64,000 nucleotides of DNA, from NCBI RefSeq assembly GCF_051058965.1, contig NZ_CP183924.1; one strand, 5' to 3'. The position numbers were made by a program, and so were the translations under genes. The stretch comes from Corallococcus exiguus (GTDB taxonomy: Bacteria; Myxococcota; Myxococcia; Myxococcales; Myxococcaceae). The notes under the pieces were generated by a model. It made no database searches, was not told the origin of the DNA, and worked only from the letters and a program-made list of their open reading frames with translations. This document shows, one piece after another, positions 1 to 64,000 of the stretch. Numbering within the stretch: position 1 is the first letter of the stretch; every line of letters begins with the position of its first letter.

Positions 1-2578
1 GCAGCTCCACCTGGAGGAAGGACATGGGGTCCACGTAGGGGTTGCGCAGCGCGATGCTCCGCTGCAGCTGCGGGTTGTTGTCCAGCAGCTTCGCCTCGCC
101 CGTGAGCGACTTCACCGCGCGGCGCGTGCGGGAGTGCTCCTGCTGGATGCGCAGCCACAGGGGCCGCGTGGACGCGGGCGCCAGCTTCGCGTACCGCGCC
201 GCGATGGCCATGTCCGTCTTGGCCAGCACCATGGTCACGTTGTCGATGACCGTGCGGAAGAAGGGCCATTCCTTGTACATGCGCTGCAGGAGCGCCGCGC
301 CCTCCGGCGTGGCCGCGTATTCCTCGAGCGCGCTGCCCACGCCGTACCAGGCCGGGAGGATGGCGCGCGTCTGCGTCCACGCGAAGCTCCAGGGGATGGC
401 GCGCAGCGTGTCCAGCCCGCCCGCCTTGCGCTTGCTGGGGCGCGAGCCGATGGGCAGCGCGGAAATCTCATCCACCGGCGTGCCCTTCATGAAGAACTCC
501 ACGAAGCCCGGGTCCTCCCAGACGAGCCCGCGGTACGCCTTGCGGCCGGACTCCGCCAGCGCGTCGAAGGCGGCGCGGAAGGCGGACTCATCCTCCGGGG
601 ACGGGCGCGGCTGCGCGTCCAGCGTGTGCAGCAGCACGCCGCCCACCACCAGCTCCAGCGTGCGCTGGGTGAGCTCCGGGCGCGCGTACTTGTGGTCCAT
701 CGCCTCGCCCTGTTCGGTGGCCTTGTAGGCGCCGGCCACCGTGCCCGGCGGCAGCGCGAGGATGGCCGTCTGGGCGGGGCCGCCGCCGCGCGCCACCGTC
801 TCCCCTCGGCCGTGGAACAGGCGCAGGGGCACGTCGTTCTCGTCCGCCACCTGCGTGAGCGCCACCTGGGCGCGGTACAGCGCGGCGCTCGCGGCGAGCA
901 GGCCCACCTCCTTGCCGGAGTCGCTGTAGCCCACCATCACCTCCTGCACCCCACGGCCCTTCAGGTGCTGGCGGTACTCCGGATGCGCGAAGAGCTGGCG
1001 CAGCACGTCCGGGCCGCCGTCCAGCGCGCCCAGCTGCTCGAAGAGCGGCGCCACGTCCACGGTGGCGCACTGGAGCTTCGGGTCCCAGAGCCCCGCGTGC
1101 TTCAGGCACTGGAAGGCCGCCAGCACGTCGTCCGCGGTGGAGGCCATGGAGAGGATGAGCGTGCGGCACACGGACTCGCCGCCCTCGTCCTGGCCCTCGC
1201 GCAGCTTCGCCAGCACCTCCAGCAGCCGCTTGCCGCCTTCGGTGGGGGCCGGCCCGCCGTTGAAGGACGCCGCCGCGCTCACCGCGTCCTCCGCGGGGGC
1301 GCGCACCTCCAACTCGCCCAGGCCCAGGCCCAGCGCGCGGACGCGCTCGGACATGCGGCGCACCTCGCGCAGGCCCGCGTGCTCCGCGCGCGCCGCGAAG
1401 AGCGACCGCTCCAGCACCGCCAGGTCATCCCCCAGCGCCTCCGGCGAACGGTAGGCCTCGGCCCGCAGCGTGGACTCCCGCCCCTGCCGCCGCGCCAGCA
1501 CGTGCTCCAGCGCCAATGAAAGCCGCTCCTCCATGAAGCGCAGCTTGCGGCGCCAGGGCTCGCCCAGCGTGCGCGGGCCCTGCTGCTTCGCCACGTCCGG
1601 CAGCGCCTTCGCGTCCTCCTCCAGCGAGCGCTCCAACTCCTGCGTGGGGCGCGCGTGCCGCTCCGACTGGGACAGCATCCCGCCCAGCAGCTCCACGTCG
1701 CGCAGGAGCAACCGCAGGCCCCGGGCGCGGTGCGCGCGCAGCGTGTCCGCGAACACCTCCGGCGTCACCAGCGGGTTGCCGTCCATGTCGCCGCCCACCC
1801 ACGAGTGCACGCGCACGGGCGTGTCCAGCGCGCCCAGGGGCTCGCCGTAGGCGCGCTCGAAGGCCCAGTCCAGCGCCTCCGGCAGCCGGGCCACCGGCTC
1901 CGCCAGCATCTCCTCCACGTACCAGTGGACGTTCTTCACCTCGTCGCCCACGGTGGGGCGCTCGCGGCGCAGCTCGTCCGTCTGCCACAGCGCCGTGATC
2001 TCCTCGCGCATGGCGGTGAGGTTCGCGGCGGACTCGCGCGGGGTGAGCGTGCACCGGTCGCGCTCCTCCAACAGCTGCGCCAGCCGGTAGAGCTTCTCCA
2101 AGAGCGTGCGGCGCACCGCCTGGGTCGGGTGCGCGGTGAACGTCAGCGTCACCTTCAGCGTCCCCAGCGTTTCACGCACCTTGTCGGCGCTGACGCCCGC
2201 GGCCTTCAGCGCCAGCAGCGTCGACTCCAGCGACCCCTTCTGGGGCCGGGTGGAGGTGGGGCTCGCGTGGGCCCGCGCGCGGCGGATGCGGTGGTGCTGC
2301 TCCGCCAGATTCACCAGCTGGAAGTAGACGGAGAAGGCGCGCAGCACCGGCTCCACCTGATCCGACGGCAGCCGCCGCAACACCGCCGCCAGCTCCGCCG
2401 CCGCGGCGCGTCGTCCGGCCACCGGGCCCCGCCGCCGCTGGATGGCCAGGTGGCGGACCTCCTCCTCCTTGTCGAACAGGGCCTGCCCCTCCTGTTCCAC
2501 CAACACCTCACCCAACAACCGGCCCAAGAGCCGGACATCCCGCCGCAGCGGGGGATCCACGGGACGTGAACGCGCCAT
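1..2578 (-). CDS. ppc: phosphoenolpyruvate carboxylase, 3'-partial (C-terminus runs off window start)
   Basis: Manual reverse-strand translation from ATG at ~2578 gives MARSRPVDPPLRRDVRLLGRLLGEVLVEQEG..., the canonical PEPC N-terminus. Frame is open to position 1, where the window-edge translation reads ...SIALRNPYVDPMSFLQVEL (a C-terminal-region stretch); the protein continues beyond the window. High GC3. Absent from the ORF track because no stop lies inside the window. Confidence 0.85.
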   Translation of the reverse strand, partial: MARSRPVDPPLRRDVRLLGRLLGEVLVEQEGQALFDKEEEVRHLAIQRRRGPVAGRRAAAAELAAVLRRLPSDQVEPVLRAFSVYFQLVNLAEQHHRIRRARAHASPTSTRPQKGSLESTLLALKAAGVSADKVRETLGTLKVTLTFTAHPTQAVRRTLLEKLYRLAQLLEERDRCTLTPRESAANLTAMREEITALWQTDELRRERPTVGDEVKNVHWYVEEMLAEPVARLPEALDWAFERAYGEPLGALDTPVRVHSWVGGDMDGNPLVTPEVFADTLRAHRARGLRLLLRDVELLGGMLSQSERHARPTQELERSLEEDAKALPDVAKQQGPRTLGEPWRRKLRFMEERLSLALEHVLARRQGRESTLRAEAYRSPEALGDDLAVLERSLFAARAEHAGLREVRRMSERVRALGLGLGELEVRAPAEDAVSAAASFNGGPAPTEGGKRLLEVLAKLREGQDEGGESVCRTLILSMASTADDVLAAFQCLKHAGLWDPKLQCATVDVAPLFEQLGALDGGPDVLRQLFAHPEYRQHLKGRGVQEVMVGYSDSGKEVGLLAASAALYRAQVALTQVADENDVPLRLFHGRGETVARGGGPAQTAILALPPGTVAGAYKATEQGEAMDHKYARPELTQRTLELVVGGVLLHTLDAQPRPSPEDESAFRAAFDALAESGRKAYRGLVWEDPGFVEFFMKGTPVDEISALPIGSRPSKRKAGGLDTLRAIPWSFAWTQTRAILPAWYGVGSALEEYAATPEGAALLQRMYKEWPFFRTVIDNVTMVLAKTDMAIAARYAKLAPASTRPLWLRIQQEHSRTRRAVKSLTGEAKLLDNNPQLQRSIALRNPYVDPMSFLQVEL

Positions 2579-2779
2579 AACGGACCGGAACCGTAGTCCT
2601 TTGGCCCCCCACCGCCCCTACCGATTCTCGAATTTTCGACCGCCAGCCGACGGATGACCCACTCCGTCCTTGCAGGAAAAATTCAACCTCCCGGTCTTCC
2701 CAAAGAGTCGAGGCTTCCACTAGAAAGTGGGCACTCCCGGACCCCGCCGGGATGTCTGACCTGACCCAAAGGAGTGGCA

Positions 2780-5131
2780 ATGCGGAAAAACCCATCTTGG
2801 CTGGCCCTGGGCCTGCTGACGCTCGCGGCGCCGACGGCGTACGCGGAGCGCGCGTGGTACGAGAAGCCGCAACCCGACGTCGCCGCGCCATCCACCAAGC
2901 TGCGCCAGGCGGTTGTCCAGGACATCACGGACGACCTGCCCCACCGTCTGGGTGAGCAGCAGAAGGAGCTCAAGGCGCAGGCGCTGCAGATGCGTCTGGA
3001 GGGTCGTGGTCAGCCGGGCCGCGTGCAGAAGCTGGCCAACGGCAAGTTCGTGGAGCTGGAGCTGCAGCGCACGGACCGCATCTTCGTCATCCTGGTGGAG
3101 TACGGCACGCAGATCCACCCGGTGTTCGGCAACCCCGCCACCAACCCGGGCGGCAACATCCCCGGCCCGCTGCACAACGCGATTCCGGGCCCGGACCGCA
3201 CGGTGGACAACACCACCATCTGGCAGCCGGACTACAACCGCGAGCACTTCGAAAAGCTCTACTTCGACACCACGCCCGGCGCGGACTCGGTGGCGAACTT
3301 CTACAAGGCCGCGTCCTCCGGCCGCTACACCGTGTCCGGCACGGTGTCCGAGTGGGTGAAGGTGCCGTACAACGCCGCCCGCTACGGCAACAACCTTTGC
3401 GGCAGCTCCAGCTGCTCCAACTCCATCTGGCCGCTCGTCAGCGACGCCATCAAGGCGTGGACCAACGCCCAGCTGGCCGCTGGCAAGACGCCCGCGGAGA
3501 TCAAGGCGTACCTGGACACGTTCGACACGTGGGACCGGTACGACTACGACGGCGACGGCAACTTCGACGAGCCGGACGGCTACATCGACCACTTCCAGAT
3601 CGTCCACGCCGGCATGGGTGAGGAAGTCGGCGGCGGCGCGCAGGGCCCCAACGCCGTGTGGAGCCACCGCTGGTTCGCGTACAGCAACGGCACGAGCGCG
3701 GACGGCATCGGCCCCGCGTACAACCAGAACGGCGGCACGCGCTTCGGGACGGGCATCGACAAGTGGGTGGGCGACTACACCATCCAGCCGGAGAACGGCG
3801 GTCTGGGTGTGTTCGCGCACGAGTACGGCCACGACCTGGGCCTGCCGGACCACTACGACACGACGAACGCGGCGGACAACGGGACGGGCTTCTGGACCAT
3901 CATGTCGTCCGGCTCGTACCTGAACGACGGCACCCAGGACATTGGCAGCCGTCCGGGTGACTTCTTCGCCTGGGACAAGCTGCAGCTGGGCTGGCTGGAC
4001 TACGCCACCACGGATGCGGGCCTGTACTCGTACCACAACCTGGGCCCCGCGGAGGTCACGTCCCAGAACGCGAAGCAGGCGCTCGTGGTGAAGCTGCCCG
4101 GCAAGCCCGTGGTGCAGCCCACCACCGCCCCGTTCGAGGGCCAGGGCATGTGGCAGGGCGGCCAGGGCAACAACCTGGACCGCGTGCTCGAGAAGACGGT
4201 GAAGCTGCCGAACAAGAAGCCCATCACCTTCTCCTTCCAGACCTGGTTCGACATCGAGGAGGACTGGGACTACGCCTACGTCGCCCTCTCCGTGGACGGT
4301 GGCCCGTTCACCAACCTGGCCAGCCCGGTGAGCCGCACCACGAACCCGTGGGGCAACAACCTGGGCAACGGCATCACCGGCACGTCCGGTGGTTGGATTC
4401 CCCTGGAGTTCGACCTGTCCGCCTACGCGGGCAAGAGCGTCACGCTGAAGATCCGCTACAAGACGGACGCGGCGGAGTTCAACAAGGGCTTCCTGGTGGA
4501 CTACGTGCAGCTGTGGGCGAAGAACACCTACGTCTTTGGTGACGACGGTGAGTGGGGCCACAAGTGGTGGGACAAGTCGACGTTCTTCGTGACGGACGGC
4601 ACCAACACCCTCTACGACAACTACTACCTGGCCGAGTGGCGCCAGTTCCGCGGCTACGACGAGGGTCTGGCCACGGGTCCCTACAACTTCGGCTTCAGCT
4701 CGGATGGCCTGGTGGATTGGGCGGAGCGCTACTCGTACAACCCCGGCCTGCTGATCACCTACTGGGACACGTCGCAGTCGAACAACAACGTGTCTCAGCA
4801 CCCGGGTTCGGGCCGCATCCTGCCCATCGACTCGCGCCCGCAGCCCCTGCAGCGCAGCGACGGCCGCTACTGGTCCGGCCGCGTGCAGACGCACGACGCG
4901 ACGTTCGGCCTGGAGCCCAGCTTCCCGCTGTCGCTCAAGCCGAACGGCTTCCCGCGCAACGAGTACGCCTCGCAGCCCGCGGTGCCGGTGTTCAACGACA
5001 CGAACGAGTTCTGGTACGCCACGCAGCCGTACGGCGGCGTGAAGGTCCCGAAGACGGGCACCATCATCGAGGTGCTGTCGACGAACCCGGCCCAGACCGT
5101 GATGCAGGTCCAGGTGCGCCCGGTCGAGTAG
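2780..5131 (+). CDS. secreted M6-family (immune inhibitor A-like) zinc metalloprotease with signal peptide
   Basis: ORF 2774..5131. AAGGAG RBS ~6 nt before ATG 2780 (MRKNPSWLALGLLTLAAPTAYA signal peptide). HEYGHDLGLPDHYD matches the M6 HExxHxxGxxD zinc-binding motif. ~784 aa, typical InhA size. Confidence 0.85.
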   Translation: MRKNPSWLALGLLTLAAPTAYAERAWYEKPQPDVAAPSTKLRQAVVQDITDDLPHRLGEQQKELKAQALQMRLEGRGQPGRVQKLANGKFVELELQRTDRIFVILVEYGTQIHPVFGNPATNPGGNIPGPLHNAIPGPDRTVDNTTIWQPDYNREHFEKLYFDTTPGADSVANFYKAASSGRYTVSGTVSEWVKVPYNAARYGNNLCGSSSCSNSIWPLVSDAIKAWTNAQLAAGKTPAEIKAYLDTFDTWDRYDYDGDGNFDEPDGYIDHFQIVHAGMGEEVGGGAQGPNAVWSHRWFAYSNGTSADGIGPAYNQNGGTRFGTGIDKWVGDYTIQPENGGLGVFAHEYGHDLGLPDHYDTTNAADNGTGFWTIMSSGSYLNDGTQDIGSRPGDFFAWDKLQLGWLDYATTDAGLYSYHNLGPAEVTSQNAKQALVVKLPGKPVVQPTTAPFEGQGMWQGGQGNNLDRVLEKTVKLPNKKPITFSFQTWFDIEEDWDYAYVALSVDGGPFTNLASPVSRTTNPWGNNLGNGITGTSGGWIPLEFDLSAYAGKSVTLKIRYKTDAAEFNKGFLVDYVQLWAKNTYVFGDDGEWGHKWWDKSTFFVTDGTNTLYDNYYLAEWRQFRGYDEGLATGPYNFGFSSDGLVDWAERYSYNPGLLITYWDTSQSNNNVSQHPGSGRILPIDSRPQPLQRSDGRYWSGRVQTHDATFGLEPSFPLSLKPNGFPRNEYASQPAVPVFNDTNEFWYATQPYGGVKVPKTGTIIEVLSTNPAQTVMQVQVRPVE

Positions 5132-5166
5132 TCCTCTGACCGTCGTCACCGCTGAGCAGTGAAGGA

Positions 5167-5212
5167 GGGCCGGTCCCGCGTCGATGCGGGGCCGGCCTTT
5201 CGCTTTTCGGGT
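5167..5212 (+). terminator. Rho-independent terminator downstream of the M6 protease gene
   Basis: GC-rich imperfect hairpin GGGCCGGTCCCGCG-tcga-TGCGGGGCCGGCC (one wobble) followed by TTTCGCTTTTCGGG, 35 nt after the stop codon. Confidence 0.5.
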
Positions 5213-5280
5213 TGAAGGAATCCGGACACCCGGGGCGCGGCCGTTGATGACGGACGCGCGGGGGACGCTACGGTGCCCGC

Positions 5281-6246
5281 ATGGCCGAGTGCCCCGTGGG
5301 CGGTCCCGCCTCCCCTTCCCCTCCTCCCGAGCCGCCCTCCGAAGTCGCGCGAACCGTGGCGCTGGAGTCCGCGGATCCGCTCTCCGTGCTCAACCAGGCG
5401 TTCCGCGACGCGTACGCCGCGCGCCGTGAGGCCGTGCTGTCCCGCATGGGGCCCGTCATCGCGCAGATCGACGACGTGCTCATCCTGCGCAAGGGCGGCC
5501 AGCGCTTCGAGGCGCCCGCGCGCACGCGCCGCTACCACGTGTCCAAGGCCGTCACCCACGTGCCCCTCGCGCTCCACGTCCTGCTCGCCAGCAAGGACGC
5601 GCTCGATGAAGAGACGCGCACGCGGCTCACCACGATGCGACGGCTCATCACCGCCTCGCGCATGAGCCTGGACAACAGAGGCCTTCCGGCCGAAGCCCTG
5701 GCGCGGCAGCACCGCCTGCTCGACGCGTCGCTCGCGCTCGTGGACGGCGTGCTGGCGGCGAACCGGGTGACGCAGGCGGAGCTCTCCGCGTTCATCCACG
5801 CCCGGGTGCCAGACCTCCTGAAGAACGCCGAGGACGCGGCGAAGGATCAGATCGACACCATGCATGCCTCGGTCGAGGCGTGGAAACGACAGATGACCGC
5901 CGAGGAGCGCGGTCAGCTGCGCGCCGTGGTGGCCGCCTCGCACATGTCGCGGCCCGGCAACGTGGCCGCGCAGTACTTCTCCATCACCCTGGGCGACACG
6001 TGGGAGGGGCGCTTCCACGAGGAGGATCAACAGCCCGGCAAGCGCGTGCTCACCTCGGAGGCGACGTTCGACGAGCCCGCGGCGTTCGCGCTGCTCGCCA
6101 CGCATGTGCTGGACGCGAACACGTCACGCGGCATCTTCGGCGAGGAGACGCGCATGGCCAGGGATCTGCTCGCGGACGCGGCCGAGCGCATCCTCGCGGG
6201 CATGTTCCAGACATCACCCCAATCGCCCGGCACGGGCGCGCCGTAG
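5281..6246 (+). CDS. hypothetical cytoplasmic protein (no recognisable domain)
   Basis: 321-aa ORF with strong GC3 bias. No motif recognised. True start may be downstream of the listed ATG. Confidence 0.5.
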   Translation: MAECPVGGPASPSPPPEPPSEVARTVALESADPLSVLNQAFRDAYAARREAVLSRMGPVIAQIDDVLILRKGGQRFEAPARTRRYHVSKAVTHVPLALHVLLASKDALDEETRTRLTTMRRLITASRMSLDNRGLPAEALARQHRLLDASLALVDGVLAANRVTQAELSAFIHARVPDLLKNAEDAAKDQIDTMHASVEAWKRQMTAEERGQLRAVVAASHMSRPGNVAAQYFSITLGDTWEGRFHEEDQQPGKRVLTSEATFDEPAAFALLATHVLDANTSRGIFGEETRMARDLLADAAERILAGMFQTSPQSPGTGAP

Positions 6247-6250
6247 CGGC

Positions 6251-7954
6251 TCAGGAGCGCGTGAGCGGAAGCTCCACCATGAACGTCGCGCCCTCGCCCA
6301 GGCGGCTGTCCAGGGACACGCGCCCGCCCTCGGCCTCCACGATGGTGCGGGTGAGGTAGAGCCCCAAACCCAGGCCGCCATAGTGGCGCTCGGACACCGC
6401 TCGGCAGTAGCGCTCGAAGAGGCGGGGCCGCTGCTCCGGCGAGATGCCGATGCCCCCGTCGCGCACCGTGAGCCGCGCCACGGGCCCATCCGCCACGAGC
6501 CGCACGGACACCGGTGTACCGGGGCCGTACTTGAGGGCGTTGTCCAGCAGGTGATCCAACACCTGCGCCAGCCGCACCCGGTCGAAGCAGCCGCGCACCG
6601 ACTCCGGGGCTTCCACCTGGAACTCGCAGTGCTCCAGGACGAACCTGGGCGCGAACGTCGCGGCCACCTCGCGCACCACCTCCGCGACGTCCACCTCCTC
6701 GCGCTGCAGGCGGAAGGTGCCGGCGCTGATGCGCGACACGTCCAGCAGGTCGTTCATCAGCTCCGTGAGCCGGCGGACCTGGCGGTGCCCCGTCTCCACG
6801 TGGGCTTCGATGATCGGCACGAGCGGCGAGTCCGGATGCGACTTCACCGCGCGCGACAGCGCCTGGAGCTTCAGGCTCAGCGGCGTCAGCGGCGTCTTCA
6901 GCTCGTGGCTCGCGACAGAGAGGAACTCGTCGCGCAGGCGGATGGCCTCGCGTGCGCCCTGGAGCAGCCGCGCGTTGTCCACCGCGAGCCCGGCCAGGTT
7001 CGCCAGCTCCTGGGCGAACCGCAGGTCCTCGTCGCCATACCGGCGGCTGGAGGTGGTGACCAGGAAGGACAGCGCGCCCAGGATGTGGCCCCGGGCCATG
7101 ATTGGCACGGTGAGCAGCGAACGGATGCCCACCCGCCGCATCGTCTCCAGATGATCCGCGTCCTGCGCCACGGACTGCATCACCGCGTCCGTGACCTCCG
7201 TCGCCAGGGTGGACCGGCCGGTCGCCAGCGCCACCGCGGGAGGATAGACGGGCCGCTCCCGAGGCACCGGCGTCAGCCGCTGTACGGTGGCCGCGAGCGG
7301 CGCCTGGGAGGGATCCGCCGACACCACCTGGACGCGCTCGAAGTGGCCGTCCGCGCGCAGCACGTCCACGATGCACCAGTCCGCGAGCGCCGACACCGAC
7401 AGGTTCGCCAGCGACGCCAGCGACTCCTGCGTGGCGGAGGCATCCAGCGACGACGCGAACAACTCGCTGGCCCGCGCGAGGAACGCGGCGCGCTCCTCAC
7501 CCAGGACCTGCGCCTGGATGTCGATGCAGGTGCCCACCCATTCGTGCACGGAGCCATCCGGCCCCAGCACGGGAATGCTCCGCGCGAGCATCCACACGTA
7601 AGCCCCGTCCACGCGGCGCAGCCGGTAGCGAGTGGCGAAGGGCTGCGTCCCCTCCCTGGCCCGCTCCCACGCCGCCAGGGCCCCGGCCCGGTCATCCGGG
7701 TGCAGGGCGAGGAGCCATCCCTGGTTGCGCATCTGCTCCTCCGTCTGGCCGGTGAAGGCCGTCCACGACGGAGAGATGGGCGCCAGCGCATCCCTGGCGG
7801 GGTTCGTCGACCAGGTGACCTGCGCCGCGGTCTCCAGCAGCCGGCGGAGCCGCTCGGCTTCCTGGCGCAGTTGGGCCACCTCCTCGCGCAGGGCGACCTC
7901 GGCGCCGGCGGGAGGCGTGGAGACGCGGCTCGGGTCCAGCAGGGGAGACGTCAT
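6251..7954 (-). CDS. sensor histidine kinase with PAS and GAF domains (cytoplasmic)
   Basis: 567 aa. PAS-like N-terminus, GAF region, H-box SHELKTPLTPL, C-terminal HATPase_c (GGLGLGLYL, GEGATFMVELP). No transmembrane segment. Confidence 0.8.
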   Translation of the reverse strand: MTSPLLDPSRVSTPPAGAEVALREEVAQLRQEAERLRRLLETAAQVTWSTNPARDALAPISPSWTAFTGQTEEQMRNQGWLLALHPDDRAGALAAWERAREGTQPFATRYRLRRVDGAYVWMLARSIPVLGPDGSVHEWVGTCIDIQAQVLGEERAAFLARASELFASSLDASATQESLASLANLSVSALADWCIVDVLRADGHFERVQVVSADPSQAPLAATVQRLTPVPRERPVYPPAVALATGRSTLATEVTDAVMQSVAQDADHLETMRRVGIRSLLTVPIMARGHILGALSFLVTTSSRRYGDEDLRFAQELANLAGLAVDNARLLQGAREAIRLRDEFLSVASHELKTPLTPLSLKLQALSRAVKSHPDSPLVPIIEAHVETGHRQVRRLTELMNDLLDVSRISAGTFRLQREEVDVAEVVREVAATFAPRFVLEHCEFQVEAPESVRGCFDRVRLAQVLDHLLDNALKYGPGTPVSVRLVADGPVARLTVRDGGIGISPEQRPRLFERYCRAVSERHYGGLGLGLYLTRTIVEAEGGRVSLDSRLGEGATFMVELPLTRS

Positions 7955-7963
7955 CGCGGCGCC

Positions 7964-8980
7964 TCAGTACACGTTGTACTTGGCGCGAAGCGCTTCGTGC
8001 TCCTGCGCGTTGCGCGACGGGTGCAGGACCTTCTGCGCGTCATGCAGGTAGTACCAGTAGTCGCTCTTCACCGGCCGCAGCGCAGCGAGCAGCGAGTCCA
8101 CCGTGGGCGCGCCAATGGGGCCCGGCGGCAAGCCCGCGCGGGTGCGCGAGTTCCACGGATCCGAGCTGTCCCGCAGCCGCTTGAGGAACGCCTTGCGGTC
8201 GTTCCACTCCGCCAGTTCGTAGCGGCTGGTGGCGTCCACGCCCAGCGGGGAGCCCTTGTCCACGCGCTTCCAGAGGATGCCCGCGACGAGCGCGCGCTGG
8301 GAGGGCACCGGCTCCTCGCGCTCCAGCATGGAGGCCATCACGACGATGTCGTGCAGCGACCGGCCGCTCTTGCCGATCTCATCCTTGTGCTGGTCGTAGA
8401 AGCGGGCGCGGAAGGTGTCGATCTGCCGCTGGATGAATGCGTCCACCTTGAAGTTGTCCGCGATGATCCCGTACGTCTCCGGGTAGAGGTAGCCCTCCAG
8501 GCTGCGCACAGGCATTGGGAACGGCGCGGTGAAGTTGCTCGTGCGGCTGGCCGCGGCGATGTACTCGCCCGGCTTGATGAGGCCCTGGGCGGCGAGCACC
8601 TGGTCGGTGTCGCGCAGGCGCCAGCCTTCAATCATCGCGAAGGGCACGTCCTCCGGCAGCGGCTGGCCTTCCAGGGCGTTGGCCAGCTCCGCCACGGACG
8701 CCGTGGGGCTGAGCATGAAGCGGCCCGCCTTCACGTTGAGGCTGCCCCGGCGCCACAGGTGGAAGCGCCACACTGCGGGATTCTCCAGGAAGCCCTGGGA
8801 CTGGAGCTGCTGGCCCAGCGAGCGCGCGGACGCGCCCTTCTTCACCACGAACTCCTTGGGAGCCGGATCCGCTGCTGCGTGCGGCGCGGTGGTGGCGTTC
8901 TGGAAGTGCATGAACACGCCGCCTGCACCCGCGACCGCCAGGACGATGAGCACGAGGAGCGCGACCAGGATCTTCTTCAT
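7964..8980 (-). CDS. mltG: endolytic murein transglycosylase MltG (YceG-like)
   Basis: Internal start MKKILVALLVLIVLAVAGAGG gives an N-terminal TM anchor followed by a YceG-like domain (…GYLYPETY…, LASDP-like region). The listed ORF 7964..9280 over-extends upstream from an alternative GTG. Confidence 0.8.
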   Translation of the reverse strand: MKKILVALLVLIVLAVAGAGGVFMHFQNATTAPHAAADPAPKEFVVKKGASARSLGQQLQSQGFLENPAVWRFHLWRRGSLNVKAGRFMLSPTASVAELANALEGQPLPEDVPFAMIEGWRLRDTDQVLAAQGLIKPGEYIAAASRTSNFTAPFPMPVRSLEGYLYPETYGIIADNFKVDAFIQRQIDTFRARFYDQHKDEIGKSGRSLHDIVVMASMLEREEPVPSQRALVAGILWKRVDKGSPLGVDATSRYELAEWNDRKAFLKRLRDSSDPWNSRTRAGLPPGPIGAPTVDSLLAALRPVKSDYWYYLHDAQKVLHPSRNAQEHEALRAKYNVY

Positions 8981-9113
8981 GGGGCGGCAACCTATCAAAG
9001 GCCCTGACGCTTCCAACGAGAACCACCGTGCGCCCTGCCGGGCAGGCGGACGCAAGCGCCCCCTTCTCAACACCCAGCGATGAAGGCGCCCCTCCTCCCG
9101 CGCCTCGTCTAGG

Positions 9114-10028
9114 ATGACGCCCTTGTTCGTCGACCCCCGCCGGCTCGAAACCTTCCGCGTCGTCGCCTCGACGGGGCAGATCTCCGCCGCCTCCCGCCTG
9201 CTCCACCTGTCACAGCCCGCCGTCACCGCGCAGGTCCGGCAACTGGAGGCGGACTGCGGCCAACCGCTCCTCGTACGCACGGCACGCGGGGTGCGGCTGA
9301 ACGCGGCGGGGCGTGTGCTCTTCGACTACGCCCAGCGCATCCATGGCCTGCTGGACGAGGCGGCGCTCGCCATCGCGGCCGAGGAGACCCTCACCGGAGA
9401 GCTGGCGCTGGCGGCGAGCACCACCGTCGCCAATGCCATCGTGCCCGGCCTGCTGGCGTCCTTCCTGCGCACGCACCGTGAGCTCCAGGTTCGTCTGGAA
9501 GTGGGCAATACGCGCGAGGTGCTGACGTGGTTGTCGGAGGGCCGGGTGCCGCTCGGGCTGGTGGAGGGGCACGCGCGGGCGCCCGGCATCCGGCTGGAGC
9601 GCTACCTGGATGACGAGCTGGTGCCGGTGGTCTCGTCACAGGGGCCGGCGGAGTGGTCGCGGATCCGCACCATGGAGGCGCTGCGGGAGGTGCCGCTGCT
9701 GTGGCGCGAGCAGGGCTCCGGTACACGCGCCGTGCTGGACCGGGCCCTGCGCAAGGCAGGCGTGCGCAAAGGGCCCCGACGCGGAGACCTCCAGCTGGGC
9801 AGCACCGAGGCGATCAAACGGGCCGTGTCGCTGGGCCTGGGCGTGGCACTGCTGTCCCGCTGGAGCATCGACGGAGAGCTGTCCCTGGGCCGCTTCCAGG
9901 TGTTGCCCGTGCCAGGGCTGCGCATCCCGCGAGCGTTCTCCTGGGCCCTGCCCGTGGATGATCCGTCCGGAGCCGCGGGCCGCTTCCTGCGCCATGCCCG
10001 CGCCACGCCCCCGGTGCTGCTGCCCTGA
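9114..10028 (+). CDS. LysR-family transcriptional regulator
   Basis: N-terminal HTH (LETFRVVASTGQISAASRLLHLSQPAVTAQVRQLE) plus LysR substrate-binding domain. 304 aa. Confidence 0.85.
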   Translation: MTPLFVDPRRLETFRVVASTGQISAASRLLHLSQPAVTAQVRQLEADCGQPLLVRTARGVRLNAAGRVLFDYAQRIHGLLDEAALAIAAEETLTGELALAASTTVANAIVPGLLASFLRTHRELQVRLEVGNTREVLTWLSEGRVPLGLVEGHARAPGIRLERYLDDELVPVVSSQGPAEWSRIRTMEALREVPLLWREQGSGTRAVLDRALRKAGVRKGPRRGDLQLGSTEAIKRAVSLGLGVALLSRWSIDGELSLGRFQVLPVPGLRIPRAFSWALPVDDPSGAAGRFLRHARATPPVLLP

Positions 10029-10150
10029 GGCCGAGGATCACGCCGCCGCGCCACGCCCCCAGTGCTGCTGCCCTGAGGCCGAGGATCACGCCGCCGCGCC
10101 ATGCCCGCCACGCCCCCAGTGCTGTTGCCCTGAGCCCGCGGCTCATGCAG
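9991..10150. repeat. tandem direct repeat, ~48-59 bp unit x ~3 (imperfect), duplicating the 3' end of the LysR gene
   Basis: Units gccatgcccgcgccacgcccccggtgctgctgccctgaggccgaggatcacgccgccgc / gccacgcccccagtgctgctgccctgaggccgaggatcacgccgccgc / gccatgcccgccacgcccccagtgctgttgccctgagcccgcggctcatgca are read directly in the sequence. Copy 1 encodes the LysR C-terminus (...ARATPPVLLP*). Copy 3 overlaps the stop of the convergent membrane-protein gene. Confidence 0.7.
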
Positions 10151-11135
10151 CCCAGCCCAGCCGCAGCGCGCCCAGGCACAGGCCCGCCATGAGCAGCCAC
10201 AGCGCCACCGCCTGCGCGAGCGGACGAAGGCCCACCGCCCGCAGCGTCTCGCGCGTCAGCCCGGCTCCCAACAGGAACAGCGTCACGACGAGCAGCTGCC
10301 GGGCGACAGCCGCCACGCCCTGCCCTACCGGTTCGAGCGACGGAAACACCGTCACGACCGCCGCCGCGCCAAGGAACCCGGCGATGAACCACGGCCGGCG
10401 CACCCGACCCGTCACCGCATGGCCTTCCCGTCGGCGCCACGCGGCCAGGCCCACGGTCAGCGGGAGGATCCACAAGGCGCGCGCCAGCTTCACGGGCGTG
10501 GCCACCGCCAGGGCCTCGGGGCCGTAGCGCAGCGCCGCGCCCACCACGGAGCTGGTGTCGTGGATGGCCATCGCGCACCACAAGCCGAACTGGTGCGGCG
10601 TCAGCCCCACCGCATGGCCCACGACGGGGAAGACGAACAGCGCCACGGCGTTGAGCAGGAACACCGTGCCCAGGGCCACGGACGTCTCATGCTCCTGGGG
10701 CCGCAGCACCGGCACCACCGCCGCGATGGCGCTCCCGCCGCAGATGGCCGTGCCCACGCTGATGAGCAGCCCCGTCACGCGGGGAACACCGAGCAGCCGG
10801 GCGAGCCCCACGCCCAGCGTCAGGCACACCGCGATGCCCACCACCGTGTAGCCCAGCCCCTCACGCCCCGCCGCGAGCACCGTGCGCAGGTCCATGCCCG
10901 CGCCCAGCCCCACCACCGCCAGGGACAACAGCCGGGGCGTCAGCGCCCGCGTCGTCGTGGCGAACGGATTGCCCACGGTCAGCGCCACGCACAGCCCCGC
11001 GAGCAGGGCCACGCCAGTGGAGACGAAAGGCAGCAGGCAGAGCGCCGCGCACAGCGGTACCAGGATATGTCCGGCCGTCCAGGTCCGGGGATGGACAACG
11101 GGAAGCGGTGGAGGCGTTTCCATGCGCCAGGACAT
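10143..11135 (-). CDS. YeiH/UPF0324-family inner-membrane protein (putative exporter)
   Basis: 330-aa polytopic membrane protein, Gly/Ala/Leu rich, ~10 predicted TM segments. Convergent with the LysR gene, as in E. coli yeiE/yeiH-type pairing. Confidence 0.7.
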   Translation of the reverse strand: MSWRMETPPPLPVVHPRTWTAGHILVPLCAALCLLPFVSTGVALLAGLCVALTVGNPFATTTRALTPRLLSLAVVGLGAGMDLRTVLAAGREGLGYTVVGIAVCLTLGVGLARLLGVPRVTGLLISVGTAICGGSAIAAVVPVLRPQEHETSVALGTVFLLNAVALFVFPVVGHAVGLTPHQFGLWCAMAIHDTSSVVGAALRYGPEALAVATPVKLARALWILPLTVGLAAWRRREGHAVTGRVRRPWFIAGFLGAAAVVTVFPSLEPVGQGVAAVARQLLVVTLFLLGAGLTRETLRAVGLRPLAQAVALWLLMAGLCLGALRLGWAA

Positions 11136-11180
11136 GCGCCGGGCGGCCTCCGGACACCAGATGTCAGAAGCGATAAGGCA

Positions 11181-11981
11181 TCAGTTTTCTGGATGGCTCA
11201 CGGGGATGAGCAGGGACAGCTCGTTGGGCGTGAGGATTTCGCAGGCGTCGCGGGTGACGAGCACGGTGTGCTCGAACTGGGCGGACAGGCTGCCGTCCGC
11301 GGTCACGACCGTCCACCCGTCCGGCATCATCCGGATGTCCGGCCGCCCCAGGTTCACCATGGGCTCGATGGTGATGACCATCCCCGAGCGCAGCGTGATG
11401 CCCGTGCCCGCCTTGCCCACGTGCGGCACGTGCGGCTCCCCATGCATCTGCCTGCCGATGCCGTGGCCCCCGAACTCCTCCACGATGCTGCACCCCTCCG
11501 CATTCGCCAGCGCCATCACCGCCGCGCCAATGTCCCCCAACCGCGCGCCGTGCCGCACCACCGACACGCCCGCGTCCCGGCAGCGCCGAGCCACGTCCAC
11601 GACGTGCTTCGCGTCCGCGGAGACCTCGCCAATCATGAACGTGGCGGACGTGTCGCCATGGAAGCCGTCCAGGTGCGTCGTCACGTCCACGTTGACGATG
11701 TCGCCGGGCTTCAGCACTTCATCCGTGCGCGGGATGCCATGGCACACCACGTGATTGCGGCTGGTGCACACCGTGGCCGGGAAGCCCTTGTAGCCCAGCT
11801 GACTGGGCGTCCCACCCCGCCGCGCCGTGTCCTCGCGAACCCACGCGTCGATGTCCGCTGTTGTCACGCCCGGCTGGAGCCGGGAGCCCACGTGCGCCAA
11901 CGTGCCCGCCGCCGCGCGGCCCGCGAGCCGCAGCCGCTCTACTTCACTGCCCTTGAAGAGAGGAATTCCCATGGCGGGCAA
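11181..11981 (-). CDS. map: type I methionine aminopeptidase
   Basis: 266 aa. Metal-ligand motifs DIVNVDVT, HGIGRQMHGEP and the pita-bread fold pattern are present. Confidence 0.85.
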   Translation of the reverse strand: MPAMGIPLFKGSEVERLRLAGRAAAGTLAHVGSRLQPGVTTADIDAWVREDTARRGGTPSQLGYKGFPATVCTSRNHVVCHGIPRTDEVLKPGDIVNVDVTTHLDGFHGDTSATFMIGEVSADAKHVVDVARRCRDAGVSVVRHGARLGDIGAAVMALANAEGCSIVEEFGGHGIGRQMHGEPHVPHVGKAGTGITLRSGMVITIEPMVNLGRPDIRMMPDGWTVVTADGSLSAQFEHTVLVTRDACEILTPNELSLLIPVSHPEN

Positions 11982-12022
11982 GGTGGCACCCGCCCGTCCG
12001 GAGCGTCCAATGCTGTTCTGGC

Positions 12023-12367
12023 ATGACGCGGCCTGGGTGCACGGCGCGCACGACTCGCGCTAACCTTCCGCGCGTGAGCATCACGCACCTCCAGTCCTTC
12101 GTCGCGGTGGCGGAAGAGGGCCATGTGGGCCGGGCCGCGCTCCGGCTGCACATCACCCAGCCGCCGCTCAGCCGTCACATCCTCGCCCTGGAGGATGAGC
12201 TGGGCACGCCCCTCTTCGAGCGCGTCCCCAAAGGCATGCGCCTGCTGCCCACCGGCGAGGCCCTGCTCCACCACGCGCGCCGCATCCTGGCGGAGGTGGA
12301 GGTCGCCACCCTCACCGTGCGCGAGGCGGCCGGAGGCTCTGGAGCCTCCAAGCCGCCCCACACCTGA
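12023..12367 (+). pseudogene. truncated LysR-family regulator (HTH domain only; effector-binding domain missing)
   Basis: ITHLQSFVAVAEEGHVGRAALRLHITQPPLSRHILALEDELGTPLFERVPKGMRLLPTGEAL is a complete LysR HTH. The reading frame ends after ~110 aa, 4 nt before the stop of the convergent helicase gene, so the co-inducer domain is missing. Confidence 0.5.
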
Positions 12368-12370
12368 CGG

Positions 12371-14932
12371 TCAAGACCAGGCGGTCATGCCGCCAATGCG
12401 GCGCAGCATCAGGATGGGGCCGTCGTCCATGCGGCGGCCGCGCAGGTCAATCTCACAGTCGATGACCCAGTCCCCATGGCCCTCCGGGTCCATGATGCGC
12501 TGCTGGGCCTCCCACTGGCGCGTGCCCGCCTCCTTGAGCTGCGTGTTCGCCGGCTTGCGCGCCTGGGGCGTGAGCACCACCAGCTTGTGCTCCTCGAAGT
12601 ACGGCGCCATGGCCAGCTCCAGCTTCGGCGCGGTCCACTCGCCCAGCGCGTTGTCCAGCATGCCCAGCGCGTCCAGGTAGCGGCGCTGGCCCAGCGCACG
12701 CAACAAACGGTGCAGCTCTTCGCGCACGCGCGCGGCGAAGGCCTTGGGGTCCTCCGTGAGCTCCTTGGGCTTGAGGTCCACCACCGGCTTCACTTCGACG
12801 GGGGCCTCCGGGTTGCGCATCCGCTCCCACTCGTCCAGCAGGCTGGAGTCCACCTGACGCAGCGTCGCGCGAAGGTGGTCGAGGATGTCGTCCAGGTCCT
12901 CGTTGCGGAACTTCTCCGGCACCGTCTGCACCAGCGACTTGTAGACGTCACCCACGTAGCGCAGCAGCACGCCCTCGCTGCGCTGCAGGCCGTACTCGCG
13001 CACGTAGTCGTGGAAGGACATGAAGCGCTCGAACATGTCCCGGACAATGGACTTGGGCCGGATGTTCTCCTCGCCCACCCACGGGTGCTTCTTCGCGAAG
13101 GCGTTGAAGGTGCCGTAGACGAACTCGCGGTTCGGCTTGGGCCACTCCAGCTTCTCCAGCTCCTCCATGCGGTCGTCGTACTCCACGCCCCGCGCCTTCA
13201 TCTCCTGGATCTTCTCCCCCTTCAGCTGGTGCAGCTGCGCGTACAGCACCACGTCCGGGTTCTCCAGGATGGACTCCACCAGCGTGACGACGTCCAGCGC
13301 GTACGTGTCCAGCGTGGGGTCCAACAGCTCCAGCGTCTCATGCAGGTACAGCGACAGCGTGTGGTTGAGGCTGAAGTCGCGCTGCAGGTCCTCCGACACC
13401 TCCACCGTCGCCGAGTGCTTCTCCCACTGCACCACCTTGACGATGCCCGCGTCGCGCAGCGTGCGGAAGTACATCGCCGCGTCCTTCAGGAGCTTCTTCT
13501 TCGTGTAGTCGGAGCTGTGCGAGCGCATCACCAGCTGCACCAGCCGCTTGTAGCCGCCGCTGCCTTCCGTCTTGTCGCTCTGGAGCAGGTTGAGCAGCAG
13601 GCCGTGGCTCACGTCGAAGCGCGACTCCAGCGGCTCCGGCATCCCGTTCTGGAGCCGCTCGAAGGTGCTCTTGTCGAACTGCACGAACCCCTTCTGCGGC
13701 GGCTTCGCCTTGGGCGTCTTCTTCTTGCCCGCGGCCTCCTTCGCCGCCTGGCGGATGTTTTCGATCATGTACTCCGGGGCCTGTGCCACCACGCTGCCCT
13801 CGGTGTCGAAGCCCTTGCGGCCCGCGCGGCCGGAGATCTGCTTGAAGTCACGCACGCTCAGCGTCGTCAGCTTCTCGCCGTTGAACTTGAACAGCTGCGT
13901 GAAGAGCACCGTGCGGATGGGGATGTTCACGCCCACGCCCAGCGTGTCCGTGCCGCTGATGACCTTGAGCAGGCCCTGCTGCGCCAGCTTCTCCACCAGC
14001 AGGCGGTACTTGGGCAGCAGGCCCGCGTGGTGCATGCCGATGCCGTGGCGCAGGAAGCGCTGGAAGTCCTTGCCGTAGGGCGTGTCGAAGGGGGCGTCCA
14101 GCAGCGCCTGGCGGATCTCCTCCTTCTCTTCCTTGGTGTTGAAGTCCACGGACATCAAATTCTGCGCCTGCTCGGCCGCGGCCCGCTGCGTGAAGTTCAC
14201 CAGGTACACGGGGTACTTCCCGCGCGCGATGAGGTCCTGGATGGTCTCGTGCAGCGGCACCTCGCGGTAGTCGAAGTCCAGCGGCACGGGGCGCTCGGAG
14301 CTGCGCACCGTGGCCACCTCGCGGCCGGTGAGCTTCTCCAGGCTCTGCTCGATGACGTGCGTGTCGCCCAGCGTGGCGGACATCAGCAGGAACTGCGTCT
14401 TGGGCAGCGCCAGCAGCGGAATCTGCCAGGCCACCCCGCGCTCCTTGTCGGAGTAGTAGTGGAACTCGTCCATCACCACCGCGTCCACGCGCGCGGAGGC
14501 GTCACGCAGCGCGAGGTTCGAAAGAATCTCCGCCGTGCAGCAGAGGATGGGCGCCTCGCGGTTGATGGACGCGTCGCCCGTCAGCATGCCCACGTTCTCC
14601 GGGCCGAAGGCCTTGGAGAGCGCGAAGAACTTCTCGTTCACCAGCGCCTTGATGGGGCACGTGTAGAACGACACCTTGCCCTCGGCCATGGCCTTGAAGT
14701 GGAGCGCCATGGCCACCAGCGACTTGCCGGAGCCCGTGGGCGTCTTGAGGAACAGGTGCTTGTCGCTCAAGAGCTCCAGGATGGCCTCCTCCTGGGCGGA
14801 GTACAGGCTCAGGCCGTTCGTGGCCACGTAGCCCACGAAGCGGTTGAGGATCTCGTCGGCATCGAGAGGGGGCTCGCCAGGCTTCGGCAGCAAGGCGGCG
14901 AGCGGGGCGCGGGTGTCGGCGGAGGCACTCAT
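12371..14932 (-). CDS. DEAD/DEAH-box superfamily-2 helicase with long C-terminal extension (DUF3516-like)
   Basis: From internal ATG (MSASADTRAPLAALLP). Walker A TGSGKS, DEFH box (VVMDEFHYY), SAT-like MSATLG, helicase C motifs (TDTLGVGVNIP, QISGRAGRKG). ~854 aa. ORF track over-extends to 15109. Confidence 0.8.
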   Translation of the reverse strand: MSASADTRAPLAALLPKPGEPPLDADEILNRFVGYVATNGLSLYSAQEEAILELLSDKHLFLKTPTGSGKSLVAMALHFKAMAEGKVSFYTCPIKALVNEKFFALSKAFGPENVGMLTGDASINREAPILCCTAEILSNLALRDASARVDAVVMDEFHYYSDKERGVAWQIPLLALPKTQFLLMSATLGDTHVIEQSLEKLTGREVATVRSSERPVPLDFDYREVPLHETIQDLIARGKYPVYLVNFTQRAAAEQAQNLMSVDFNTKEEKEEIRQALLDAPFDTPYGKDFQRFLRHGIGMHHAGLLPKYRLLVEKLAQQGLLKVISGTDTLGVGVNIPIRTVLFTQLFKFNGEKLTTLSVRDFKQISGRAGRKGFDTEGSVVAQAPEYMIENIRQAAKEAAGKKKTPKAKPPQKGFVQFDKSTFERLQNGMPEPLESRFDVSHGLLLNLLQSDKTEGSGGYKRLVQLVMRSHSSDYTKKKLLKDAAMYFRTLRDAGIVKVVQWEKHSATVEVSEDLQRDFSLNHTLSLYLHETLELLDPTLDTYALDVVTLVESILENPDVVLYAQLHQLKGEKIQEMKARGVEYDDRMEELEKLEWPKPNREFVYGTFNAFAKKHPWVGEENIRPKSIVRDMFERFMSFHDYVREYGLQRSEGVLLRYVGDVYKSLVQTVPEKFRNEDLDDILDHLRATLRQVDSSLLDEWERMRNPEAPVEVKPVVDLKPKELTEDPKAFAARVREELHRLLRALGQRRYLDALGMLDNALGEWTAPKLELAMAPYFEEHKLVVLTPQARKPANTQLKEAGTRQWEAQQRIMDPEGHGDWVIDCEIDLRGRRMDDGPILMLRRIGGMTAWS

Positions 14933-15126
14933 CGGGCCCGACTCTAGGAGGTGCCGCCCCATCCCCGTGAAAAATCGCGCGTCCCCGGGCCGACACTCGC
15001 ACCCGGAGAGGTCCCCTGCCTGCCCGGCCTGTGCACCCGGGCACAGTGGCAACGGCTGGGACGCGGATGGCCATGGGCGGTGGGCCTCCCCATCCTGCCC
15101 CCGCGACATTCATGAGGGGGTTGGAC

Positions 15127-15759
15127 ATGCGGACAGCGAAATTCTGGATGGGGACACTGCTGGCGGGCGCGCTGGCGCTGGGCTACGGGTGCGGGAGCGA
15201 GGCGAACAAGGATCCGACACCGCAGGACGCACCGCAGCAGCAGTACCCGGACGCGGGCACCGACGCGGGCGTGTTGCTGACGCTCACCGACGCGCAGATC
15301 GCCCGCGTCCTGCAGGTGGCCAACGAGGGCGAGGTGATGCTGGGCCAGTACGCCGCGCCGCTCGCCACCGAGCAGGCCGTGATCGACTTCAACAACCAGA
15401 TGGTGACGGAGCACACCGCCGTGAAACAACGGCTGGACGCGGTGCTCGCGGCCGAAGGCATCACGCCCGAGGACTCCGCGCTGAGCCTCCAATTGCAGAC
15501 ACAGGTCCAGCAGATCATGCAGATCCTCGCCGGTCCGAACGCACCGGCCGCGGGCGCCGCGCTCGACCAGGCGCTGATCAGCGCGCAGCTCGGCGTGCAC
15601 ACGCAAGTCGGCTTCCTCTCCGACAGCCTGCTGTCGACCCAGATCACCAACCCGGCCCTGGCGCAGGAGGCGCTCACCGAGCGGCAGGGCGTGCAGCAGC
15701 ACATCAACACCGCCGCGGACATCCAGTCGAACCTGGTGCTCCCACCCGTCACGCCTTAG
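15127..15759 (+). CDS. DUF4142-family lipoprotein
   Basis: MRTAKFWMGTLLAGALALGYGCGS is a signal peptide with Cys (lipobox-like). The body matches the DUF4142 pattern (…EGEVMLGQYA…NNQMVTEHT…). Confidence 0.65.
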   Translation: MRTAKFWMGTLLAGALALGYGCGSEANKDPTPQDAPQQQYPDAGTDAGVLLTLTDAQIARVLQVANEGEVMLGQYAAPLATEQAVIDFNNQMVTEHTAVKQRLDAVLAAEGITPEDSALSLQLQTQVQQIMQILAGPNAPAAGAALDQALISAQLGVHTQVGFLSDSLLSTQITNPALAQEALTERQGVQQHINTAADIQSNLVLPPVTP

Positions 15760-15907
15760 TAGGAGCGCTTTCCGTCGCTGGATAAAAATACAGCTCGGGC
15801 TCTCAGAACCTGAGAGCCCGAGCCTGCTCACACGACCCATGGGGGAGGATTCGACCCAGGTGCTTTCCAATCGTGTCGGACCGGTTTAGTAGGAATTTGG
15901 ACCGCCG

Positions 15908-17566
15908 ATGCAAAAGCCAACCGAACCGACCTCCGCGCAGAGCGAGCCGTTGACCACGGGACGGGTCCTGCGCTCCACGTATGAGATTGGCACCGTGCTG
16001 GGCAAGGGTGGCATGGGCGCGGTGTTCCTCGCGCGCCACCTGCGCCTGCCGGGCAAGCAGGTCGCCATCAAGGTGCTGCACGGCGCGGAGGAGGTGTCGG
16101 AAGAGGTGGCGCTGCGCTTCCGGCGCGAGGCGGAGATCGCCTCCCGGCTGGGGCACCCGAACATCGTGGAGGTGCTGGACTTCGACACCCTGGAGGACGG
16201 CACGCCCTTCATGGTGATGGAGTACCTGCGCGGTGAGGGCCTGTCGCGCCGGCTGCGCAAGCAGAAGAAGTTGCCGCTGGAGGAGGTCTTCTCCATCACG
16301 CGGCAGATGGGCGCGGCATTGCAGGCGGCGCACCGCGCGGGCGTGGTGCACCGCGACCTGAAGCCGGGCAACGTGTTCCTCGTGCCCACGGAAGCGGGCG
16401 GCGTCGTGGGCGAGCGCGTGAAGCTGCTCGACTTCGGCATCTCCAAGCTCGTGGACTCGCGCACGCTGATGACGCTGGACTCCGTGCTGATGGGGACGCC
16501 GCAGTACATGGCCCCCGAGCAGGCCATGGGCCACAACAGCAACGTGGACGCGCGCACGGACCTCTTCGCGTTCGGCTGCATCGTCTACGAGATGATCGCG
16601 GGCCGGCCGCCCTACTCCGGCGACAACGTCGCGGAGCTCATCTACCAGATCGTCCACCTGGAGCCCCCGCCGCTCCTGTCGCTTGCGCCCGAGACGCCGC
16701 CGCACGTGGTGACGGCCATCTCCCGCGCGATGGCGAAGAAGCCAGACGACCGCTACCCGGACGTGGGCTCGTTCATCCTGGACCTGACGGGCAGCCCGCT
16801 CCAGACGCTCGCGGAAGTGAAGCCGGAGCAGCGCTCGCGTCCCGCCAATCCCACGGCCCCGCCGTCGGTGCCGCGTCCGCCGGACCGCGAGGAGCACATC
16901 CCCACGGTGGGCATGCGTCCCCACGCCGGCCACGACACGTCGTCCCCTGCCCCTTCCGCGGGACCTCAGACGGAGTCCCTGGCCGCCCAGCCGCTGGCCC
17001 CCGCCCGCCCGAAGTGGCCGGTGGCCGTGGCCGTGGGGATGGCGGTCATCATCGCGTTCGCCGTCGCCTTCTTCTGGAAGCGCCCGGGCGTGACGGCGCC
17101 CGCCGTCGGGGTGGTGAATCCCCCGTCGCCCCCGGTCCAGCCGCGGCCCCAGCCCACGGAGCCCGTCACCCCGCCCGCCGTGGTCGTGGCGCCGCCGGAG
17201 GACGTGAACAAGCCCGTGGATCCGGAGCCCCAGCCGACGCAGCCGACGGAACCGGAGAACTCCACGCAGCCCACGGTGAACACAAAGCCGAAGGCTCGCG
17301 GCACCCCCGAGTCCATGCCGGACAGCGTCCGCGAGGACCTGGCGGCGGCGCAGAAGGCGCTGGACGCTTCGAACACGGAAGAAGCGCTGCGTCACATCCG
17401 GCGCAGCCAGCGCACGAAGATCACCGGCCTGTCGTTCTCGCTGCTCACCCGCGTGTACTGCCAGCAACACGACCTGGCGAACTCGCGGGCACAATGGACC
17501 CGCGTACCGGCAACGGAACGTCCAAGGGTCCGACAATACTGTTCGCAGTACGATATCGACCTTTAG
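15908..17566 (+). CDS. Ser/Thr protein kinase (Hanks-type) with Pro-rich linker and TM segment
   Basis: GKGGMGAVF G-loop, VAIKVL, HRDLKPGNVFL, DFGISK and APEQ motifs. A Pro-rich segment and one TM helix (WPVAVAVGMAVIIAFAVAFFW) follow, then a C-terminal extracytoplasmic domain. Confidence 0.85.
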   Translation: MQKPTEPTSAQSEPLTTGRVLRSTYEIGTVLGKGGMGAVFLARHLRLPGKQVAIKVLHGAEEVSEEVALRFRREAEIASRLGHPNIVEVLDFDTLEDGTPFMVMEYLRGEGLSRRLRKQKKLPLEEVFSITRQMGAALQAAHRAGVVHRDLKPGNVFLVPTEAGGVVGERVKLLDFGISKLVDSRTLMTLDSVLMGTPQYMAPEQAMGHNSNVDARTDLFAFGCIVYEMIAGRPPYSGDNVAELIYQIVHLEPPPLLSLAPETPPHVVTAISRAMAKKPDDRYPDVGSFILDLTGSPLQTLAEVKPEQRSRPANPTAPPSVPRPPDREEHIPTVGMRPHAGHDTSSPAPSAGPQTESLAAQPLAPARPKWPVAVAVGMAVIIAFAVAFFWKRPGVTAPAVGVVNPPSPPVQPRPQPTEPVTPPAVVVAPPEDVNKPVDPEPQPTQPTEPENSTQPTVNTKPKARGTPESMPDSVREDLAAAQKALDASNTEEALRHIRRSQRTKITGLSFSLLTRVYCQQHDLANSRAQWTRVPATERPRVRQYCSQYDIDL

Positions 17567-17626
17567 GGTCGTCCGGGCGCGCGGAAACTCCAGAGCGGGG
17601 GCGCGCCCGCAATCCAAGGAGTCGTC

Positions 17627-18463
17627 GTGAGAGTGCTACTGGCAGTGGGGGTCGTGGCGCTGTCCCTGGGGTGTTCCCGGGGCGTGCGGCCCGACAGCGA
17701 GGTGGCGGGTACGAAGCCCACCACCGGCAAGGTGTATTCCAACGAGGCCGGCGAGAAGATCACCCTCATCGCGCTGGAGCCCGGTGACGCGAAGAAGGCG
17801 CTGGTCGCGTTCGAAGGCACCAAGAGCGAGCTGGACGGACAGGTGCTGGTCGCGGGGGTGGACACGCAGCAGCGGCGCGCCGTGGAGTACTGGACGATGT
17901 GGCGCGGCAACAAGCAGCGCTTCGTCACCGTGCACGATCGGGGCGGCTACGAGGACCTGGTCTTCAGCGGCGTGAACCACACGGGCTACACGCACCTGAA
18001 GCCGGACACGGCCAAGACGGGCGCGCTGAAGGTGGAGAAGGTCTTCGAGCGCTACCAGGACCTGGAAGGCGACAAGAAGTACAAGGGCCTGCTCGCGTTC
18101 GACCGCAAGTTCTGGACGAACCAGGCGGAGACGCAGCTGTCCGAGGCCCTGGCGGCGACGAACAAGGCGTGCGGCTCCAAGCTGACGTCCACCGTGGCCT
18201 GGGACTCCATCACGGACGCGCAGATCAACAAGATGTCCTTTGGCAGCTACTGCGTGGGCCCGCTGGAGTCGCTCCAGAAGCTGTGCGAGCGCTCCGACGA
18301 GGCCAAGCGCACCGTCCAGCAGAAGCTCCAGGCGGTGGAGTGCCGCTTGGACGACGCCAAGGCCGCGCTGAAGCTGGAAGCCCAGAAGGTCATCTGGTCC
18401 GTGACCGCGGATCGGACGGTCCAGTCGGACGAGACCACCACCTTCTTCACCGACAACCTCTAG
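17627..18463 (+). CDS. hypothetical lipoprotein
   Basis: MRVLLAVGVVALSLGCS is a lipoprotein signal (LSLGC lipobox). 278 aa, good GC3. No known domain recognised. Confidence 0.6.
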   Translation: MRVLLAVGVVALSLGCSRGVRPDSEVAGTKPTTGKVYSNEAGEKITLIALEPGDAKKALVAFEGTKSELDGQVLVAGVDTQQRRAVEYWTMWRGNKQRFVTVHDRGGYEDLVFSGVNHTGYTHLKPDTAKTGALKVEKVFERYQDLEGDKKYKGLLAFDRKFWTNQAETQLSEALAATNKACGSKLTSTVAWDSITDAQINKMSFGSYCVGPLESLQKLCERSDEAKRTVQQKLQAVECRLDDAKAALKLEAQKVIWSVTADRTVQSDETTTFFTDNL

Positions 18464-18481
18464 AACGAAAGCCCACCGACA

Positions 18482-19297
18482 ATGACGCTTCGACGCATGG
18501 TCATCGCCCTGGGGCTCGTCCTGGCCCCGCAAGCCGCGCTCGCGCTGGATCCGCCCTGGAAGCAGGAGCAGAAGCTGCGCGACCGCATGGTGCTGGAGTC
18601 CGCGAAGGTCTGCGCGGACGGCAAGGGCCACTACACGGTCCTCATCCCCCAGACGCCCGAGCACGAGGGCGACCTGTTCTACGGGGACGGCAAGACGTTC
18701 ACGCAGGTGGTGCCCGTGGGCTACACCTCCGCCACGGACGGCGCCTTCTTCGAGCCCCGCTTCTTCAACCCCAAGGCCAACGACAACTTCCGCGGCACGG
18801 ACTACCGCGTCGTCTCCGACGTGAAGCTGAGCGACGACTTCAAGACGTGCGCGCTGCGCTGCGGGGAGAAGAACCTGCCCCAGCAGCCGGTACCGGCGGC
18901 AGAGGCCAAGGAGCTCTTGCGCAAGGCCACGTACCAGCCCAGCCCGGTGAAGTTCCAGCCGTACGCGCTGCTGCGCGACGACAAGGGCGTGTACTACCTG
19001 GTGGAGCGCGGCATCGGCTCGGACAACAAGAGCTTCCGCATCTTCACGGGCCAGCGTGGCCAGGTGAAGCAGCAGAAGATGCTCAACGTCGTCACCGACT
19101 CGCAGGGAGAAATCTTCTCCACGCAGGGCGGCGACCTGCGCCTCGTGGTGGACCGCGAGGAGCCGTCGTTCTGGGTGGTGAAGAGCAAGCGCCAGAAGCT
19201 GCGCGCGGTGCCGGTGGGTGAGAACCTGCCGTTCATCTACAACGAGCTGGGCGTCTACACGGGCGCGCGGTTGGGCACGCCCTGCGACGACGTGTAG
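18482..19297 (+). CDS. hypothetical secreted protein
   Basis: MTLRRMVIALGLVLAPQAALA is a type I signal peptide. 271 aa. Immediately downstream of and co-oriented with the kinase and lipoprotein genes. Confidence 0.6.
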   Translation: MTLRRMVIALGLVLAPQAALALDPPWKQEQKLRDRMVLESAKVCADGKGHYTVLIPQTPEHEGDLFYGDGKTFTQVVPVGYTSATDGAFFEPRFFNPKANDNFRGTDYRVVSDVKLSDDFKTCALRCGEKNLPQQPVPAAEAKELLRKATYQPSPVKFQPYALLRDDKGVYYLVERGIGSDNKSFRIFTGQRGQVKQQKMLNVVTDSQGEIFSTQGGDLRLVVDREEPSFWVVKSKRQKLRAVPVGENLPFIYNELGVYTGARLGTPCDDV

Positions 19298-19327
19298 TCC
19301 CGTAGCACCGGGGAGCCCCGGGCACGG

Positions 19328-22159
19328 TCAGCCGTTGAGCACCTTCACGGCTTTGACCATGTCCGGGGCCAACTCCTCGTGTTCCACGAGGGTGAACCCC
19401 AGCTTCTTGCTGACGGCCTGCATGCCGCGGTTGCGCGTGAGGATGTCCGCGACGATGCGGCGCAGGCCCCAGTCCCTTCCAATGTCCACCAGCCGCCGCA
19501 ACAGCTCCGTGCCCAGGCCCAGGCGCTGGGCGGGGTCGCTGACGGTGATGGCGAACTCCGCGTCCTTCGTGCCGCGCAGGCGCGTGAGCCGGCCCACCGC
19601 CAGAATCTCTCCTCCGCCCTTCCCGTCTGGCGACGGCCGCTCGGCGACGAGCGCCATTTCGCGCGCGTAGTCGTTGAAGCAGATGCGCGCCAGGCGCTCA
19701 TGGGCCACGCGCTGGCTGAGCTTCATCAGGCCCGCGTAGCGCATGAACACGGTCTGCTCGGAGAGCGCCTGGTGGAAGCGGCCCATGGCGGGCTCGTCCT
19801 CCGGGCGGATGGGGCGCACCAGGAGCTGCTCGCCGTTCTTCAGCGTGAGCAGCTTCGCGTACTGGTGCGGGTACGGTTCGATGGCGAGCTTCGGCAGCGC
19901 CGCGGCCGGGACCTCTGGCGGGTGCAGCACCACGCGCGCGTCCAGCGCGATGATGCGCTCGCCGGAGACGAGCAGCGGGTTGATGTCCAGCTCGCGGATG
20001 AGCGGCTGCTCCACCACCAGTTGGCTGAAGCGCACCATCAGCCGCTCCAGCGCGCCCATGTCCACGGGGGCCCGGCCGCGCACGCCCTTGAGCGCGTGGT
20101 GGATGCGCGTGCGCTCCATCATGCGTCGCGCCAGCGTGGTGGTGAGGGGCGGCAGGCCCAGGGCACGGTCCTGCATCACCTCCACCAGCGTGCCGCCCGC
20201 GCCGAAGAGCAGCACCGGCCCGAACTGCGCGTCCAGGCTGCTGCCCAGAATCAGCTCGTAGCCGTCCAGCTTCGCCATGGGCTGCACGGTGACGCCCTGG
20301 AACGCGTCCTGGAGGCCCCGCTCCACGAGCGCGTCTCGGATGGCGCGCCAGGCATCCCGCACCTGCGCCTCGTCGCGCAGGTCCAACCGCACGCCGCCCA
20401 CGTCCGTCTTGTGCGTCACCGTGAGCGAGTTCAGCTTGAGCACCACGGGGAAGCCCAGCGCGCGGGCCTTCTCCACCGCCTCGTCCTCGGACGTGGCGAG
20501 CCACGTCTCCACGGTGGGGATGCCGTAGGCGGCCAGCAGGCGCTTGGATTCGTATTCGGACAGGAGGGTGCGGCCGGAGGCGCGGGCTTCGTCCACCAGG
20601 GCGCGCGCCACGTCGCGGGCTCCGCCGGTGGGCTCCTCCGCCAGCGTGGGCGTCTCATAGAGCCCGGCGATGTTGTCCGAGTAGCGCCACATGTAGTTGA
20701 AGACGCGGGCCGCGGTGTCCGGGTAACCGAAGGTCGGGATGCCCGCGTCGTTGAGGATGCGCTCGCCGGCGGCGACTTCCGAACCGCCCATCCAGCTGGC
20801 GAGCACGGGCTTGCCGGGCAGCTTCGCGTAGCCCTTGAGACGGTCCGCCGTCTTGGTGGGCTCCGTCATGTCCTGCGGCGTGAGGATGACGAGCAGGCCG
20901 TCGCTGTTGGGGTCCGCGCCGGTGGTCTCCAGCGCCTTCGCGTAGCGCTCCGCGTCCGCGTCTCCCAGGATGTCCACCGGGTTGGCGTGGCTCCAAGGCG
21001 GCGGCAGGAAGCCGTCCAGCTGCTTCTTGGTGTCGTCGGACAGCACGGCCAGCTCGCCGCCACCGGACACGAGCGCGTCCGTGGCGAGCACCGCGGGGCC
21101 GCCCGCGTTGGTGAGCAGCGTGAGCCTGCGGCCGGAGGGCCGGGGCTGGCGGGCCAGCACCTCCGCCATGTGGAACAGGTCCTCGATGGAGTCCACGCGC
21201 AGCACGCCCGCGCGGCGGAAGGCGGCGGAGAGCACCTCGTCGCTGCCGGCGAGCGTGCCGGTGTGGGACGCGGCGGCCTGCGCGGCCTGCGCGGTGCGGC
21301 CGGCCTTGATGACGATGATGGGCTTGGTGAGGGCCACCTCGCGCGCGGCGGACAGGAAGGCGCGCGCGTCGCCGATGGACTCCATGTACAGCAGGATGGA
21401 GCGCGTCATCGGATCATCCGCGAGGAAGTCGATGAGGTCTCCCCAGCCCACGTCCAGCATGGAGCCCACGGAGACAAAGGCGCTGAAGCCCACGGCCTCG
21501 CGGAGGCTCCAGTCGAGGATGGAGGTGAGCAGCGCGCCGGACTGGCTGATGAAGGCCACGTTGCCGGGGCGGGCCATGCCCTTGGCGAAGGTGGCGTTGA
21601 AGCCGCTCGTGGGGCGCATCACGCCCAGGCAGTTGGGGCCGATGATGCGCAGGTTCGCGGCCTGCGCGATGTGCAGCACCTCCTGCTCCAGCTTCGCGCC
21701 CTCCGGGCCCGTCTCCTTGAAGCCCGCGGAGATGATGATGGCGCCCTTGACGCCGACCTCCGCGCACTCGCGGATGATGGCCGGCACGGACTTCGCGGGC
21801 GTGACGATGACGGCCAGGTCCACGGGCTCCGGCAGCGCGCGCAGGGACGGCCACGCCTTGATTCCGAGCACGTTGGGGCGCTGCGGGTTCACCGGGTAGA
21901 CGGTGCCGCCGAACGGGCTGCTGATGAGGTTCCAGAGGACGGTGCGGCCCACGCTGCCGGGGCGCTCGCTCGCCCCCACCACCGCGACGCTGCGGGGGGA
22001 GAAGATGACCTCCAGCGGCTGACGGGTCCGCTGGTGGAGCAGGTCGATGGAAGGGTCCGTCCGGGCCGGGGGCGTGGCGGGGCGTTGCTCGTCCATGGTG
22101 CGCTCGTATTCGGTGGGTGGCCGTACCGGAGCAATCTCCGGCAGGCCCCCATCGTGCAC
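19328..22159 (-). CDS. bifunctional acyl-CoA synthetase (NDP-forming)/GNAT N-acetyltransferase, Pat-like protein lysine acetyltransferase
   Basis: N-terminal CoA-binding domain ([14 protein letters not shown]), succinyl-CoA-synthetase-like flavodoxin and ATP-grasp domains, C-terminal GNAT (…[20 protein letters not shown]…). ~920-943 aa. Probable start MDEQRP at ~22096. Confidence 0.8.
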
Positions 22160-22234
22160 CAGTTGTGAGGAAGGGGACGGGGCAGCGGACGTTTCCCCAT
22201 CCTGTTCCTTATGCGAGCGAACGGGCGGACGCCG

Positions 22235-23128
22235 TCACGACGCGCGAGCCTGCTCCACCACCGGCTTGAGCACGGTGCTGGCGAACTCCGCCAGCGTGGT
22301 GGGCGTGGTGGTCTCCTTCGAGCGGGGCTCGGCCGGGTCCATGCGCCCGTCCTGAATGGCGCCGTACATCTCCACGAAGGTGTCCGCCGCGAAAGCGGGC
22401 ATGCCCGCGCCCGTCATGCCGTTGCGCAGGTCCTCCAGTCCCACCCGCACGTACTTCACGGGCTGGCCCAGCACCTGGGTGAGGATGCTGGCGACCTCCG
22501 GATAGGTGAGGTCCTTGGGCCCGTGGACGCCCACATAGCGGTGGCCCGTCCACGACGGGTCCAGGAGCACCTCGGCGGCCTTGGCCGCGATGTCCGCGGT
22601 GGCGACCATGGGGAAGGCCTTCGTCTCCGGGCTCGCGCTGAAGAGCGCGCCGGCCTTCGCCAGGCCCTGCACGTCGCGAAGCAGGTTCTCCATGAAGAAA
22701 CCCGCGCGCAGGCTGACGACGTTGGGGGCCGCCGCCTGGAAGGCCTCTTCAATGGGCTTCAGCACGGACACCGGCCCCGTGCCCGGACCGCTCTGCGCGC
22801 CGACGCTGGAGAGGATCACCACGCGCTTCACGCCGTGCGCCTTCACGCGCTCCGCGGCCATCTTGCCGTTGGCCTTCGCCCAGTCCTGGAAGTCCGGGCG
22901 GATGGCGGGCGGCGACAACCAGAACAGCGCCTCCGCGCCAACGAGCGCCGCGTCCAGCGTGGCCTGCTCTTCGATGGAGCCCTGCACCACCTTCGCGCCC
23001 TGCTTCACCAGGTCCGCCACCTTCTCCGGCGTGCGGGAGATGATCGTGACCTTCCGGCCCGCCTTCAGCAGCTTCTCCACGAGGGGACGGCCGATGTTGC
23101 CATTCGGGGTGTTGATGACGATGGACAT
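22235..23128 (-). CDS. NmrA-family NAD(P)H-binding oxidoreductase/SDR
   Basis: Start MSIVINTPNGNIGRPLVEKLLKAGRKVTIISR is a Rossmann GxxGxxG-type N-terminus. 297 aa. The listed 627-aa ORF 22235..24118 is an upstream read-through artefact. Confidence 0.75.
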   Translation of the reverse strand: MSIVINTPNGNIGRPLVEKLLKAGRKVTIISRTPEKVADLVKQGAKVVQGSIEEQATLDAALVGAEALFWLSPPAIRPDFQDWAKANGKMAAERVKAHGVKRVVILSSVGAQSGPGTGPVSVLKPIEEAFQAAAPNVVSLRAGFFMENLLRDVQGLAKAGALFSASPETKAFPMVATADIAAKAAEVLLDPSWTGHRYVGVHGPKDLTYPEVASILTQVLGQPVKYVRVGLEDLRNGMTGAGMPAFAADTFVEMYGAIQDGRMDPAEPRSKETTTPTTLAEFASTVLKPVVEQARAS

Positions 23129-23145
23129 GGGGTGCCTCCAGCGAC

Positions 23146-23172
23146 AGCGAGATGGCGCAACAGTGCTCTCGC
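23146..23172. promoter_or_regulatory. candidate LysR-binding palindrome (GCGAGA-N15-TCTCGC) in the divergent NmrA/LysR intergenic region
   Basis: An inverted repeat read directly in the ~80-bp intergenic region between divergent genes. This is the typical location of T-N11-A-type LysR boxes. Confidence 0.35.
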
Positions 23173-23209
23173 GCCATTCATGAGGCCACTGCATGCTATG
23201 CATGCGCCC

Positions 23210-24211
23210 ATGCGCCGCGCTCATGAAACCCCAGCGCCCTCCCCCGTGGAGGTCGACCTCTCCGGCATCAACCTCAACCTGATGGTGACGCTGGACGCGC
23301 TCCTGAAGGAGGCGCACGTCACCCGCGCCGCCGCGCGCGTGGGCCTCACCCAGTCCGCGATGAGCCATGCGCTCGCGCAGCTGCGGGAGTTGCTGGGCGA
23401 CGCGCTGCTCATCCGCGGCCGGGGCGGCATGGTGCTGACACCTCGCGCGCAGCAGCTGGCCGCGCCGCTCAAACGGGGACTGGCGGAGCTGCGCCGTGCC
23501 CTGCGCGACGAGCCCGCGTTCGATCCCGCCACCGCGACCCGCCGCTTCACCGTGGCCACGCGCGACTTCTTCGGGTCGGTGCTGCTGCCGGGCGCGCTGG
23601 AGCTCCTGGGCCGCGAGGCTCCCGGCGTGGACCTGTCCGTGTTGCACGTGGACAGCAACACCTTCGCCGGCCAGTTGGAGACGGGCGAGGTGGACCTGGC
23701 CATCATCGTCGCGCCCGTGCCGTCCGGGCCGGGCCTGCGCCAGCAGAAGCTCCTCACCGAGGACTTCGTCTGCGTGGTGCGCAAGGACCACCCCACCGTG
23801 CGCCGCACGCTGGACGTGGACACCTACCTGAAGCTGTCCCACATCCTCATCAGCCCCAAAGGCGACGGCGTGGGCGCGGTGGACCTGGCCCTGGCCCAGC
23901 GCGGCCTGCCCCCGCGCCGCATCGCCGTGCGGGTGCCCTACTTCCTCATCGCGCCGCTGGCGGTGTCGCGCTCGGACCACGTCCTCACCGCGCCCCGCCG
24001 CCTCATCGCCTCGTTCCGCGACGCGTACGAACTCCAGGTCTTCCCCCCGCCCATCCCCTTGCGCCCCTTCGACATCCTCCAGGTCTGGCACGAGCGCTTC
24101 GACGGCGACCCCGCGCACCAGTGGCTCCGCGGATTGGTGGCACGGTCCGTCGACGTAGGGTCTGAAAACACCCGGACTTCACGAAGGGTGCGGCGCGCGC
24201 CAGCTTCCTGA
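23210..24211 (+). CDS. LysR-family transcriptional regulator (divergent from NmrA-like gene)
   Basis: LNLMVTLDALLKEAHVTRAAARVGLTQSAMSHALAQLRELLG is an HTH. Alternative in-frame starts at 23180 and 23198. Full substrate-binding domain present (~333 aa). Confidence 0.8.
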   Translation: MRRAHETPAPSPVEVDLSGINLNLMVTLDALLKEAHVTRAAARVGLTQSAMSHALAQLRELLGDALLIRGRGGMVLTPRAQQLAAPLKRGLAELRRALRDEPAFDPATATRRFTVATRDFFGSVLLPGALELLGREAPGVDLSVLHVDSNTFAGQLETGEVDLAIIVAPVPSGPGLRQQKLLTEDFVCVVRKDHPTVRRTLDVDTYLKLSHILISPKGDGVGAVDLALAQRGLPPRRIAVRVPYFLIAPLAVSRSDHVLTAPRRLIASFRDAYELQVFPPPIPLRPFDILQVWHERFDGDPAHQWLRGLVARSVDVGSENTRTSRRVRRAPAS

Positions 24212-24290
24212 CACTCGGGGGACGCGACACTGAACGTCAGTACACAGGTGGGGGAGCATCGCATGGGGGGCTTCGTGTAGGGTGCTCCCC

Positions 24291-24908
24291 ATGAATCCTG
24301 AGAAGCTTGTCTTCGCCCAGACCGTCGACGCGCTCTTCGTCCGCGCGCTGGAGAACCGCCTGACGCCGGCGTGCCGCGAGCACCTGAAGCGGGCGGGGCT
24401 GGACCTCGACAAAAAGCTGGAGCGCTCCTATTCGCTGGAGCAGTGGCGGGAGTTCCTGCGCATCGCGGCCGGGCACGTCTACGGCGGCGTGCCGGCGGAG
24501 GCCGCGTACTACTCCCTGGGCGAGCGCTTCATGGACGCCTACTTCGGCACCTTCTTTGGCCGCGCACTCCTGGGCGTGGGCCGGCTGGCCGGTCCCCGGC
24601 GGATGCTGCTGCGGGCGGACCTGGGCTTTCGCGCCGGCAACAACTTCAGTGAAATCAAAATCGTGGAGCGCAGCGCGACGTCACTAGAGCTCTGGATGAA
24701 CGACGTGCTGGCGGATCAGCCGACGTTCGCGGCGGGGTTGCTGGCGCGCGCGGTGGCGCTGTGCGGGGGCTGGCGGGTGGTGGCGCTGCCGGAGGAGTTC
24801 GACGGCACGGCGGCGACGTTCCACCTGCGCTGGAGCGAGGCCTCCGCGGAAGGGGCGCTCAGCGCCACTGAGGATGGGTCCGGAGGCGACGCTCGACCTC
24901 AGGCGTGA
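24291..24908 (+). CDS. DUF2378 / 'Myxococcus xanthus paralogous family' (TIGR02265-like) protein
   Basis: N-terminus MNPEKLVFAQTVDALFVRALE... matches the conserved start of this myxobacterial paralogous family. ~205 aa. Confidence 0.7.
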   Translation: MNPEKLVFAQTVDALFVRALENRLTPACREHLKRAGLDLDKKLERSYSLEQWREFLRIAAGHVYGGVPAEAAYYSLGERFMDAYFGTFFGRALLGVGRLAGPRRMLLRADLGFRAGNNFSEIKIVERSATSLELWMNDVLADQPTFAAGLLARAVALCGGWRVVALPEEFDGTAATFHLRWSEASAEGALSATEDGSGGDARPQA

Positions 24909-25710
24909 GGGTGCCCCCGTGCGGGGCCCGGGAGGACGAGCGCTCCCAGCGCTCCAGCCATCGGGTCCCCAGCGGGGCGGCCAGTGTTTCGTAGCGGGTC
25001 GAGGCCACGGTGGTCTCCCCCTTGGCGCCGGTGGACACGCCGGCGCCCACGTAGAACCCCGCGAGCAGCAGCGTGACGCGGGTGGGCGTGGCCGCGCTGT
25101 AGGTCATCAGCAGGGCGCCCTCTCCGTCTTCCCGGCAATGCCGGCGCACCCGGGCGAGGACGGCTTCGGTCCACATGTCCGGGTTGGACGCAGGTGAGAA
25201 CGGGTCGAAGAAGACGAGGTCCGCCGGGGGCAGGCCCGCGTCCGGCTCCAGGAAGGGCACCGCGTCCCCCAGCTTGAGGGTCCACTGGATGCCGGGCTCG
25301 CTCCAGGCGCCGTGCTTCATGAGGCTTTCAGCGGCTTCGCGGAACGGCTGGAGGAAGGGGAAGCCCTCCGCGTCCGCGAGCGCGAGCCGCAGCGGGGCCA
25401 GGTCCACCTCGAAGCTGACGATGTGCAGGTCGCGGGCGCGGTCCGGGCCCAGTTCGCGGGCGCGGGTGAGCGCGGCGACGGCGTTGGTGGCGGCGCCCAG
25501 GCCCACGTCGTGGATGACGAGCGGCGGGCCGGGCTGGCGCAGGCGGTCCGCGAGGCCGGGCTGGTCGACGTAGAGGCGCAGGGCCTCCTGCCACGGGCCC
25601 ACCGCGGGGTGCATGACCTCGCCATGGCCCAGGTGGCGCACGGCGCGGTGACCGTTGCGAAGGGTGACGAGTTCGAAGTCGCCGTCGCGCGGATGGGAGG
25701 GCTCGGACAT
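24859..25710 (-). CDS. stand-alone MnmC-like (DUF752) SAM-dependent methyltransferase domain protein
   Basis: IHDVGLGAATN resembles the MnmC methyltransferase-domain 'ETGFGTGLN' motif. FFDPFSPASNPDMWT resembles 'DGFAPAKNPELW'. 283 aa. The listed ORF over-extends to 26568. Confidence 0.65.
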   Translation of the reverse strand: MSEPSHPRDGDFELVTLRNGHRAVRHLGHGEVMHPAVGPWQEALRLYVDQPGLADRLRQPGPPLVIHDVGLGAATNAVAALTRARELGPDRARDLHIVSFEVDLAPLRLALADAEGFPFLQPFREAAESLMKHGAWSEPGIQWTLKLGDAVPFLEPDAGLPPADLVFFDPFSPASNPDMWTEAVLARVRRHCREDGEGALLMTYSAATPTRVTLLLAGFYVGAGVSTGAKGETTVASTRYETLAAPLGTRWLERWERSSSRAPHGGTLTPEVERRLRTHPQWR

Positions 25711-25758
25711 GGGGCTCCTGGCCTGGAGGGGACGTGTGGGAAAGGATGGGTGCCTAGC

Positions 25759-26742
25759 ATGACGACTCCAGGGCAGGAACATCGGGGCGCGCTTCACGGG
25801 GAGGACGTCCGGCACGGGGAGGCTCCGTTCGAGGGCGGCCGGGTGCGGCTGTCGCTGCGGGTGGAGGCGGGAACGCGCACGGTGCTGGCGGCGGCGTGGG
25901 AGGCGTCGGTGGATACGGGGCATCCGCTGGCGGCGTGCCTGGAGTCGCTGTGTCAGAACGCGGTGGGCATGGCGGTGGACGTGTTCCTGCGCTTCGACGA
26001 CTTCCACCTGCGCGCGGGGTGTCCGGACGGGCTGGAGGCGACGGAGGAGGCGGGGCTGGCGGTGCGGGTGTTCCGGCTGGCCTTCAGCCAGTTCCACCCC
26101 CGGGCCACGGGGCCCGCGTACCTGTCGAGCGGGCTGGTGCTGGCGAAGCTGCCCCGGGGCGTGCTGCCTGAGTGGGACGAGCCGGGGTTCTACTTCGCGC
26201 ACTACTACCGCGAGGAGCTGTGGGCCTCGGCGGTAGAGGAGGCGCGCCGGGGTGGCGTGCTGGGGCCACGAGCGGCGTGTGCGTACATCGATGCGCTGCT
26301 GGCGAAGGCCGACGACGCGGTGGAGCTGGACTGGCCCGTGGAGCAGGGCACGGCGACCTGGGACTGGCTGACGCGTGTGTGCCTGCCGGCGGTGACGGGG
26401 GGCGCGGAGCGGACAAGGCGGTTGCTGGAAGGGGGGTACGGGGGCGCGAGCGGCACGGGGAGCTTCCCCTTCGGGCACCTGGACGGAGGGCCGTGGCATC
26501 CGCCGGTGGGGCTGCCTGAGCCGGAGGATGTGGGGCACGCGGAGTTCATCCTCGGGGATTTGGAGCACCTGCTGCCGGAGCTACCGAAGGATGGCGTGCT
26601 GCTGGCCGCGCCCCGGTGGATGGCGGTGGGACAGACGCAGGACTCCCCTGCCCTGCGCCGGGCGGATATCTCCAGTGAAGAGGCCGGGGGCTTCGGCCTG
26701 TTCAACGCGGCGGCGCACGACGTGGGTGAAGACGATGATTGA
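25759..26742 (+). CDS. hypothetical cytoplasmic protein with acidic C-terminus (first gene of overlapping three-gene cassette)
   Basis: ATG at 25759 preceded by GGAAAGGATGG. Clear GC3 bias. Ends ...HDVGEDDD, with its stop overlapping the start of the next gene (ATGATTGA). No known domain. Confidence 0.55.
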   Translation: MTTPGQEHRGALHGEDVRHGEAPFEGGRVRLSLRVEAGTRTVLAAAWEASVDTGHPLAACLESLCQNAVGMAVDVFLRFDDFHLRAGCPDGLEATEEAGLAVRVFRLAFSQFHPRATGPAYLSSGLVLAKLPRGVLPEWDEPGFYFAHYYREELWASAVEEARRGGVLGPRAACAYIDALLAKADDAVELDWPVEQGTATWDWLTRVCLPAVTGGAERTRRLLEGGYGGASGTGSFPFGHLDGGPWHPPVGLPEPEDVGHAEFILGDLEHLLPELPKDGVLLAAPRWMAVGQTQDSPALRRADISSEEAGGFGLFNAAAHDVGEDDD

Positions 26743-27475
26743 GTTGCGCCTCCTGGGTGGGCTGGTGGCCCTGCTCTGTCTGTCGTGCGCTTCGGGTCCA
26801 AGGCAGTACGCGCAGACCACGGACTCCGCGACCAGTGCATGTCTGCGCAATCCCACCTGTTACACGCAGCCGGGGGATGAAGCGTTCCTGCCTTGGATGG
26901 ACAAGGCCGTGAGGGCAGCGGCCACTGCGGGAGCCACGATGAAGCTCCTGGAGGCTGCGGACGTGGCCCGCATCGAGCACCTGTTGGTGGAGTGCGCGAA
27001 GGAAGCGGACTTCATCGTCAACGAACGTGAGTACGGCCAGGGGAAATACCCGAACGACAAGGAGTGCTTGCGCGTGGTGGGCTACGACAAGAACGGCGTT
27101 CCCATCCGACGGCAGGCCGAGCTTGGGACGATGAAGCATGACGTCGCCTTCGCATGCGTTCAGCGAGAGGTCCGCCGACTCTTTCCCGACAATGTCTCAA
27201 TCGAGCCTCGCTACGGGACCTCCCCTACGTCAGGTGGCCCCACAATGACGAACATATGGAAGGGCTCGAAGAAGCCCGACATCGTCCTTCATGCCACTGG
27301 CCAGCCGCTCCAGATCCAATGCATTTTCGACCTCAAGTTCCCGTGCACGCTGAAAAGCAAGGGCGACCCCCTCTCCAACGACGGAACCCGTGAACAAATG
27401 TCCCGCTACGCGGAGTTGAGAGGAAAGTGCAAGCCCGCGATCATCACGCCCCAGTTTGGAGTCGTGCGTGAGTAA
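26735..27475 (+). CDS. Cys-rich lipoprotein with PD-(D/E)xK nuclease-like signature (candidate lipoprotein toxin)
   Basis: MIELRLLGGLVALLCLSCAS is a lipobox. The N-terminal region has five Cys. The C-terminal region has a helix Glu (VQREVRRLF), then PDIVLH, then 15 aa later IFDLK. This fits the E...PD...(D/E)xK restriction-endonuclease fold signature. Confidence 0.6.
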   Translation: MIELRLLGGLVALLCLSCASGPRQYAQTTDSATSACLRNPTCYTQPGDEAFLPWMDKAVRAAATAGATMKLLEAADVARIEHLLVECAKEADFIVNEREYGQGKYPNDKECLRVVGYDKNGVPIRRQAELGTMKHDVAFACVQREVRRLFPDNVSIEPRYGTSPTSGGPTMTNIWKGSKKPDIVLHATGQPLQIQCIFDLKFPCTLKSKGDPLSNDGTREQMSRYAELRGKCKPAIITPQFGVVRE

Positions 27476-28472
27476 GTATCCGTTCCTGCAACACTTCGCC
27501 CCGACGCTCCCCCGGGTCCAACTGGTCCTGCGCATCGTGTTCTACCTGCCCCATGACCACGGAGTGCTGGCCCCAGTCCTGCGACGGGTCCTCGACACCT
27601 ATCTCGGATTCATTGCTGCCGGTGGCGGAGCACTGACCTTCGGAGAGGATTCCGACGTCATTGAGGATGCCTTCCCGCTTGAGTCCGAGTTTTGGGAGGA
27701 AGCTCAACGCCACCTCACCAAGCCTCGATTCGAATACCTGGACGACATGGATCAAGACTCCTACTGGTTCCGAAGATTGACCAAGAGGGGTTTCGACACA
27801 TGGGTCATCCTCAAGGGAGGTCATTCGGAGCCAGATGGCTACGAATTCAGTTTCGAGTCTCGGCTCCCATGGAGAGAACCCACTTCCGAGCACAGCGTTC
27901 TGAGCGTGAAGCTCCCGATAAGCTTCCTGGAGACTCAGGGGCCCGAGAAGGCCTTTGCACTGGCACGGTCCCTGGCGGAGCTTCTTCCGTTCTCCACGGG
28001 CCATGCCGGGCTGTCGCTCTCATTCACGCGCGGGAGGTCGAAGCTCCTTCCCCTTCTCAAGGAGCAGCTGTCCAGGCATCCCGGCTGGCACGTTCCACCT
28101 CCGCTGACGTGGGGCTTGGGACCGTGGATCGACGACGTGCACTGGCTGAACTTCCTGGGCCCTCCCCTGCTCGAAACCGTTGGCGGTATCCAGGCACTTC
28201 GCTCGCACCTGAGCCATCCGGAGACCACCGTCCAGGAGCTCACCGGAGGCCGTGCCCTGATCAGCTTGGGCCCCGAGCCGCTCGCGGGGGACACGAAACT
28301 GGGTGAGACACTGCCGGCGTATCGCGAACTGGCCCGGTTCCTGGAGCCCTGGCTCCTGCCCTTCCCCCACGTCAACACCTGGGACGGCTACACCGACGAG
28401 GAGGCCCGTCTCTGGTGGCGCCGCTTCCTGGAGGCCCCTCCCAAGAAAATCTACGACCCACGCGGCGGATGA
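27468..28472 (+). CDS. hypothetical cytoplasmic protein (candidate immunity protein), start overlapping the upstream lipoprotein stop
   Basis: ORF 27456..28472. Probable GTG start at 27468 overlapping GTGAGTAA. ~335 aa with no signal peptide. Rich in Trp/Pro/Leu. No known domain. Confidence 0.55.
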   Translation: MSKYPFLQHFAPTLPRVQLVLRIVFYLPHDHGVLAPVLRRVLDTYLGFIAAGGGALTFGEDSDVIEDAFPLESEFWEEAQRHLTKPRFEYLDDMDQDSYWFRRLTKRGFDTWVILKGGHSEPDGYEFSFESRLPWREPTSEHSVLSVKLPISFLETQGPEKAFALARSLAELLPFSTGHAGLSLSFTRGRSKLLPLLKEQLSRHPGWHVPPPLTWGLGPWIDDVHWLNFLGPPLLETVGGIQALRSHLSHPETTVQELTGGRALISLGPEPLAGDTKLGETLPAYRELARFLEPWLLPFPHVNTWDGYTDEEARLWWRRFLEAPPKKIYDPRGG

Positions 28473-28601
28473 CCGCGCCGGATTTTTTCACGCATTGCCC
28501 CAGCACCCGGCGCACTGATAATCCGCAACCCGGAGTGTTCACGTCGAGCGGCAGGCCGACGGTCGTGGTCGCGCCAGCCCTCGCGGATCGGGGTTTCATC
28601 G

Positions 28602-31600
28602 ATGCGGTCACAACGCGCTGTCTGGAGCAGGCTCCTGTTGTTCGCCGCGAGCCTGGGCCTTCTTTCCTGCGGCGGGAACGAGCGCCCGGCGGCATCCGAG
28701 GGCATCCGCACCACGCCCGCCCGTCTCGCGACGGCACCGGCCTGGTACGCCACCCCGTCCATGGCGACGGCACGCGGGCAACACGCGGCCGTCCTGCTCC
28801 CCAACGGGAAGCTGCTCGTCGTCAACGGCGTCAACTCGTCCGGCTTCGTGGGCACGGCGGAGACCTACGATCCCGCCACCAGCACCTGGGCCTCCGCGGG
28901 CCCCTCCAGCCTCACGGGCAACGTCACCCTGGCCGTGCTCCTGCCCACGGGCCGGGTGCTGGTGCTGACGGATGGCTCGCAGGGGGGACGCCTCTATGAT
29001 CCCATCGCCAACACCTGGGCCGCCACGGGCAACATGTCCACGACCCGCGCGCTCCCCACGGCCACGCTGCTGGCCACGGGACAGGTCCTCATCGCGGGCG
29101 GCACCGGCGGTGGCGGCGTCCGGCTCACGACCGCGGAGCTCTACGACCCCGCGACCAACACCTTCACCGCCACGGGCGCCATGACCGCGGGCCGCGGCGC
29201 GCACATGTCGACGCGGCTGCGTGACGGGCGGGTGCTCGCGGTGAGCGGCTTCAGCGGCAGCGGAGAGGTGCCCGGCGCCGACCTCTACGATCCGGCCAGC
29301 GGCACCTGGTCCGCCGCCGCGCCCCCGCTGGTGGCCCGCCACTACTCCACCAGCACCCTGCTTCCCGACGGCCGCGTGCTCGTCGCGGGTGGCTTCACCG
29401 CGAGCGGTGTCACGGCCCAGTCGGAGCTCTACGACCCGGCCGCCAACACCTGGACCGCGACCGGCAACCTCGCGTTCCCGCGCGCCAGCCACATGGCCAC
29501 GTTGCTGCCCAATGGCCGCGTCCTCGTCACCGGCGGTTCCAACACATCCAGGGCGGCGCAGATCGAATCGGAGATCTACGACCCCGCCACCGGCACCTGG
29601 ACCGCCGCGGGCACGATGAACACCGCCCGCGAGAACCACACCGCGACGCTGCTGCCCTCGGGCAAGGTGTTCGTCACGGGCGGGTTCGCCCAGCTCCCCG
29701 GCCTGACGTTCTTCGCGCAGACGGAGGTCTACGACCCCGCCGCGAGCCAGTGGTCCCCGGCCGGCGCCATGGGCACGCCCCGGACGGACCCCATGGTGGC
29801 GCTGCTGCCTGGCGGTCAGGTGCTCGTCGCGGGAGGCCGTGGCGTCAGTTCCTCGGCGGCGGTGGAGGTGTATGACCGCGCGAGCAACAGCTGGAGCGCC
29901 GCGCCCGCGCTCGCCGTGCCCCGCGAGCGCGCGACCGCGACCGTCCTGCGCTCCGGCCTGGTGCTGGTCGCCGGTGGCCGCAACGCGGGCGTCTCGACGG
30001 CGTCCGCCCAACGCTACGACTCCACCACCGGGACCTGGCTGCCCACCGCCGACCTCCTCGGCACGAGGCACCTCCACTCCGCCACGCTCCTTCCGGATGG
30101 CCGGGTGTTCGTGTCCGGTGGCCAGCGCAACGCCGCGGTGCTCGCCTCCGCGGAGATCTACTCGCCCGACGCCAACACCTGGAGCGCGGCGGCGCCTCCC
30201 ACTGTCGCGCGTGCAAGCCATGGCGCGGTGCTGCTCCACGACGGCAGGGTGCTCGTCGCTGGCGGCCATGACAACACCGGCGTGGAGACGGCTTCGGCGG
30301 AGCTCTACGACCCCGTCACGAACACCTGGGCCCCCGCAGCGAACCTCAACGATATCCGGGACGAGCTGACGCTGACGCTGCTGCCCTCGGGCCAGGTGCT
30401 GGCGGCGGGAGGACTCGTGGGCCTCACGTACCTCACGTCCGCGGAGCTGTACGACCCCGCCACGAACACCTGGACTCCGGTGGGCTCGCTCTCGCAGTCG
30501 CGCTATCACCACACCGCCACATTGCTGCCCTCCGGCAAGGTCCTGATCGCGGGCGGCCTGACCGACCTGGGCGCGTACGTCGACACCGCGGAGATCTTCG
30601 ATCCCCAGCTGCGCATCTTCACGACCGTCGCGGACCCCACCACACGCGGAGGGCTGATCTCCACCGCCCTGCCTTCAGGCGAGGTCCTCCTCGTGGGAGG
30701 CGTGGGCGCGCCCGACGCGGAGCTGTTCAACGAGAACGGCGCCCAGCCCGCGTGGCGGCCCACGGTGACGAATCCGGTGACCCTCGTCGCGGCCTGCCCC
30801 ACCGTCCTGGAGGGCATGCTGTTCCGGGGCATCTCCGGAGGCAGCAGCGGCAGCTACTCGGACTCCCCCACCGACTTCCCCCTGGTGCGGCTCCGCGCCG
30901 CGGAAGGCGGGCGTCTCTGGACGCTTCCCTCCAGCAACACCTCGGCCACGCGCGCGACGGTGACCGTCCCCGCGGACGTGCCGGTGGGCACCTACGGGCT
31001 GACTGTCTTCGCCAACGCCATCTCCGGCGGGCGGATGGTGACCGTCGTCGCCAACCGTCCTCCGACGGCGGCGGACCAGACGGTCGTCGTTCCGAAGGAC
31101 ACGGTCACGGCGATCGCCCTGAGCGGCACGGATCCGGACCCCGGCCAGGTGTTGAGCTGGACCGCGGTCACCCAGCCGCAGCACGGCACGCTGGGCACCA
31201 GCGCGCAGGGGACGCTCGAGTACACCCCCAACCCCGGCTTCGTGGGCACCGACAGCTTCACCTACCGGGTCCGTGACTGCGCCGACGACAGCAACATCGC
31301 GACCGTGACCCTCAACGTGACGGACGACGCGGTGCCCCCCACCCTCACCTGCCCCGCGAACCTCACCGTGGAGGCGACGGATCCAGACGGCGCGCTCGTG
31401 ACCTACGACCCCGCCGTGCTGGAGCCGGCGGGAGGGCTCCCGGTGAGCTACTCGCAGCCGTCGGGCGCGCTGTTCCCGATTGGCACCACGACGGTCACCG
31501 CGACCTCCACCGGCCTCACCTGTACGTTCCAGGTGACGGTGCAGGACACCACGGCGCCCACCCTCACCTGCCCCGCGGACATCACCGTGGCGCCGAACAC

Positions 31601-31901
31601 GCAGGTGACGTTCACGCCCACGGCCACGGACGCGGTGACAGCCAATCCGACCGTGACGTCCTCGCCCGCGTCGGGCAGTGAGTTCCCGGCGGGAGCCACG
31701 CAGGTCACCGTCACCGCCACGGATGCGGCGGGCAACACCGCGCAGTGCACGTTCCAGGTCCGGGTCCAGGCGCAGGTCGTGGAGATCGCTGGCGGTGGCT
31801 GTAACAGCACCGGTGGCACCACGTCCGCGCTGGCGCTCCTCGCCGCCCTGGCGGCCTGGGGCTCGTCGCGTCGCCGTCAGAACCCGGCCCGGGGGAACTG
31901 A
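28602..31901 (+). CDS. Kelch-repeat beta-propeller / HYR-domain surface lipoprotein with MYXO-CTERM sorting signal
   Basis: Lipobox LGLLSCGG. More than 12 repeats of ...LLPxGRVLVAGG...AELYDPATNTW (Kelch/galactose-oxidase type). C-terminal HYR-like modules (PPTLTCPANLTVEA...; APTLTCPADITVAPN...). Terminal GGGCNSTGG-hydrophobic-RRRQ matches the MYXO-CTERM pattern. Confidence 0.8.
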   Translation: MRSQRAVWSRLLLFAASLGLLSCGGNERPAASEGIRTTPARLATAPAWYATPSMATARGQHAAVLLPNGKLLVVNGVNSSGFVGTAETYDPATSTWASAGPSSLTGNVTLAVLLPTGRVLVLTDGSQGGRLYDPIANTWAATGNMSTTRALPTATLLATGQVLIAGGTGGGGVRLTTAELYDPATNTFTATGAMTAGRGAHMSTRLRDGRVLAVSGFSGSGEVPGADLYDPASGTWSAAAPPLVARHYSTSTLLPDGRVLVAGGFTASGVTAQSELYDPAANTWTATGNLAFPRASHMATLLPNGRVLVTGGSNTSRAAQIESEIYDPATGTWTAAGTMNTARENHTATLLPSGKVFVTGGFAQLPGLTFFAQTEVYDPAASQWSPAGAMGTPRTDPMVALLPGGQVLVAGGRGVSSSAAVEVYDRASNSWSAAPALAVPRERATATVLRSGLVLVAGGRNAGVSTASAQRYDSTTGTWLPTADLLGTRHLHSATLLPDGRVFVSGGQRNAAVLASAEIYSPDANTWSAAAPPTVARASHGAVLLHDGRVLVAGGHDNTGVETASAELYDPVTNTWAPAANLNDIRDELTLTLLPSGQVLAAGGLVGLTYLTSAELYDPATNTWTPVGSLSQSRYHHTATLLPSGKVLIAGGLTDLGAYVDTAEIFDPQLRIFTTVADPTTRGGLISTALPSGEVLLVGGVGAPDAELFNENGAQPAWRPTVTNPVTLVAACPTVLEGMLFRGISGGSSGSYSDSPTDFPLVRLRAAEGGRLWTLPSSNTSATRATVTVPADVPVGTYGLTVFANAISGGRMVTVVANRPPTAADQTVVVPKDTVTAIALSGTDPDPGQVLSWTAVTQPQHGTLGTSAQGTLEYTPNPGFVGTDSFTYRVRDCADDSNIATVTLNVTDDAVPPTLTCPANLTVEATDPDGALVTYDPAVLEPAGGLPVSYSQPSGALFPIGTTTVTATSTGLTCTFQVTVQDTTAPTLTCPADITVAPNTQVTFTPTATDAVTANPTVTSSPASGSEFPAGATQVTVTATDAAGNTAQCTFQVRVQAQVVEIAGGGCNSTGGTTSALALLAALAAWGSSRRRQNPARGN

Positions 31902-31904
31902 GAC

Positions 31905-33650
31905 ATGCGCTCCCTCTTTTCTCGAATGGACCTCCCCTTGCGTACGAAGGCTCAGAGCTGGGCGCTGGCCGCGCTGCTGGCCACCGCCGTCACCCCCGCC
32001 GCGTTCGGGCAGACCACCACGAGCCCGCTCAGGCCGCTGGACCTGGAGCGCCTGCGCTTCACGCCGGCGGCGACGGACTCGATGCTGGTGGACACCGGCC
32101 GCGTGCTCCCCGAGGGCGGCTACCGCCTGCTCCTCATGGTCAACTACGAGCGCGGCATCCTCCTGCTTCAGGGCAGTGACGGGCTGGAGCGCTCCATCCT
32201 CCACTACCGCACCGCGGGCTGGCTGGCCGGCGCGTGGTCGCCGGTGGACCGGTTGGAGTTCTCCGCGAAGCTGCCCGTCATCATCGCGCAGGGCGGCCAC
32301 GGCGCGGAGCAGCTGGTGGGCGTGAGCGAGCCGGACTCGTTCGGCCTGGGCACGCCGGAGCTGGGCGTGCGCTACGAGCTGCTGCGGCGCGAGGAAGGCG
32401 CGCCGGTGTTCCTGGGCCTGGGCCTGGACATCGGGATTCCGGGAGGCACTGCGGACGCGTTCGGCCGTCAGGCGGGCTGGGCCGGCTTCCAGTTCGCGCC
32501 CCGCGTGTCCGTCAGCCGCGAGGTGGGCCCCGTGGTGCTGGGCGCCAACGCGGGCATCCGGATCCGCTCACGTGAAGTGGAGCCGGGCCGCGACGTGGGC
32601 ACGGAGCTGGAGCAGGGCGTGGTGGTGGCCACGCGCGGCAAGGGGCTGCGCGCCGAAATCGCGCTCCAGGCCGCCGAGTCGCTCGTGGAGTCGGACCTGG
32701 CGCTGGAGTTGTTGGGCGGCGTGCGGCTGCCGGTGGGCGCGGGCTTCGAGGCGTTCGCGATTGGCGGGCACGGCTTCACGGACATCCCGGGCACGCCGTC
32801 GTTCCGGCTGGCCGCGGGCATCGCGTACGCGAACGAGCCCGAGCCCGTGGACCGGTGCCGCACCGGCCGCAGCCACACGCCGGAGCAGTGCCCGAACGAG
32901 GACGACGACGGCGACGGCGTGGCGAACAAGGACGACCGCTGCCCGCTGGAGGCCGGCTCCGCAGAGAACAACGGATGCCCGGACAAGGACTCGGACGGCG
33001 ACGGCGTGGTGGACCGCGAGGACCAATGCCCGAACGAGGCCGGTCCCTCGTCCGAGCGCGGCTGCCCGGTGAAGGACACGGACGGCGACGGCGTGCCGGA
33101 CAAGGACGATGCCTGCCCGAACGAGGCCGGTCCCGCGTCCGAGCGTGGCTGCCCCGTGAAGGACACGGATGGCGACGGCGTACCCGACAAGGACGATGCC
33201 TGCCCGAACGAGGCCGGTCCCGCGTCCGAGCGTGGCTGCCCCACGAAGGAACAGCCCAAGCCCGAGGAGCCCAAGCCCCAGCCCGAGGAGAAGCCCGCGG
33301 AGACGACGTCGCCGCTGGAGCACATCGTCCAGTTCCCGGTGAACCAGTCGGAGTTCCAGGAGAACGAGCAGCGGCAGCTGGATGACATCGCGGCCTACCT
33401 GAAGGCGAACCCGAAGCTGAACGTCCGGATTGAAGGCCACACGGACAACAGCGGTCCGGAGGAGGCCAACCGCACGCTGAGCCAGCAGCGCGCGAACCGC
33501 GTGCGCGCGTACCTCATCCAGAAGGGCATCGCGGGCTCGCGGCTGGAGGCGAAGGGCTTCGGCCCCGACCGTCCGCGCGTGTCCAACGAGACGCCGGAAG
33601 GCCGCAGCGCGAACCGCCGCGTGGAGTTCGTCCCCGTCACGGGGAGCTGA
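31905..33650 (+). CDS. OmpA-family protein with thrombospondin type-3 (Ca-binding) repeats
   Basis: Signal peptide. Multiple DxDxDGVxDxxDxCP repeats (two nearly identical ~88-bp units at ~33068-33243). C-terminal OmpA_C domain (NVRIEGHTDNSGPEEANRTLSQQRANRV). Confidence 0.8.
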   Translation: MRSLFSRMDLPLRTKAQSWALAALLATAVTPAAFGQTTTSPLRPLDLERLRFTPAATDSMLVDTGRVLPEGGYRLLLMVNYERGILLLQGSDGLERSILHYRTAGWLAGAWSPVDRLEFSAKLPVIIAQGGHGAEQLVGVSEPDSFGLGTPELGVRYELLRREEGAPVFLGLGLDIGIPGGTADAFGRQAGWAGFQFAPRVSVSREVGPVVLGANAGIRIRSREVEPGRDVGTELEQGVVVATRGKGLRAEIALQAAESLVESDLALELLGGVRLPVGAGFEAFAIGGHGFTDIPGTPSFRLAAGIAYANEPEPVDRCRTGRSHTPEQCPNEDDDGDGVANKDDRCPLEAGSAENNGCPDKDSDGDGVVDREDQCPNEAGPSSERGCPVKDTDGDGVPDKDDACPNEAGPASERGCPVKDTDGDGVPDKDDACPNEAGPASERGCPTKEQPKPEEPKPQPEEKPAETTSPLEHIVQFPVNQSEFQENEQRQLDDIAAYLKANPKLNVRIEGHTDNSGPEEANRTLSQQRANRVRAYLIQKGIAGSRLEAKGFGPDRPRVSNETPEGRSANRRVEFVPVTGS

Positions 33651-33747
33651 CCGCGTCAACCTGACGCCGCTTCGTGTTCACCCACGAAGCGGCGCGCGGA
33701 TGTTTCACCAAGACGGGCGTGGAGGCCTCCTCCACGCCCGTTTTGCG

Positions 33748-34521
33748 TCAGGCCTCTTCGGGGTGCAGCTGCACCAGCGCGGGAAGCTCCGCCGCACGGT
33801 CGCGCAGCCGTGCCTTGGGCCGGATGGCCACCGGGACGCGGGAGGCCGCGAGCAACTCCAAATCGAACACGTTGTCGCCGAACGCCGCGTAGAGCGGCCG
33901 GTCCGTCCGCAGCCTCAGGCTGTTCACCTTGCCAGGGCCGTAGGGCACGGGCTCGAAGACGGACGTCAGCAGCCGTCCGCCCTCCTCCTTCGGCGTGCAC
34001 GCCACCACGAAGTCAGGCGTGATGCCCACCTCGCGCACCGCGGCCTCCACCACCGCGCGCGGCGATGCGCTGACCACGTAGCAGTCCACGCCCTGCCCCC
34101 GCGCCCACTCCACCACGCGGCGGGCTTCTGGATGGACGCGGCCGGCCACGCCCCGCCGGGCCACCACGTCGAGCGCGAAGCCGCGCATCTCCTCCGCGTG
34201 CCAGCCGGCGAAGATCCACGCCATCATCTCGTAGGTGTCCTTCTCCGGCAGCCGCCCGGCCTCGAACGCCTTGAACAGCGCATGCGCCAGCGTCACCGCG
34301 TCCGGATGCGACTCCACGCCATGGCGGGCACCCAACTGCTCCAGCGCCACGCGGGCCTCGGGGCGCACGCCGCCGTGCTCCAGCAGGGCCAGGAACAGGT
34401 CGTCCCCCACGTCCCCGCTCCACAGCGTGCCATCCCCATCGAAGGCCAGCACGCCATCCGGCGTCCGCTCCACCTCGCGACGGATGCGCTCCAGCGTCTC
34501 CTCGACCCGCTCAATCCTCAT
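33748..34521 (-). CDS. HAD-superfamily hydrolase (subfamily IB-like)
   Basis: The FDGDGTLW motif I is present with downstream HAD motifs. Start at MRIERV. Confidence 0.7.
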   Translation of the reverse strand: MRIERVEETLERIRREVERTPDGVLAFDGDGTLWSGDVGDDLFLALLEHGGVRPEARVALEQLGARHGVESHPDAVTLAHALFKAFEAGRLPEKDTYEMMAWIFAGWHAEEMRGFALDVVARRGVAGRVHPEARRVVEWARGQGVDCYVVSASPRAVVEAAVREVGITPDFVVACTPKEEGGRLLTSVFEPVPYGPGKVNSLRLRTDRPLYAAFGDNVFDLELLAASRVPVAIRPKARLRDRAAELPALVQLHPEEA

Positions 34522-34613
34522 GGCTGGCATCCTTGCTGTCCGGGCCGTCCAGTGTCACCCGCCACCACACGGGCTGTTCACCATCCGGGCAATGGATGAG
34601 TACCCTTCCGGGC

Positions 34614-35174
34614 ATGGCACGAACGGAGAAAGAGAAGATGCTCGCGGGCGAGCTGTACAGCGCCGTCGACCCGCAGCTGGTCGCCGAGCGGGGCCGCGCC
34701 CGCAAGATCCTGCGCGCCTACAACCAGTCCACCGAGGACGAGCTGCCGCTGCGTGAAAGCCTGCTCGCCGAGTTGCTGGGCAAGGTGGGCGCCGGAACGT
34801 GGATCGAACCGCCGTTCCTCTGCGACTACGGCGAGCACATCCGGCTGGGCGAGCGTGTCTTCATGAACTTCCAGTGCGTCATCCTGGACTGCAACACGGT
34901 GACGATTGGCGACGACGTGTCCTTCGGCCCGGGCGTGCAGGTGTACGCGGCCACGCATCCCCTGGACCCGGATGAGCGCATCAAGGGCCCGGAGCTGGGC
35001 CGCGCCATCACCATCGGTTCGAAGGTGTGGATTGGCGGCGGCTCCATCATCTGCCCGGGCGTCACCATCGGCGAGGGAACCACCATCGGCGCGGGCAGCG
35101 TGGTGACGCGGGACATTCCCCCGTATGTCTTCGCCGCCGGCAATCCCTGCCGCGTCATCCGAAACCTCCGGTAG
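34614..35174 (+). CDS. maa: maltose/galactoside O-acetyltransferase (hexapeptide-repeat acyltransferase)
   Basis: Start MARTEKEKMLAGELY. Left-handed beta-helix hexapeptide repeats (IGDDVSFGPGVQV..., IGSKVWIGGGSII..., IGEGTTIGAGSVV). 186 aa, typical Maa/LacA. Confidence 0.75.
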   Translation: MARTEKEKMLAGELYSAVDPQLVAERGRARKILRAYNQSTEDELPLRESLLAELLGKVGAGTWIEPPFLCDYGEHIRLGERVFMNFQCVILDCNTVTIGDDVSFGPGVQVYAATHPLDPDERIKGPELGRAITIGSKVWIGGGSIICPGVTIGEGTTIGAGSVVTRDIPPYVFAAGNPCRVIRNLR

Positions 35175-35218
35175 CGCGGACTGTCACGGAGGCCCGGAAT
35201 CGAGCAAGACTGGAGGCA

Positions 35219-35956
35219 ATGAGTCTGAGATTGCTCCCGCCAGTGAAGACGGTGCCCCTGCTCTGGGAGCGCCCCGAACCTGCCCACCTGCATGGGTCGG
35301 TCCCGCTGCGACGGGCCGCCATCGCCCAGGCGGCCGTGAGCCTCGCCGACAAGAAGGGGCTCGGCGCCGTCTCCCTGCGCACCGTGGCGGCCGCGCTGAA
35401 GGTGGATTCGAAGCGGCTTCGCGGCTTCGTGTACTCGAAGAAGGAGCTGCACGAGCTCATGGCCGACGCGGTCTACCGGGAGATGGTCGCGGCCGGCCCG
35501 TACCAGGGGGACTGGCGTCAAATCCTGCGCGACGTCGCCCACCAGTTTCGGCGGGCCGCGCACAAGCACTTGTGGTTCACGGACCTGGTGGGGCCTCGGA
35601 TGAGCATGGTTCCCCACGCGCTGGTGTACGTGGAGGCATCCCTGGCCGCGTTGGGTGAGGAGCCCGGGTTCAAGGGCAGTGGCAACGCCATGCGGGCCCT
35701 GCAGAACGTCAGTGCCTACGCCGCGGGCGCCATCCAGGGAGAATCCGCCGAGGTGCGCTACGAGCGCCGGTTTGGCAAGGACTGGACGGAGCTGCGCGAC
35801 ACCGTGGGGCCCTACTACCAGCGGATGCTCGAATCCGGCCGGTTCCCACGGACCGTCCGGGAGGTCGAGTCCCCCACGGAGACGTCCCTGGACGCGGTGT
35901 TCGAGCAGGGACTGGAGCTCATGCTCGACGGCATCGCCGCGCGGCTCCCACGCTGA
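35219..35956 (+). CDS. TetR/AcrR-family transcriptional regulator
   Basis: Start MSLRLL. N-terminal HTH (AAIAQAAVSLADKKGLGAVSLRTVAAALKV) and TetR-type C-terminal domain. The listed ORF starts upstream at 35027 in an overlapping frame. Confidence 0.75.
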   Translation: MSLRLLPPVKTVPLLWERPEPAHLHGSVPLRRAAIAQAAVSLADKKGLGAVSLRTVAAALKVDSKRLRGFVYSKKELHELMADAVYREMVAAGPYQGDWRQILRDVAHQFRRAAHKHLWFTDLVGPRMSMVPHALVYVEASLAALGEEPGFKGSGNAMRALQNVSAYAAGAIQGESAEVRYERRFGKDWTELRDTVGPYYQRMLESGRFPRTVREVESPTETSLDAVFEQGLELMLDGIAARLPR

Positions 35957-35967
35957 GGCGGAGGACT

Positions 35968-36651
35968 TCAGCCCACGGCCTGGTGGGTCTCGGTGACGCC
36001 CTGGTACTGGTAGGCGCCGCTGTCATACGGGGTGATGGCGTCGTCGGCCTTCTTGGTGCAGGCCGCGGCGGTGGGGTCGAAGGCCTGGAACTGGCCCTTG
36101 TCGTCCTTGAACTCCACCCACGCGTGGGCGCCCCGGTCCGTATCGCCGAAGACGACGCGCGCGTCCACGCCGGCCTGCTCGAAGCGCTGCTCGGCCTCGA
36201 TGGCCATGTCCACGCAGACACCGGACTTGGACGCGTCGAAGTTGCTGGAGTTCTTCATGGCGGCATCCCACGTCTTGCCGCCCGAGTAGTCGTACTTCCA
36301 GGACGTGGCCTCCTTCGCGATGTCCTGGGCCACCTGATCCGCGCTCTTGCCGGAGGACGGGCCCTTCGCACCCTGCGCCTGTGCGGGAGCGGGAGTCGGG
36401 GCCGGAGCAGGCTGGGGCTTCGGGCCCTGGGCCTTCGCGCCTTCGCCCTTCAGCAGGGACTCCTTCGTCAGGCCCAGATCCTTCAGCAGCTTGGCGAACT
36501 CCTGGGGCTGCTTCGCGGAGTCCACCGTCTTCACGGGAGAGCCGTCGGCGTTGACGACCTTCACCACGACATTCCTCGGGGCCTGCGCGGCTTCGGGGGA
36601 CACCTTCGCGCACGGGCTGGAGGACGGACGAGAGAGGGAGGAGATCGCCAT
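35968..36651 (-). CDS. transglutaminase-like (Cys-His-Asp) domain protein with Pro/Ala-rich linker
   Basis: Start MAISSL. C-terminal KSGVCVDMA...GAHAWVEF...FQAFDPT fits the transglutaminase-like cysteine-peptidase core. Confidence 0.55.
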   Translation of the reverse strand: MAISSLSRPSSSPCAKVSPEAAQAPRNVVVKVVNADGSPVKTVDSAKQPQEFAKLLKDLGLTKESLLKGEGAKAQGPKPQPAPAPTPAPAQAQGAKGPSSGKSADQVAQDIAKEATSWKYDYSGGKTWDAAMKNSSNFDASKSGVCVDMAIEAEQRFEQAGVDARVVFGDTDRGAHAWVEFKDDKGQFQAFDPTAAACTKKADDAITPYDSGAYQYQGVTETHQAVG

Positions 36652-36830
36652 GGGACAGGGCCTCGTGGAAACAGCGGGGATGCCTGTCCCATGAGCATGG
36701 CGTGTGCCAGCGCTCGTGCTTCCTGGGGTGAACGCCAAACCCCTGTGTTTCCAAGGCCCGTGGGCCTGTCCTCGTCAGCGAAGGCCCGCACCGCTGATGA
36801 CAGCCGTGCGCGGGGTGATGTCCGGCGTCA

Positions 36831-38015
36831 TCACCCCACCGGCTCGGAGGCGACGTCGGGCTCCGGTTCGTCCGGTCCCTCCACGGTGCGCTCCAGCGTG
36901 CGAGCGAGCGCGGCCCGGGCCTCCGCGGCCTCCTCGAAGGGCTCGTCGCTCCCGGCCCGCGCGGGGGCAGGCACCGTCGCATCCAGCTCCGCCGGGTGCA
37001 GGCGGAACCACTTCGCGACGAGCATCACCTCCTGGGCCTCCTGAGCGCGGAGGCCAATCGCCTCTGGCTCCGGCACGTCGAAGATGTCCCGCACGCGTGC
37101 GTCCAGCGCCGCCTGCTCCTCCGTCGTCCGGGGCGCGGGCACCTCCGCGCGGATCCGCCCCCGCCGAAGCACATACGTGCGGTCCTCACCGCCGTGCCCG
37201 CGCACCGTGTAGACCAGCGACAGTCGCCGCAGCGTGCGCCCCAGCTCGACGATCCACGCCTGCACGTTCTCCAGCCGCTCCGCGCGATCCCTCAGCTCCG
37301 CCGCGTATTCGAACTGGAGCCGCCGCGCCGCCATCGCCATGCGCTCGCGCAGGATGACCAGCGGCCGGTCCGACTCGCCGTTGAGGAACGCCCGAGCCAG
37401 CGCGACCTGCGCCAGGTACTCCGCCGTCGTGCACCCGCCCGCGCACGGCGACAGGCACCGCGCCGTCTGCCCGCGCATGCACCGCGGGTCGTCCTTCAGG
37501 GGGAAGAGCTGGATCTGATCCGCCAGCCGCATGGGCGTCTCGGACGGGCAGTCGCGCAGCTCCAGCAGGTCGTTCACCGCGCGCACCACGTCCGCCATGG
37601 TGTGCCGGCCGTGGAAGGGCCCGAAGTACTCCGCGCGCCCACCGCCACCGGGTTGGCCCACCACGCGCAGCCGGGGCACGGCCTCGCGAGTGAGCTGGAG
37701 GAAGCAGTGCGCGCGGTCGCGCTTGTGCTCCACGTTGTAGAGGGGCCGGTGGCTCTTGATCAGCCGGAACTCATGGAGCAGCGCCGCGAACTCGCTGGCC
37801 GTGTACTCCCACTCCACCTGGTGCGCCTGGGCGACGATCTCCCAGGCCTTCTCGCCCTCGTCCGCGCGGAAGTACGACAGGAGCCGCGTGCGCACCCGCA
37901 CGGACTTGCCCACGTAGAGCAGCTCCCCGGCGGGACCGAAGAACCGGTACACGCCGGGCCGGTTCTCCGCGCTCGAGCGGACGTGACTCAGGAGGGTGGC
38001 GACGCGCGGGTCCAT
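36831..38015 (-). CDS. GIY-YIG nuclease, UvrC-homologue (Cho-like) protein
   Basis: N-terminal GVYRFFGPAGELLYVGKSVRVRTRLLSYF is a GIY-YIG motif. A UvrC-like homology region follows. 394 aa; it lacks the UvrC C-terminal RNaseH/HhH domains. Confidence 0.7.
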   Translation of the reverse strand: MDPRVATLLSHVRSSAENRPGVYRFFGPAGELLYVGKSVRVRTRLLSYFRADEGEKAWEIVAQAHQVEWEYTASEFAALLHEFRLIKSHRPLYNVEHKRDRAHCFLQLTREAVPRLRVVGQPGGGGRAEYFGPFHGRHTMADVVRAVNDLLELRDCPSETPMRLADQIQLFPLKDDPRCMRGQTARCLSPCAGGCTTAEYLAQVALARAFLNGESDRPLVILRERMAMAARRLQFEYAAELRDRAERLENVQAWIVELGRTLRRLSLVYTVRGHGGEDRTYVLRRGRIRAEVPAPRTTEEQAALDARVRDIFDVPEPEAIGLRAQEAQEVMLVAKWFRLHPAELDATVPAPARAGSDEPFEEAAEARAALARTLERTVEGPDEPEPDVASEPVG

Positions 38016-38124
38016 GCGGCAGGTAGCACCGCAGGCTAACCCGCCACGTCCCGCCGCACCGCCGTTCGCGTGCGGCCCATCACAACCCGGCCGGAGGGCG
38101 GGCGGAGGGCCACCCGCCCGGACT

Positions 38125-39528
<1,404 letters not shown>

Positions 39529-39577
39529 TTACCGCGCGTCTTGGGTCGCCGCGCCATTTCCGTTACAAGCCGCCGCC

Positions 39578-41176
39578 ATGTTCAACGTCATCAACGTCTC
39601 CAAGGCCTATGGGCCCAAGAAGCTGTTCGAGGAGGTCAACGTCGCCTTCTCGCCGGGCCGCCGCTACGGCCTGACCGGTCCGAACGGGGCCGGCAAGTCC
39701 ACGTTCATGAAGATCCTCGCGGGAGACGAGGAGCAGGACATGGGCGACATCATCCGCCCGCGGAAGCTGGGCATCCTGCGCCAGGACCACTTCCGCTACG
39801 AGAGCGACCGCGTCATCGACGTGGTGCTGATGGGCAACCGCCACCTGTGGGCGGCGATGGACGAGAAGAACAAGCTGCTGGCCAAGTCCGACATCACCGA
39901 GGAGGACGGCAACCGGCTGGGTGAGCTGGAAGGCGTCATCGCGGAAGAGGACGGCTACTCGGCGGAGAGCGACGCGGCCACGCTGCTGGCCGGTCTGGGC
40001 ATCGAGGAGTCCTTCCACGAAGAGCCCATGCGCCAGCTGACGGGCGGCCTGAAGCTGCGCGTGTTGCTCGCGCAGGCGCTGTTCGGCAAGCCGGAAGGGC
40101 TGCTGCTCGACGAGCCCACGAACAACCTGGATATCGACTCCATCCGCTGGCTGGAGAACTTCCTGCATGTGTACGAGGGCGTGCTGATCACCATCAGCCA
40201 CGACCGGCACTTCCTGAACTCCATCTGCACGCACATCGCGGACATCGATTACGAGACCATCATCCAGTACACGGGTGGTTACGACGACATGGTCCGGCAG
40301 AAGTCGCAGCTGCGGACTCGGGTCGAGTCCGAGACGGAAGAGAAGAAGAAGAAGATCGCCCAGCTGCAGGACTTCGTGGCGCGCTTCCACGCCGGTACGC
40401 GAGCGTCGCAGGTGCAGAGCCGCATCAAGCAGATCGACAAGCTGAAGACGGAGGACCTGAAGCGCTCGAACATCGCGCGGCCGTTCATCCGGTTCGACCA
40501 GAAGGTGATCAGCGGTCGTCAGACGCTGATGTTCGAGGGCCTGAAGAAGTCCTTCGACGGGGTGCCGGTCATCAAGCCGTTCACGGGCCTGGTCTGCAAG
40601 GGCGAGCGCATCTGCGTGATTGGCCGCAACGCCGTGGGTAAGTCCACGCTGGTGAAGATGCTGGCCAACCAGCTGGAGCCGGACGCGGGGACCATCACCT
40701 GGGGCCACCAGGCGACGGTGGGCTACCTGCCGCAGGACCACCACGGCGTCATCCACAAGGGCACGACGTGCTTCGGCTACCTGCGGGAGATCAGCGAGAA
40801 GCTGACGAACGAGGAGATCTCGGGCGTGTTGGGCCGGATGCTCTTCTCGGGTGAGGAGCGGATGAAGGCGACGGACACGCTCTCCGGTGGTGAGACGGTG
40901 CGAGTGCTGTTGTCCAAGCTGATGATCACGCAGGACAACGTGCTGATCCTCGACGAGCCGACGAACCACCTGGACCTGGAGTCCATCGCGGCGCTGGCGG
41001 AAGGCTTGTCGAAGTTCGACGGCACGGTCATCTGCGTGACGCACGACCAGGAGCTCATCTCCGAGGTCGCGACCCGCATCTGGAGCCTGGAGGCGGGCAA
41101 GGAAGTGCTCGACTTCAACGGCCCGTATTCGGAGTTCAGGGAGAAGCACGCGGACGCGGCGCTCAAGCGCCGGTAG
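39578..41176 (+). CDS. ABC-F family ATPase (tandem ABC domains, no TM; YbiT/Uup/EttA-like)
   Basis: Start MFNVINVSKAYGPKKLF. Two Walker A sites (GPNGAGKST; GRNAVGKST), two LSGG signatures and an inter-domain linker. 532 aa. The listed ORF starts at 39113 in an overlapping frame. Confidence 0.85.
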   Translation: MFNVINVSKAYGPKKLFEEVNVAFSPGRRYGLTGPNGAGKSTFMKILAGDEEQDMGDIIRPRKLGILRQDHFRYESDRVIDVVLMGNRHLWAAMDEKNKLLAKSDITEEDGNRLGELEGVIAEEDGYSAESDAATLLAGLGIEESFHEEPMRQLTGGLKLRVLLAQALFGKPEGLLLDEPTNNLDIDSIRWLENFLHVYEGVLITISHDRHFLNSICTHIADIDYETIIQYTGGYDDMVRQKSQLRTRVESETEEKKKKIAQLQDFVARFHAGTRASQVQSRIKQIDKLKTEDLKRSNIARPFIRFDQKVISGRQTLMFEGLKKSFDGVPVIKPFTGLVCKGERICVIGRNAVGKSTLVKMLANQLEPDAGTITWGHQATVGYLPQDHHGVIHKGTTCFGYLREISEKLTNEEISGVLGRMLFSGEERMKATDTLSGGETVRVLLSKLMITQDNVLILDEPTNHLDLESIAALAEGLSKFDGTVICVTHDQELISEVATRIWSLEAGKEVLDFNGPYSEFREKHADAALKRR

Positions 41177-41198
41177 TTCTTCGCTCCTTCAGGCTGTG

Positions 41199-41247
41199 CC
41201 CAACGCCGCCCGTTTCCGGTTTTTCCGGAAGCGAGGCGGCGTTTTCG
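41199..41247 (+). terminator. Rho-independent terminator after ABC-F gene
   Basis: AACGCCGCC...(ccggtttttccgg inner hairpin)...GGCGGCGTT followed by TTTCG. Confidence 0.5.
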
Positions 41248-41436
41248 TGCCCGGATCATTGGTCCGACCTCAGAGGCCCGTAGCCATCCTGGGTCAATTC
41301 CACCCGCCCTCTCCAATACCCTTGAAGGTCATTGGCGACATGGCGCTCAAGACGAACTCGATTATCGTTACGCAATAGATCTCGGCGGCGCGAAGCTAAA
41401 GGACACAGCATCTAGAACAACAACGCGGCCTGGCTG

Positions 41437-43041
41437 ATGCTACCAAGCCACAAAACAGTTCCCCCATACACTCCCATGACCGCATCGCTACAACAGCTAG
41501 GCGAAACAGTAAAAGTCTACAGGCAAGCGCGCCGAATCACCCAAAGCCAACTCGCTGCACGAATATCACCTCGAACAAACCGCTCCGTAGTTGCTCATCT
41601 TGAGCAAGGCATACGCCTCCCTCCTCGATCAGCACTACGAAGTATTTGCCGATACCTAGAAATCCCAACAGAGCTTTGGCTACCTTTCGAGATCGAGGCC
41701 GTAAGACTTCGAACAGTACAAGAACTGAACGCAGGCTCCACGCCGCAGGGACTCCCGCACTTCATTTCCATATCAGGCCTACAGGCCAGCGGCAAAACAA
41801 CGCTAGCAAGAAAACTCGCATCACTACTTGGATATTCATACATAGGACAAAGCATAGCAGGGAAAGAATATCTCCCAGATCTCAAAAAAGACCCAACACG
41901 ATGGGCGTACGAAACACAAGTTGCATTTCTCTGCCACAAGGCCTTTGAAATATCAGAAACACTAGGCAAATCCCGCAGGACAATTATAGATCGATCCATA
42001 TATGAAGACGTAAACATATTCGCACAGAGCTTTTTCAACTCCGGCAACATGGACCACAGAGCATTTGAAACATACAAGGCTCTCGCCAACCACTTCATTG
42101 AAAACATCCCCCCACCCGAGCTTGTAATTTTCTGCGAAGTCGCACCCACCACATCGTTCGCAAGAATAAGAGAGCGCGCCCGCGAGGACGCAAACCTAAA
42201 CACACAGGAGCAAATCAACGCACTACATAACCTCTACACCCAATGGATCTCATCCCACAAGGACTCTTCCATCTGGGCAATAAACAGCGAGCAATTCGAC
42301 TGGCGCACCGATGACGTCGCCAAAGACATCTGCGCGGAATTATCAAGAACATGGAGCAAGCGAGCCACGCCGGAGTCCCAGCTCACGCTATTTGACATGA
42401 TTTTGTCTCCGGCAGACACTGAACCAGCCGAACCAACTCAACGATATTTCACTATCGTCCACGAAAAACCGCGAGCATCAGGCGAAGCACCAAGACTTTC
42501 AGTCGCCAGCGTAACACCGCTCTACCCTACCGCTTACATCGCGGCACCATTCACCAACAAAGCAAAGGCGGAACCAAAGAGAAAGAAAGACTTGGTTTCA
42601 GAAAAGGCCCCACATGGACTTATTGCTCCGGGCAGATACCGAAGCATGCTTCTAGGAATAGAAAAAACACTCAAGTCCATGGGGATCCACAGCTTCATAC
42701 CGCATCGCGACGTCAACAAGTGGGGACGACGAACCCTCACTCCCGATAAAGTTTTCCAAAACTGCTCCAACGCCGTCGAAGAATGCGATCTAATCATATC
42801 CATTCCAGGCCTTAGCCATGGGACCCACTACGAGCTTGGATTGGCAATCGGCCTCAAAAAACCAAGCATTATAATTCATTGCGACGAAATCAAAGAATCA
42901 TTCATAAGCACTGGCGCACAGTCCACCAGCGAACTTATTCTGCCGCTCTCATGCAAGAAAACGACTGAAATACCTCTCTTACTAGCTACGCCCGAAGCCA
43001 CTGCATTCCTCAAGAACTACTTCCCCATGAACACTAATTAA
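41437..43041 (+). CDS. tripartite fusion: XRE-type HTH + deoxynucleoside kinase (dNK/dCK-dGK family) + DNPH1/Rcl-like 2'-deoxynucleoside 5'-phosphate N-hydrolase (nucleoside 2-deoxyribosyltransferase fold)
   Basis: HTH at aa ~14-70 (LQQLGETVKVYRQARRITQSQLAARISPRTNRSVVAHLEQG). dNK at aa ~105-300: Walker A GLQASGKT, 'ERS' motif IDRSIYED, Arg-rich lid FARIRERARED. C-terminal aa ~365-490: YIAAPF...DLIISIPGLSHGTHYELGLAIGLKKPSIII, matching the DNPH1/NDT catalytic signature (S-x-G-x-x-YELG-x-A...KP-I). 534 aa; the alternative start M14 is at ~41476. Confidence 0.7.
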   Translation: MLPSHKTVPPYTPMTASLQQLGETVKVYRQARRITQSQLAARISPRTNRSVVAHLEQGIRLPPRSALRSICRYLEIPTELWLPFEIEAVRLRTVQELNAGSTPQGLPHFISISGLQASGKTTLARKLASLLGYSYIGQSIAGKEYLPDLKKDPTRWAYETQVAFLCHKAFEISETLGKSRRTIIDRSIYEDVNIFAQSFFNSGNMDHRAFETYKALANHFIENIPPPELVIFCEVAPTTSFARIRERAREDANLNTQEQINALHNLYTQWISSHKDSSIWAINSEQFDWRTDDVAKDICAELSRTWSKRATPESQLTLFDMILSPADTEPAEPTQRYFTIVHEKPRASGEAPRLSVASVTPLYPTAYIAAPFTNKAKAEPKRKKDLVSEKAPHGLIAPGRYRSMLLGIEKTLKSMGIHSFIPHRDVNKWGRRTLTPDKVFQNCSNAVEECDLIISIPGLSHGTHYELGLAIGLKKPSIIIHCDEIKESFISTGAQSTSELILPLSCKKTTEIPLLLATPEATAFLKNYFPMNTN

Positions 43042-43046
43042 ACACC

Positions 43047-43991
43047 ATGGACACAATCCTTCACTGGTACAAAGAGCTAAGCCCAACATTACGAAGCTTC
43101 CTTCGCGTATTTCTTTCGTTTTCGCTTTTCTACTGTGGCATCTTCGCCGAGCACTACGTCACAAAAGATATCGACACCCTAACCATGGGGCCGCTAGCTC
43201 TTCGCGCGATATCAATGGGACTTGCCGGGCTTATCCTCTTCGGCATCTCGGCGACTTTCTCGTCAAGACTTGACAGTCTTTTTGATCGGGATCGGCGACA
43301 ACAAGAACACTTGGCATACGCCTCCAGTCTTATCTCGCAGTACATAGCAAGCCAAACCAAGACCGTCGCCGCAGCAAATGAGACTCCAACGCCCTCAAAA
43401 GACAGCCTCCTGCATTTGCTCGTGACCTCCAAGCCAAGAATCCAGGAAATAACAGACAAAGTATATCAATTTTTCGAATCAAAATACGGACAATCATCCA
43501 AGATCGAAGAAAAGATCGATTTTGAAGTCACATTCATGAGCAAATCATACATCGACCAGGGGATAACGATCCCCGCCTACGCAAATCGCATGGGACGGGC
43601 CCCAAAGAGCATGATTGATCGACAAGGCCATCCGGAACGATACAACCAAAGCGTCACCGCAGAAGTCTATCGAGACGGACGCCCTGAGATGCGCCTCATA
43701 TCAGACACTAGCGATCCCAAGGCAGGGTATGTCGCGCTCTACTCAGGCCAAACAGAGAGAATCAAATCGACAATAATCCAGCCAGTGCTATCTTTTGACA
43801 ATAGGATCCTTGGCACGCTGGTTGTCCACTGCGACCAAAAGGGATTCTTCAAGAATGATGATGGCAAATTCTGGCGAGAAATCTTCGAAGGGTTTGCGCG
43901 CAATTTGGCGCTCGAAAAAACGCGACTTGATGCATTGATGTCCACTTCTGTCGCGACCACACTTGGATTCTCGCCCGCTCCGCCATTTTAG
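43047..43991 (+). CDS. membrane protein with two N-terminal TM helices and a C-terminal cytoplasmic GAF-like/unknown domain (island partner gene)
   Basis: TM1 ~aa 17-37 (FLRVFLSFSLFYCGIFAEHY). TM2 ~aa 48-70 (PLALRAISMGLAGLILFGISATF). ~240-aa soluble domain with no recognisable catalytic motif. Same low GC and A3 codon bias as the upstream gene. 5-nt intergenic gap. Confidence 0.6.
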   Translation: MDTILHWYKELSPTLRSFLRVFLSFSLFYCGIFAEHYVTKDIDTLTMGPLALRAISMGLAGLILFGISATFSSRLDSLFDRDRRQQEHLAYASSLISQYIASQTKTVAAANETPTPSKDSLLHLLVTSKPRIQEITDKVYQFFESKYGQSSKIEEKIDFEVTFMSKSYIDQGITIPAYANRMGRAPKSMIDRQGHPERYNQSVTAEVYRDGRPEMRLISDTSDPKAGYVALYSGQTERIKSTIIQPVLSFDNRILGTLVVHCDQKGFFKNDDGKFWREIFEGFARNLALEKTRLDALMSTSVATTLGFSPAPPF

Positions 43992-44377
43992 GCTGGGCAC
44001 CAGAATCCCATTTTGGCTCCAGACCTGCGAGTGCGGCAGCGGCGAATGTCATCATAATCACACAACTTCATCAGCAATAACGGCGCAACCTGCCCGCGTC
44101 TCGCGAATAACGATAATTCTAAATTCACTCTCGACCGCGCCGTTCGCCGGTTCACTTTATACATACCAGGCGTTTCTCAGCCTAGCAGCACTGTTCTCTA
44201 GTGGTGTGTATACAGTCCCAGTGACTTATCCCTGCAACGCAATTGGTCGGTGAACAACTGCTGAATCAAGATCAGCCGTTTTCGCTGCCAGTCAAGCCGA
44301 TTCAGGCTCATGTTGCCTTATCCAGAGAATCGTTCTTGATGCCGGGGGGACGGCGTCAGTAGGTATGATGCAAGGCC

Positions 44378-45832
44378 ATGTACCCGACACGCCGTCTTCT
44401 GGCCCGTGGACAGTGGTTGTTCGATCTCAGACCGCATCGGCTCATCGTCTTCCACGGGCATGGAGGCGTGCGCCAAGAGGTCAGTGGAAACGTGCCGGAT
44501 ACTCCGTCCGCGCCCGTGGTGCTCGCCGCGCTGGATGAGGCAGAGGACGTCTGGGTGGGTAGCGGGGATCGGCGTGTCTTCTCCGTGGGGACCGGCGCGA
44601 GCGCTCCTGTCCAAGCCTTTCCGAGGGAGTGCTTCGATCTCACCACAGATGGAGACCGGCTCATTGGAACGGTGGTGGACGGCTCCCTCAAACTGGCCAC
44701 CCTCTTCACAACCGATGGATCCGGACAACGATGGGAGCCCATGACCCTGCCCAAGCCCGTGAGCGCCAGTCACGGGTACGGCTATAGCGAGGGGCGTCCT
44801 CACCGTCAGTCCCCCGATGGGGCGTTCCTCGACACGGGCCCTTTCGGCATCACCGTCGTGGAGAAGGGCCGGGGCCGCGTCTACGTGCTCCGCCCGGGGG
44901 CGGCGCAGCCAGAGGGCGCTCTCCAGGTGGAGCCGGGCCATGAGCAGGACATCTGGCGGGCCCAGGCCACACCCCACGGCGTGCTCCTCCTGCTCGTCAT
45001 CAACTACCGGCAGACGGCGCTCCTCCACTTCGCGCTCGACGGCACCCTGCTCGGCTCCATCCCGGAGCAGGATGATGAGGATGATGAGGCTGCGGATGAC
45101 CTGACCTGGGGTGGTGCCGGGATGTGCGTCCTCGACGCAGACCGGGCGCTCCTCTTCGTGCAGGACAAGACCCTCCTGGTGTCCCTGCCTGGGCTCCAGG
45201 TGATCGAGACGCTCGTGGGGGAGTGGCCCCACTTCGTGTCCGTGGCCCCTGCGGGGCCTTACCGGTGGTGGGTGGGCCCCGAGGACAGTGACGCGCTCTT
45301 CCTGCTCACCGCCGAGCCCGGACAGCCCTTGCGCCTCGACGCCTCGAACCGTCCGGTGAGCCCGGGCGCGCCGCTCATGCACGTGGGCTACAAGACGCCC
45401 GCGATCCACTGGACCGAACACACCTCGGCGCCGCTGACCGTGTCCTCCCCCGTGGCAGAGACGTGGCGGGCGGTGTTGCGCAACGACGGTACCGCTTGTG
45501 AGGCGGTGCGGATCCGCGTGTCAGGGGTGCTCATCGGCGCTCGCGTGGTGGACGTGAGCGTGCGGTATCGCGGCCAGCCGCTCCCGATGGTGGAGGAGCA
45601 GCGCGTGAACGTCGTGGGGGTTACCGCCGGACTGGAGGGAGGGGCCACCGCGGAGCTGGAAGTGACCTTCAAGCCCCGGAGCGAGGGCTCGGGACCGCTG
45701 ACCATCACCGTCGAGCCATGCTCCTGGCAGTCGAAGGGCAAAGAGTGGCAGTGGCAGACCCAAGAGGAGTCTCGCGCCCTCGCGGCGACGGGCCATCCGG
45801 CATCCGCCCAGTTCCTGCTCACGGTGGAGTAG
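44378..45832 (+). CDS. hypothetical protein (high-GC, host-like composition)
   Basis: 484-aa ORF with GC3 bias. No recognisable motif. True start uncertain. Confidence 0.5.
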   Translation: MYPTRRLLARGQWLFDLRPHRLIVFHGHGGVRQEVSGNVPDTPSAPVVLAALDEAEDVWVGSGDRRVFSVGTGASAPVQAFPRECFDLTTDGDRLIGTVVDGSLKLATLFTTDGSGQRWEPMTLPKPVSASHGYGYSEGRPHRQSPDGAFLDTGPFGITVVEKGRGRVYVLRPGAAQPEGALQVEPGHEQDIWRAQATPHGVLLLLVINYRQTALLHFALDGTLLGSIPEQDDEDDEAADDLTWGGAGMCVLDADRALLFVQDKTLLVSLPGLQVIETLVGEWPHFVSVAPAGPYRWWVGPEDSDALFLLTAEPGQPLRLDASNRPVSPGAPLMHVGYKTPAIHWTEHTSAPLTVSSPVAETWRAVLRNDGTACEAVRIRVSGVLIGARVVDVSVRYRGQPLPMVEEQRVNVVGVTAGLEGGATAELEVTFKPRSEGSGPLTITVEPCSWQSKGKEWQWQTQEESRALAATGHPASAQFLLTVE

Positions 45833-46988
45833 CGCGAACCTTCTCGGGCTCGGGCACGGCGCTCATCTTCCAGATCAGAGCGCCCCCTCCAATGAGGAAC
45901 CCCAGTCCCACTGCCGCCGCAAGGATCCAGCCTCGTCTCACGCGAGACCGTGCCTGGCTCTCCGGGCCTTCCGGAGCCGGGGCCGTGACGGTCGGGCCGT
46001 CGCTCGGAGAGACCTGCTGGACGAGTTGTGCCACCTGTCGTGGGGTCACCGGCTCACCCGACGAGCGGATGAACTCCTCTAGATCCGCCTGGAACGCGCG
46101 GCAGTCCGGGTAGCGCTGCTCGCGATCCTTGGCGAGCGCCCGGGCGATGGTGGCTCGCAGCGCGCCGTGCAGGTCCGGCCGGTGCTGCTCCACGGGCACC
46201 ATGGGCGCGGATAAGACAGCCGCCATCACGGCCCAGTCGGACTTGGCCTCAAATGGCTTGCGCGTGGTGAGCAGTTCGTAGAGCACCACACCGAGCGAAT
46301 AGACATCCGCCCGCCGGTCCACCGGAAAGCCCCGGATCTGCTCGGGCGCCATGTACACGTGCTGGCTCAGATGGGGGATATGGTGTTGGGGGGTCCATCG
46401 GGAGCGGAAGTCCTCGATGCCAAAGTCCACCACCTTCGCCGTCCCCTGGCGCGACAAGAGGATGTTGTATGGCCGGATGCAGCGATGGGTGAGCTCCAGC
46501 GGCTGCTTCGTCTTGGGATCGGTGAGGTCGTGGGCATGGGCGAGCCCCGCGCAGGCTTGCGAGATGATGCGCGCGCACAGGGTCGCCGACAGGGTCATCC
46601 GCTGGGCCGCCAGGTGATTGATCAACTGGCGCAGGCTGGGCCCATCGACGTGCTCCCTGGCGAGGAAGTACGTGCCGTCCGCCTCACCGAAGTCGACGAC
46701 CTTCACGAGGTTCGGGTGCTTGAGCGGCGCGACACTCTTCGCCGTGTCGAGGAACATCTCCGGGAAATCCACCTGCTCGGCCATGTCCGACCGGAGGCAC
46801 TGGAGCACCAGCGTCTTCTCGACGCCCCGCGGGCCAGCAGTCTTGGCCAGATGGTCCTCGATGATACCGCCGGAGAGCAGGCGGATGCGCTGGTATTTGC
46901 CAACTTGGGATGTCACGAGACGTATGAATAGCAGACCATGATCCGGTATCGCTTCCTTGGGCTTCTTCTGGCGCTGCTTCCGCTCCAT
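45819..46988 (-). CDS. membrane-anchored Ser/Thr pseudokinase (degenerate catalytic motifs)
   Basis: Kinase fold is recognisable (VDFGIED DFG-like motif, YMAPEQ). G-loop degenerate (LSGGIIEDHLA). VAIK Lys replaced (TLVLQCL). HRD-motif Asp replaced (HRCIRPYNILL). C-terminal Pro-rich region and TM helix (WILAAAVGLGFLIGGGALIW). Start taken at MERKQRQ. Confidence 0.65.
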   Translation of the reverse strand: MERKQRQKKPKEAIPDHGLLFIRLVTSQVGKYQRIRLLSGGIIEDHLAKTAGPRGVEKTLVLQCLRSDMAEQVDFPEMFLDTAKSVAPLKHPNLVKVVDFGEADGTYFLAREHVDGPSLRQLINHLAAQRMTLSATLCARIISQACAGLAHAHDLTDPKTKQPLELTHRCIRPYNILLSRQGTAKVVDFGIEDFRSRWTPQHHIPHLSQHVYMAPEQIRGFPVDRRADVYSLGVVLYELLTTRKPFEAKSDWAVMAAVLSAPMVPVEQHRPDLHGALRATIARALAKDREQRYPDCRAFQADLEEFIRSSGEPVTPRQVAQLVQQVSPSDGPTVTAPAPEGPESQARSRVRRGWILAAAVGLGFLIGGGALIWKMSAVPEPEKVRATPP

Positions 46989-48689
46989 GTCGGCGCTGTC
47001 CCCATTCCCGCGGAGCAGTTGGTGGGCATCTGGGGCGGTGAGCGCGTCCTCGGGCCTCAGGTTCGCGGAGAGCTGACACTGGTGCGGGCTGGGAACTCCT
47101 GGCACGCGCGCATCGCAGGCTTCGACGTCCCGGCTCGGGTCGAGGGTCGGAAGGTGTCCGTCATCTTCCCAGGAGGCGAACTCCGAGCGACGTTGGCGGA
47201 GAACGGGCAGAGCATCACGGGCCACTGGATCCAGCCGCGTGTGCTCATGAGCGGCATGAAGTTCGCCACTCCCGTGGAACTGCGCGCGCTTCAGCCGGGT
47301 GTCTGGCGCGGCAACGTGGCGCCGCTGGAGGACCGGTTCTCGCTGTATCTCGTCGTCCAGAAGCAGCCTGACGGCTCCGTGAAGGCGTTCATCCGCAACC
47401 CGGAGCGGAACTTCGGCAACCGGATGCTCTTCCGTGTCGACCTCCAGGGCCGCACGGTCCGGCTCACGTCCACCAAGGACAACACCCAGATCGAAGGCAC
47501 GTTCGACGCGCAGTCCGGACGGCTGTCGCTCCCCTACCCTCCCTTCGACACGACGTTCGACTTCACCCGCCGGGACCGGTCGCAGGCCGTGGGGCTCTAC
47601 TCCCGCACGCCCGCCCCAGGCCCCTACGCCTACCAGAAGCCCATCGCGGAGGACGACGGCTGGACCACGGCCTCCCCCGCCGACGTCGGCATGGACGTCC
47701 AGCCGCTCCAGCAGCTCGTGCAGCGCATCCTCGACCAGGAACCCAGCCCGGAATCAGTGCCCGCCATCCAAGGGCTGCTCATCGCGCGCCACGGAAAGCT
47801 CATCGTCGAAGAGTACTTCCAGGGCTTCGACAAGGAGCGTCCCCACGACCTGCGCTCCTCCTCCAAGTCCTACGCATCCCTGCTGATTGGCATTGCCCTG
47901 GACCAGGGTGCGGCCTTCTCCGTGGACACGCCCGTCGCGTCCCTCTTCCCCGAGTACAAAGGCAAGCTCTCCAACCTGGACGCGCGCAAGCGCAAGCTCA
48001 CCGTCGCGCACTTGATGACCATGGCGACGGGCCTGGCCTGTGACGACGACAATCCGGACTCACCCGGTAACGAGGACCGGCTCGAGGACTCCGTGCCGGA
48101 TTGGTACAAGTACACGCTGGACCTCCCCATGGTCCGTGCTCCCGGCGGCGGGAAGGCCGTGTACTGCTCCGCGAACATCAACCTGCTGGGCGGCGTCCTC
48201 CGCAACACCACCCGCACCTGGATCCCCGAGTTCTTCACGAAGAACGTCGCCACGCCCCTCCAGATGCGCGGCTACCATCTGGACCTGATGCCCGATGGCG
48301 AGCAGTACCTCGGAGGCGGCATCTACATGCGCCCTCGCGATGCCCTGAAGCTCGGGCAGCTCTACCTCTCCGGTGGCACGTGGAACGGAAAGCGCGTGGT
48401 CAGCCAGCGCTGGGTGGAACGCTCCGTCGCGAACCAGGCGACGATGCCGGACGGACGAACCTATGGCTACACGTGGTGGCGCCATGAGCTTCGCGTCGGT
48501 GACCGCGTGTATTCACAGTACGAAGCCAGCGGTAACGGCGGCCAGCTGGTGATGGTCGTTCCGGAGCTGGACCTCGTCGTGCTGTTCACCGCGGGCAACT
48601 ACAACCACGTCGCCATCTGGCGGAAGTTCCGTGAGGAACTCCTGCCCCGATACATCATGGCCGCGGTCTCCACGCCCCCGCGGCCTTGA
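46938..48689 (+). CDS. secreted beta-lactamase-family serine hydrolase (class C/PBP4*-like)
   Basis: Signal peptide MIRYRFLGLLLALLPLHVGA. S-x-x-K motif (SSSKSY) and YxN-like region present. 583 aa with extra N-terminal domain. Confidence 0.75.
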   Translation: MIRYRFLGLLLALLPLHVGAVPIPAEQLVGIWGGERVLGPQVRGELTLVRAGNSWHARIAGFDVPARVEGRKVSVIFPGGELRATLAENGQSITGHWIQPRVLMSGMKFATPVELRALQPGVWRGNVAPLEDRFSLYLVVQKQPDGSVKAFIRNPERNFGNRMLFRVDLQGRTVRLTSTKDNTQIEGTFDAQSGRLSLPYPPFDTTFDFTRRDRSQAVGLYSRTPAPGPYAYQKPIAEDDGWTTASPADVGMDVQPLQQLVQRILDQEPSPESVPAIQGLLIARHGKLIVEEYFQGFDKERPHDLRSSSKSYASLLIGIALDQGAAFSVDTPVASLFPEYKGKLSNLDARKRKLTVAHLMTMATGLACDDDNPDSPGNEDRLEDSVPDWYKYTLDLPMVRAPGGGKAVYCSANINLLGGVLRNTTRTWIPEFFTKNVATPLQMRGYHLDLMPDGEQYLGGGIYMRPRDALKLGQLYLSGGTWNGKRVVSQRWVERSVANQATMPDGRTYGYTWWRHELRVGDRVYSQYEASGNGGQLVMVVPELDLVVLFTAGNYNHVAIWRKFREELLPRYIMAAVSTPPRP

Positions 48690-48696
48690 CCCACTC

Positions 48697-49356
48697 TCAA
48701 TCCCGGTCCGGCGCTCCCAGCGGGAAGAGCGGCCGGTACGGGCGCCCTCCATCCACAGCCCGGGCGACCGACGGACGCGCGAGCAACCTCGCGCGATAGG
48801 CGCGCAGCTGGGGACACGACTCCGGAATCCGGTGCGTCCAATCCGCGTAGAACAGCGACGGCGCGGCCGCACAGTCCGCCAGCGTGAAGTCGTTGCCCGC
48901 GGCCCAGGTCCGGCCACCCAGCTGGCCTTCGATCCACGCGTAGGACCGCTCCAGCTTCTCCACCGCCAGCTTCATCCCGTCCTGGCGCTTCACCGGGTCC
49001 CCCGTCAGCGCTCCGTTCACGGCGTGCTGGGCCGCGTCCATGACGTGCAGGTCGAAGAAGCGGTCGAGGAACCGCACGTCCAGCGCGACCATCGGGTCCT
49101 CGGGCAGCAGGCGCACCGACCCGGGATGCTTCAGCTGGAGATACTCGATGATGATGCTCGTCTCGACGACCTGACGGTCACCGTCCACCAGCAGCGGGAA
49201 CTTGCGCAGCGGCCAGCGGCGCAGCCATTCGGCTGAATGCTCCGGCGTCTCCGGGCTGATGCTTCGAAACTCGAAGGGCGTGCCGTTCTCATACAGCGCG
49301 ATGAGCACCTTCTGCGTGTACGAAGAGAAATAGTGACCGTAGACCGCGAGCGACAT
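48697..49356 (-). CDS. glutathione S-transferase
   Basis: Start MSLAVYGHYFSSYTQKVLIALYENGTPFEF is a thioredoxin-like GST N-domain. The C-terminal helical domain follows. 219 aa. Confidence 0.8.
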   Translation of the reverse strand: MSLAVYGHYFSSYTQKVLIALYENGTPFEFRSISPETPEHSAEWLRRWPLRKFPLLVDGDRQVVETSIIIEYLQLKHPGSVRLLPEDPMVALDVRFLDRFFDLHVMDAAQHAVNGALTGDPVKRQDGMKLAVEKLERSYAWIEGQLGGRTWAAGNDFTLADCAAAPSLFYADWTHRIPESCPQLRAYRARLLARPSVARAVDGGRPYRPLFPLGAPDRD

Positions 49357-49453
49357 CGTCGGACCTCTCCTTTCGACCACTTGCGTTTCACAACGGGTTG
49401 AACCGTATTTGCACCACTTGCATACTGCAAGCAGGAACCCCAGGAGCACGGCC

Positions 49454-49960
49454 ATGCCGCAGACAGGGCGCTCCGGCTGCCCCATCAACCTGACGCTCGA
49501 ACAGCTTGGCGACCGTTGGAGCCTGATCGTCATCCGCGACGTCATGTTCGGGAACCGGCGCAGCTACGGCGACCTGCTCTCGCAGAGCGAAGAAGGCATC
49601 GCCTCCAACATCCTCGCGGACCGGCTGAAGCGCCTGACCGCGTCCGGCCTGCTATCGCGACGCCCGGATCCGAACCACCAGCAGAAAGGCATCTACAGCC
49701 TCACGGAGGCGTCCATCCAACTGGTGCCCCTGCTCGCGCACATGGGTGCCTGGGGCCGCCGGCACACGCAGGTGAGCGAGGAGCTGTCGGTGCGCGCGGA
49801 GCTGTTGGAGAAGGGCGGCCCGCCCCTCTGGAACGCGTTCATGGAGGAGCTGCGCCACCTGCACCTGGACGCGCCGCGCCCTTCCCGCTCGGTGTTCCGC
49901 GAGCTTCAGGCCGCCTACGAGAAGGCCGTCGCTCGCAACGCTCGGGACGGACGGACCTGA
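49454..49960 (+). CDS. HxlR-family (MarR-like winged-helix) transcriptional regulator, divergent from GST
   Basis: CPINLTLEQLGDRWSLIVIRDVMFGNRRSYGDLLSQSEEGIASNILADRLKRL is the HxlR signature. 168 aa. Confidence 0.75.
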   Translation: MPQTGRSGCPINLTLEQLGDRWSLIVIRDVMFGNRRSYGDLLSQSEEGIASNILADRLKRLTASGLLSRRPDPNHQQKGIYSLTEASIQLVPLLAHMGAWGRRHTQVSEELSVRAELLEKGGPPLWNAFMEELRHLHLDAPRPSRSVFRELQAAYEKAVARNARDGRT

Positions 49961-49983
49961 AGCGGGTAGCGTTCACCGCGCTC

Positions 49984-50604
49984 ATGAAAGCCATCGGCTG
50001 GTGGATGTTCGTCCTGCTGTGCGCGCTGTGGCTCCCCGCCTGCGGTCCCTACGACTGCACCCCGGAGAACTGCGCGGACGGCTGCTGCTCCTCGTTCAAT
50101 GAGTGCATCTCGTTCCGGAGCGACTCGGAATGCGGCCCCAATGGCAGCGCCTGTGAACCCTGCGCGGAGGGCAGCGTCTGCCGGCTCGACCAGCACACCT
50201 GCTACGTGGGCGTGATGCGCACCTATATCCAGCCTCGGTACGCCACCATCGCGGACGTCGACCCGGATACGGGCGAGGACTGGGACTCCGACGGCTCTCC
50301 TCCGGACGTCGTCGTGGAGATGAAGTGTCCCGGCGCTCCCGAGCGCTCCCGCACCGAGGAGGACGAGAGCTGGGACCCCGAATGGCGCTCCGGCGGCTGC
50401 CAGGTCATCACGTCCAACCTGCTGCGCTACCCGCTCGAAATCTCCATCTTCGACAACGACGACTTCACCTTCGATGACGAGTTCGGCGGCCTCTCCTACC
50501 AGGTCACCCGCGCGGACCTGAACCTGGGCCGCATCGAGATCTCCATCACGCCCATCGTGAAGACGCTCGTCTTCGACCTGAGCCACAACTACGCGCCGCA
50601 ATGA
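49984..50604 (+). CDS. Cys-rich hypothetical lipoprotein
   Basis: MKAIGWWMFVLLCALWLPACG is a lipobox. ~12 Cys in the first 70 mature residues. Asp/Glu-rich C-terminal half. Confidence 0.55.
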   Translation: MKAIGWWMFVLLCALWLPACGPYDCTPENCADGCCSSFNECISFRSDSECGPNGSACEPCAEGSVCRLDQHTCYVGVMRTYIQPRYATIADVDPDTGEDWDSDGSPPDVVVEMKCPGAPERSRTEEDESWDPEWRSGGCQVITSNLLRYPLEISIFDNDDFTFDDEFGGLSYQVTRADLNLGRIEISITPIVKTLVFDLSHNYAPQ

Positions 50605-50652
50605 GCCGGGCCCTGCTGTAACCGCCTCCGCGCCCCTGGCGTAGTCCTGGGC

Positions 50653-51138
50653 ATGCGCGCCCACGCACTGCCCCTCCTGGTCCTGTTCGCCTCCGCCTGT
50701 GGTCCCTCCTCCTCCGTGGACGAGGGCCTCGGCGTCGTCCAGGGCATCGACACATCCGAGACCGGCATCACCGCCTTCGTCCGCTCGGGCGAGTACACCT
50801 CCTGGCTCGCGGAGCCCTCGGTCCACGACACGCGCGCGCCCCACGGCAGCAAGGTCCGCGTGTTCTTCAACGACGTCGTCGTGCGTTCGCTGCGCGACGG
50901 CAACGCCACACACCCCGTGGGCAGCATCCTGGTGAAGGAGCTCTTCGAGGACGACGGGAAGACACTCCGAGGCCACGCGCTGGACGTGAAGGTCTCGGAA
51001 GGCCCCGGCAAGGACACCTGGATCTTCTACGAGGGCTTCGGCCCCGACTACACCCGGAACTACTACGGCCGCGCCCACTCGACCTGCCACGGCTGCCACT
51101 CCGACGGGACGGACTACGTCACGTCACCGCTGCCGTGA
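50653..51138 (+). CDS. small lipoprotein with C-terminal CXXCH haem-binding motif (cytochrome P460-like)
   Basis: Lipobox LFASACG. ~160 aa. HSTCHGCHSDG contains CHGCH (CXXCH) near the C-terminus, the arrangement seen in the cytochrome P460 family. Confidence 0.5.
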   Translation: MRAHALPLLVLFASACGPSSSVDEGLGVVQGIDTSETGITAFVRSGEYTSWLAEPSVHDTRAPHGSKVRVFFNDVVVRSLRDGNATHPVGSILVKELFEDDGKTLRGHALDVKVSEGPGKDTWIFYEGFGPDYTRNYYGRAHSTCHGCHSDGTDYVTSPLP

Positions 51139-51191
51139 AAATGACAACGGGCGGCCCCCTTTCGAGGACCGCCCGCCGTTGACCCACAGGC

Positions 51192-52232
51192 CTATCGCGC
51201 CGTGGACTTGCGGCGCATCAGGAACACCCCCAGGCCCACGCCCGCGGCCCACTTCGCCGCGGCGGCCAGCGGCGTCTTGCTCAGCGGCACCGGGCGGTTC
51301 TCGTACCGCGGCTGGGGCGGAACCGGACGGAAGTCCGTGGCGCCGGGGAGGTTCGCGCCCTCCTCTTCCGCCTCCGTCTTCGTCACGTTCGGTCCCGGCG
51401 CGTCCGGATCACGCGAACCCGGAGCCTTCCCGTCCGGCGACTTGTGCTCGAGGATGCCGTTGATCTCCGCACCCAGCAGCACGACCATGCAGGAGATCTG
51501 CATCCACAGCAGCATCACGATGACACCGCCGATGGCGCCGTAGTTCACGTCATACGAGCCGAAGTTCGCCACGTACTTCGAGAAGCCCCACGAGGCGAGC
51601 ACCCAGATGACCACGCTCACCACCGACCCCGGCGTGATGAACTTGAACTTCTGCTTCACGTCCGGCAGCACGTAGTACAGCACCGCCAGCAGCAGCATCA
51701 TCAGGATGCCCGCCACCGGCATGCGCAGCCACAGCACGATGCTGGTGAACGGCTCGCCCAGCCGGTTCGCGATCGCCGGCGTCACGATGGCGACGAGGGC
51801 CGCCAGCACCACCGTCACCGCCGTCCCCAGCGTCGTCAGCAGCGCGAGGCCGCGCTTCTTCCAGAACGGGCGCTTCTCCGTCACGCCGTAGACCGTGTTG
51901 AGCGCGTCCATCAGCGCCACCACACCGCCCGACGCCGCCCAGACAGCGCCCACGCCACCGATCGTCAAGAGCCCCACCGGATTGCTGCTCGCCAGCGCCT
52001 CCAGCCGCTCGCCCAGGATCTTCGTCACCTCCTGGGGCGCCACCTTCGACAGCTCCTGGATGAGCTGCTGCGCCTGGTGCGGATCAATCAGCACACCGGC
52101 CAGGGACACGAGGAACAGCAGGAACGGGAACAGCGCCATGATGGCGGAGAACGTCAGCGCGCCCGCGACGTTGCCCACGTTGTCGCGCCCCCACTCATCC
52201 TTGAGGGACTTGAAGAACTCCTTCCAACTCAT
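51192..52232 (-). CDS. YihY/BrkB-family inner-membrane protein
   Basis: Start MSWKEFFKSLKDEWGRDNVGNVAGALTFSAIMALFPFLLFL is the YihY N-terminal signature. Six TM segments. 346 aa. Confidence 0.75.
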   Translation of the reverse strand: MSWKEFFKSLKDEWGRDNVGNVAGALTFSAIMALFPFLLFLVSLAGVLIDPHQAQQLIQELSKVAPQEVTKILGERLEALASSNPVGLLTIGGVGAVWAASGGVVALMDALNTVYGVTEKRPFWKKRGLALLTTLGTAVTVVLAALVAIVTPAIANRLGEPFTSIVLWLRMPVAGILMMLLLAVLYYVLPDVKQKFKFITPGSVVSVVIWVLASWGFSKYVANFGSYDVNYGAIGGVIVMLLWMQISCMVVLLGAEINGILEHKSPDGKAPGSRDPDAPGPNVTKTEAEEEGANLPGATDFRPVPPQPRYENRPVPLSKTPLAAAAKWAAGVGLGVFLMRRKSTAR

Positions 52233-52398
52233 TCCCCTGCCGGGCAGGACCATGCGTCTCCTCCTCGGAGGAGATTGGGCATTCCATCCCCCGGCTGGCT
52301 TCCTCCCTTGGGACGCAGCTCGCCCCCCTGCCTGCTCACCGCGCAGGGGGCGGGGAATGACAAGCCCCCGCGCCACGCCTGCCCGGCCGCCCTTCGCG

Positions 52399-52944
52399 TC
52401 AGAAAACGGGCAGCACGGGCGCGTCCTTCAACCGGGGCGCGCGCTGATCCTTCGCCGACAAGAGCGGCTGCTTCACCGGCCACGGGATGGCCAGGTCCGG
52501 ATCATCCCAGGCCACGCTCCGCTCGGACTCCGGGGAGTACAGCGCGGTGCACTTGTAGAAGAAGTCCGCCGAGTCGCTCACCACGCAGAACCCGTGCGCC
52601 AGGCCCGCCGGTACCCAGAGCTGATGCTTGTTCTCGCCCGTCAGCTCCGCGGCCACCCAGCGGCCGAACGTGGGCGACCCCTTGCGGATGTCCACCGCCA
52701 CGTCCCACACCGCGCCCGCCAGGCACTGCACCAGCTTGCCCTGCGCGTTCGGCTCCTGGAAGTGCAGGCCTCGCAGCGTGCCCTTCACCGAGCGCGACAG
52801 GTTGTCCTGCACGAACGGGCCGACCACCCCCACGTCCGCGTAGCGCTTCGCGTGGAAGGACTCGAGGAAGAAGCCCCGGTCGTCGCCGAACACCTTCGGC
52901 TCGATGAGCAGGACGTCCGGAATCGCCAGCGGGGTCACCTTCAC
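52399..52944 (-). CDS. rfbC: dTDP-4-dehydrorhamnose 3,5-epimerase
   Basis: GTG start overlapping the rfbA stop (GTGA). RmlC motifs [11 protein letters not shown]...RGLHFQ...QGKLV. 181 aa. Confidence 0.8.
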
Positions 52945-53822
52945 GACACCGCCCCCCGCTTCTCCACCAGGTCCAACAGGTACTGGCCGTACTCGTTCTT
53001 GCGCATGGGCTCCGCCAGCGCCGTCAGCCGCTGCTCGTCGATGTAACCCATGCGGAAGGCGATCTCCTCCGGACAGGCCACCTTGAGGCCCTGACGGCGC
53101 TCGATGATCTCGATGTAGTTGGATGCCTGCATCAGCGACTCGTGCGTGCCGGTGTCCAGCCACGCGTAGCCGCGTCCCATCAGCTCCACGTTGAGCTGGC
53201 CGCGGCGCAGGTACTCCGCGTTGACGTCGGTGATTTCATACTCGCCGCGCTTGCCCGGCTTGAGGTTCGCCGCGATGTCGATGACCTGGTTGTCGTAGAA
53301 GTACAGGCCGGTGACGGCGTAGTGCGACTTGGGCTTCGTCGGCTTCTCCTCGATGCTGACGGCCTTGTGCTGGGCGTTGAGCTCCACCACGCCGTAGCGC
53401 TCCGGATCCTTCACGTAGTAGCCGAACACCGTGGCGCCCTGCGTGCGCTTCGACGCGCGCTGGGTGAGCTCCCCCATGCCGTGGCCGTAGAAGATGTTGT
53501 CACCCAGGATGAGCGACACGGGGTCATTGCCCACGAAGTCCCGGCCGATGACGAACGCCTGCGCCAGGCCCTCCGGACGCGGCTGCTCGGCGTACTGGAG
53601 GCGGATGCCCCACTGCTCTCCGTCGCCCAGCAGCTCGCGAAAGCGCGGCAGGTCCTGCGGCGTGGAGATGACGAGGATCTCCCGGATGCCCGCCAGCATC
53701 AGCGTCGTCAGCGGGTAGTAGATCATCGGCTTGTCGTAGACGGGCAACAGCTGCTTGCTCACCACGCGCGTCAGTGGATACAGGCGCGTGCCCGAACCCC
53801 CGGCCAGAATGATTCCCTTCAT
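52941..53822 (-). CDS. rfbA: glucose-1-phosphate thymidylyltransferase
   Basis: [18 protein letters not shown]...[17 protein letters not shown] is the canonical RmlA N-terminus. ~293 aa. Confidence 0.85.
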
Positions 53823-53894
53823 GCGTGCTCCCCTGTGTTCCACGGCGCGGCCGCGAAACGGATGCGCGCGGCCCGGCCGCCACGCGCGCGATGC

Positions 53895-54794
53895 TCAACC
53901 GGCGCGGTGCGCCTTCCAGGCCGAGTGGAAGCGCGCCAGGGACTCCGCCAGCTCCAGCGGCTGGGCCTTCAGCTCCGTGCGCACCTTGTCCGTCTTGAGG
54001 CCGCTGCGCAGCGGACGGGGGCTGGCCAGCTTCAGGTCCGCCATCCGCGTGGGCGTGATCAACGACGCGTCGAAGCCGAACACCTCGCAGAGCGCCCGGC
54101 CGAAGCCCACCCGGTCGATGACCGTGCCGCCGCAGGTGTTCCACACGCCACCGAGCCGGCGCTCGCCCAGCTCCACCAGCATGGCGGCCACGCTGTCCGC
54201 GAAGCTGGGGGACACCACCTGGTCCTCGAAGAGCTTCACCGGCTGGCCCTTCTCCAACGCCCCCACCAACCACGCCCCGAAGTTGGGACGCCCCGCCGCG
54301 GGCCAGCCGTACACCACCGCCGTGCGCGCGATGGCGCAGCCCGGCGCGAACACGCGCGCCGCCTGCTCGGCCATGTGCTTGGTCAGCGCGTACACGCCAC
54401 GAGGGTTGGGCAGCGCGTCCTCGGAATACGGCCCCGCGTCCCCGTCGAAGACGTAGTCCGTGGAGACGTGCACCAGGTGCGCGCCCGCGAGCTTCGCCGC
54501 GCGGGCCACCGCCGCCGTGGCGTGGACGTTCGCCGCGTAGGCCGCGTCCGGGTCCTTCTCACACGCGTCCACTTCCGTCATGGAGGCGGGGTGGATGATG
54601 GCCTCCGGACGGGCCTGGGCGATGGCGGCGGCCACGTCCTGCTCGCGCGTGAGGTCCACCTCCACGTAGCCGTGCGTGCCGCCCGTGCGCCGGGGACCGC
54701 GCCCCAGGCCCACCACTTCGTGACCGCGCTCGGTCAGCTGCGCGCAGACGCGGCTGCCCACCAGGCCGTTGGCTCCCGTGACGAGAAAGCGCAT
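53895..54794 (-). CDS. rfbD: dTDP-4-dehydrorhamnose reductase
   Basis: MRFLVTGANGLVG Rossmann N-terminus, YALTK active-site motif. 299 aa. Confidence 0.85.
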   Translation of the reverse strand: MRFLVTGANGLVGSRVCAQLTERGHEVVGLGRGPRRTGGTHGYVEVDLTREQDVAAAIAQARPEAIIHPASMTEVDACEKDPDAAYAANVHATAAVARAAKLAGAHLVHVSTDYVFDGDAGPYSEDALPNPRGVYALTKHMAEQAARVFAPGCAIARTAVVYGWPAAGRPNFGAWLVGALEKGQPVKLFEDQVVSPSFADSVAAMLVELGERRLGGVWNTCGGTVIDRVGFGRALCEVFGFDASLITPTRMADLKLASPRPLRSGLKTDKVRTELKAQPLELAESLARFHSAWKAHRAG

Positions 54795-54798
54795 GGCG

Positions 54799-55824
54799 TC
54801 AGCCCCGCCCCTGCAGACGGGCCTTGTACTGGGTGTCGAAGTACTGGCGATAGGCGCCGCTGGTCACCCGCTCCCACCAGGCGCGGTTCTCCATGTACCA
54901 GGTCACCGTGTCCGCCAGCCCCTGCTCGAAGGTGTGCTTCGGCTGATAGCCCAGCTCCGTGCGGATCTTCGTCGGGTCGATGGCGTAGCGGCGGTCATGG
55001 CCCGGCCGGTCCGCGACGTACTGGATGAGCGACTCGGGCTTCTTCAGCAGGCCCAGGATGCCCTTGACGATCTCGATGTTGCGGCGCTCGGAGCCGCCGC
55101 CGATGTTGTAGACCTCGCCCGCGCGGCCCTTCTCCAGCGCCACCAGCAGGCCCTGGCAGTGGTCCTCCACGTGGAGCCAGTCGCGCACGTTGGCGCCGTC
55201 GCCGTAGACGGGCAGCGGCTTGTCGTGCAGCGCGTTCACCACCATCAGGGGGATGAGCTTCTCCGGGAACTGGTAGCGGCCGTAGTTGTTCGAGCAGCGC
55301 GTCACCACCACGTCCATCTTGAACGTGTGGTGGTAGGCCAGCGCGATCAGGTCCGAGGACGTCTTGGAGGCCGAGTACGGGCTGGAGGGCTGCAGCGGAG
55401 AGGTCTCCGTGAAGGCGCCCGTGGGGCCCAGCGAGCCGTAGACCTCGTCGGTGGAGACCATCAGGAAGCGCTTCACGCCCCGGGCGCGGCAGGCCTCCAG
55501 CAGCTGCTGGGTACCCAGCACGTTGGTGTTGATGAACACCTCCGGGCCCAGGATGGAGCGGTCCACGTGGCTTTCGGCCGCCAGGTGCATCACGGCGTCA
55601 ATGCCGTGCTGGACGATGAGGTGTTCCACCAGCTCCCGGTTGGCGATGTCGCCGCGCACGAAGACGTGCTTCGGGTCACCTTCCAGGTCGGCGAGGGTCT
55701 CGAGGTTGCCCGCGTACGTGAGCTTGTCGAGGTTGATGATCTTCCAGTCAGGCCGCTCGCGGCGCAGGTACTTCACCAGATTGGAGCCGATGAAGCCGCA
55801 GCCCCCTGTCACCAGGACGTTCAT
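54799..55824 (-). CDS. rfbB: dTDP-glucose 4,6-dehydratase
   Basis: Start MNVLVTGGCGFIGSN. STDEVYG and YSASK catalytic motifs. 341 aa. The listed 970-aa ORF is an upstream read-through. Confidence 0.85.
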   Translation of the reverse strand: MNVLVTGGCGFIGSNLVKYLRRERPDWKIINLDKLTYAGNLETLADLEGDPKHVFVRGDIANRELVEHLIVQHGIDAVMHLAAESHVDRSILGPEVFINTNVLGTQQLLEACRARGVKRFLMVSTDEVYGSLGPTGAFTETSPLQPSSPYSASKTSSDLIALAYHHTFKMDVVVTRCSNNYGRYQFPEKLIPLMVVNALHDKPLPVYGDGANVRDWLHVEDHCQGLLVALEKGRAGEVYNIGGGSERRNIEIVKGILGLLKKPESLIQYVADRPGHDRRYAIDPTKIRTELGYQPKHTFEQGLADTVTWYMENRAWWERVTSGAYRQYFDTQYKARLQGRG

Positions 55825-55938
55825 TGACAAGCCACCACTCGCACTTCGAGAGAAAGCGCCCTCCGTAGCGGAGGGAAGGATCCCCGTCAAGGCAAGCGCG
55901 CGACCACTTGTGGCCGGTCCGGGCCAGGGGTAAATGCC

Positions 55939-57585
55939 ATGCCCAACGTGAGCCTCTGGAACAGCAAGCGAGGGACCGCGTCCTCGAGCGCCGGAGCAAT
56001 CCACCAGCTCGTGCCGCGGCTGGCCTGGGGCGACGCCGTGGGCAACCAGGTGCGCTACCTGCGAAACCTCCTGCGCGGATGGGGATACGCGTCGGAGATC
56101 TACGCCGAGCAGTGGGACGAGGCGTGTCGCGACGAGGTGCGCCCCGCCCTCGACTACGCGCGCGACGCGGGCCGGGACACCGCGCTGCTCGTCCACCACA
56201 GCTTCGAGTCGCGGCTGGTGCCGCTGGTGGCCAAGGCGAAGGGCCGCAAGGCGCTGCTGTACCACAACGTCACGCCCGAGCGGTTCTTCGAGGGCACCGA
56301 CCGCCACGTCGCCCGCGGCTGCATGCTGGCGCGCGAGGAGCTGCTCCAGCTGCGCGAGCACGTGACGCACGCCTGGGCGTACTCGCACTTCAGCGTGGAG
56401 GAGCTGTCCGCCGCCGGCTACCCGGACGCGAGCGTCCTGCCCTTCGCGGTGGACTGGAACGCGTTCAACGTGCCGCCAGACACGGCCCTGCGCGAGCAGG
56501 TGGAGGACGGGTGCGCCAACGTGCTCTTCGTGGGCCGCACGGTGCCCAGCAAGCGGTTGGAGGACGTGCTGCGCGTCTTCACCGCCTACCAGCGCCTGTA
56601 CCAGCCCAAGAGCCGGCTGCTGGTCGCGGGGACGCTCTACAGCAGCGCGCCCTATGACGCGTCCGTGCTGGCGCTGCGCGAGCAACTGGGCCCGGATCGC
56701 GTGGTGTTCCTGGGCCGCGTGGACGCCGCGCAGCTGTCCGCGTGCTTCGCCTCCGCCACCGCGTACCTCTCCATGAGCCGCCACGAGGGCTTCGGCGTGC
56801 CGCTCCTGGAGGCCATGTACCGGGGCGTGCCGGTGGTGGCCTATGGAGCCGCGGCGGTGCCGGAGACCATGGGCGGCGCGGGCCTCACCACCCTGTCGGA
56901 CGACCCCGCGCAGGTGGCGGGGCTGCTGGCGGTGCTGGAGCGAGACCCCGCCCTGCGCTCGCGGGTGGTGGAGGCGCAACGCCAGCGACTGGCGTCCCTG
57001 GACCAGCAGTCCGTGGCCCAGCGCGTGCGCGAGGCGCTCATGCCCTTCCTCCAGGGGAATGCGCCCCCGGCCCGTCCGCCCGCCGCGCCCGCCGTCACCG
57101 TGGTGTGCCCGGGCTTCGACGCCGCGCCGGATGCGCCCATGTCCCAGCTGGCGCGCGCGGTGGTGGACCGGCTGCCGGACGCGAGCCTGTGGACGGTGCG
57201 CCGTCAGGTGATGCCCTTGCAGCTGGCCCCGAGCGATGAGCGCGACGGCGTGACGCGGGTGCGGCGCTTCACGCCGGACGAGCCGTGCTTCGGGTTGGAT
57301 GGGGTCAGCCCGCCGTCGTCGTCGCTGGAGACGGGCGTGCGGTGCGCCCCGGGGCCGTTGCTGTTCGCGGGTGCCGGTGAGGAGGTGGCCCGGCGCACGG
57401 TGTCGCGGCTGCCGCCGGACACGCGCGTCGCGGGCATCTGGGAGCCCCGCCGCGCGCCAGACGCGGGCGTCAAACAGGTCCTGGGAAAGAGGCTGTGGGA
57501 GCTCACTCCGGGGCATGACCTGACGTCGCTGGCGGCGGAGCTGGCAAGGGAGCTGGACGTGGGAGGACGCCCGCATGCGCGCTGA
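55939..57585 (+). CDS. glycosyltransferase family 4 (GT-B, retaining) with C-terminal extension
   Basis: SRHEGFGVPLLEAMYRGVPVV is the GT4 E-x7-E region. 548 aa. Divergent from the rfb operon. Confidence 0.75.
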   Translation: MPNVSLWNSKRGTASSSAGAIHQLVPRLAWGDAVGNQVRYLRNLLRGWGYASEIYAEQWDEACRDEVRPALDYARDAGRDTALLVHHSFESRLVPLVAKAKGRKALLYHNVTPERFFEGTDRHVARGCMLAREELLQLREHVTHAWAYSHFSVEELSAAGYPDASVLPFAVDWNAFNVPPDTALREQVEDGCANVLFVGRTVPSKRLEDVLRVFTAYQRLYQPKSRLLVAGTLYSSAPYDASVLALREQLGPDRVVFLGRVDAAQLSACFASATAYLSMSRHEGFGVPLLEAMYRGVPVVAYGAAAVPETMGGAGLTTLSDDPAQVAGLLAVLERDPALRSRVVEAQRQRLASLDQQSVAQRVREALMPFLQGNAPPARPPAAPAVTVVCPGFDAAPDAPMSQLARAVVDRLPDASLWTVRRQVMPLQLAPSDERDGVTRVRRFTPDEPCFGLDGVSPPSSSLETGVRCAPGPLLFAGAGEEVARRTVSRLPPDTRVAGIWEPRRAPDAGVKQVLGKRLWELTPGHDLTSLAAELARELDVGGRPHAR

Positions 57586-58078
57586 AGACCTCATCACCGG
57601 CGACCCCACCGTGAAGGCGGTGCTGGAGTCCCTGGAGCGGCTGCCCACGCCCGAGCCCGAGAAGGTGGAGGCGCTGCGCAGACGCCTCGCCGCCACCCAG
57701 GGCCCGGCCACAAGCCCCGCGTGGCCCCCGTTCCTGGAGGGCGCGCGGATGAAGCGCGACGCGCGCTACGCGGACCCACCTTCGTCCCACCGGCCCGTGG
57801 TGGGGCCCGCGCTGGTGATGGCCAAGCGCGCCTTCCGGCTGGCGTTCCAGCCCTTCATCAACGAGGCGCTCCGGCGGCAGGTGGAGTTCAACGAGGCCAT
57901 CCTGGACGCGCTCGCGCTCATCCACGAGCACCAGCGGGTCCAGGCGCGCACGCAGTCCCTGTGGCGTCAGGAGGTGGAGCGCCAGCTGGAGCAGCTGACG
58001 TCGCGCCAGCCTGCCGCGACGCCGGAGCCGTCGCAGGAGCCGTCGCGCCGTGGGCCCTCGCGGCGACGGGGCCGCTAG
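57575..58078 (+). CDS. hypothetical protein
   Basis: 167-aa ORF with good GC3. Start overlaps the GT4 stop. No known domain. Confidence 0.45.
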   Translation: MRAEDLITGDPTVKAVLESLERLPTPEPEKVEALRRRLAATQGPATSPAWPPFLEGARMKRDARYADPPSSHRPVVGPALVMAKRAFRLAFQPFINEALRRQVEFNEAILDALALIHEHQRVQARTQSLWRQEVERQLEQLTSRQPAATPEPSQEPSRRGPSRRRGR

Positions 58079-58142
58079 CCGGCCTGGAACCCTGGCGGAC
58101 ACGTGACGGGGGACGCGCGGAAGCGGTAGGGTGCCGCCCCCT

Positions 58143-59054
58143 ATGTCCGCCCCCTCCTGTCCCGCCTGCGCTTCGTCCTCGCTCCGACCGTCCTTCCAGG
58201 GCCCCCGGCTGGACGTGGAGACCTGCGCGAGCTGTGGCCACCGCGTGGCGACCCACCGCGCGCCGCGCAACACCGCCGACTACCACGCGCAATACGACAG
58301 CGGCGGCTTCATGGACTCGCTGCGCGTCACGCGCCAGCGCCAGGCCCGGAGCATCGTCGAGCGCCTGCGCCGCCACATCCCCCAGCCCTCGCGGCTCCTG
58401 GACTTCGGTGCGGGCCGGGGCTGGTTCCTGGAGGGCTGCCGCGAGGCGGGCGTCCAGGAGCTGGCCGGCGCGGACATCTCCGAGCTGTCCGTCAACCTGA
58501 TGCGCGACGCGGGCATCCCCGCCATGCGCCTGCCCCTTCCGGAGGGCGGACAGTGGCACCTGCCCCTCCAGGACCTGCCCTTCCGTCCACGCATCCTCAC
58601 GCTACTGGACGTCGTGGAGCACTTCCCGGGTGCGCACCTGACGGACATGGTGCGCCACCTCGTCACACAGCTGGCGCCCGAGCTGGAGTGGGTGGTGCTG
58701 AAGGTGCCGGTGGCCAGCGGCCTGCTCTACCGCGTCTCCCGTGCCATGGCCGGCGTGGCCTCGTCGGGGCTGCTGGAGCAGCTCTACCAGGCCGGCACCT
58801 TTCCTCCGCACGAGAGCTACTTCACCCACGACTCCATGGAGGCCCTGCTCCCGCGCGTGGGGCTGGAGCGCGTGGACGCCTTCGGGGACCTGGACTTCGA
58901 GGCCGACAGCCTGGCGGACAGGGCGCATGCCCTGCGGAAGCTCCCAAGGCCGCTCGTCTCCCTGGCGGGCCAGGGGCTCGGCGCCGTGGCCCGGGGCCTG
59001 AGCCTGGAGGACGCGGGTATCTTCATCGCTCGCGTGAGCGGGAACCGGGCGTAG
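58143..59054 (+). CDS. class I SAM-dependent methyltransferase with N-terminal zinc-ribbon
   Basis: CPACASS...CASCGH is a zinc-ribbon. LLDFGAGRGWF is SAM-binding motif I. 303 aa. Confidence 0.7.
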   Translation: MSAPSCPACASSSLRPSFQGPRLDVETCASCGHRVATHRAPRNTADYHAQYDSGGFMDSLRVTRQRQARSIVERLRRHIPQPSRLLDFGAGRGWFLEGCREAGVQELAGADISELSVNLMRDAGIPAMRLPLPEGGQWHLPLQDLPFRPRILTLLDVVEHFPGAHLTDMVRHLVTQLAPELEWVVLKVPVASGLLYRVSRAMAGVASSGLLEQLYQAGTFPPHESYFTHDSMEALLPRVGLERVDAFGDLDFEADSLADRAHALRKLPRPLVSLAGQGLGAVARGLSLEDAGIFIARVSGNRA

Positions 59055-59113
59055 CGGGTTGTTCCGGCGTGCCGGGTAACGGTAGAAGCCCGGAAGACGC
59101 AGGAGGGGGCTGA

Positions 59114-59812
59114 ATGGACACCCGACAGGGCCTCATCGTGTTGCTGGCCTTCAACGAGGAGGAGTGCATCGGCTCGACGGTGGCGGAGCTGCGCGAGGCG
59201 CTGCCTGAGTTCGACGTGCTCGTCGTGGACGACGGCTCACGCGACGCCACGGCGCAGCGCGCGCGGGACTGCGGAGCGAGGGTGCTCAGCCATCCCTTCA
59301 ACCTGGGCGTCGCCGCGGGCGAGGCCAGCGGCCTGCTGTTCGCGTCCCGCAACGGGTACGAGCACGTCATCCGCATGGACGGCGACGGGCAGCATGACCC
59401 GGCGTCCGTGCCCGCGCTGCGCGAGGCGCTCCAGTCGGGCGTGGAGCTGGTCATCGGCAGCCGCTTCGCGGGCGTCACCAGCTTCCGCTCCACGTGGCTG
59501 CGCCGCTTCGGCAACCAGTTCCTGGCGAGCCTCCTGTCCACGCTGAGCCACCACCGCATCACCGACCCCACCTCCGGCTTCCGGGGCTTCGGTCCGCAGG
59601 CGATCCGCTTCTTCGCGCGCGTCCACCCGCACGACTACCCGGAGCCGGAGAGCGTGCTGATGGCGGCACGGCAGGGCTTCGCCATCGCGGAGGTGCCGGT
59701 GCGCATGCGCCCGCGCCTCACCGGCACCAGCTCGCTGACGCCGTGGAAGTCGGCCTTCTACATGGCGAAGGTGTCCTTCGCCCTGCTCATGGAGCGGGTC
59801 CGTCCCGTCTGA
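59114..59812 (+). CDS. family 2 glycosyltransferase (DPM1/polyprenol-phosphate glycosyltransferase-like)
   Basis: DD and DGDGQHDP (DxD region) motifs. 232 aa. Confidence 0.8.
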   Translation: MDTRQGLIVLLAFNEEECIGSTVAELREALPEFDVLVVDDGSRDATAQRARDCGARVLSHPFNLGVAAGEASGLLFASRNGYEHVIRMDGDGQHDPASVPALREALQSGVELVIGSRFAGVTSFRSTWLRRFGNQFLASLLSTLSHHRITDPTSGFRGFGPQAIRFFARVHPHDYPEPESVLMAARQGFAIAEVPVRMRPRLTGTSSLTPWKSAFYMAKVSFALLMERVRPV

Positions 59813-60228
59813 TGCCCATGCTTCGCTCCAGCCTCATCGGCGTGGCCTTCGCGGCCGCCTTCGCCTTCAGCGTCCTGTGGTCGGCCCGGGGCCGGCGCAC
59901 CAGCGAGCGGCACACCTTCGCGTGGCTGCTGGTGGCGGTGGCCATCGCGGGCCTGTCGCTGTGGCGCCAGGGCATCGACGCGCTGGCGACGGCCATGGGC
60001 ATCTACTACGCCCCGTCCGCCCTCTTCTTCATCGCCCTGACGTGCCTCATGTGGCTGGTGTACCGGCTGAGCCTCCAGGTGGCCGACCAGCGCCAGCAGC
60101 TCAAGCGGCTGGCCCAGGAGGTCGCCCTGCTCACCTCCGCGGAGGCCGAGCGCGCCGCGCGTGCGCAGCCCCGTCCTGAAGTCATCTCCCCCGCCGTCGC
60201 CGCCCATCGCGACTCGCACGCCGTCTGA
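59812..60228 (+). CDS. DUF2304-family small membrane protein
   Basis: ATG overlaps the GT2 stop (TGATG). Three TM helices in 138 aa. Typical partner of DPM1-like GT2 and DUF2142. Confidence 0.6.
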   Translation: MPMLRSSLIGVAFAAAFAFSVLWSARGRRTSERHTFAWLLVAVAIAGLSLWRQGIDALATAMGIYYAPSALFFIALTCLMWLVYRLSLQVADQRQQLKRLAQEVALLTSAEAERAARAQPRPEVISPAVAAHRDSHAV

Positions 60229-60254
60229 GGGCCCACCGGGCCCATCCCTTCTCC

Positions 60255-61652
60255 ATGCTTCCGTCTTCACCGCCCCCGTCTCCGCTGCGTCCGTTCTTCA
60301 TCGCGCCCGTCGTGGCCTTCCTCGTCGTGGCCGCCGTGCTGGGCGCGGTGCTGAGCTTCCTCACCCCGCCGTTCCAGGTGGCGGACGAGCCCGCGCACTT
60401 CTACCGCGCGTACCAGGTCTCCGAAGGACAGCTGACGGCCACGCGCATCCCGGTGGGGGACGCGGGCGGGCAGCTTCCGCGCAGCATCGTGCGGGTGGCG
60501 CAGGAGGTGTCCGACGGCGTGGGCGGCCATCCCGAGGTGCGCCAGGACCGGCAGCGCCTGAGCGACGCGATGCACGCGGCGCTGGCGCCCCAGGACACCC
60601 AGGAGTGGCGCTTCGCCGCGTCCGCCATCTACTTCCCGCTGGTCTACTTCCCGCAGTCGTTGGGCATGGTGCCCGCGCGGCTGTTGGAGGCGTCCCCGGT
60701 GGCGGTGCTGTGGGCGGGCCGGCTGGGCAACGTGCTGGTGGCGCTGTTGCTCACCGCGCTGGCGCTGCGGCTGATGCCCTTCCAGCGGTGGGCCTTCGCG
60801 CTGCTGGCGCTCACGCCCATGGTGCTCTTCCAGCGCGCGTCGGTGTCCGCGGACCCCATCACGATGTCAGCGTGCCTGCTGCTGGTAGCGCTGTCGCTGC
60901 ACTACACCTTCGCGCACCCGGGGCCGCTGGGCGCGAAGCAGTTGGGGCTGCTGCTGGCGAGCGCGGTGTTCGTGGCGCTGTGCAAGCAGGCCTACCTGCC
61001 GCTGTCGCTGGTGTTCCTGCTGCTGCCGCTCACCCGGCTGGGGACGCGCGGCCGCTACGCCCTGGCCCTGGCCGCCATCGTCGCCGTGCCCGCGCTGCTC
61101 CAGTTCGCGTGGTCCTCCACCGTGCGGGACATCTTCCGCCCCAGCGAGGTGGTGGCGCAGGTGGCCCACATCCGCGCGCACCCCTTCCAGGTGCTGGGCG
61201 TGCTGGTGAGTGACTTCTGGAGGCGGCTGCCGGACTTCCTGCATCAGGGCGGCGGCGTGCTGGGCTGGCTGGACACGCCAGTGCCCCGCCCTGCCCTCTT
61301 CGCCCTGGCCGCGTTGCTCTTGGGAGTGATGGTGCTGGACGCTGACGGGGCCGCGCCGAAGGTGGGCTGGCGCGAGCGCGCGGTGGCGCTGGGAGTGGCG
61401 GTGGCGGGCGTGCTGGCCATCCAGGCCATGCTGTACCTGGCGTGGACGGCGCCGGGCGCGAACCACGTGGACGGAGTGCAGGGCCGCTACCTGCTGCCCT
61501 ACACGCCGCTGCTGGTGGTGGCGCTGGCCCCGCCCGCCTGGGCACCGCGCACGCTGACGCGCTTCAAGCCGGTGCTCATCGCCTGCTTCATCCTGCTCAC
61601 CGCGGCGGTGACGCTCACCACGGTGTACCAGCGCTACTACGGCCCGGCGTAG
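60255..61652 (+). CDS. DUF2142-family polytopic membrane protein (putative polyprenol-dependent glycosyltransferase)
   Basis: 465 aa, ~11 TM segments. N-terminal periplasmic loop with conserved acidic residues (QVADEPAHFYRAYQVSEG) is typical of DUF2142/GT-C-like proteins. Confidence 0.65.
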   Translation: MLPSSPPPSPLRPFFIAPVVAFLVVAAVLGAVLSFLTPPFQVADEPAHFYRAYQVSEGQLTATRIPVGDAGGQLPRSIVRVAQEVSDGVGGHPEVRQDRQRLSDAMHAALAPQDTQEWRFAASAIYFPLVYFPQSLGMVPARLLEASPVAVLWAGRLGNVLVALLLTALALRLMPFQRWAFALLALTPMVLFQRASVSADPITMSACLLLVALSLHYTFAHPGPLGAKQLGLLLASAVFVALCKQAYLPLSLVFLLLPLTRLGTRGRYALALAAIVAVPALLQFAWSSTVRDIFRPSEVVAQVAHIRAHPFQVLGVLVSDFWRRLPDFLHQGGGVLGWLDTPVPRPALFALAALLLGVMVLDADGAAPKVGWRERAVALGVAVAGVLAIQAMLYLAWTAPGANHVDGVQGRYLLPYTPLLVVALAPPAWAPRTLTRFKPVLIACFILLTAAVTLTTVYQRYYGPA

Positions 61653-61715
61653 GGCCTGAAGGCTTCCGCACTTCCAGGAGCCACCCCGCCTCCAGGCAGG
61701 GTGGCTCCGTCCGGT

Positions 61716-63992
61716 TCAGCGCTGAATGGCCGTGGCGCTGGCGTCTTCGCGGGCCGCGCCTCGGGCCGCCGGATTCACCAGGCCGGACAGGAGCCCGTGG
61801 AGTTCCTTGGCCTGGGTCTCGTAGTCGCGCACGGTGGTGCGCTGGGCGTTCGGGGCGCGCGACAGACGCTCCGGGTGGGCCACCAGGTCGCGCAGCACGC
61901 GGCGGAAGCCGTCGGCGTCGGCCATGTCCAGGACGTTGCCGTTGACGCCCTCCACGATGTCCTCGCTGACGCCGCCTGACGCCGTGGTGACCACCCACAC
62001 GTTACGGGCCATGGCCTCGCGCACCGTCAGGCCGAAGCTCTCCTTGCACTGCGAGGGCATCAGCAGCACGTCCACCCCGTCGAAGAAGGCGTCCATCCCG
62101 TCCTGATCATACGGAGGCACCACCTCCACCTTCCCCTTCACCTTCCATTCCTTCGCGTCGATGGAGGCCGACCCCATGCGCAGCTGGATGTCGGTCATCT
62201 TCAGGACCCAGCCGGACTCCGGCACCGACTCCAGGATGTCCTTGAGCCAGAAGTACCCCTTGTGCACCGCGTGGCCGCCCAGGTAGGCGAAGCGCACGGG
62301 GGCGTTGGCGGGGCGCGGGGCGCGCGCACGCGTGGGCAGCAGCACGCCGTTCTTGTTCACGACGATGCGCTCCGGCGCGACGCCGTTGGCGATGTAGAGC
62401 TGGCGCTGGAACTCGCTGGGCGCCATCAGCAGGGCCGCGCCATCCAGCACCTTGCGCAGGGCGAACGTGCGCTTGAAGGTGAAGCGCGAGTCCGGCACGC
62501 ACTTGGTGCACACGCGCAGGTCGATGCCCTTCTGGCCGCAGTACGTGGCGTCCTCGCGGACCATGAACTGCCGCTCGCACAGCCACCACGCGTCGTGCAC
62601 GGTGATGGTGTACGGGATGCCCTCCGCGGCGCACGCCGTGGCGAGCGCGGAGCTCAGGAGCTGGATGGAGTGGAAGTGCACCACGTCCGGGCGCACCGCC
62701 TTGAGCACCTGGGTGAAGGTCTCCCCCATGCGCGGGTTCTGGTACTCCTGGGCGCGGTCGGTGAGGGCCGGCACCTGGGTGGCGATGACCGGCAGGCCCA
62801 GCGCCTCGTAGCGCACCACCGAGTAGGCGGGCAGCGGCGAGTTGAGGATGCCGGTGAACACGGTGACGTCGCAGCCCTCCGCCTTCAGCTGGTGCGCCAG
62901 CTGCTCCGTGACGACGGTCGCCCCACCGAAGCTCAAGGGCGCGAAGAGGATGTTGGCTTCCAGGACCTTGAGGCGCGGAGGCGGCGCGGGCGGCAGGTGC
63001 TGGAGGATGGGCTGGAGCCGCTCCGTGGCCACCACCGCCGGGTGGTAGCGCGCCATCACGCTGCGGTGGGCCTCCTCGCCCATGCGCTTGCGCAGTGACG
63101 CGTCCTGCACCAGCGCGGACAGCCCGGACTCCCACTCCTCACGGGTGGTGGCGACGAAGCCGTTGCGGCCGTGGTCGATGATCTCCCGGAACGGCCCGGA
63201 GCCGGAGCACACCGCGGGCACGCGGAAGATGGACGCCTCGATGAACTTGATGTTGCTCTTGGCGTCGTTGAAGACCGTCGTCTCCAGCGGCGCGATGGAG
63301 ATCTGCCAGGACGCGAGCGCGCGCAGGTAGTCATCCGCGTCCAGGAACGGGATGCGGAAGACACGGTCGGAGAAGCGCTCGAAGCCCGCCGGCAGCTCCA
63401 GGAAGCCGTGGATGGCCAGGCGCACGTTCGGATGGCGCTCCATCACCGCGAGGATGGCGTCCGCGGCGATGGCGAAGTCGGCGTCGTGCGTGCGGGTGCC
63501 GCTGCCGTAACCGATGGTGACCGTGTCCGCGTCCACCGCGGGCGGGCGCGCTTCCATCTCCCGGGCCAGCTCCAGGATGCCGTCGTCCAGGCAGTTCTCG
63601 ACGACGTAGACCTTGCCGGAGATGACGCGGGCCATCTGCTCCGCGATGGTGGGCGTGCTGGCGATGGCGTGCTCACACAGGCTGAGCGCCTTGCGGTAGA
63701 GCTTCGCGCCGTTGAGCAGCAGCTCGCGCTCGTTCTCCGGCAGCCGCTGCACGTTGGTGTTCTTCTGGTACTCCTCCACGTCGAAGATGAGGTCGTCGAC
63801 GTCGAAGAAGTGCGGGACGCCCAGGCGCTTGGTCTCCGCCAGCAGCTCCTCCACGCCAGGGAACGCGGGCACCCGGTAGTAGATGACCAGGCCGTGGAAC
63901 TGGAGCGCGGCCTTGCACTCCTCGTGGTCGTTCCAGCGCAGGACGGTGACGTCGTACCCGAGCCGGTGGAACATGGCGACCTTCTGATCCAC
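61716..63992 (-). CDS. large glycosyltransferase with tandem GT-B (GT1/GT4-like) domains; possibly 5'-partial
   Basis: 758 aa in window. The frame remains open to the window end; the listed start is a GTG at 63992. Two GT-B halves (...FVATTREEWESGLSAL...; ...KESFGLTVREAMARNVWVV...). Confidence 0.7.
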   Translation of the reverse strand: MDQKVAMFHRLGYDVTVLRWNDHEECKAALQFHGLVIYYRVPAFPGVEELLAETKRLGVPHFFDVDDLIFDVEEYQKNTNVQRLPENERELLLNGAKLYRKALSLCEHAIASTPTIAEQMARVISGKVYVVENCLDDGILELAREMEARPPAVDADTVTIGYGSGTRTHDADFAIAADAILAVMERHPNVRLAIHGFLELPAGFERFSDRVFRIPFLDADDYLRALASWQISIAPLETTVFNDAKSNIKFIEASIFRVPAVCSGSGPFREIIDHGRNGFVATTREEWESGLSALVQDASLRKRMGEEAHRSVMARYHPAVVATERLQPILQHLPPAPPPRLKVLEANILFAPLSFGGATVVTEQLAHQLKAEGCDVTVFTGILNSPLPAYSVVRYEALGLPVIATQVPALTDRAQEYQNPRMGETFTQVLKAVRPDVVHFHSIQLLSSALATACAAEGIPYTITVHDAWWLCERQFMVREDATYCGQKGIDLRVCTKCVPDSRFTFKRTFALRKVLDGAALLMAPSEFQRQLYIANGVAPERIVVNKNGVLLPTRARAPRPANAPVRFAYLGGHAVHKGYFWLKDILESVPESGWVLKMTDIQLRMGSASIDAKEWKVKGKVEVVPPYDQDGMDAFFDGVDVLLMPSQCKESFGLTVREAMARNVWVVTTASGGVSEDIVEGVNGNVLDMADADGFRRVLRDLVAHPERLSRAPNAQRTTVRDYETQAKELHGLLSGLVNPAARGAAREDASATAIQR

Positions 63993-64000
63993 GCGGTAGC

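Follow-up and report, generated by a model that had tools for sequence, protein, structure and literature searches.

A low-GC kinase-glycosidase and membrane GAF cassette in a variable chromosomal slot of Corallococcus exiguus: a candidate anti-phage system

How a segment of about 3 kb with a GC content close to 50% came to lie among genes of about 70% GC, and what its two genes might do there, is the question raised by a locus of Corallococcus exiguus, analysed here within a window of 64,000 nucleotides (GCF_051058965.1, NZ_CP183924.1). The best explanation, in which we have about even confidence, is a horizontally acquired two-gene cassette in a defence hotspot, most likely an undescribed anti-phage system acting on deoxynucleotide precursors. 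The features of the locus are collected in Table 1.

Table 1. Features of the island and of the slot that contains it (window coordinates).
Feature	Position	Strand	Details
ABC-F 3′ UTR and terminator, conserved; shared left breakpoint	41177..41249	+	
Low-GC island, whole foreign cassette including its own 5′/3′ non-coding ends	41250..44324	+	3075 bp
ORF1, fusion HTH-deoxynucleoside kinase-nucleotide N-glycosidase	41476..43041	+	521 aa (NCBI start)
XRE-type helix-turn-helix, ORF1 residues 20-80	41494..41676	+	Pfam HTH_31 E 6e-10, HTH_3 E 2e-6
Deoxynucleoside kinase domain, ORF1 residues 110-297	41764..42327	+	Pfam dNK (PF01712)
MilB/DNPH1-like nucleotide N-glycosidase domain (predicted), ORF1 residues 364-525	42526..43011	+	profile, AF2, Foldseek
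ORF2, membrane-anchored GAF protein	43047..43991	+	314 aa; starts 5 nt past ORF1 stop
Helical hairpin, ORF2 residues 13-72	43083..43262	+	AF2 model, family hydropathy
GAF-fold small-molecule-binding domain, ORF2 residues 128-297	43428..43937	+	invariant ITIP..AN, GTLVVHC, FF..W
Island 3′ non-coding tail	43992..44324	.	GC about 0.52; no feature assigned
Slot remainder, native GC	44325..49961	.	five genes; Pfam and PADLOC assignments

The drop from about 70% to about 50% GC described by a sequence-only reading of the locus is real: GC is 0.499 over the homology-defined island, against a mean of 0.697 (sd 0.019, minimum 0.660) for all other 3075-nt windows, which places the island about 10 sd lower. 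Locally, values of 0.64-0.75 outside give way to 0.45-0.55 at about 41250-44350. The A-ending codons that had been singled out as foreign (CTA, ATA, AGA, CGA, AAA and ACA) are likewise enriched about 12-fold, with 128 occurrences among the 848 codons of the island (15.1%) and 33 among the 2518 of the flanks (1.3%). Codons with A in third position make up 37% of ORF1 and 28% of ORF2, but 2-8% of six flanking genes. Two plus-strand ORFs fill the island. Its left border had been placed exactly: homology to every Corallococcus relative ends at 41249/41250, right after the ABC-F terminator, all Corallococcus loci aligning through ...GGCGGCGTTTTCGTG and diverging directly after it. The right border, however, lies at 44324/44325 and not at 44370; homology to the relatives restarts at 44325-44353. 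The 3′ tail of the island shows no homology to relatives, no Rfam match and no local inverted repeats; one weak terminator-like hairpin lies at 44260-44276. The search for an integrase or transposase, a tRNA or obvious direct repeats gave the same outcome as before, and no Rfam RNA was found either: there is no integrase among the island ORFs and no tRNA at the island, the direct repeat at the right junction scores 19, within the shuffle range of 17.3±2.2, and an 18-nt junction repeat has a p of about 0.1. The combination of recombinase, tRNA or gene-end target and flanking direct repeats that marks an integrase-mediated genomic island was not found.

The island is the leftmost part of a variable slot of 8.7 kb (41250-49961) running from the ABC-F gene to a lipoprotein gene. 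The remainder of the slot codes for a hypothetical 484-aa protein, a Ser/Thr kinase (minus strand), a beta-lactamase-family protein, a GST (minus strand) and an HxlR regulator; it was found only in four relatives (L003, L008, L011 and L012) and is missing from C. llansteffanensis (L005). The latter carries an empty site, in which the ABC-F terminator is fused to the equivalent of window positions about 49962-50008, and therefore the whole of 41250-49961 is variable. The hypothetical gene, formerly taken as a stable flank, is not one: in the empty site the ABC-F terminator meets sequence from about 49962 onward, and ABC-F and the hypothetical gene are adjacent in no relative. Other cargo occupies the same slot in C. 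exercitus AB043A (Shedu SduA, PADLOC E 1.6e-132), in C. exercitus SDU142 (PD-Lambda-1, 1.6e-153, with PDC-M04A, 1.5e-36) and in C. carmarthensis (an AriA/PtuA-like AAA_21 ATPase-methyltransferase). Varied defence genes, an empty site and a common breakpoint after the terminator characterize the slot as a core-gene-flanked defence hotspot. Because the ABC-F 3′ end is duplicated in two relatives (537 nt in L011, 96 nt in L003), comparison of the loci suggests exchange via flanking homology rather than by an integrase. The insertion mechanism, earlier described as unclear, has a partial explanation: the slot is a hotspot of recombination and defence, and many species share its left breakpoint. 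Core-genome defence hotspots are known in Pseudomonas aeruginosa (cDHS) and Escherichia coli (PMC10250203, PMC10121019). The present slot resembles them in holding varied defence systems at a fixed place between conserved genes, with low GC and without an associated integrase; it differs in being a new hotspot, located in Corallococcus between the ABC-F terminator and the lipoprotein gene, and in the occasional duplication of the ABC-F 3′ end.

Nothing inside the island matches any of the 22 orthologous ABC-F loci from Corallococcus, Myxococcus and Pyxidicoccus. The exact ORF1 and ORF2 proteins are single-member clusters, found in one C. exiguus chromosome of 10.49 Mb, and even their nearest relatives share only 43-63% identity with them. 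The absence of both genes from 22/22 loci, together with these identities, lends good support to horizontal acquisition, and the island is almost certainly strain-specific foreign DNA in a chromosomal hotspot. A much lower-GC donor, which had also been proposed, is not inferable: in all the hosts compared, the cassette forms a local dip to 15-30 GC points below the host, and where the host has 48-60% GC the cassette has about 30%. Low GC is a trait of the cassette family and no pointer to the donor; it is also shared by defence islands generally. An abrupt shift in composition without mobility genes would be expected as well from a chimeric contig, with foreign reads joined into the chromosome during assembly. 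This is extremely improbable; both junctions are breakpoints of other cargo in related species, the source is an NCBI-annotated, chromosome-size record of 10.49 Mb, and homologous cassettes lie in like GC dips in many independent assemblies.

ORF1 is 100% identical to NCBI WP_434300302.1, “deoxynucleoside kinase [Corallococcus exiguus]”; its residues are numbered here in a 534-aa frame, from an upstream in-frame ATG at 41437, and alignments with homologues begin at about M14. The N-terminal helix-turn-helix (HTH) exceeds the Pfam cut-off with both HTH_31 and HTH_3, and is present in roughly a third of the homologues listed, the rest being without it. The kinase domain scores 110.4 bits with Pfam dNK (cut-off 27, E 1.3e-31) and matches the PDB profile of the deoxynucleoside kinase 8puu (E 2.9e-38). 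The motifs of the dNK family, namely the P-loop GxxGxGK[ST], E/D-R-S and an arginine-rich lid, are found as G114/G117/G119 K120 T121 T122, D185-R186-S187 and R243/R247, invariant or nearly so in an alignment of 33 sequences; strictly invariant are G119, K120 (41794-41796), T122, D185-R186-S, E190, D191, R243 and R247.

For the C-terminal domain, the family profile matches the structures of MilB (4jem, E 1.1e-13), BcmB (5e-11) and BlsM (1.4e-10). Its AF2 model (pLDDT 87) has a flavodoxin-like fold superposable on MilB, NDT and DNPH1, and Foldseek retrieves MilB as the best match (E 8e-9, TM 0.79-0.82), followed by NDT and DNPH1, and also BcmB and BlsM; the single ORF1 sequence scores 25.5 bits with PF05014, below the cut-off of 28.8. 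Equivalent residues in ORF1 and MilB are Y367 and F17, F372 and F22, T373 and R23, D451 and D78, S460 and S97, G462 and G99, and E466 and E103. The putative catalytic E466 (42832-42834), S460 and G462 are invariant and align to MilB PGV..SPGTHVEIG, which holds the nucleophile E103 and the 5′-phosphate-binding S97/G99. Where MilB has F-L-(G/A)-(G/A)-P-F-(R/K), ORF1 has Y-I-A-A-P-F-T, with Y367 and T373 invariant. In MilB the Arg/Lys of this motif reads the 5-hydroxymethyl group, and the F17Y exchange shifts specificity from CMP to dCMP (PMC4081090). Because Y367 occupies the F17 position, specificity for 2′-deoxy substrates is predicted for ORF1. T373 replaces the hydroxymethyl-sensing Arg23, and N427 the cytosine-reading Glu62. 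An hmCMP-specific MilB was rejected as an identity for ORF1, the motif departing at Y367 and T373; fold and chemistry are shared. Judging from conserved residues, both the kinase and the glycosidase are probably catalytically intact.

ORF2 is 100% identical to NCBI WP_434300303.1, “GAF domain-containing protein”, and consists of a hairpin plus a GAF domain; a further output domain is absent. In its AF2 model (pLDDT 87, pTM 0.82) helices span residues 13-42 and 47-111, the second, strongly hydrophobic throughout the family, continuing as a long stalk to about 111; a hydropathy peak at about residues 50-70 is seen in 20/21 family members, with a weaker first peak in most. The C-terminal domain has the GAF fold. 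The single ORF2 sequence remains below the Pfam cut-offs for GAF_2 (20.8 vs 28.6) and GAF (15.9 vs 22.4), and some homologues have precomputed PF01590 matches. The invariant motifs listed in Table 1 are pocket-like and form a putative ligand-binding signature. In one relative (P0182) a TIR domain replaces the membrane hairpin on the GAF module; no ORF1-like gene is present on its 3.8-kb contig, and the variant shows that the module is reused, not that it belongs to the ORF1-ORF2 system.

The two genes travel together. An ORF1-like gene adjoins an ORF2-like gene in all long contigs fetched by protein identity. The same holds for 25 of the 27 metagenomic loci that, after de-duplication, could be read on both sides; 21 of these pairs are in tandem, 3 are convergent and 1 is downstream. 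In a three-gene form, a gene for a PP-loop ATPase, with SGGKDS intact in 11/11, stands at the position taken here by the fused HTH. RM, TIR, Gabija-like or Wadjet genes are frequent neighbours of the cassette. At individual relative loci, the genes next to it include Wadjet JetABCD with DUF4238; a ThsB-like TIR, OLD-TOPRIM and UvrD (Gabija-like) and AbiC (L053/54); an Eco57I RM; HEPN/MNT and AAA_21 (L063); PDC-M30A and a ThsA-type SIR2; and DUF3800 with the TA gene HI1420 (L050). Such associations, together with the logic of the domains, make an anti-phage role probable. The pair is not described in the defence-model libraries and literature searched. In PADLOC-DB v2.0.0 no model matches ORF2 and ORF1 has only partial kinase or HTH matches (VakA 3e-9, HTH_VI, PDC-M51B 6.5e-5); a known system of that database was rejected, the components not all matching the models of one system. 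Pycsar and CBASS were discarded as well, with no pyrimidine cyclase or CD-NTase domain in the two ORFs of the island, and so was Thoeris: no TIR occurs in ORF1, ORF2 or the island, and only L053/54 has one in the operon.

Several characterized systems share parts of this design. The defensive dCTP deaminase carries an essential N-terminal kinase domain fused to a nucleotide-modifying domain (bioRxiv 10.1101/2021.04.26.441389). Like this enzyme (Tal et al.) and AvcD, ORF1 is a single polypeptide in which a P-loop kinase-type domain at the N terminus precedes a predicted deoxynucleotide-destroying domain at the C terminus, with the DNA-precursor pool as predicted target; unlike them, it has an NDT/MilB-fold N-glycosidase instead of a zinc deaminase, a bona fide dNK-family kinase, a predicted substrate at the level of deoxynucleosides and dNMPs rather than dCTP, and an obligatory membrane GAF partner. 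With the CMP N-glycosidases MilB, BlsM and BcmB and the dNMP N-hydrolase DNPH1 (Rcl) it shares the fold (TM about 0.8 to MilB), the catalytic Glu, the phosphate-binding Ser/Gly, the ribose-contacting Asp and the base-stacking Phe. It departs from them in the fusion to a kinase and HTH, in an insert of about 30 residues after strand 1, in a context of defence islands rather than antibiotic gene clusters and, with respect to MilB, in Tyr for Phe17, Thr for Arg23 and Asn for Glu62. The type VIII Thoeris effector ThsI combines a CMP-hydrolase domain with TPR and is proposed to manipulate nucleotide pools (bioRxiv 10.64898/2025.12.03.692087). The cassette resembles it in the MilB-type “CMP hydrolase” domain, an anti-phage effector in ThsI, and in the ThsB-like TIR gene in the gene string of L053/54; it differs in having a fused dNK and a TM-GAF partner but neither TIR gene nor TPR, and no evidence for cADPR control of the cassette was found. 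Defence by Cap17 and by the Detocs protein DtcC consists in cleavage of (d)ATP at its N-glycosidic bond (10.1101/2023.01.24.525353). They likewise cleave N-glycosidic bonds of nucleotides, there depriving the phage, but have an unrelated PNP_UDP_1 fold and act on (d)ATP triphosphates upon activation by a cyclic oligonucleotide or a phosphorelay.

As to ORF2, the nearest parallels are ligand-gated membrane effectors, such as Pycsar PycTM (with PycTIR), the CBASS 2TM effectors (Cap15), Thoeris II TM-Macro and CRISPR Cam1, in which TM helices at the N terminus are followed by a small-molecule-binding domain at the C terminus and no further output domain is present. ORF2 has this layout of TM and binding fold, and its sensor is alternatively fused to TIR, as PycTM alternates with PycTIR; however, the sensing domain has the GAF fold, the cassette contains no signal generator (cyclase, CD-NTase or TIR), and the chemistry known for the partner kinase-glycosidase is degradative.

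A relay between the two proteins is a tentative mechanism, which we rate somewhat below an even chance. The ORF1 domains would work in series, the kinase converting a deoxynucleoside and ATP to a dNMP and the glycosidase splitting this into free base and deoxyribose-5-phosphate. Phage breakdown of host DNA, or a surge of (modified) deoxynucleosides and dNMPs brought about by the phage, would raise the flux, and DNA precursors would be destroyed. During infection T5 Dmp converts host dNMPs to deoxynucleosides (PMC10511110). The GAF pocket of ORF2 would read a small molecule of the pathway, either product or substrate of ORF1; with ligand bound, the hairpin would oligomerise and damage the membrane, leading to abortive infection by an effector logic like that of the TM effectors of Pycsar, CBASS and Thoeris II, and the N-terminal HTH of ORF1 may autoregulate the operon. 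Against such a relay, the hydrolysis products are ordinary metabolites, and an effector gated by them would risk autoimmunity, a concern that would be greatest in a predator digesting the DNA of its prey.

In a rival reading, ORF1 would be the sole effector, draining deoxynucleosides and dNMPs and starving phage DNA synthesis, while ORF2, a membrane-tethered sensor or regulator that does not kill, keeps it inactive until the GAF domain or the membrane detects infection. Nucleotide N-glycosidic cleavage is a proven effector chemistry, the architecture resembles that of the validated dCTP deaminase, which needs both of its domains, type VIII Thoeris is predicted to use a MilB-like CMP-hydrolase domain as its effector, and the catalytic residues are invariant in both ORF1 domains. 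Still, we regard pure depletion as rather doubtful: no regulatory ligand-binding domain can be recognised in ORF1, a TM hairpin with GAF alone is a recurrent ligand-gated effector architecture, the TM-to-TIR swap suggests that the N-terminal part is the output, and a membrane partner of a soluble enzyme in 25/27 loci would need explaining. Alternatively, the cassette could be a new signalling system in which a second messenger derived from deoxyribose or a nucleobase is made or unmasked by the NDT/MilB-fold, TIR-related enzyme. The fused dNK, with the PP-loop base-modifying enzyme in the three-gene form, would feed that enzyme, dNMP hydrolysis or base exchange would occur when phage DNA metabolism floods the cell, and the GAF receptor would trigger killing by membrane disruption, or by NAD+ depletion in the TIR-GAF variant; this we consider unlikely.

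An HTH gene followed at 5 nt by a putative toxin gene also recalls type II toxin-antitoxin operons with their XRE-HTH antitoxins. ORF2 would then be a membrane toxin activated by an abundant ligand of nucleotide type and ORF1 an enzymatic antitoxin that steadily removes the ligand and represses the operon; the module would stabilise the island, phage defence being secondary, via ORF1 decay after host shut-off. ORF1 does have a weak NCBIfam match to a HipB-type antitoxin, and TA genes adjoin the cassette in L050 and L063. Yet the HTH is missing from most ORF1 homologues listed, convergent arrangements are unusual in co-translated TA pairs, and plasmids and phages, on which addiction modules are common, yielded no relatives, so that we judge this quite improbable. 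A role outside defence, as a module of nucleoside salvage or modified-nucleobase biosynthesis with a membrane GAF sensor riding in variable regions, is very improbable. The closest characterized enzymes, MilB, BlsM and BcmB, do belong to nucleoside-antibiotic pathways, and the intact PP-loop ATPase of the three-gene form is of a nucleobase-modifying class; but neither a MilA/ThyA-like hydroxymethylase nor other biosynthetic genes lie alongside, T373 lacks the Arg/Lys marking MilA-linked homologues, and widely differing hosts have the cassette in their defence islands, into which it moves as a unit of 2-3 genes, while in Corallococcus it is allelic with Shedu and PD-Lambda-1.

If the preferred account of a precursor-directed defence system is correct, bacterial immunity would gain a new enzymatic strategy, in which deoxynucleosides and dNMPs are phosphorylated and, in tandem, destroyed (or converted) at the N-glycosidic bond. 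Known dCTP deaminase and dGTPase systems attack the dNTP level, whereas this one would attack the dN/dNMP level, where many phages recycle host DNA, and GAF, a classic small-molecule sensor, would join the immune receptor and effector modules. Should the messenger reading hold instead, the class of messenger and the fold of its generator would both be new, and GAF would be new as an immune receptor domain. The glycosidase has a human relative, DNPH1, that is a drug target, so a natural kinase-coupled glycosidase of defined specificity could also interest enzymologists. For Corallococcus, the hotspot between the ABC-F terminator and the lipoprotein gene can be mined for more systems, in a group, the myxobacteria, whose phage defence has been little studied.

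The GC content falls from 0.64-0.75 to 0.45-0.55 over ~41250-44350 (300-nt windows), and a GC scan found no comparable drop elsewhere in the 64-kb window. Within the island, whose limits were set by homology (41250-44324, 3075 bp), the GC content is 0.499, against a mean of 0.697 (sd 0.019, minimum 0.660) for the remaining windows of 3075 nt; thus, the dip described by the sequence-only reading is real, and so is the foreign codon usage. Indeed, the six codons listed there (CTA, ATA, AGA, CGA, AAA and ACA) account for 15.1% of island codons versus 1.3% of flank codons, and A occupies the third position in 37% of ORF1 and 28% of ORF2 codons, compared with 2-8% in six neighbouring genes. The island is filled by two closely spaced + strand ORFs, each 100% identical to NCBI entries from the 10.49-Mb chromosome of C. 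exiguus and each forming a single-member cluster found on one contig. An operator search detected no short inverted repeats upstream of ORF1 or within the 3′ tail, and sigma-70 and terminator scans gave scores at shuffle level. A gene matching TsiV lies within a separate dip at 27000-28000 (GC 0.59), so that a second, smaller low-GC patch carries a type VI secretion immunity gene.

The flanking ABC-F protein was used to fetch 22 orthologous loci from Corallococcus, Myxococcus and Pyxidicoccus. Neither ORF is present in any of them, and the proposed horizontal acquisition holds. All Corallococcus loci align to the window up to 41249/41250, right after the ABC-F terminator ...GGCGGCGTTTTCGTG, and continue with species-specific sequence; the left edge had therefore been placed exactly, while the right edge, previously set at 44370, moves to the homology boundary at 44324/44325. 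The idea of a much lower-GC donor also needs correcting, as the cassette has a lower GC content than its surroundings in every host (e.g., 30% where the host has 60%, and 52% where it has 70%). In C. llansteffanensis the terminator is followed by ~58 bp and then by the counterpart of the window sequence from 50008 on, the conserved spacer itself beginning near 49962; this locus is an empty site, so the entire 41250-49961 region is variable, and the hypothetical gene formerly taken as the right flank belongs to this slot. The longest ABC-F ORF overlaps the upstream ORF (37996-39924) by ~800 nt. Its first ABC_tran domain begins only at residue 173, and its best-conserved alignments to several relatives start at residues ~120-150, although others run from residue 1; the true start is probably near 39500-39600.

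Features of the window, of ORF1 and of related loci (window positions unless a locus or residue numbering is named)
Feature	Position	Strand	Match or description
ORF beside TsiV gene	26528-27475		no family match
ORF beside TsiV gene	27444-28004	-	no family match
TsiV gene	27456-28472	+	Pfam TsiV, 'Type VI immunity for VRR-NUC', E 1.3e-39
ABC-F gene, longest ORF	39113-41176		GTG at 39113, 687 aa
ORF1	41476-43041	+	kinase-glycosidase fusion
ORF1 XRE-type helix-turn-helix	residues 20-80		Pfam HTH_31, E 6e-10
ORF1 deoxynucleoside kinase	residues 110-297		PF01712, 110 bits (cut-off 27)
ORF1 Y367 (invariant)			MilB Phe17
ORF1 F372			MilB Phe22; base stacking in MilB
ORF1 T373 (invariant)			MilB Arg23; reader of the 5-hydroxymethyl group in MilB
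ORF1 N427			MilB Glu62; reader of the cytosine amino group in MilB
ORF1 D451			MilB Asp78; sugar/base contact in MilB
ORF1 S460, G462			MilB Ser97, Gly99; 5′-phosphate contacts in MilB
ORF1 E466			MilB Glu103; catalytic in MilB
ORF2	43047-43991	+	314 aa
Hypothetical gene	44378-45832	+	484 aa; no Pfam, PADLOC or PHROGs match
Ser/Thr protein kinase	45819-47225	-	many PADLOC PD-T4-6 models (best E 1.4e-55), mad6, MkoA
Native-GC module of the slot			hypothetical gene, Ser/Thr kinase, beta-lactamase-family gene, GST, HxlR; elsewhere in four species only
Slot cargo, C. exercitus AB043A			Shedu SduA, PADLOC E 1.6e-132
Slot cargo, C. exercitus SDU142			PD-Lambda-1 (1.6e-153) and PDC-M04A/DUF3800 (1.5e-36)
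Slot cargo, C. carmarthensis			AAA_21 ATPase-methyltransferase, AriA/PtuA-type matches
Slot cargo, C. terminator	L007 12854-15184		776-aa low-GC (0.52) GGDEF protein, E 2.7e-28; no PADLOC match
Slot cargo, C. aberystwythensis			low-GC ORFs with weak BrxC/D and methyl-directed REase matches
Insertion, C. sicarius	L001 12077-15872		3.8 kb
ABC-F 3′ end and second copy	L011 1257-1789, 6894-7430		537 nt, 95% identity
ABC-F 3′ end and second copy	L003 12015-12107, 14692-14785		96 nt, 88.5%
Three-gene form	L053/L054 6268-10261		PP-loop gene first; preceded by a TIR gene
TIR-GAF protein P0182	L064 1901-3097		TIR_2, 31.9 bits (above cut-off)
Insert in ORF1 homologue P0215	L065 1102-1311		~200 nt

The slot is a defence hotspot flanked by core genes, with different cargo in different species. 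The 484-aa hypothetical gene and the Ser/Thr kinase co-occur in only four other Corallococcus species, directly 3′ of variable low-GC cargo, and in these species low-GC cargo other than the cassette always fills the gap that separates ABC-F from the module. The kinase could be a further defence gene, for which its PADLOC matches alone are weak evidence because myxobacteria have very many such kinases; likewise, the GGDEF protein of C. terminator may be another uncharacterised defence candidate. The C. sicarius insertion directly adjoins the ABC-F terminator on one side and the ancestral spacer motif GTGTCCATACCCCTCCCGGGGGATGC on the other, and its breakpoint coincides with that of the island.

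No tRNA or tmRNA (ARAGORN) and no Rfam family at gathering threshold was found in the window, and a repeat search at the junctions, including the suggested direct-repeat check, returned no convincing direct or inverted repeats; an 18-nt repeat (41110/41265) is reached by 10% of shuffles and is not significant. On these grounds integrase-type insertion was ruled out, and none of the hotspot loci contains an integrase. The earlier observation that integrases are absent thus stands, and for the mechanism, formerly left unclear, exchange of slot contents is proposed. In two loci (L011 and L003) a duplicated ABC-F 3′ end separates two cargo modules and resembles a scar left when the conserved flank recombined. 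We infer that the contents of the slot, as distinct from the first entry of the cassette, are swapped by recombination through the conserved flanks, sometimes duplicating a flank. The motif GTGTCCATACCCCTCACGGGGGATGC, which sits after the terminator in six relatives, was considered as a recombination site and rejected: it occurs once per locus, is missing from the window and represents the ancestral spacer.

ORF1, numbered here in a 534-aa frame in which the NCBI start is M14, combines a helix-turn-helix, a kinase and a C-terminal domain. The closest solved structure for the kinase is the deoxynucleoside kinase 8puu (E 2.9e-38); the P-loop G119, K120 and T122, the D185-R186-S motif, E190/D191 and the lid residues R243/R247 are invariant or near-invariant in 33 family members, and the kinase looks active from its sequence. 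The C-terminal domain as a single sequence falls under the Pfam Nuc_deoxyrib_tr cut-off (25.5 vs 28.8), and its family profile matches MilB (4jem, E 1.1e-13), BcmB and BlsM, which are CMP or hydroxymethyl-CMP N-glycosidases. The AlphaFold model of this domain (pLDDT 87) superposes best on MilB in Foldseek (E 8e-9, TM ~0.8), followed by nucleoside 2′-deoxyribosyltransferases and human DNPH1; PHROGs returned only generic kinase, HTH and NDT matches for ORF1. Residues were mapped by a residue-level alignment read with the MilB structure paper (PMC4081090), in which the F17Y substitution shifts MilB specificity from CMP to dCMP. Taken together, alignment and model make it very probable that this domain works as an N-glycosidase on 5′-phosphorylated 2′-deoxy substrates, precisely the kind that the fused kinase would deliver. 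Beyond the observed motif conservation and fold, a serial reaction is proposed in which dN + ATP would give dNMP and then base + deoxyribose-5-P, or a base-exchange variant of it. A MilB-style attack on phage hydroxymethyl-pyrimidines was ruled out, since an invariant Thr stands where the Arg/Lys sensor would be.

ORF2 gave only spurious TM-helix matches against PDB sequences, and a fold search was required. Its confident model (pLDDT 87, pTM 0.82) begins with two helices, 13-42 and 47-111, that form a hairpin; the second runs on as a stalk, and an alpha/beta domain comes after it. The family is small and uniform: a full search with an HMMER profile across 1.84 billion representatives retrieved 225 clusters, 146 of them at E <= 1e-30 and nearly all of 300-320 aa. 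For ORF2, PHROGs returned nothing, tblastn against 72,556 plasmids and 50,697 phages gave no match, and a search of IMG/VR contigs yielded no relative.

The two ORFs form a unit that lives in defence islands. The partner is adjacent in every long contig fetched through homologues of either, and a metagenome scan with the ORF2 profile yielded 80 loci, or 61 de-duplicated groups, 27 with both flanks readable: an ORF1-like gene lies directly upstream of the ORF2-like gene in 21 of these, convergently in three and downstream in one, while the other two (one intact ORF2-like copy and one 101-aa remnant) have no ORF1-like partner. The tail-to-tail arrangement occurs in a sub-branch (L091, L094, L095, L098, L112 and L126) and implies that co-translation is unnecessary for the partnership. 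Neighbours include Wadjet JetABCD with DUF4238; TIR, OLD-TOPRIM/UvrD and AbiC; Eco57I; HEPN/MNT with AAA_21; PDC-M30A with a ThsA-type SIR2-WD40 protein; DUF3800; and integrase, relaxase and IS elements.

About two thirds of the ORF1 homologues among the matches listed lack the HTH. In a three-gene form, a PP-loop ATPase-like gene directly precedes the HTH-less kinase-glycosidase gene, abutting it in at least 13 independent loci (e.g., L069, L081, L085 and L088); its ATP_bind_3 score of 26 bits is just under the cut-off, and SGGKDS is intact in 11 of 11. In L053/L054 a ThsB/SpbK-like TIR gene stands ahead of the PP-loop gene, giving a tight four-gene string. This stand-alone TIR is 35% identical (E 5e-10) to that of P0182, the one exception in the uniform ORF2 family, in which a TIR replaces the hairpin and is fused to an ORF2-type GAF module. 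The P0182 gene adjoins a DUF4231 gene; its 3.8-kb contig holds no ORF1-like gene, and the variant was dropped as evidence for the same system. P0215, an ORF1 homologue whose kinase and glycosidase parts are split by an insert, was considered as a stand-alone glycosidase and is taken instead as a degenerate or variant copy; its locus also lacks ORF2. The insert lies between perfect inverted repeats of 17 nt (CTTGACATTGTTAGATT/AATCTAACAATGTCAAG) and resembles a miniature transposable element, and a 1229-aa SIR2_2-NA-iREase1-WD40 protein lies downstream.

The genomic association makes a defence role for the cassette likely. As to its working, the TM effectors of Pycsar, CBASS and Thoeris II are ligand-gated membrane effectors, and ORF2 may be another, since TM helices and a ligand-binding fold are all that the protein contains. 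In the reading to which we commit, though tentatively, phage-driven DNA breakdown or nucleoside flooding would send more flux through ORF1, the GAF domain of ORF2 would sense a small molecule of the ORF1 pathway, and the hairpin would then compromise the membrane. Nucleoside flooding is exemplified by T5 Dmp, which converts dNMPs to deoxynucleosides (PMC10511110). This relay is favoured because a TIR can stand in for the hairpin and because the partner is kept in nearly every locus; its weak point is that the simple hydrolysis products are common metabolites.

[quoted passage not shown] Even so, we regard depletion alone as unlikely; a toxin-antitoxin-type module appears improbable, and a metabolic module outside defence more improbable still.

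PADLOC v2 contains no ORF2 model and matches ORF1 only at the level of domains, NCBIfam yields nothing specific, and full-text literature searches turned up no description of a dNK-glycosidase/TM-GAF pair; the newest DefenseFinder models, which lay outside this search, could list it under another name. The cassette lacks the defining TIR of Thoeris and the defining cyclase or CD-NTase of Pycsar and CBASS, and its glycosidase falls outside the definition of the hmCMP-specific MilB enzymes; it nevertheless shares working principles with several of them, and would be classed, by its predicted functions, as an island-borne defence system centred on nucleotides. Low-GC cargo in a defence hotspot flanked by core genes is in itself ordinary, but the content of this island is not; the main interest lies in the cassette itself and in the Corallococcus hotspot that holds it.

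Follow-up and report, generated by a model that had tools for sequence, protein, structure and literature searches.

A two-gene cassette in Corallococcus exiguus that fuses a deoxynucleoside kinase-family domain to a predicted nucleotide N-glycosidase: a candidate anti-phage module

A two-gene cassette was found on a low-GC island (positions 41180..44350, no strand assigned; composition profile and GC computation) within 64,000 nucleotides of Corallococcus exiguus DNA, hereafter the window. Gene A (41437..43041, + strand) encodes a helix-turn-helix (HTH) domain, a deoxynucleoside kinase (dNK)-family domain, a linker with a candidate clamp-binding motif and a MilB-like domain predicted to be a nucleotide N-glycosidase, while gene B (43047..43991, + strand) encodes a membrane-anchored GAF protein of 314 residues. 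Judging from its sequence, the cassette is an undescribed system, probably directed against phages, that would act on the building blocks of DNA. The specific reading we favor, held at a confidence slightly short of even, is a horizontally mobile conflict cassette of two genes, most likely directed against phages or other mobile genetic elements (MGEs), that would work on deoxynucleotide supply.

The gene A reading frame (41437–43041, + strand) is unbroken and comprises 534 residues counted from the first ATG; its product is 100% identical to an NCBI Corallococcus exiguus protein named 'deoxynucleoside kinase' (P0001). The NCBI gene model has 521 residues and, together with the homologue alignment, agrees on M14, so the second ATG (nt 41476) is the likely true start. 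An earlier note on this DNA had described a single ORF with three domains, which Pfam, profile, and structure matches uphold, and the four strings it quoted (GLQASGKT, IDRSIYED, RIRERARED, and SIPGLSHGTHYELGLAIGLKKPSIII) are all present in the translation. The check it had named for a frameshifted fusion was run: kinase and glycosidase lie on one ORF in 48/48 homologues, drawn from independent assemblies in about ten phyla, which confirms at the sequence level that the three-domain fusion is real and conserved. Since these 48 homologues are single ORFs over both domains and keep a conserved linker motif, the possibility that gene A is an artefact, i.e., a frameshifted or misassembled join of separate kinase and glycosidase genes for which no support was found, is ruled out, with a negligible chance left to it.

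The N-terminal XRE-type HTH domain proposed earlier (residues 20–80; 41494..41676, + strand) was recovered by Pfam HTH_31 (E=6e-10; 39.7 bits against a cut-off of 27, residues 20–80) and HTH_3 (E=2e-6; 28.3 bits against a cut-off of 23), consistent with membership of the XRE family. The domain is found in only a subset of gene A homologues, being missing from more than half of the family, and as an optional element it would probably serve autoregulation of the operon.

The kinase domain (residues 110–297; 41764..42327, + strand) matched Pfam dNK (PF01712) at E=1.3e-31 (110.4 bits against a cut-off of 27, profile positions 1–193 of 203), and the closest solved structures in the PDB were likewise dNKs (8puu, 1.6e-21; 2jaq/2jas, 2e-11), in agreement with the previous assignment to the dNK-family P-loop kinases. 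Features common to Dm-dNK, dCK/dGK, Mycoplasma dAK, and PDB 8puu are present: the P-loop (Walker A GLQASGKTT, 41776-41802), the DRS(ERS)-ED motif (DRSIYED, 41989-42009), the lid arginines (RIRER, 42163-42177; all + strand), and the base-contacting Gln. Residues K120, T122, Q161, R186, E190, and R247 are kept in 48/48 homologues, R243 in 47/48, and D185 in 46/48. The P-loop, DRS, and lid motifs recognized earlier are thus conserved, but the chemistry is less certain than had been assumed. The general-base Glu of dNKs ('EPVE' motif after the P-loop) is Gln in the window protein (Q138; 41848-41850, + strand) and varies across the family, with Glu in only 30/48 homologues and loss of it in the remaining 18/48, and the Tyr that contacts and reads the 3′-OH in Dm-dNK is not conserved. 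Because of these two departures, the gene A kinase may be slow or may use another substrate. Whereas dNKs stand alone, this kinase domain is fused to other domains.

The C-terminal domain (42526..43038, + strand) is a predicted nucleotide 5′-monophosphate N-glycosidase of NDT fold and MilB clade. Pfam Nuc_deoxyrib_tr (PF05014) matched residues 408–483 below its cut-off (E=1.5e-5; 25.5 bits against 28.8). The identity of the domain is secure despite this score because the gene A family profile detects MilB in the PDB at 2e-14 (BcmB, 3e-12; BlsM, 3e-11), and because the AlphaFold model (pLDDT 83) matches MilB by Foldseek (E=7e-9, TM 0.77–0.80). In the structure comparison with DNPH1 and NDTs that the earlier note had proposed, the model matched both (DNPH1 E about 2e-5, TM about 0.7–0.75), while the same family profile gave E=0.14–0.7 against NDT and DNPH1. 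DNPH1 membership was rejected on sequence (E=0.28–0.68), the likeness being at the level of fold. The former description of this domain as DNPH1/Rcl-like is therefore retained for the NDT fold, the catalytic Glu, and a deoxy-type Tyr, but the sequence clade is MilB/BcmB/BlsM.

These closest relatives, by sequence and by structure, are CMP and 5-hydroxymethyl-CMP N-glycosidases of nucleoside-antibiotic pathways. Gene A has in common with them the (F/Y)-x-A-A-P-F beta1 motif (YIAAPFT, 42535-42555) with its base-stacking Phe (F372; MilB F22), the HR..WG motif (PHRDVNKWG, 42700-42726), the phosphate-binding Ser/Gly (S460 and G462; MilB S97 and G99), and the catalytic Glu within S-x-G-T-H-x-E-x-G (SHGTHYELGLA, 42814-42846; E466 at 42832-42834, MilB E103; all + strand). 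Y367, F372, H423, W429, S460, G462, H464, and E466 are conserved in 48/48 homologues. Differences from the MilB clade are an insertion of about 25 residues after beta1; Tyr in place of Phe as the first motif residue; T373 (47/48 homologues) in place of the Arg/Lys that reads the 5-hydroxymethyl group in MilB (R23) and BcmB; Asn427 aligned with MilB E62, which reads cytosine; and a nearly invariant Cys, C443, aligned with the leaving-group acid (MilB D78, DNPH1 D80), for which there is no acidic counterpart. In gene A, unlike in these enzymes, the domain shares its polypeptide with a kinase, a clamp motif, and in some homologues an HTH, and no antibiotic gene cluster surrounds the locus.

Tyr or Phe at the position of DNPH1 Y24 and MilB F17 sets deoxy versus ribo preference, and the F17Y mutation of MilB moves preference to deoxyribose (PMC10603095). 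The ribo-specifying Phe was not found in gene A, where Y367 occupies this position in 48/48 homologues. Because Y367 and T373 occupy the specificity positions, the prediction is an enzyme specific for deoxy substrates but not for the hydroxymethyl group, and the invariance of Y367 makes a dNMP a plausible substrate. Specificity for 5-hydroxymethyl pyrimidines under the MilB 'P-F-(R/K)' rule was not supported, Thr being at that position. The predicted reaction is that of DNPH1/Rcl (2′-deoxynucleoside 5′-phosphate N-hydrolase), i.e., dNMP to base plus deoxyribose-5-phosphate, and the NDT fold, catalytic Glu, and deoxy-specifying Tyr are held in common; DNPH1, in contrast, is a stand-alone eukaryotic pool sanitiser. 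Since Cys443 aligns where the leaving-group Asp is expected, the predicted chemistry differs from that of characterized enzymes. With its deoxy-type Tyr, and with Cys where the general acid usually stands, this MilB-like domain would be a variant new to enzymology and one that could interest nucleoside biocatalysis.

The linker between the two enzyme domains carries a candidate beta-sliding-clamp (DnaN) binding motif, QLTLF (residues 315–319; 42379..42393, + strand). Across the family, the pentapeptide is conserved as Q in 48/48, L in 32/48, D or S in 28/48, L in 44/48, and F in 43/48 homologues (100/67/58/92/90%), and it sits in a variable linker of 34–57 residues, where conservation of the flanking columns does not exceed 30%. 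The published clamp-binding consensus is QL[S/D]LF or QxxLF, with positions 1, 4, and 5 critical (PMC12309361; PMC4549789). The Q-L-[D/S]-L-F pentapeptide matches this consensus as displayed by polymerases, Hda, MutS/L, and transposases, and resembles these in the ranking of its conserved positions (1, 4, 5) and in lying within an extended variable segment, from which we infer that gene A may bind the clamp. No clamp-type motif was found in the literature searched for any nucleoside/nucleotide-metabolizing enzyme or defense protein.

The gene B product combines hydrophobic N-terminal helices (about residues 16–72; nt 43092-43262, + strand) with a GAF fold (about residues 140–300; nt 43464-43946, + strand). 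Four arginines of the GAF domain (R181, R184, R192, and R238) are invariant, the C terminus ends in a conserved PPF, and the domain most resembles PtsP and fRMsr-type GAFs rather than GAFs that bind nucleotides. Gene B proteins form a discrete family of a single architecture (225 clusters among 1.84 billion representatives). Gene B adjoins gene A in 26/27 informative loci (10/11 from the A side and 16/16 informative from the B side) and is its near-obligate partner in a two-gene module. Should a role for the cassette be confirmed, it would give a function to this uncharacterized family of membrane GAF proteins. Gene A and its downstream gene are tightly coupled or overlapping.

The island has a GC content of 50.3%, against 69.6% in the rest of the window and about 70% in the Corallococcus genome. 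The module is rare and patchy (35 gene A clusters and 225 gene B clusters found) and is spread over about ten phyla; this distribution, together with 50% versus 70% GC, supports horizontal acquisition of the cassette. The cassette also appears strain-variable, because a one-genome-per-species scan returned no Corallococcus locus. The island is flanked by core genes (TGT, an ABC-F ATPase, and a Ser/Thr kinase), and the window contains no tRNA, integrase, or convincing flanking direct repeats as signatures of integration. A phage- or plasmid-borne element was considered and rejected, as comparison with 50,697 phage records, with 72,556 plasmids, and with the IMG/VR viral contigs yielded nothing for gene B; the plasmid matches to gene A were stand-alone dNKs only.

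The cassette often lies near mobile or defense genes, among them integrase/relaxase, TIR, an OLD-TOPRIM plus UvrD pair that is Gabija-like, AbiC, Eco57I and Type I restriction-modification (R-M), AbiD, AbiEii, and a HepT/MNT toxin–antitoxin (TA) pair. Only one lineage (L003-5) has the TIR gene, and several loci, that of the window included, lie among ordinary housekeeping genes. These contexts are compatible with a defense role. Some variant operons add a TtuA/NcsA-like PP-loop enzyme (pyrimidine-C2-activating), which is the only accessory gene that recurs beside the core module, and one variant (L032) lacks gene B and has NUDIX, ThyA-like, and dCTP-deaminase-like genes in place of the GAF partner. 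Because variants couple gene A to these genes or to the PP-loop enzyme, they place it, as a sequence-based assignment, in pyrimidine deoxynucleotide chemistry. The PP-loop thiolase-like and NUDIX, ThyA-like, and DCD variants suggest a modular pyrimidine deoxynucleotide toolkit, which could yield new modified bases or antimetabolites.

A known defense system was rejected, since PADLOC v2 gave no system-level match for the cassette proteins; gene B had no match at all, and gene A had weak domain-level matches only (VakA, 3e-9; PDC-M51B, 6.5e-5; and HTH_VI). In the literature searched, which included a preprint on TIR signaling, no description of the gene A architecture was found, nor of PADLOC 'VakA' or 'PDC-M51'; the earlier remark that no characterized protein with this architecture was known agrees with both searches. 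The core module consists of genes A and B only; CBASS, Pycsar, and Thoeris-like systems have a synthase dedicated to making a signal (CD-NTase, cyclase, or TIR), which this core lacks. Nucleotide-pool-targeting anti-phage systems include dCTP deaminase, dGTPase, and NDT-like retron effectors, and the theme they would have in common with the cassette is the starving or poisoning of phage replication through nucleotide metabolism. One gene A variant shares its operon with a dCTP-deaminase-like gene, a point of contact with dCTP-deaminase defense. We know of no system in which a nucleoside kinase is joined to a dNMP glycosidase, to a clamp-binding motif, or to a transmembrane GAF partner.

Under the favored reading of a conflict cassette, the kinase would convert deoxynucleosides, probably pyrimidine ones, to dNMPs, and the glycosidase would irreversibly cleave these to free base and deoxyribose-5-phosphate, while the linker motif QL[D/S]LF would dock the enzyme on the DnaN clamp, at replication forks or on loaded clamps. 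Kinase and glycosidase together would form a one-way sink that blocks the salvage of deoxynucleosides and dNMPs, on which phages rely when recycling host DNA. The arginine-rich GAF pocket of gene B may bind a small phosphorylated molecule, for which the substrates and products of gene A are the most plausible candidates, and gene B would then gate the system or carry out an abortive response at the membrane. If confirmed, such a system would bring a new enzymatic logic to nucleotide-targeting immunity, in which deoxynucleosides are trapped by phosphorylation and then destroyed; it would strike at the recycling of broken-down host DNA that many lytic phages need, and it would provide the first link of a defense enzyme to the sliding clamp.

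Simple pool depletion leaves unexplained why a PP-loop enzyme that modifies bases, or a GAF protein in the membrane, should be needed, and a freely diffusing substrate offers no obvious reason for clamp docking. A possible, if doubtful, elaboration is an immune module wired to the replisome: the kinase/dNMP-glycosidase would ride on or guard the DnaN clamp and, once the clamp or the deoxynucleoside pool is disturbed by phage replication or by breakdown of host DNA, would make a base or deoxyribose-5-phosphate signal that the membrane GAF receptor reads to abort infection. Such a module would be the first defense system known with a clamp-binding motif and the first with a GAF-gated membrane effector.

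Rather unlikely, in our estimate, is that gene A exists for its product, a free pyrimidine base or deoxyribose-5-phosphate, and not for depletion of its substrate, with the gene B GAF domain sensing that product as a second-messenger-like alarm that leads to membrane disruption, or with the product itself acting as a toxic antimetabolite. The closest relatives MilB, BcmB, and BlsM do liberate free (modified) cytosine for small-molecule biosynthesis, the TtuA/NcsA-like PP-loop and ThyA-like partners make sense if base identity matters, and gene B is laid out as a ligand-gated membrane effector, with transmembrane helices, a sensor, and no other output domain. However, the core module has no signal-type synthase (cyclase or TIR-only), no enzyme that modifies bases is encoded in the window cassette, T373 stands in place of the hydroxymethyl-reading Arg/Lys, gene B is missing from the L032 variant, and its GAF domain is not nearest to nucleotide-binding GAFs. 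In the variant operons, the base would first be modified by the PP-loop or ThyA-like partner. The toxic-product version is reminiscent of the bacimethrin and mildiomycin pathways, which use BcmB and MilB.

A TA-like or abortive-infection pair, in which gene B is a membrane toxin and gene A an HTH-bearing antitoxin or regulator whose enzyme domains mainly sense nucleotide or replication status rather than catalyze pool changes, is unlikely. The gene order is typical of type II TA systems (an XRE-HTH gene upstream of a tightly coupled or overlapping gene), TA-rich neighborhoods are common, the general-base Glu is lost in 18/48 kinases, and the conserved C-terminal PF tail of gene B and the linear motif of gene A could mediate protein–protein contacts. 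Yet more than half of the gene A family lacks the HTH, and gene A is also found in an enzymatic operon that has no gene B. Apart from the general-base Glu, every catalytic residue of the two enzyme domains is invariant, which favors real catalysis by gene A.

Very unlikely is a role outside defense, as a replication-coupled nucleotide-pool sanitiser or salvage module on a mobile island, in which gene A, tethered to the clamp, would destroy aberrant dNMPs (such as 5-hydroxymethyl-dUMP or dUMP) at the fork in the manner of DNPH1, and gene B would serve as a membrane sensor or a regulator linked to uptake. DNPH1 itself sanitises the nucleotide pool by acting on hmdUMP (PMC10603095), a clamp-binding motif is a typical feature of proteins of replication and repair, and the housekeeping surroundings of several loci, including that of the window, fit such a role. 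A housekeeping sanitiser would, however, be expected to be widespread and vertically inherited, whereas this family is rare and patchy (35 A clusters; 225 B clusters), foreign in GC to its host, and apparently strain-variable in Corallococcus by the scan above, and R-M, Abi, TIR, and TA genes often adjoin the cassette.

Upstream of gene A, a promoter scan gave nothing above shuffled background, and there is no obvious operator palindrome. The island has no Rfam match (regulatory RNA), its non-coding part included. This low-GC non-coding tail (43992..44377, no strand assigned) contains a terminator-like hairpin at 44260-44276.

Gene A of the window, an uninterrupted open reading frame (ORF) of 534 codons on the plus strand (41437–43041), encodes an XRE-type HTH (residues 20–80; Pfam HTH_31, E=6e-10), a full-length deoxynucleoside kinase (dNK) domain (residues 110–297; Pfam, E=1.3e-31) and a nucleoside 2-deoxyribosyltransferase (NDT) match below threshold (residues 408–483; Pfam, 25.5 bits versus a cut-off of 28.8). 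All peptide strings cited in an earlier note were found in this translation, and the product matches, at 100% identity, a 521-aa Corallococcus exiguus NCBI protein named “deoxynucleoside kinase”. Two in-frame ATGs are present, at nt 41437 (534 aa) and nt 41476 (M14, 521 aa); judging by the NCBI model and by alignment of the homologues, the second is the likelier start, and residues are numbered here from the first. A word-index search yielded 35 clusters of A-family proteins in two architectures, HTH, kinase, and glycosidase (∼520 aa) or kinase and glycosidase without the HTH (∼430 aa). One ORF covered both catalytic domains in 48/48 homologues, a set including 15 proteins extracted from genome loci, which bears out the single-ORF, three-domain fusion proposed in the earlier note and rules out a fusion artefact.

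The C-terminal domain had been described as DNPH1/Rcl-like, a reading correct as to fold but not as to lineage, which is MilB-like. When this domain was searched against the PDB as a single sequence, the best matches (5e-7 to 4e-6) were MilB, BcmB, and BlsM, which are CMP/5-hydroxymethyl-CMP N-glycosidases. A glycosidase profile made from 25 A-family members matched the same enzymes in the PDB at 2e-14, 3e-12, and 3e-11, respectively, and classical NDTs and DNPH1/Rcl at nonsignificant values (0.14–0.7). An AlphaFold model of residues 334–534 (pLDDT 83) likewise appeared closest to MilB (E=7e-9, TM 0.77–0.80), followed by a cyanobacterial NDT at ∼4e-6 and DNPH1 at ∼2e-5 (TM ∼0.7–0.75). The motif F-L-(G/A)-(G/A)-P-F-X is common to MilB homologues. 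Within MilB, base stacking is by F22, 5-hydroxymethyl recognition by R23 (Arg or Lys), phosphate binding by S97 and G99, and catalysis by E103 (PMC4081090). MilB F17 is equivalent to DNPH1 Y24, and F17Y moves preference towards deoxyribose (PMC10603095). In A, Y367-I-A-A-P-F372-T373, S460, G462, and E466 are kept in 47 or 48 of the 48 sequences, and because of the pattern at Y367, F372, T373, S460, G462, and E466, the domain is predicted to be a 2′-deoxy-specific nucleoside-5′-monophosphate N-glycosidase with no specific reading of the hydroxymethyl group. In contrast to MilB, A has Asn427 aligned with the cytosine reader E62, and a nearly invariant Cys443 (window 42763–42765; 42/48 homologues) aligned with the leaving-group acid (MilB D78, DNPH1 D80). 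Cysteine at the general-acid position suggests changed glycosidase chemistry or a redox-sensitive site.

Among solved structures, true dNKs are nearest to the kinase domain (8puu, 1.6e-21), with Mycoplasma dAK/dGK (2jaq/2jas) at 2e-11 and Dm-dNK at ∼3e-9. All 48 sequences retain the P-loop Lys/Thr, Q161, R186, E190, and R247, and predicted ATP binding is secure. In dNKs, the Glu of the “EPVE” motif is the general base on the 5′-OH. The window protein has Gln at this position, Glu is kept in only 30/48 homologues, and the 3′-OH-contacting Tyr is mostly Phe in the A family; because these two residues are poorly kept, the acceptor substrate and reaction rate are not secure. The dNK reading of the earlier note thus holds for family and core motifs, and the kinase chemistry is less sure than the note took it to be.

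The interdomain linker is variable in length (34–57 residues) and sequence, with columns flanking its motif ≤30% conserved. The motif itself is a conserved pentapeptide (Q in 48/48, L in 32/48, D or S in 28/48, L in 44/48, F in 43/48), reading QLTLF in the window (nt 42379–42393); four Firmicute loci carry QLSLF exactly. The bacterial β-clamp-binding consensus is QL[S/D]LF, more generally QxxLF (PMC12309361, PMC4549789), and because the motif agrees with it position by position, putative docking of A on the clamp is the most economical reading and a fairly probable one. The pentapeptide could instead bind the product of gene B or another pocket.

Gene B (window 43047–43991, plus strand; 314 aa), encoding a membrane-anchored GAF protein, starts six bases 3′ of A. 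A B homologue of 310–320 aa directly follows A in all long A contigs but one (L001, L002, L003–5, L006–L009, L029, and L031), and the A stop and B start codons often overlap. On the metagenomic contig L002, the B homologue (∼9548–10480) contains one in-frame stop, hence was not called, and represents a pseudogene or else a misassembly. A search started from B gave 18 genome loci in Acidobacteriota, Nitrospirota, Cloacimonadota, Desulfobacterota, Verrucomicrobiota, Planctomycetota, Gemmatimonadota, Alphaproteobacteria, several Bacillota families, a Peribacteria MAG, and Myxococcus; A adjoined B in 16/16 of those with enough flanking sequence. This pairing is firmly established, as are the domain identities and the invariant catalytic and motif residues. 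NCBI names the two genes only “deoxynucleoside kinase” and “GAF domain-containing protein”. B proteins terminate in a conserved Pro-Phe (PPF, APF, or KPF) or, failing that, in Phe (window 43965–43991), and this tail may be a docking site for A or another partner.

Several operons vary this arrangement. A PP-loop gene lies directly 5′ of A in six distinct HTH-less loci (L003:7057–8001, L007:6912–8000, L013:2558–3514, L015:1825–2787, L017:5414–6346, and L021:5798–6727); in a seventh, the copy is farther off and divergent to A. Among solved structures, its product is closest to the [4Fe-4S]-dependent 2-thiouridine synthetases NcsA and TtuA (7e-13 to 9e-11), then to TilS and MnmA, all of which activate a pyrimidine C2 carbonyl. 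The SGGKDS PP-loop and the PC..C/GC.H cysteines are invariant, and the enzyme may thiolate or aminate pyrimidine C2 in a nucleotide substrate. In two Acutalibacteraceae loci, an additional stand-alone dNK of 186 aa is found immediately 3′ of B (L025:8555–9112 and L026:8555–9115; Pfam dNK, E=7e-17); L023 has an ADP-ribosyltransferase-exoenzyme-like ORF at this place. The operon at L032:8001–11821, also present in L033, lacks B: its A homologue (P0015, motif QLGLF kept) is followed by three overlapping genes encoding NUDIX, divergent thymidylate-synthase-family, and divergent dCTP-deaminase-like proteins. It occupies a 50.6% GC island in a ∼65% GC genome, surrounded by HepT/MNT, CopG, Uma2, and a Y1 transposase, and may be a separate system destroying or modifying pyrimidine deoxynucleotides. 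The combination of ThyA-like enzyme and MilB-like glycosidase is reminiscent of the MilA/MilB pair. Jointly, the variant operons link A to the chemistry of pyrimidine (deoxy)nucleotides.

The best-supported mechanism, which we favor tentatively, is a mobile conflict cassette of a clamp-docked bifunctional A and a ligand-binding membrane partner, B. The kinase would trap deoxynucleosides as dNMPs, the glycosidase would cleave these to base and deoxyribose-5-phosphate, and loss of dNMPs would stop the salvage exploited by phages, with B gating or executing the response. The main rival, that the freed base or sugar phosphate matters most, as signal or antimetabolite, would better account for the PP-loop and ThyA-like partners and for the receptor-like layout of B, and is overall unlikely. 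A TA-like pair is less likely still, and a non-defence pool sanitiser is the least likely of these. Every model leaves unexplained the absent general-base Glu in the window protein, the Cys that replaces the general acid, and the housekeeping surroundings of several loci, and none offers an obvious reason for tethering a small-molecule enzyme to the clamp. Full-text literature searches returned no description of the architecture of A and PADLOC no system-level match for the cassette, in agreement with the earlier note, to which no characterised protein of this architecture was known. Each fold is already known, and nucleotide-pool targeting is a known defence theme; there is a low but real probability that the cassette represents a system of an entirely new category, coupled to the replisome.

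In the window, the cassette forms a ∼3.1-kb island whose GC content is 50.3%, against 69.6% for the background. TGT and an ABC-F ATPase border it at one end, an unassigned ORF and a Ser/Thr kinase at the other, and the site lacks tRNA genes, an integrase, and clear repeats. A 385-nt noncoding low-GC tail with a terminator-like hairpin (44260–44276) follows B (43992–44377) and gave no Rfam match or conserved ORF, and the 484-aa high-GC ORF just 3′ of the island (44378–45832) gave no Pfam match at E≤1e-3. The A–B module was not found in 50,697 phage records, 72,556 plasmids, or IMG/VR contigs. Its foreign island composition, rarity, and patchy distribution are firm observations. A one-genome-per-species scan found a Myxococcus vastator fragment and no Corallococcus locus, which suggests, without proving, that the window island is strain-variable. 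Elsewhere, neighbors include an integrase, relaxase, and ISL3 transposase (L001), DUF3800 (L002), a TIR protein, AbiC, and an OLD-TOPRIM ATPase and UvrD helicase pair that we take to be Gabija-like (L003/4), a GT4-conflict glycosyltransferase (L006), and Eco57I R-M with a MORC-like ATPase (L008). The 15 bulk-scanned genome loci contain Type I R-M (three loci), AbiD, AbiEii, and WYL, and also many metabolic genes. In unrelated genomes, the module is adjoined by a MORC-like HATPase_c_3 protein (L008:11808–14000, L013:460–2424) or a HIT/DEAD-helicase/S24-peptidase protein (L003:2031–5885, L021:2536–4923), recurring neighbors that may be co-travelling defence genes.
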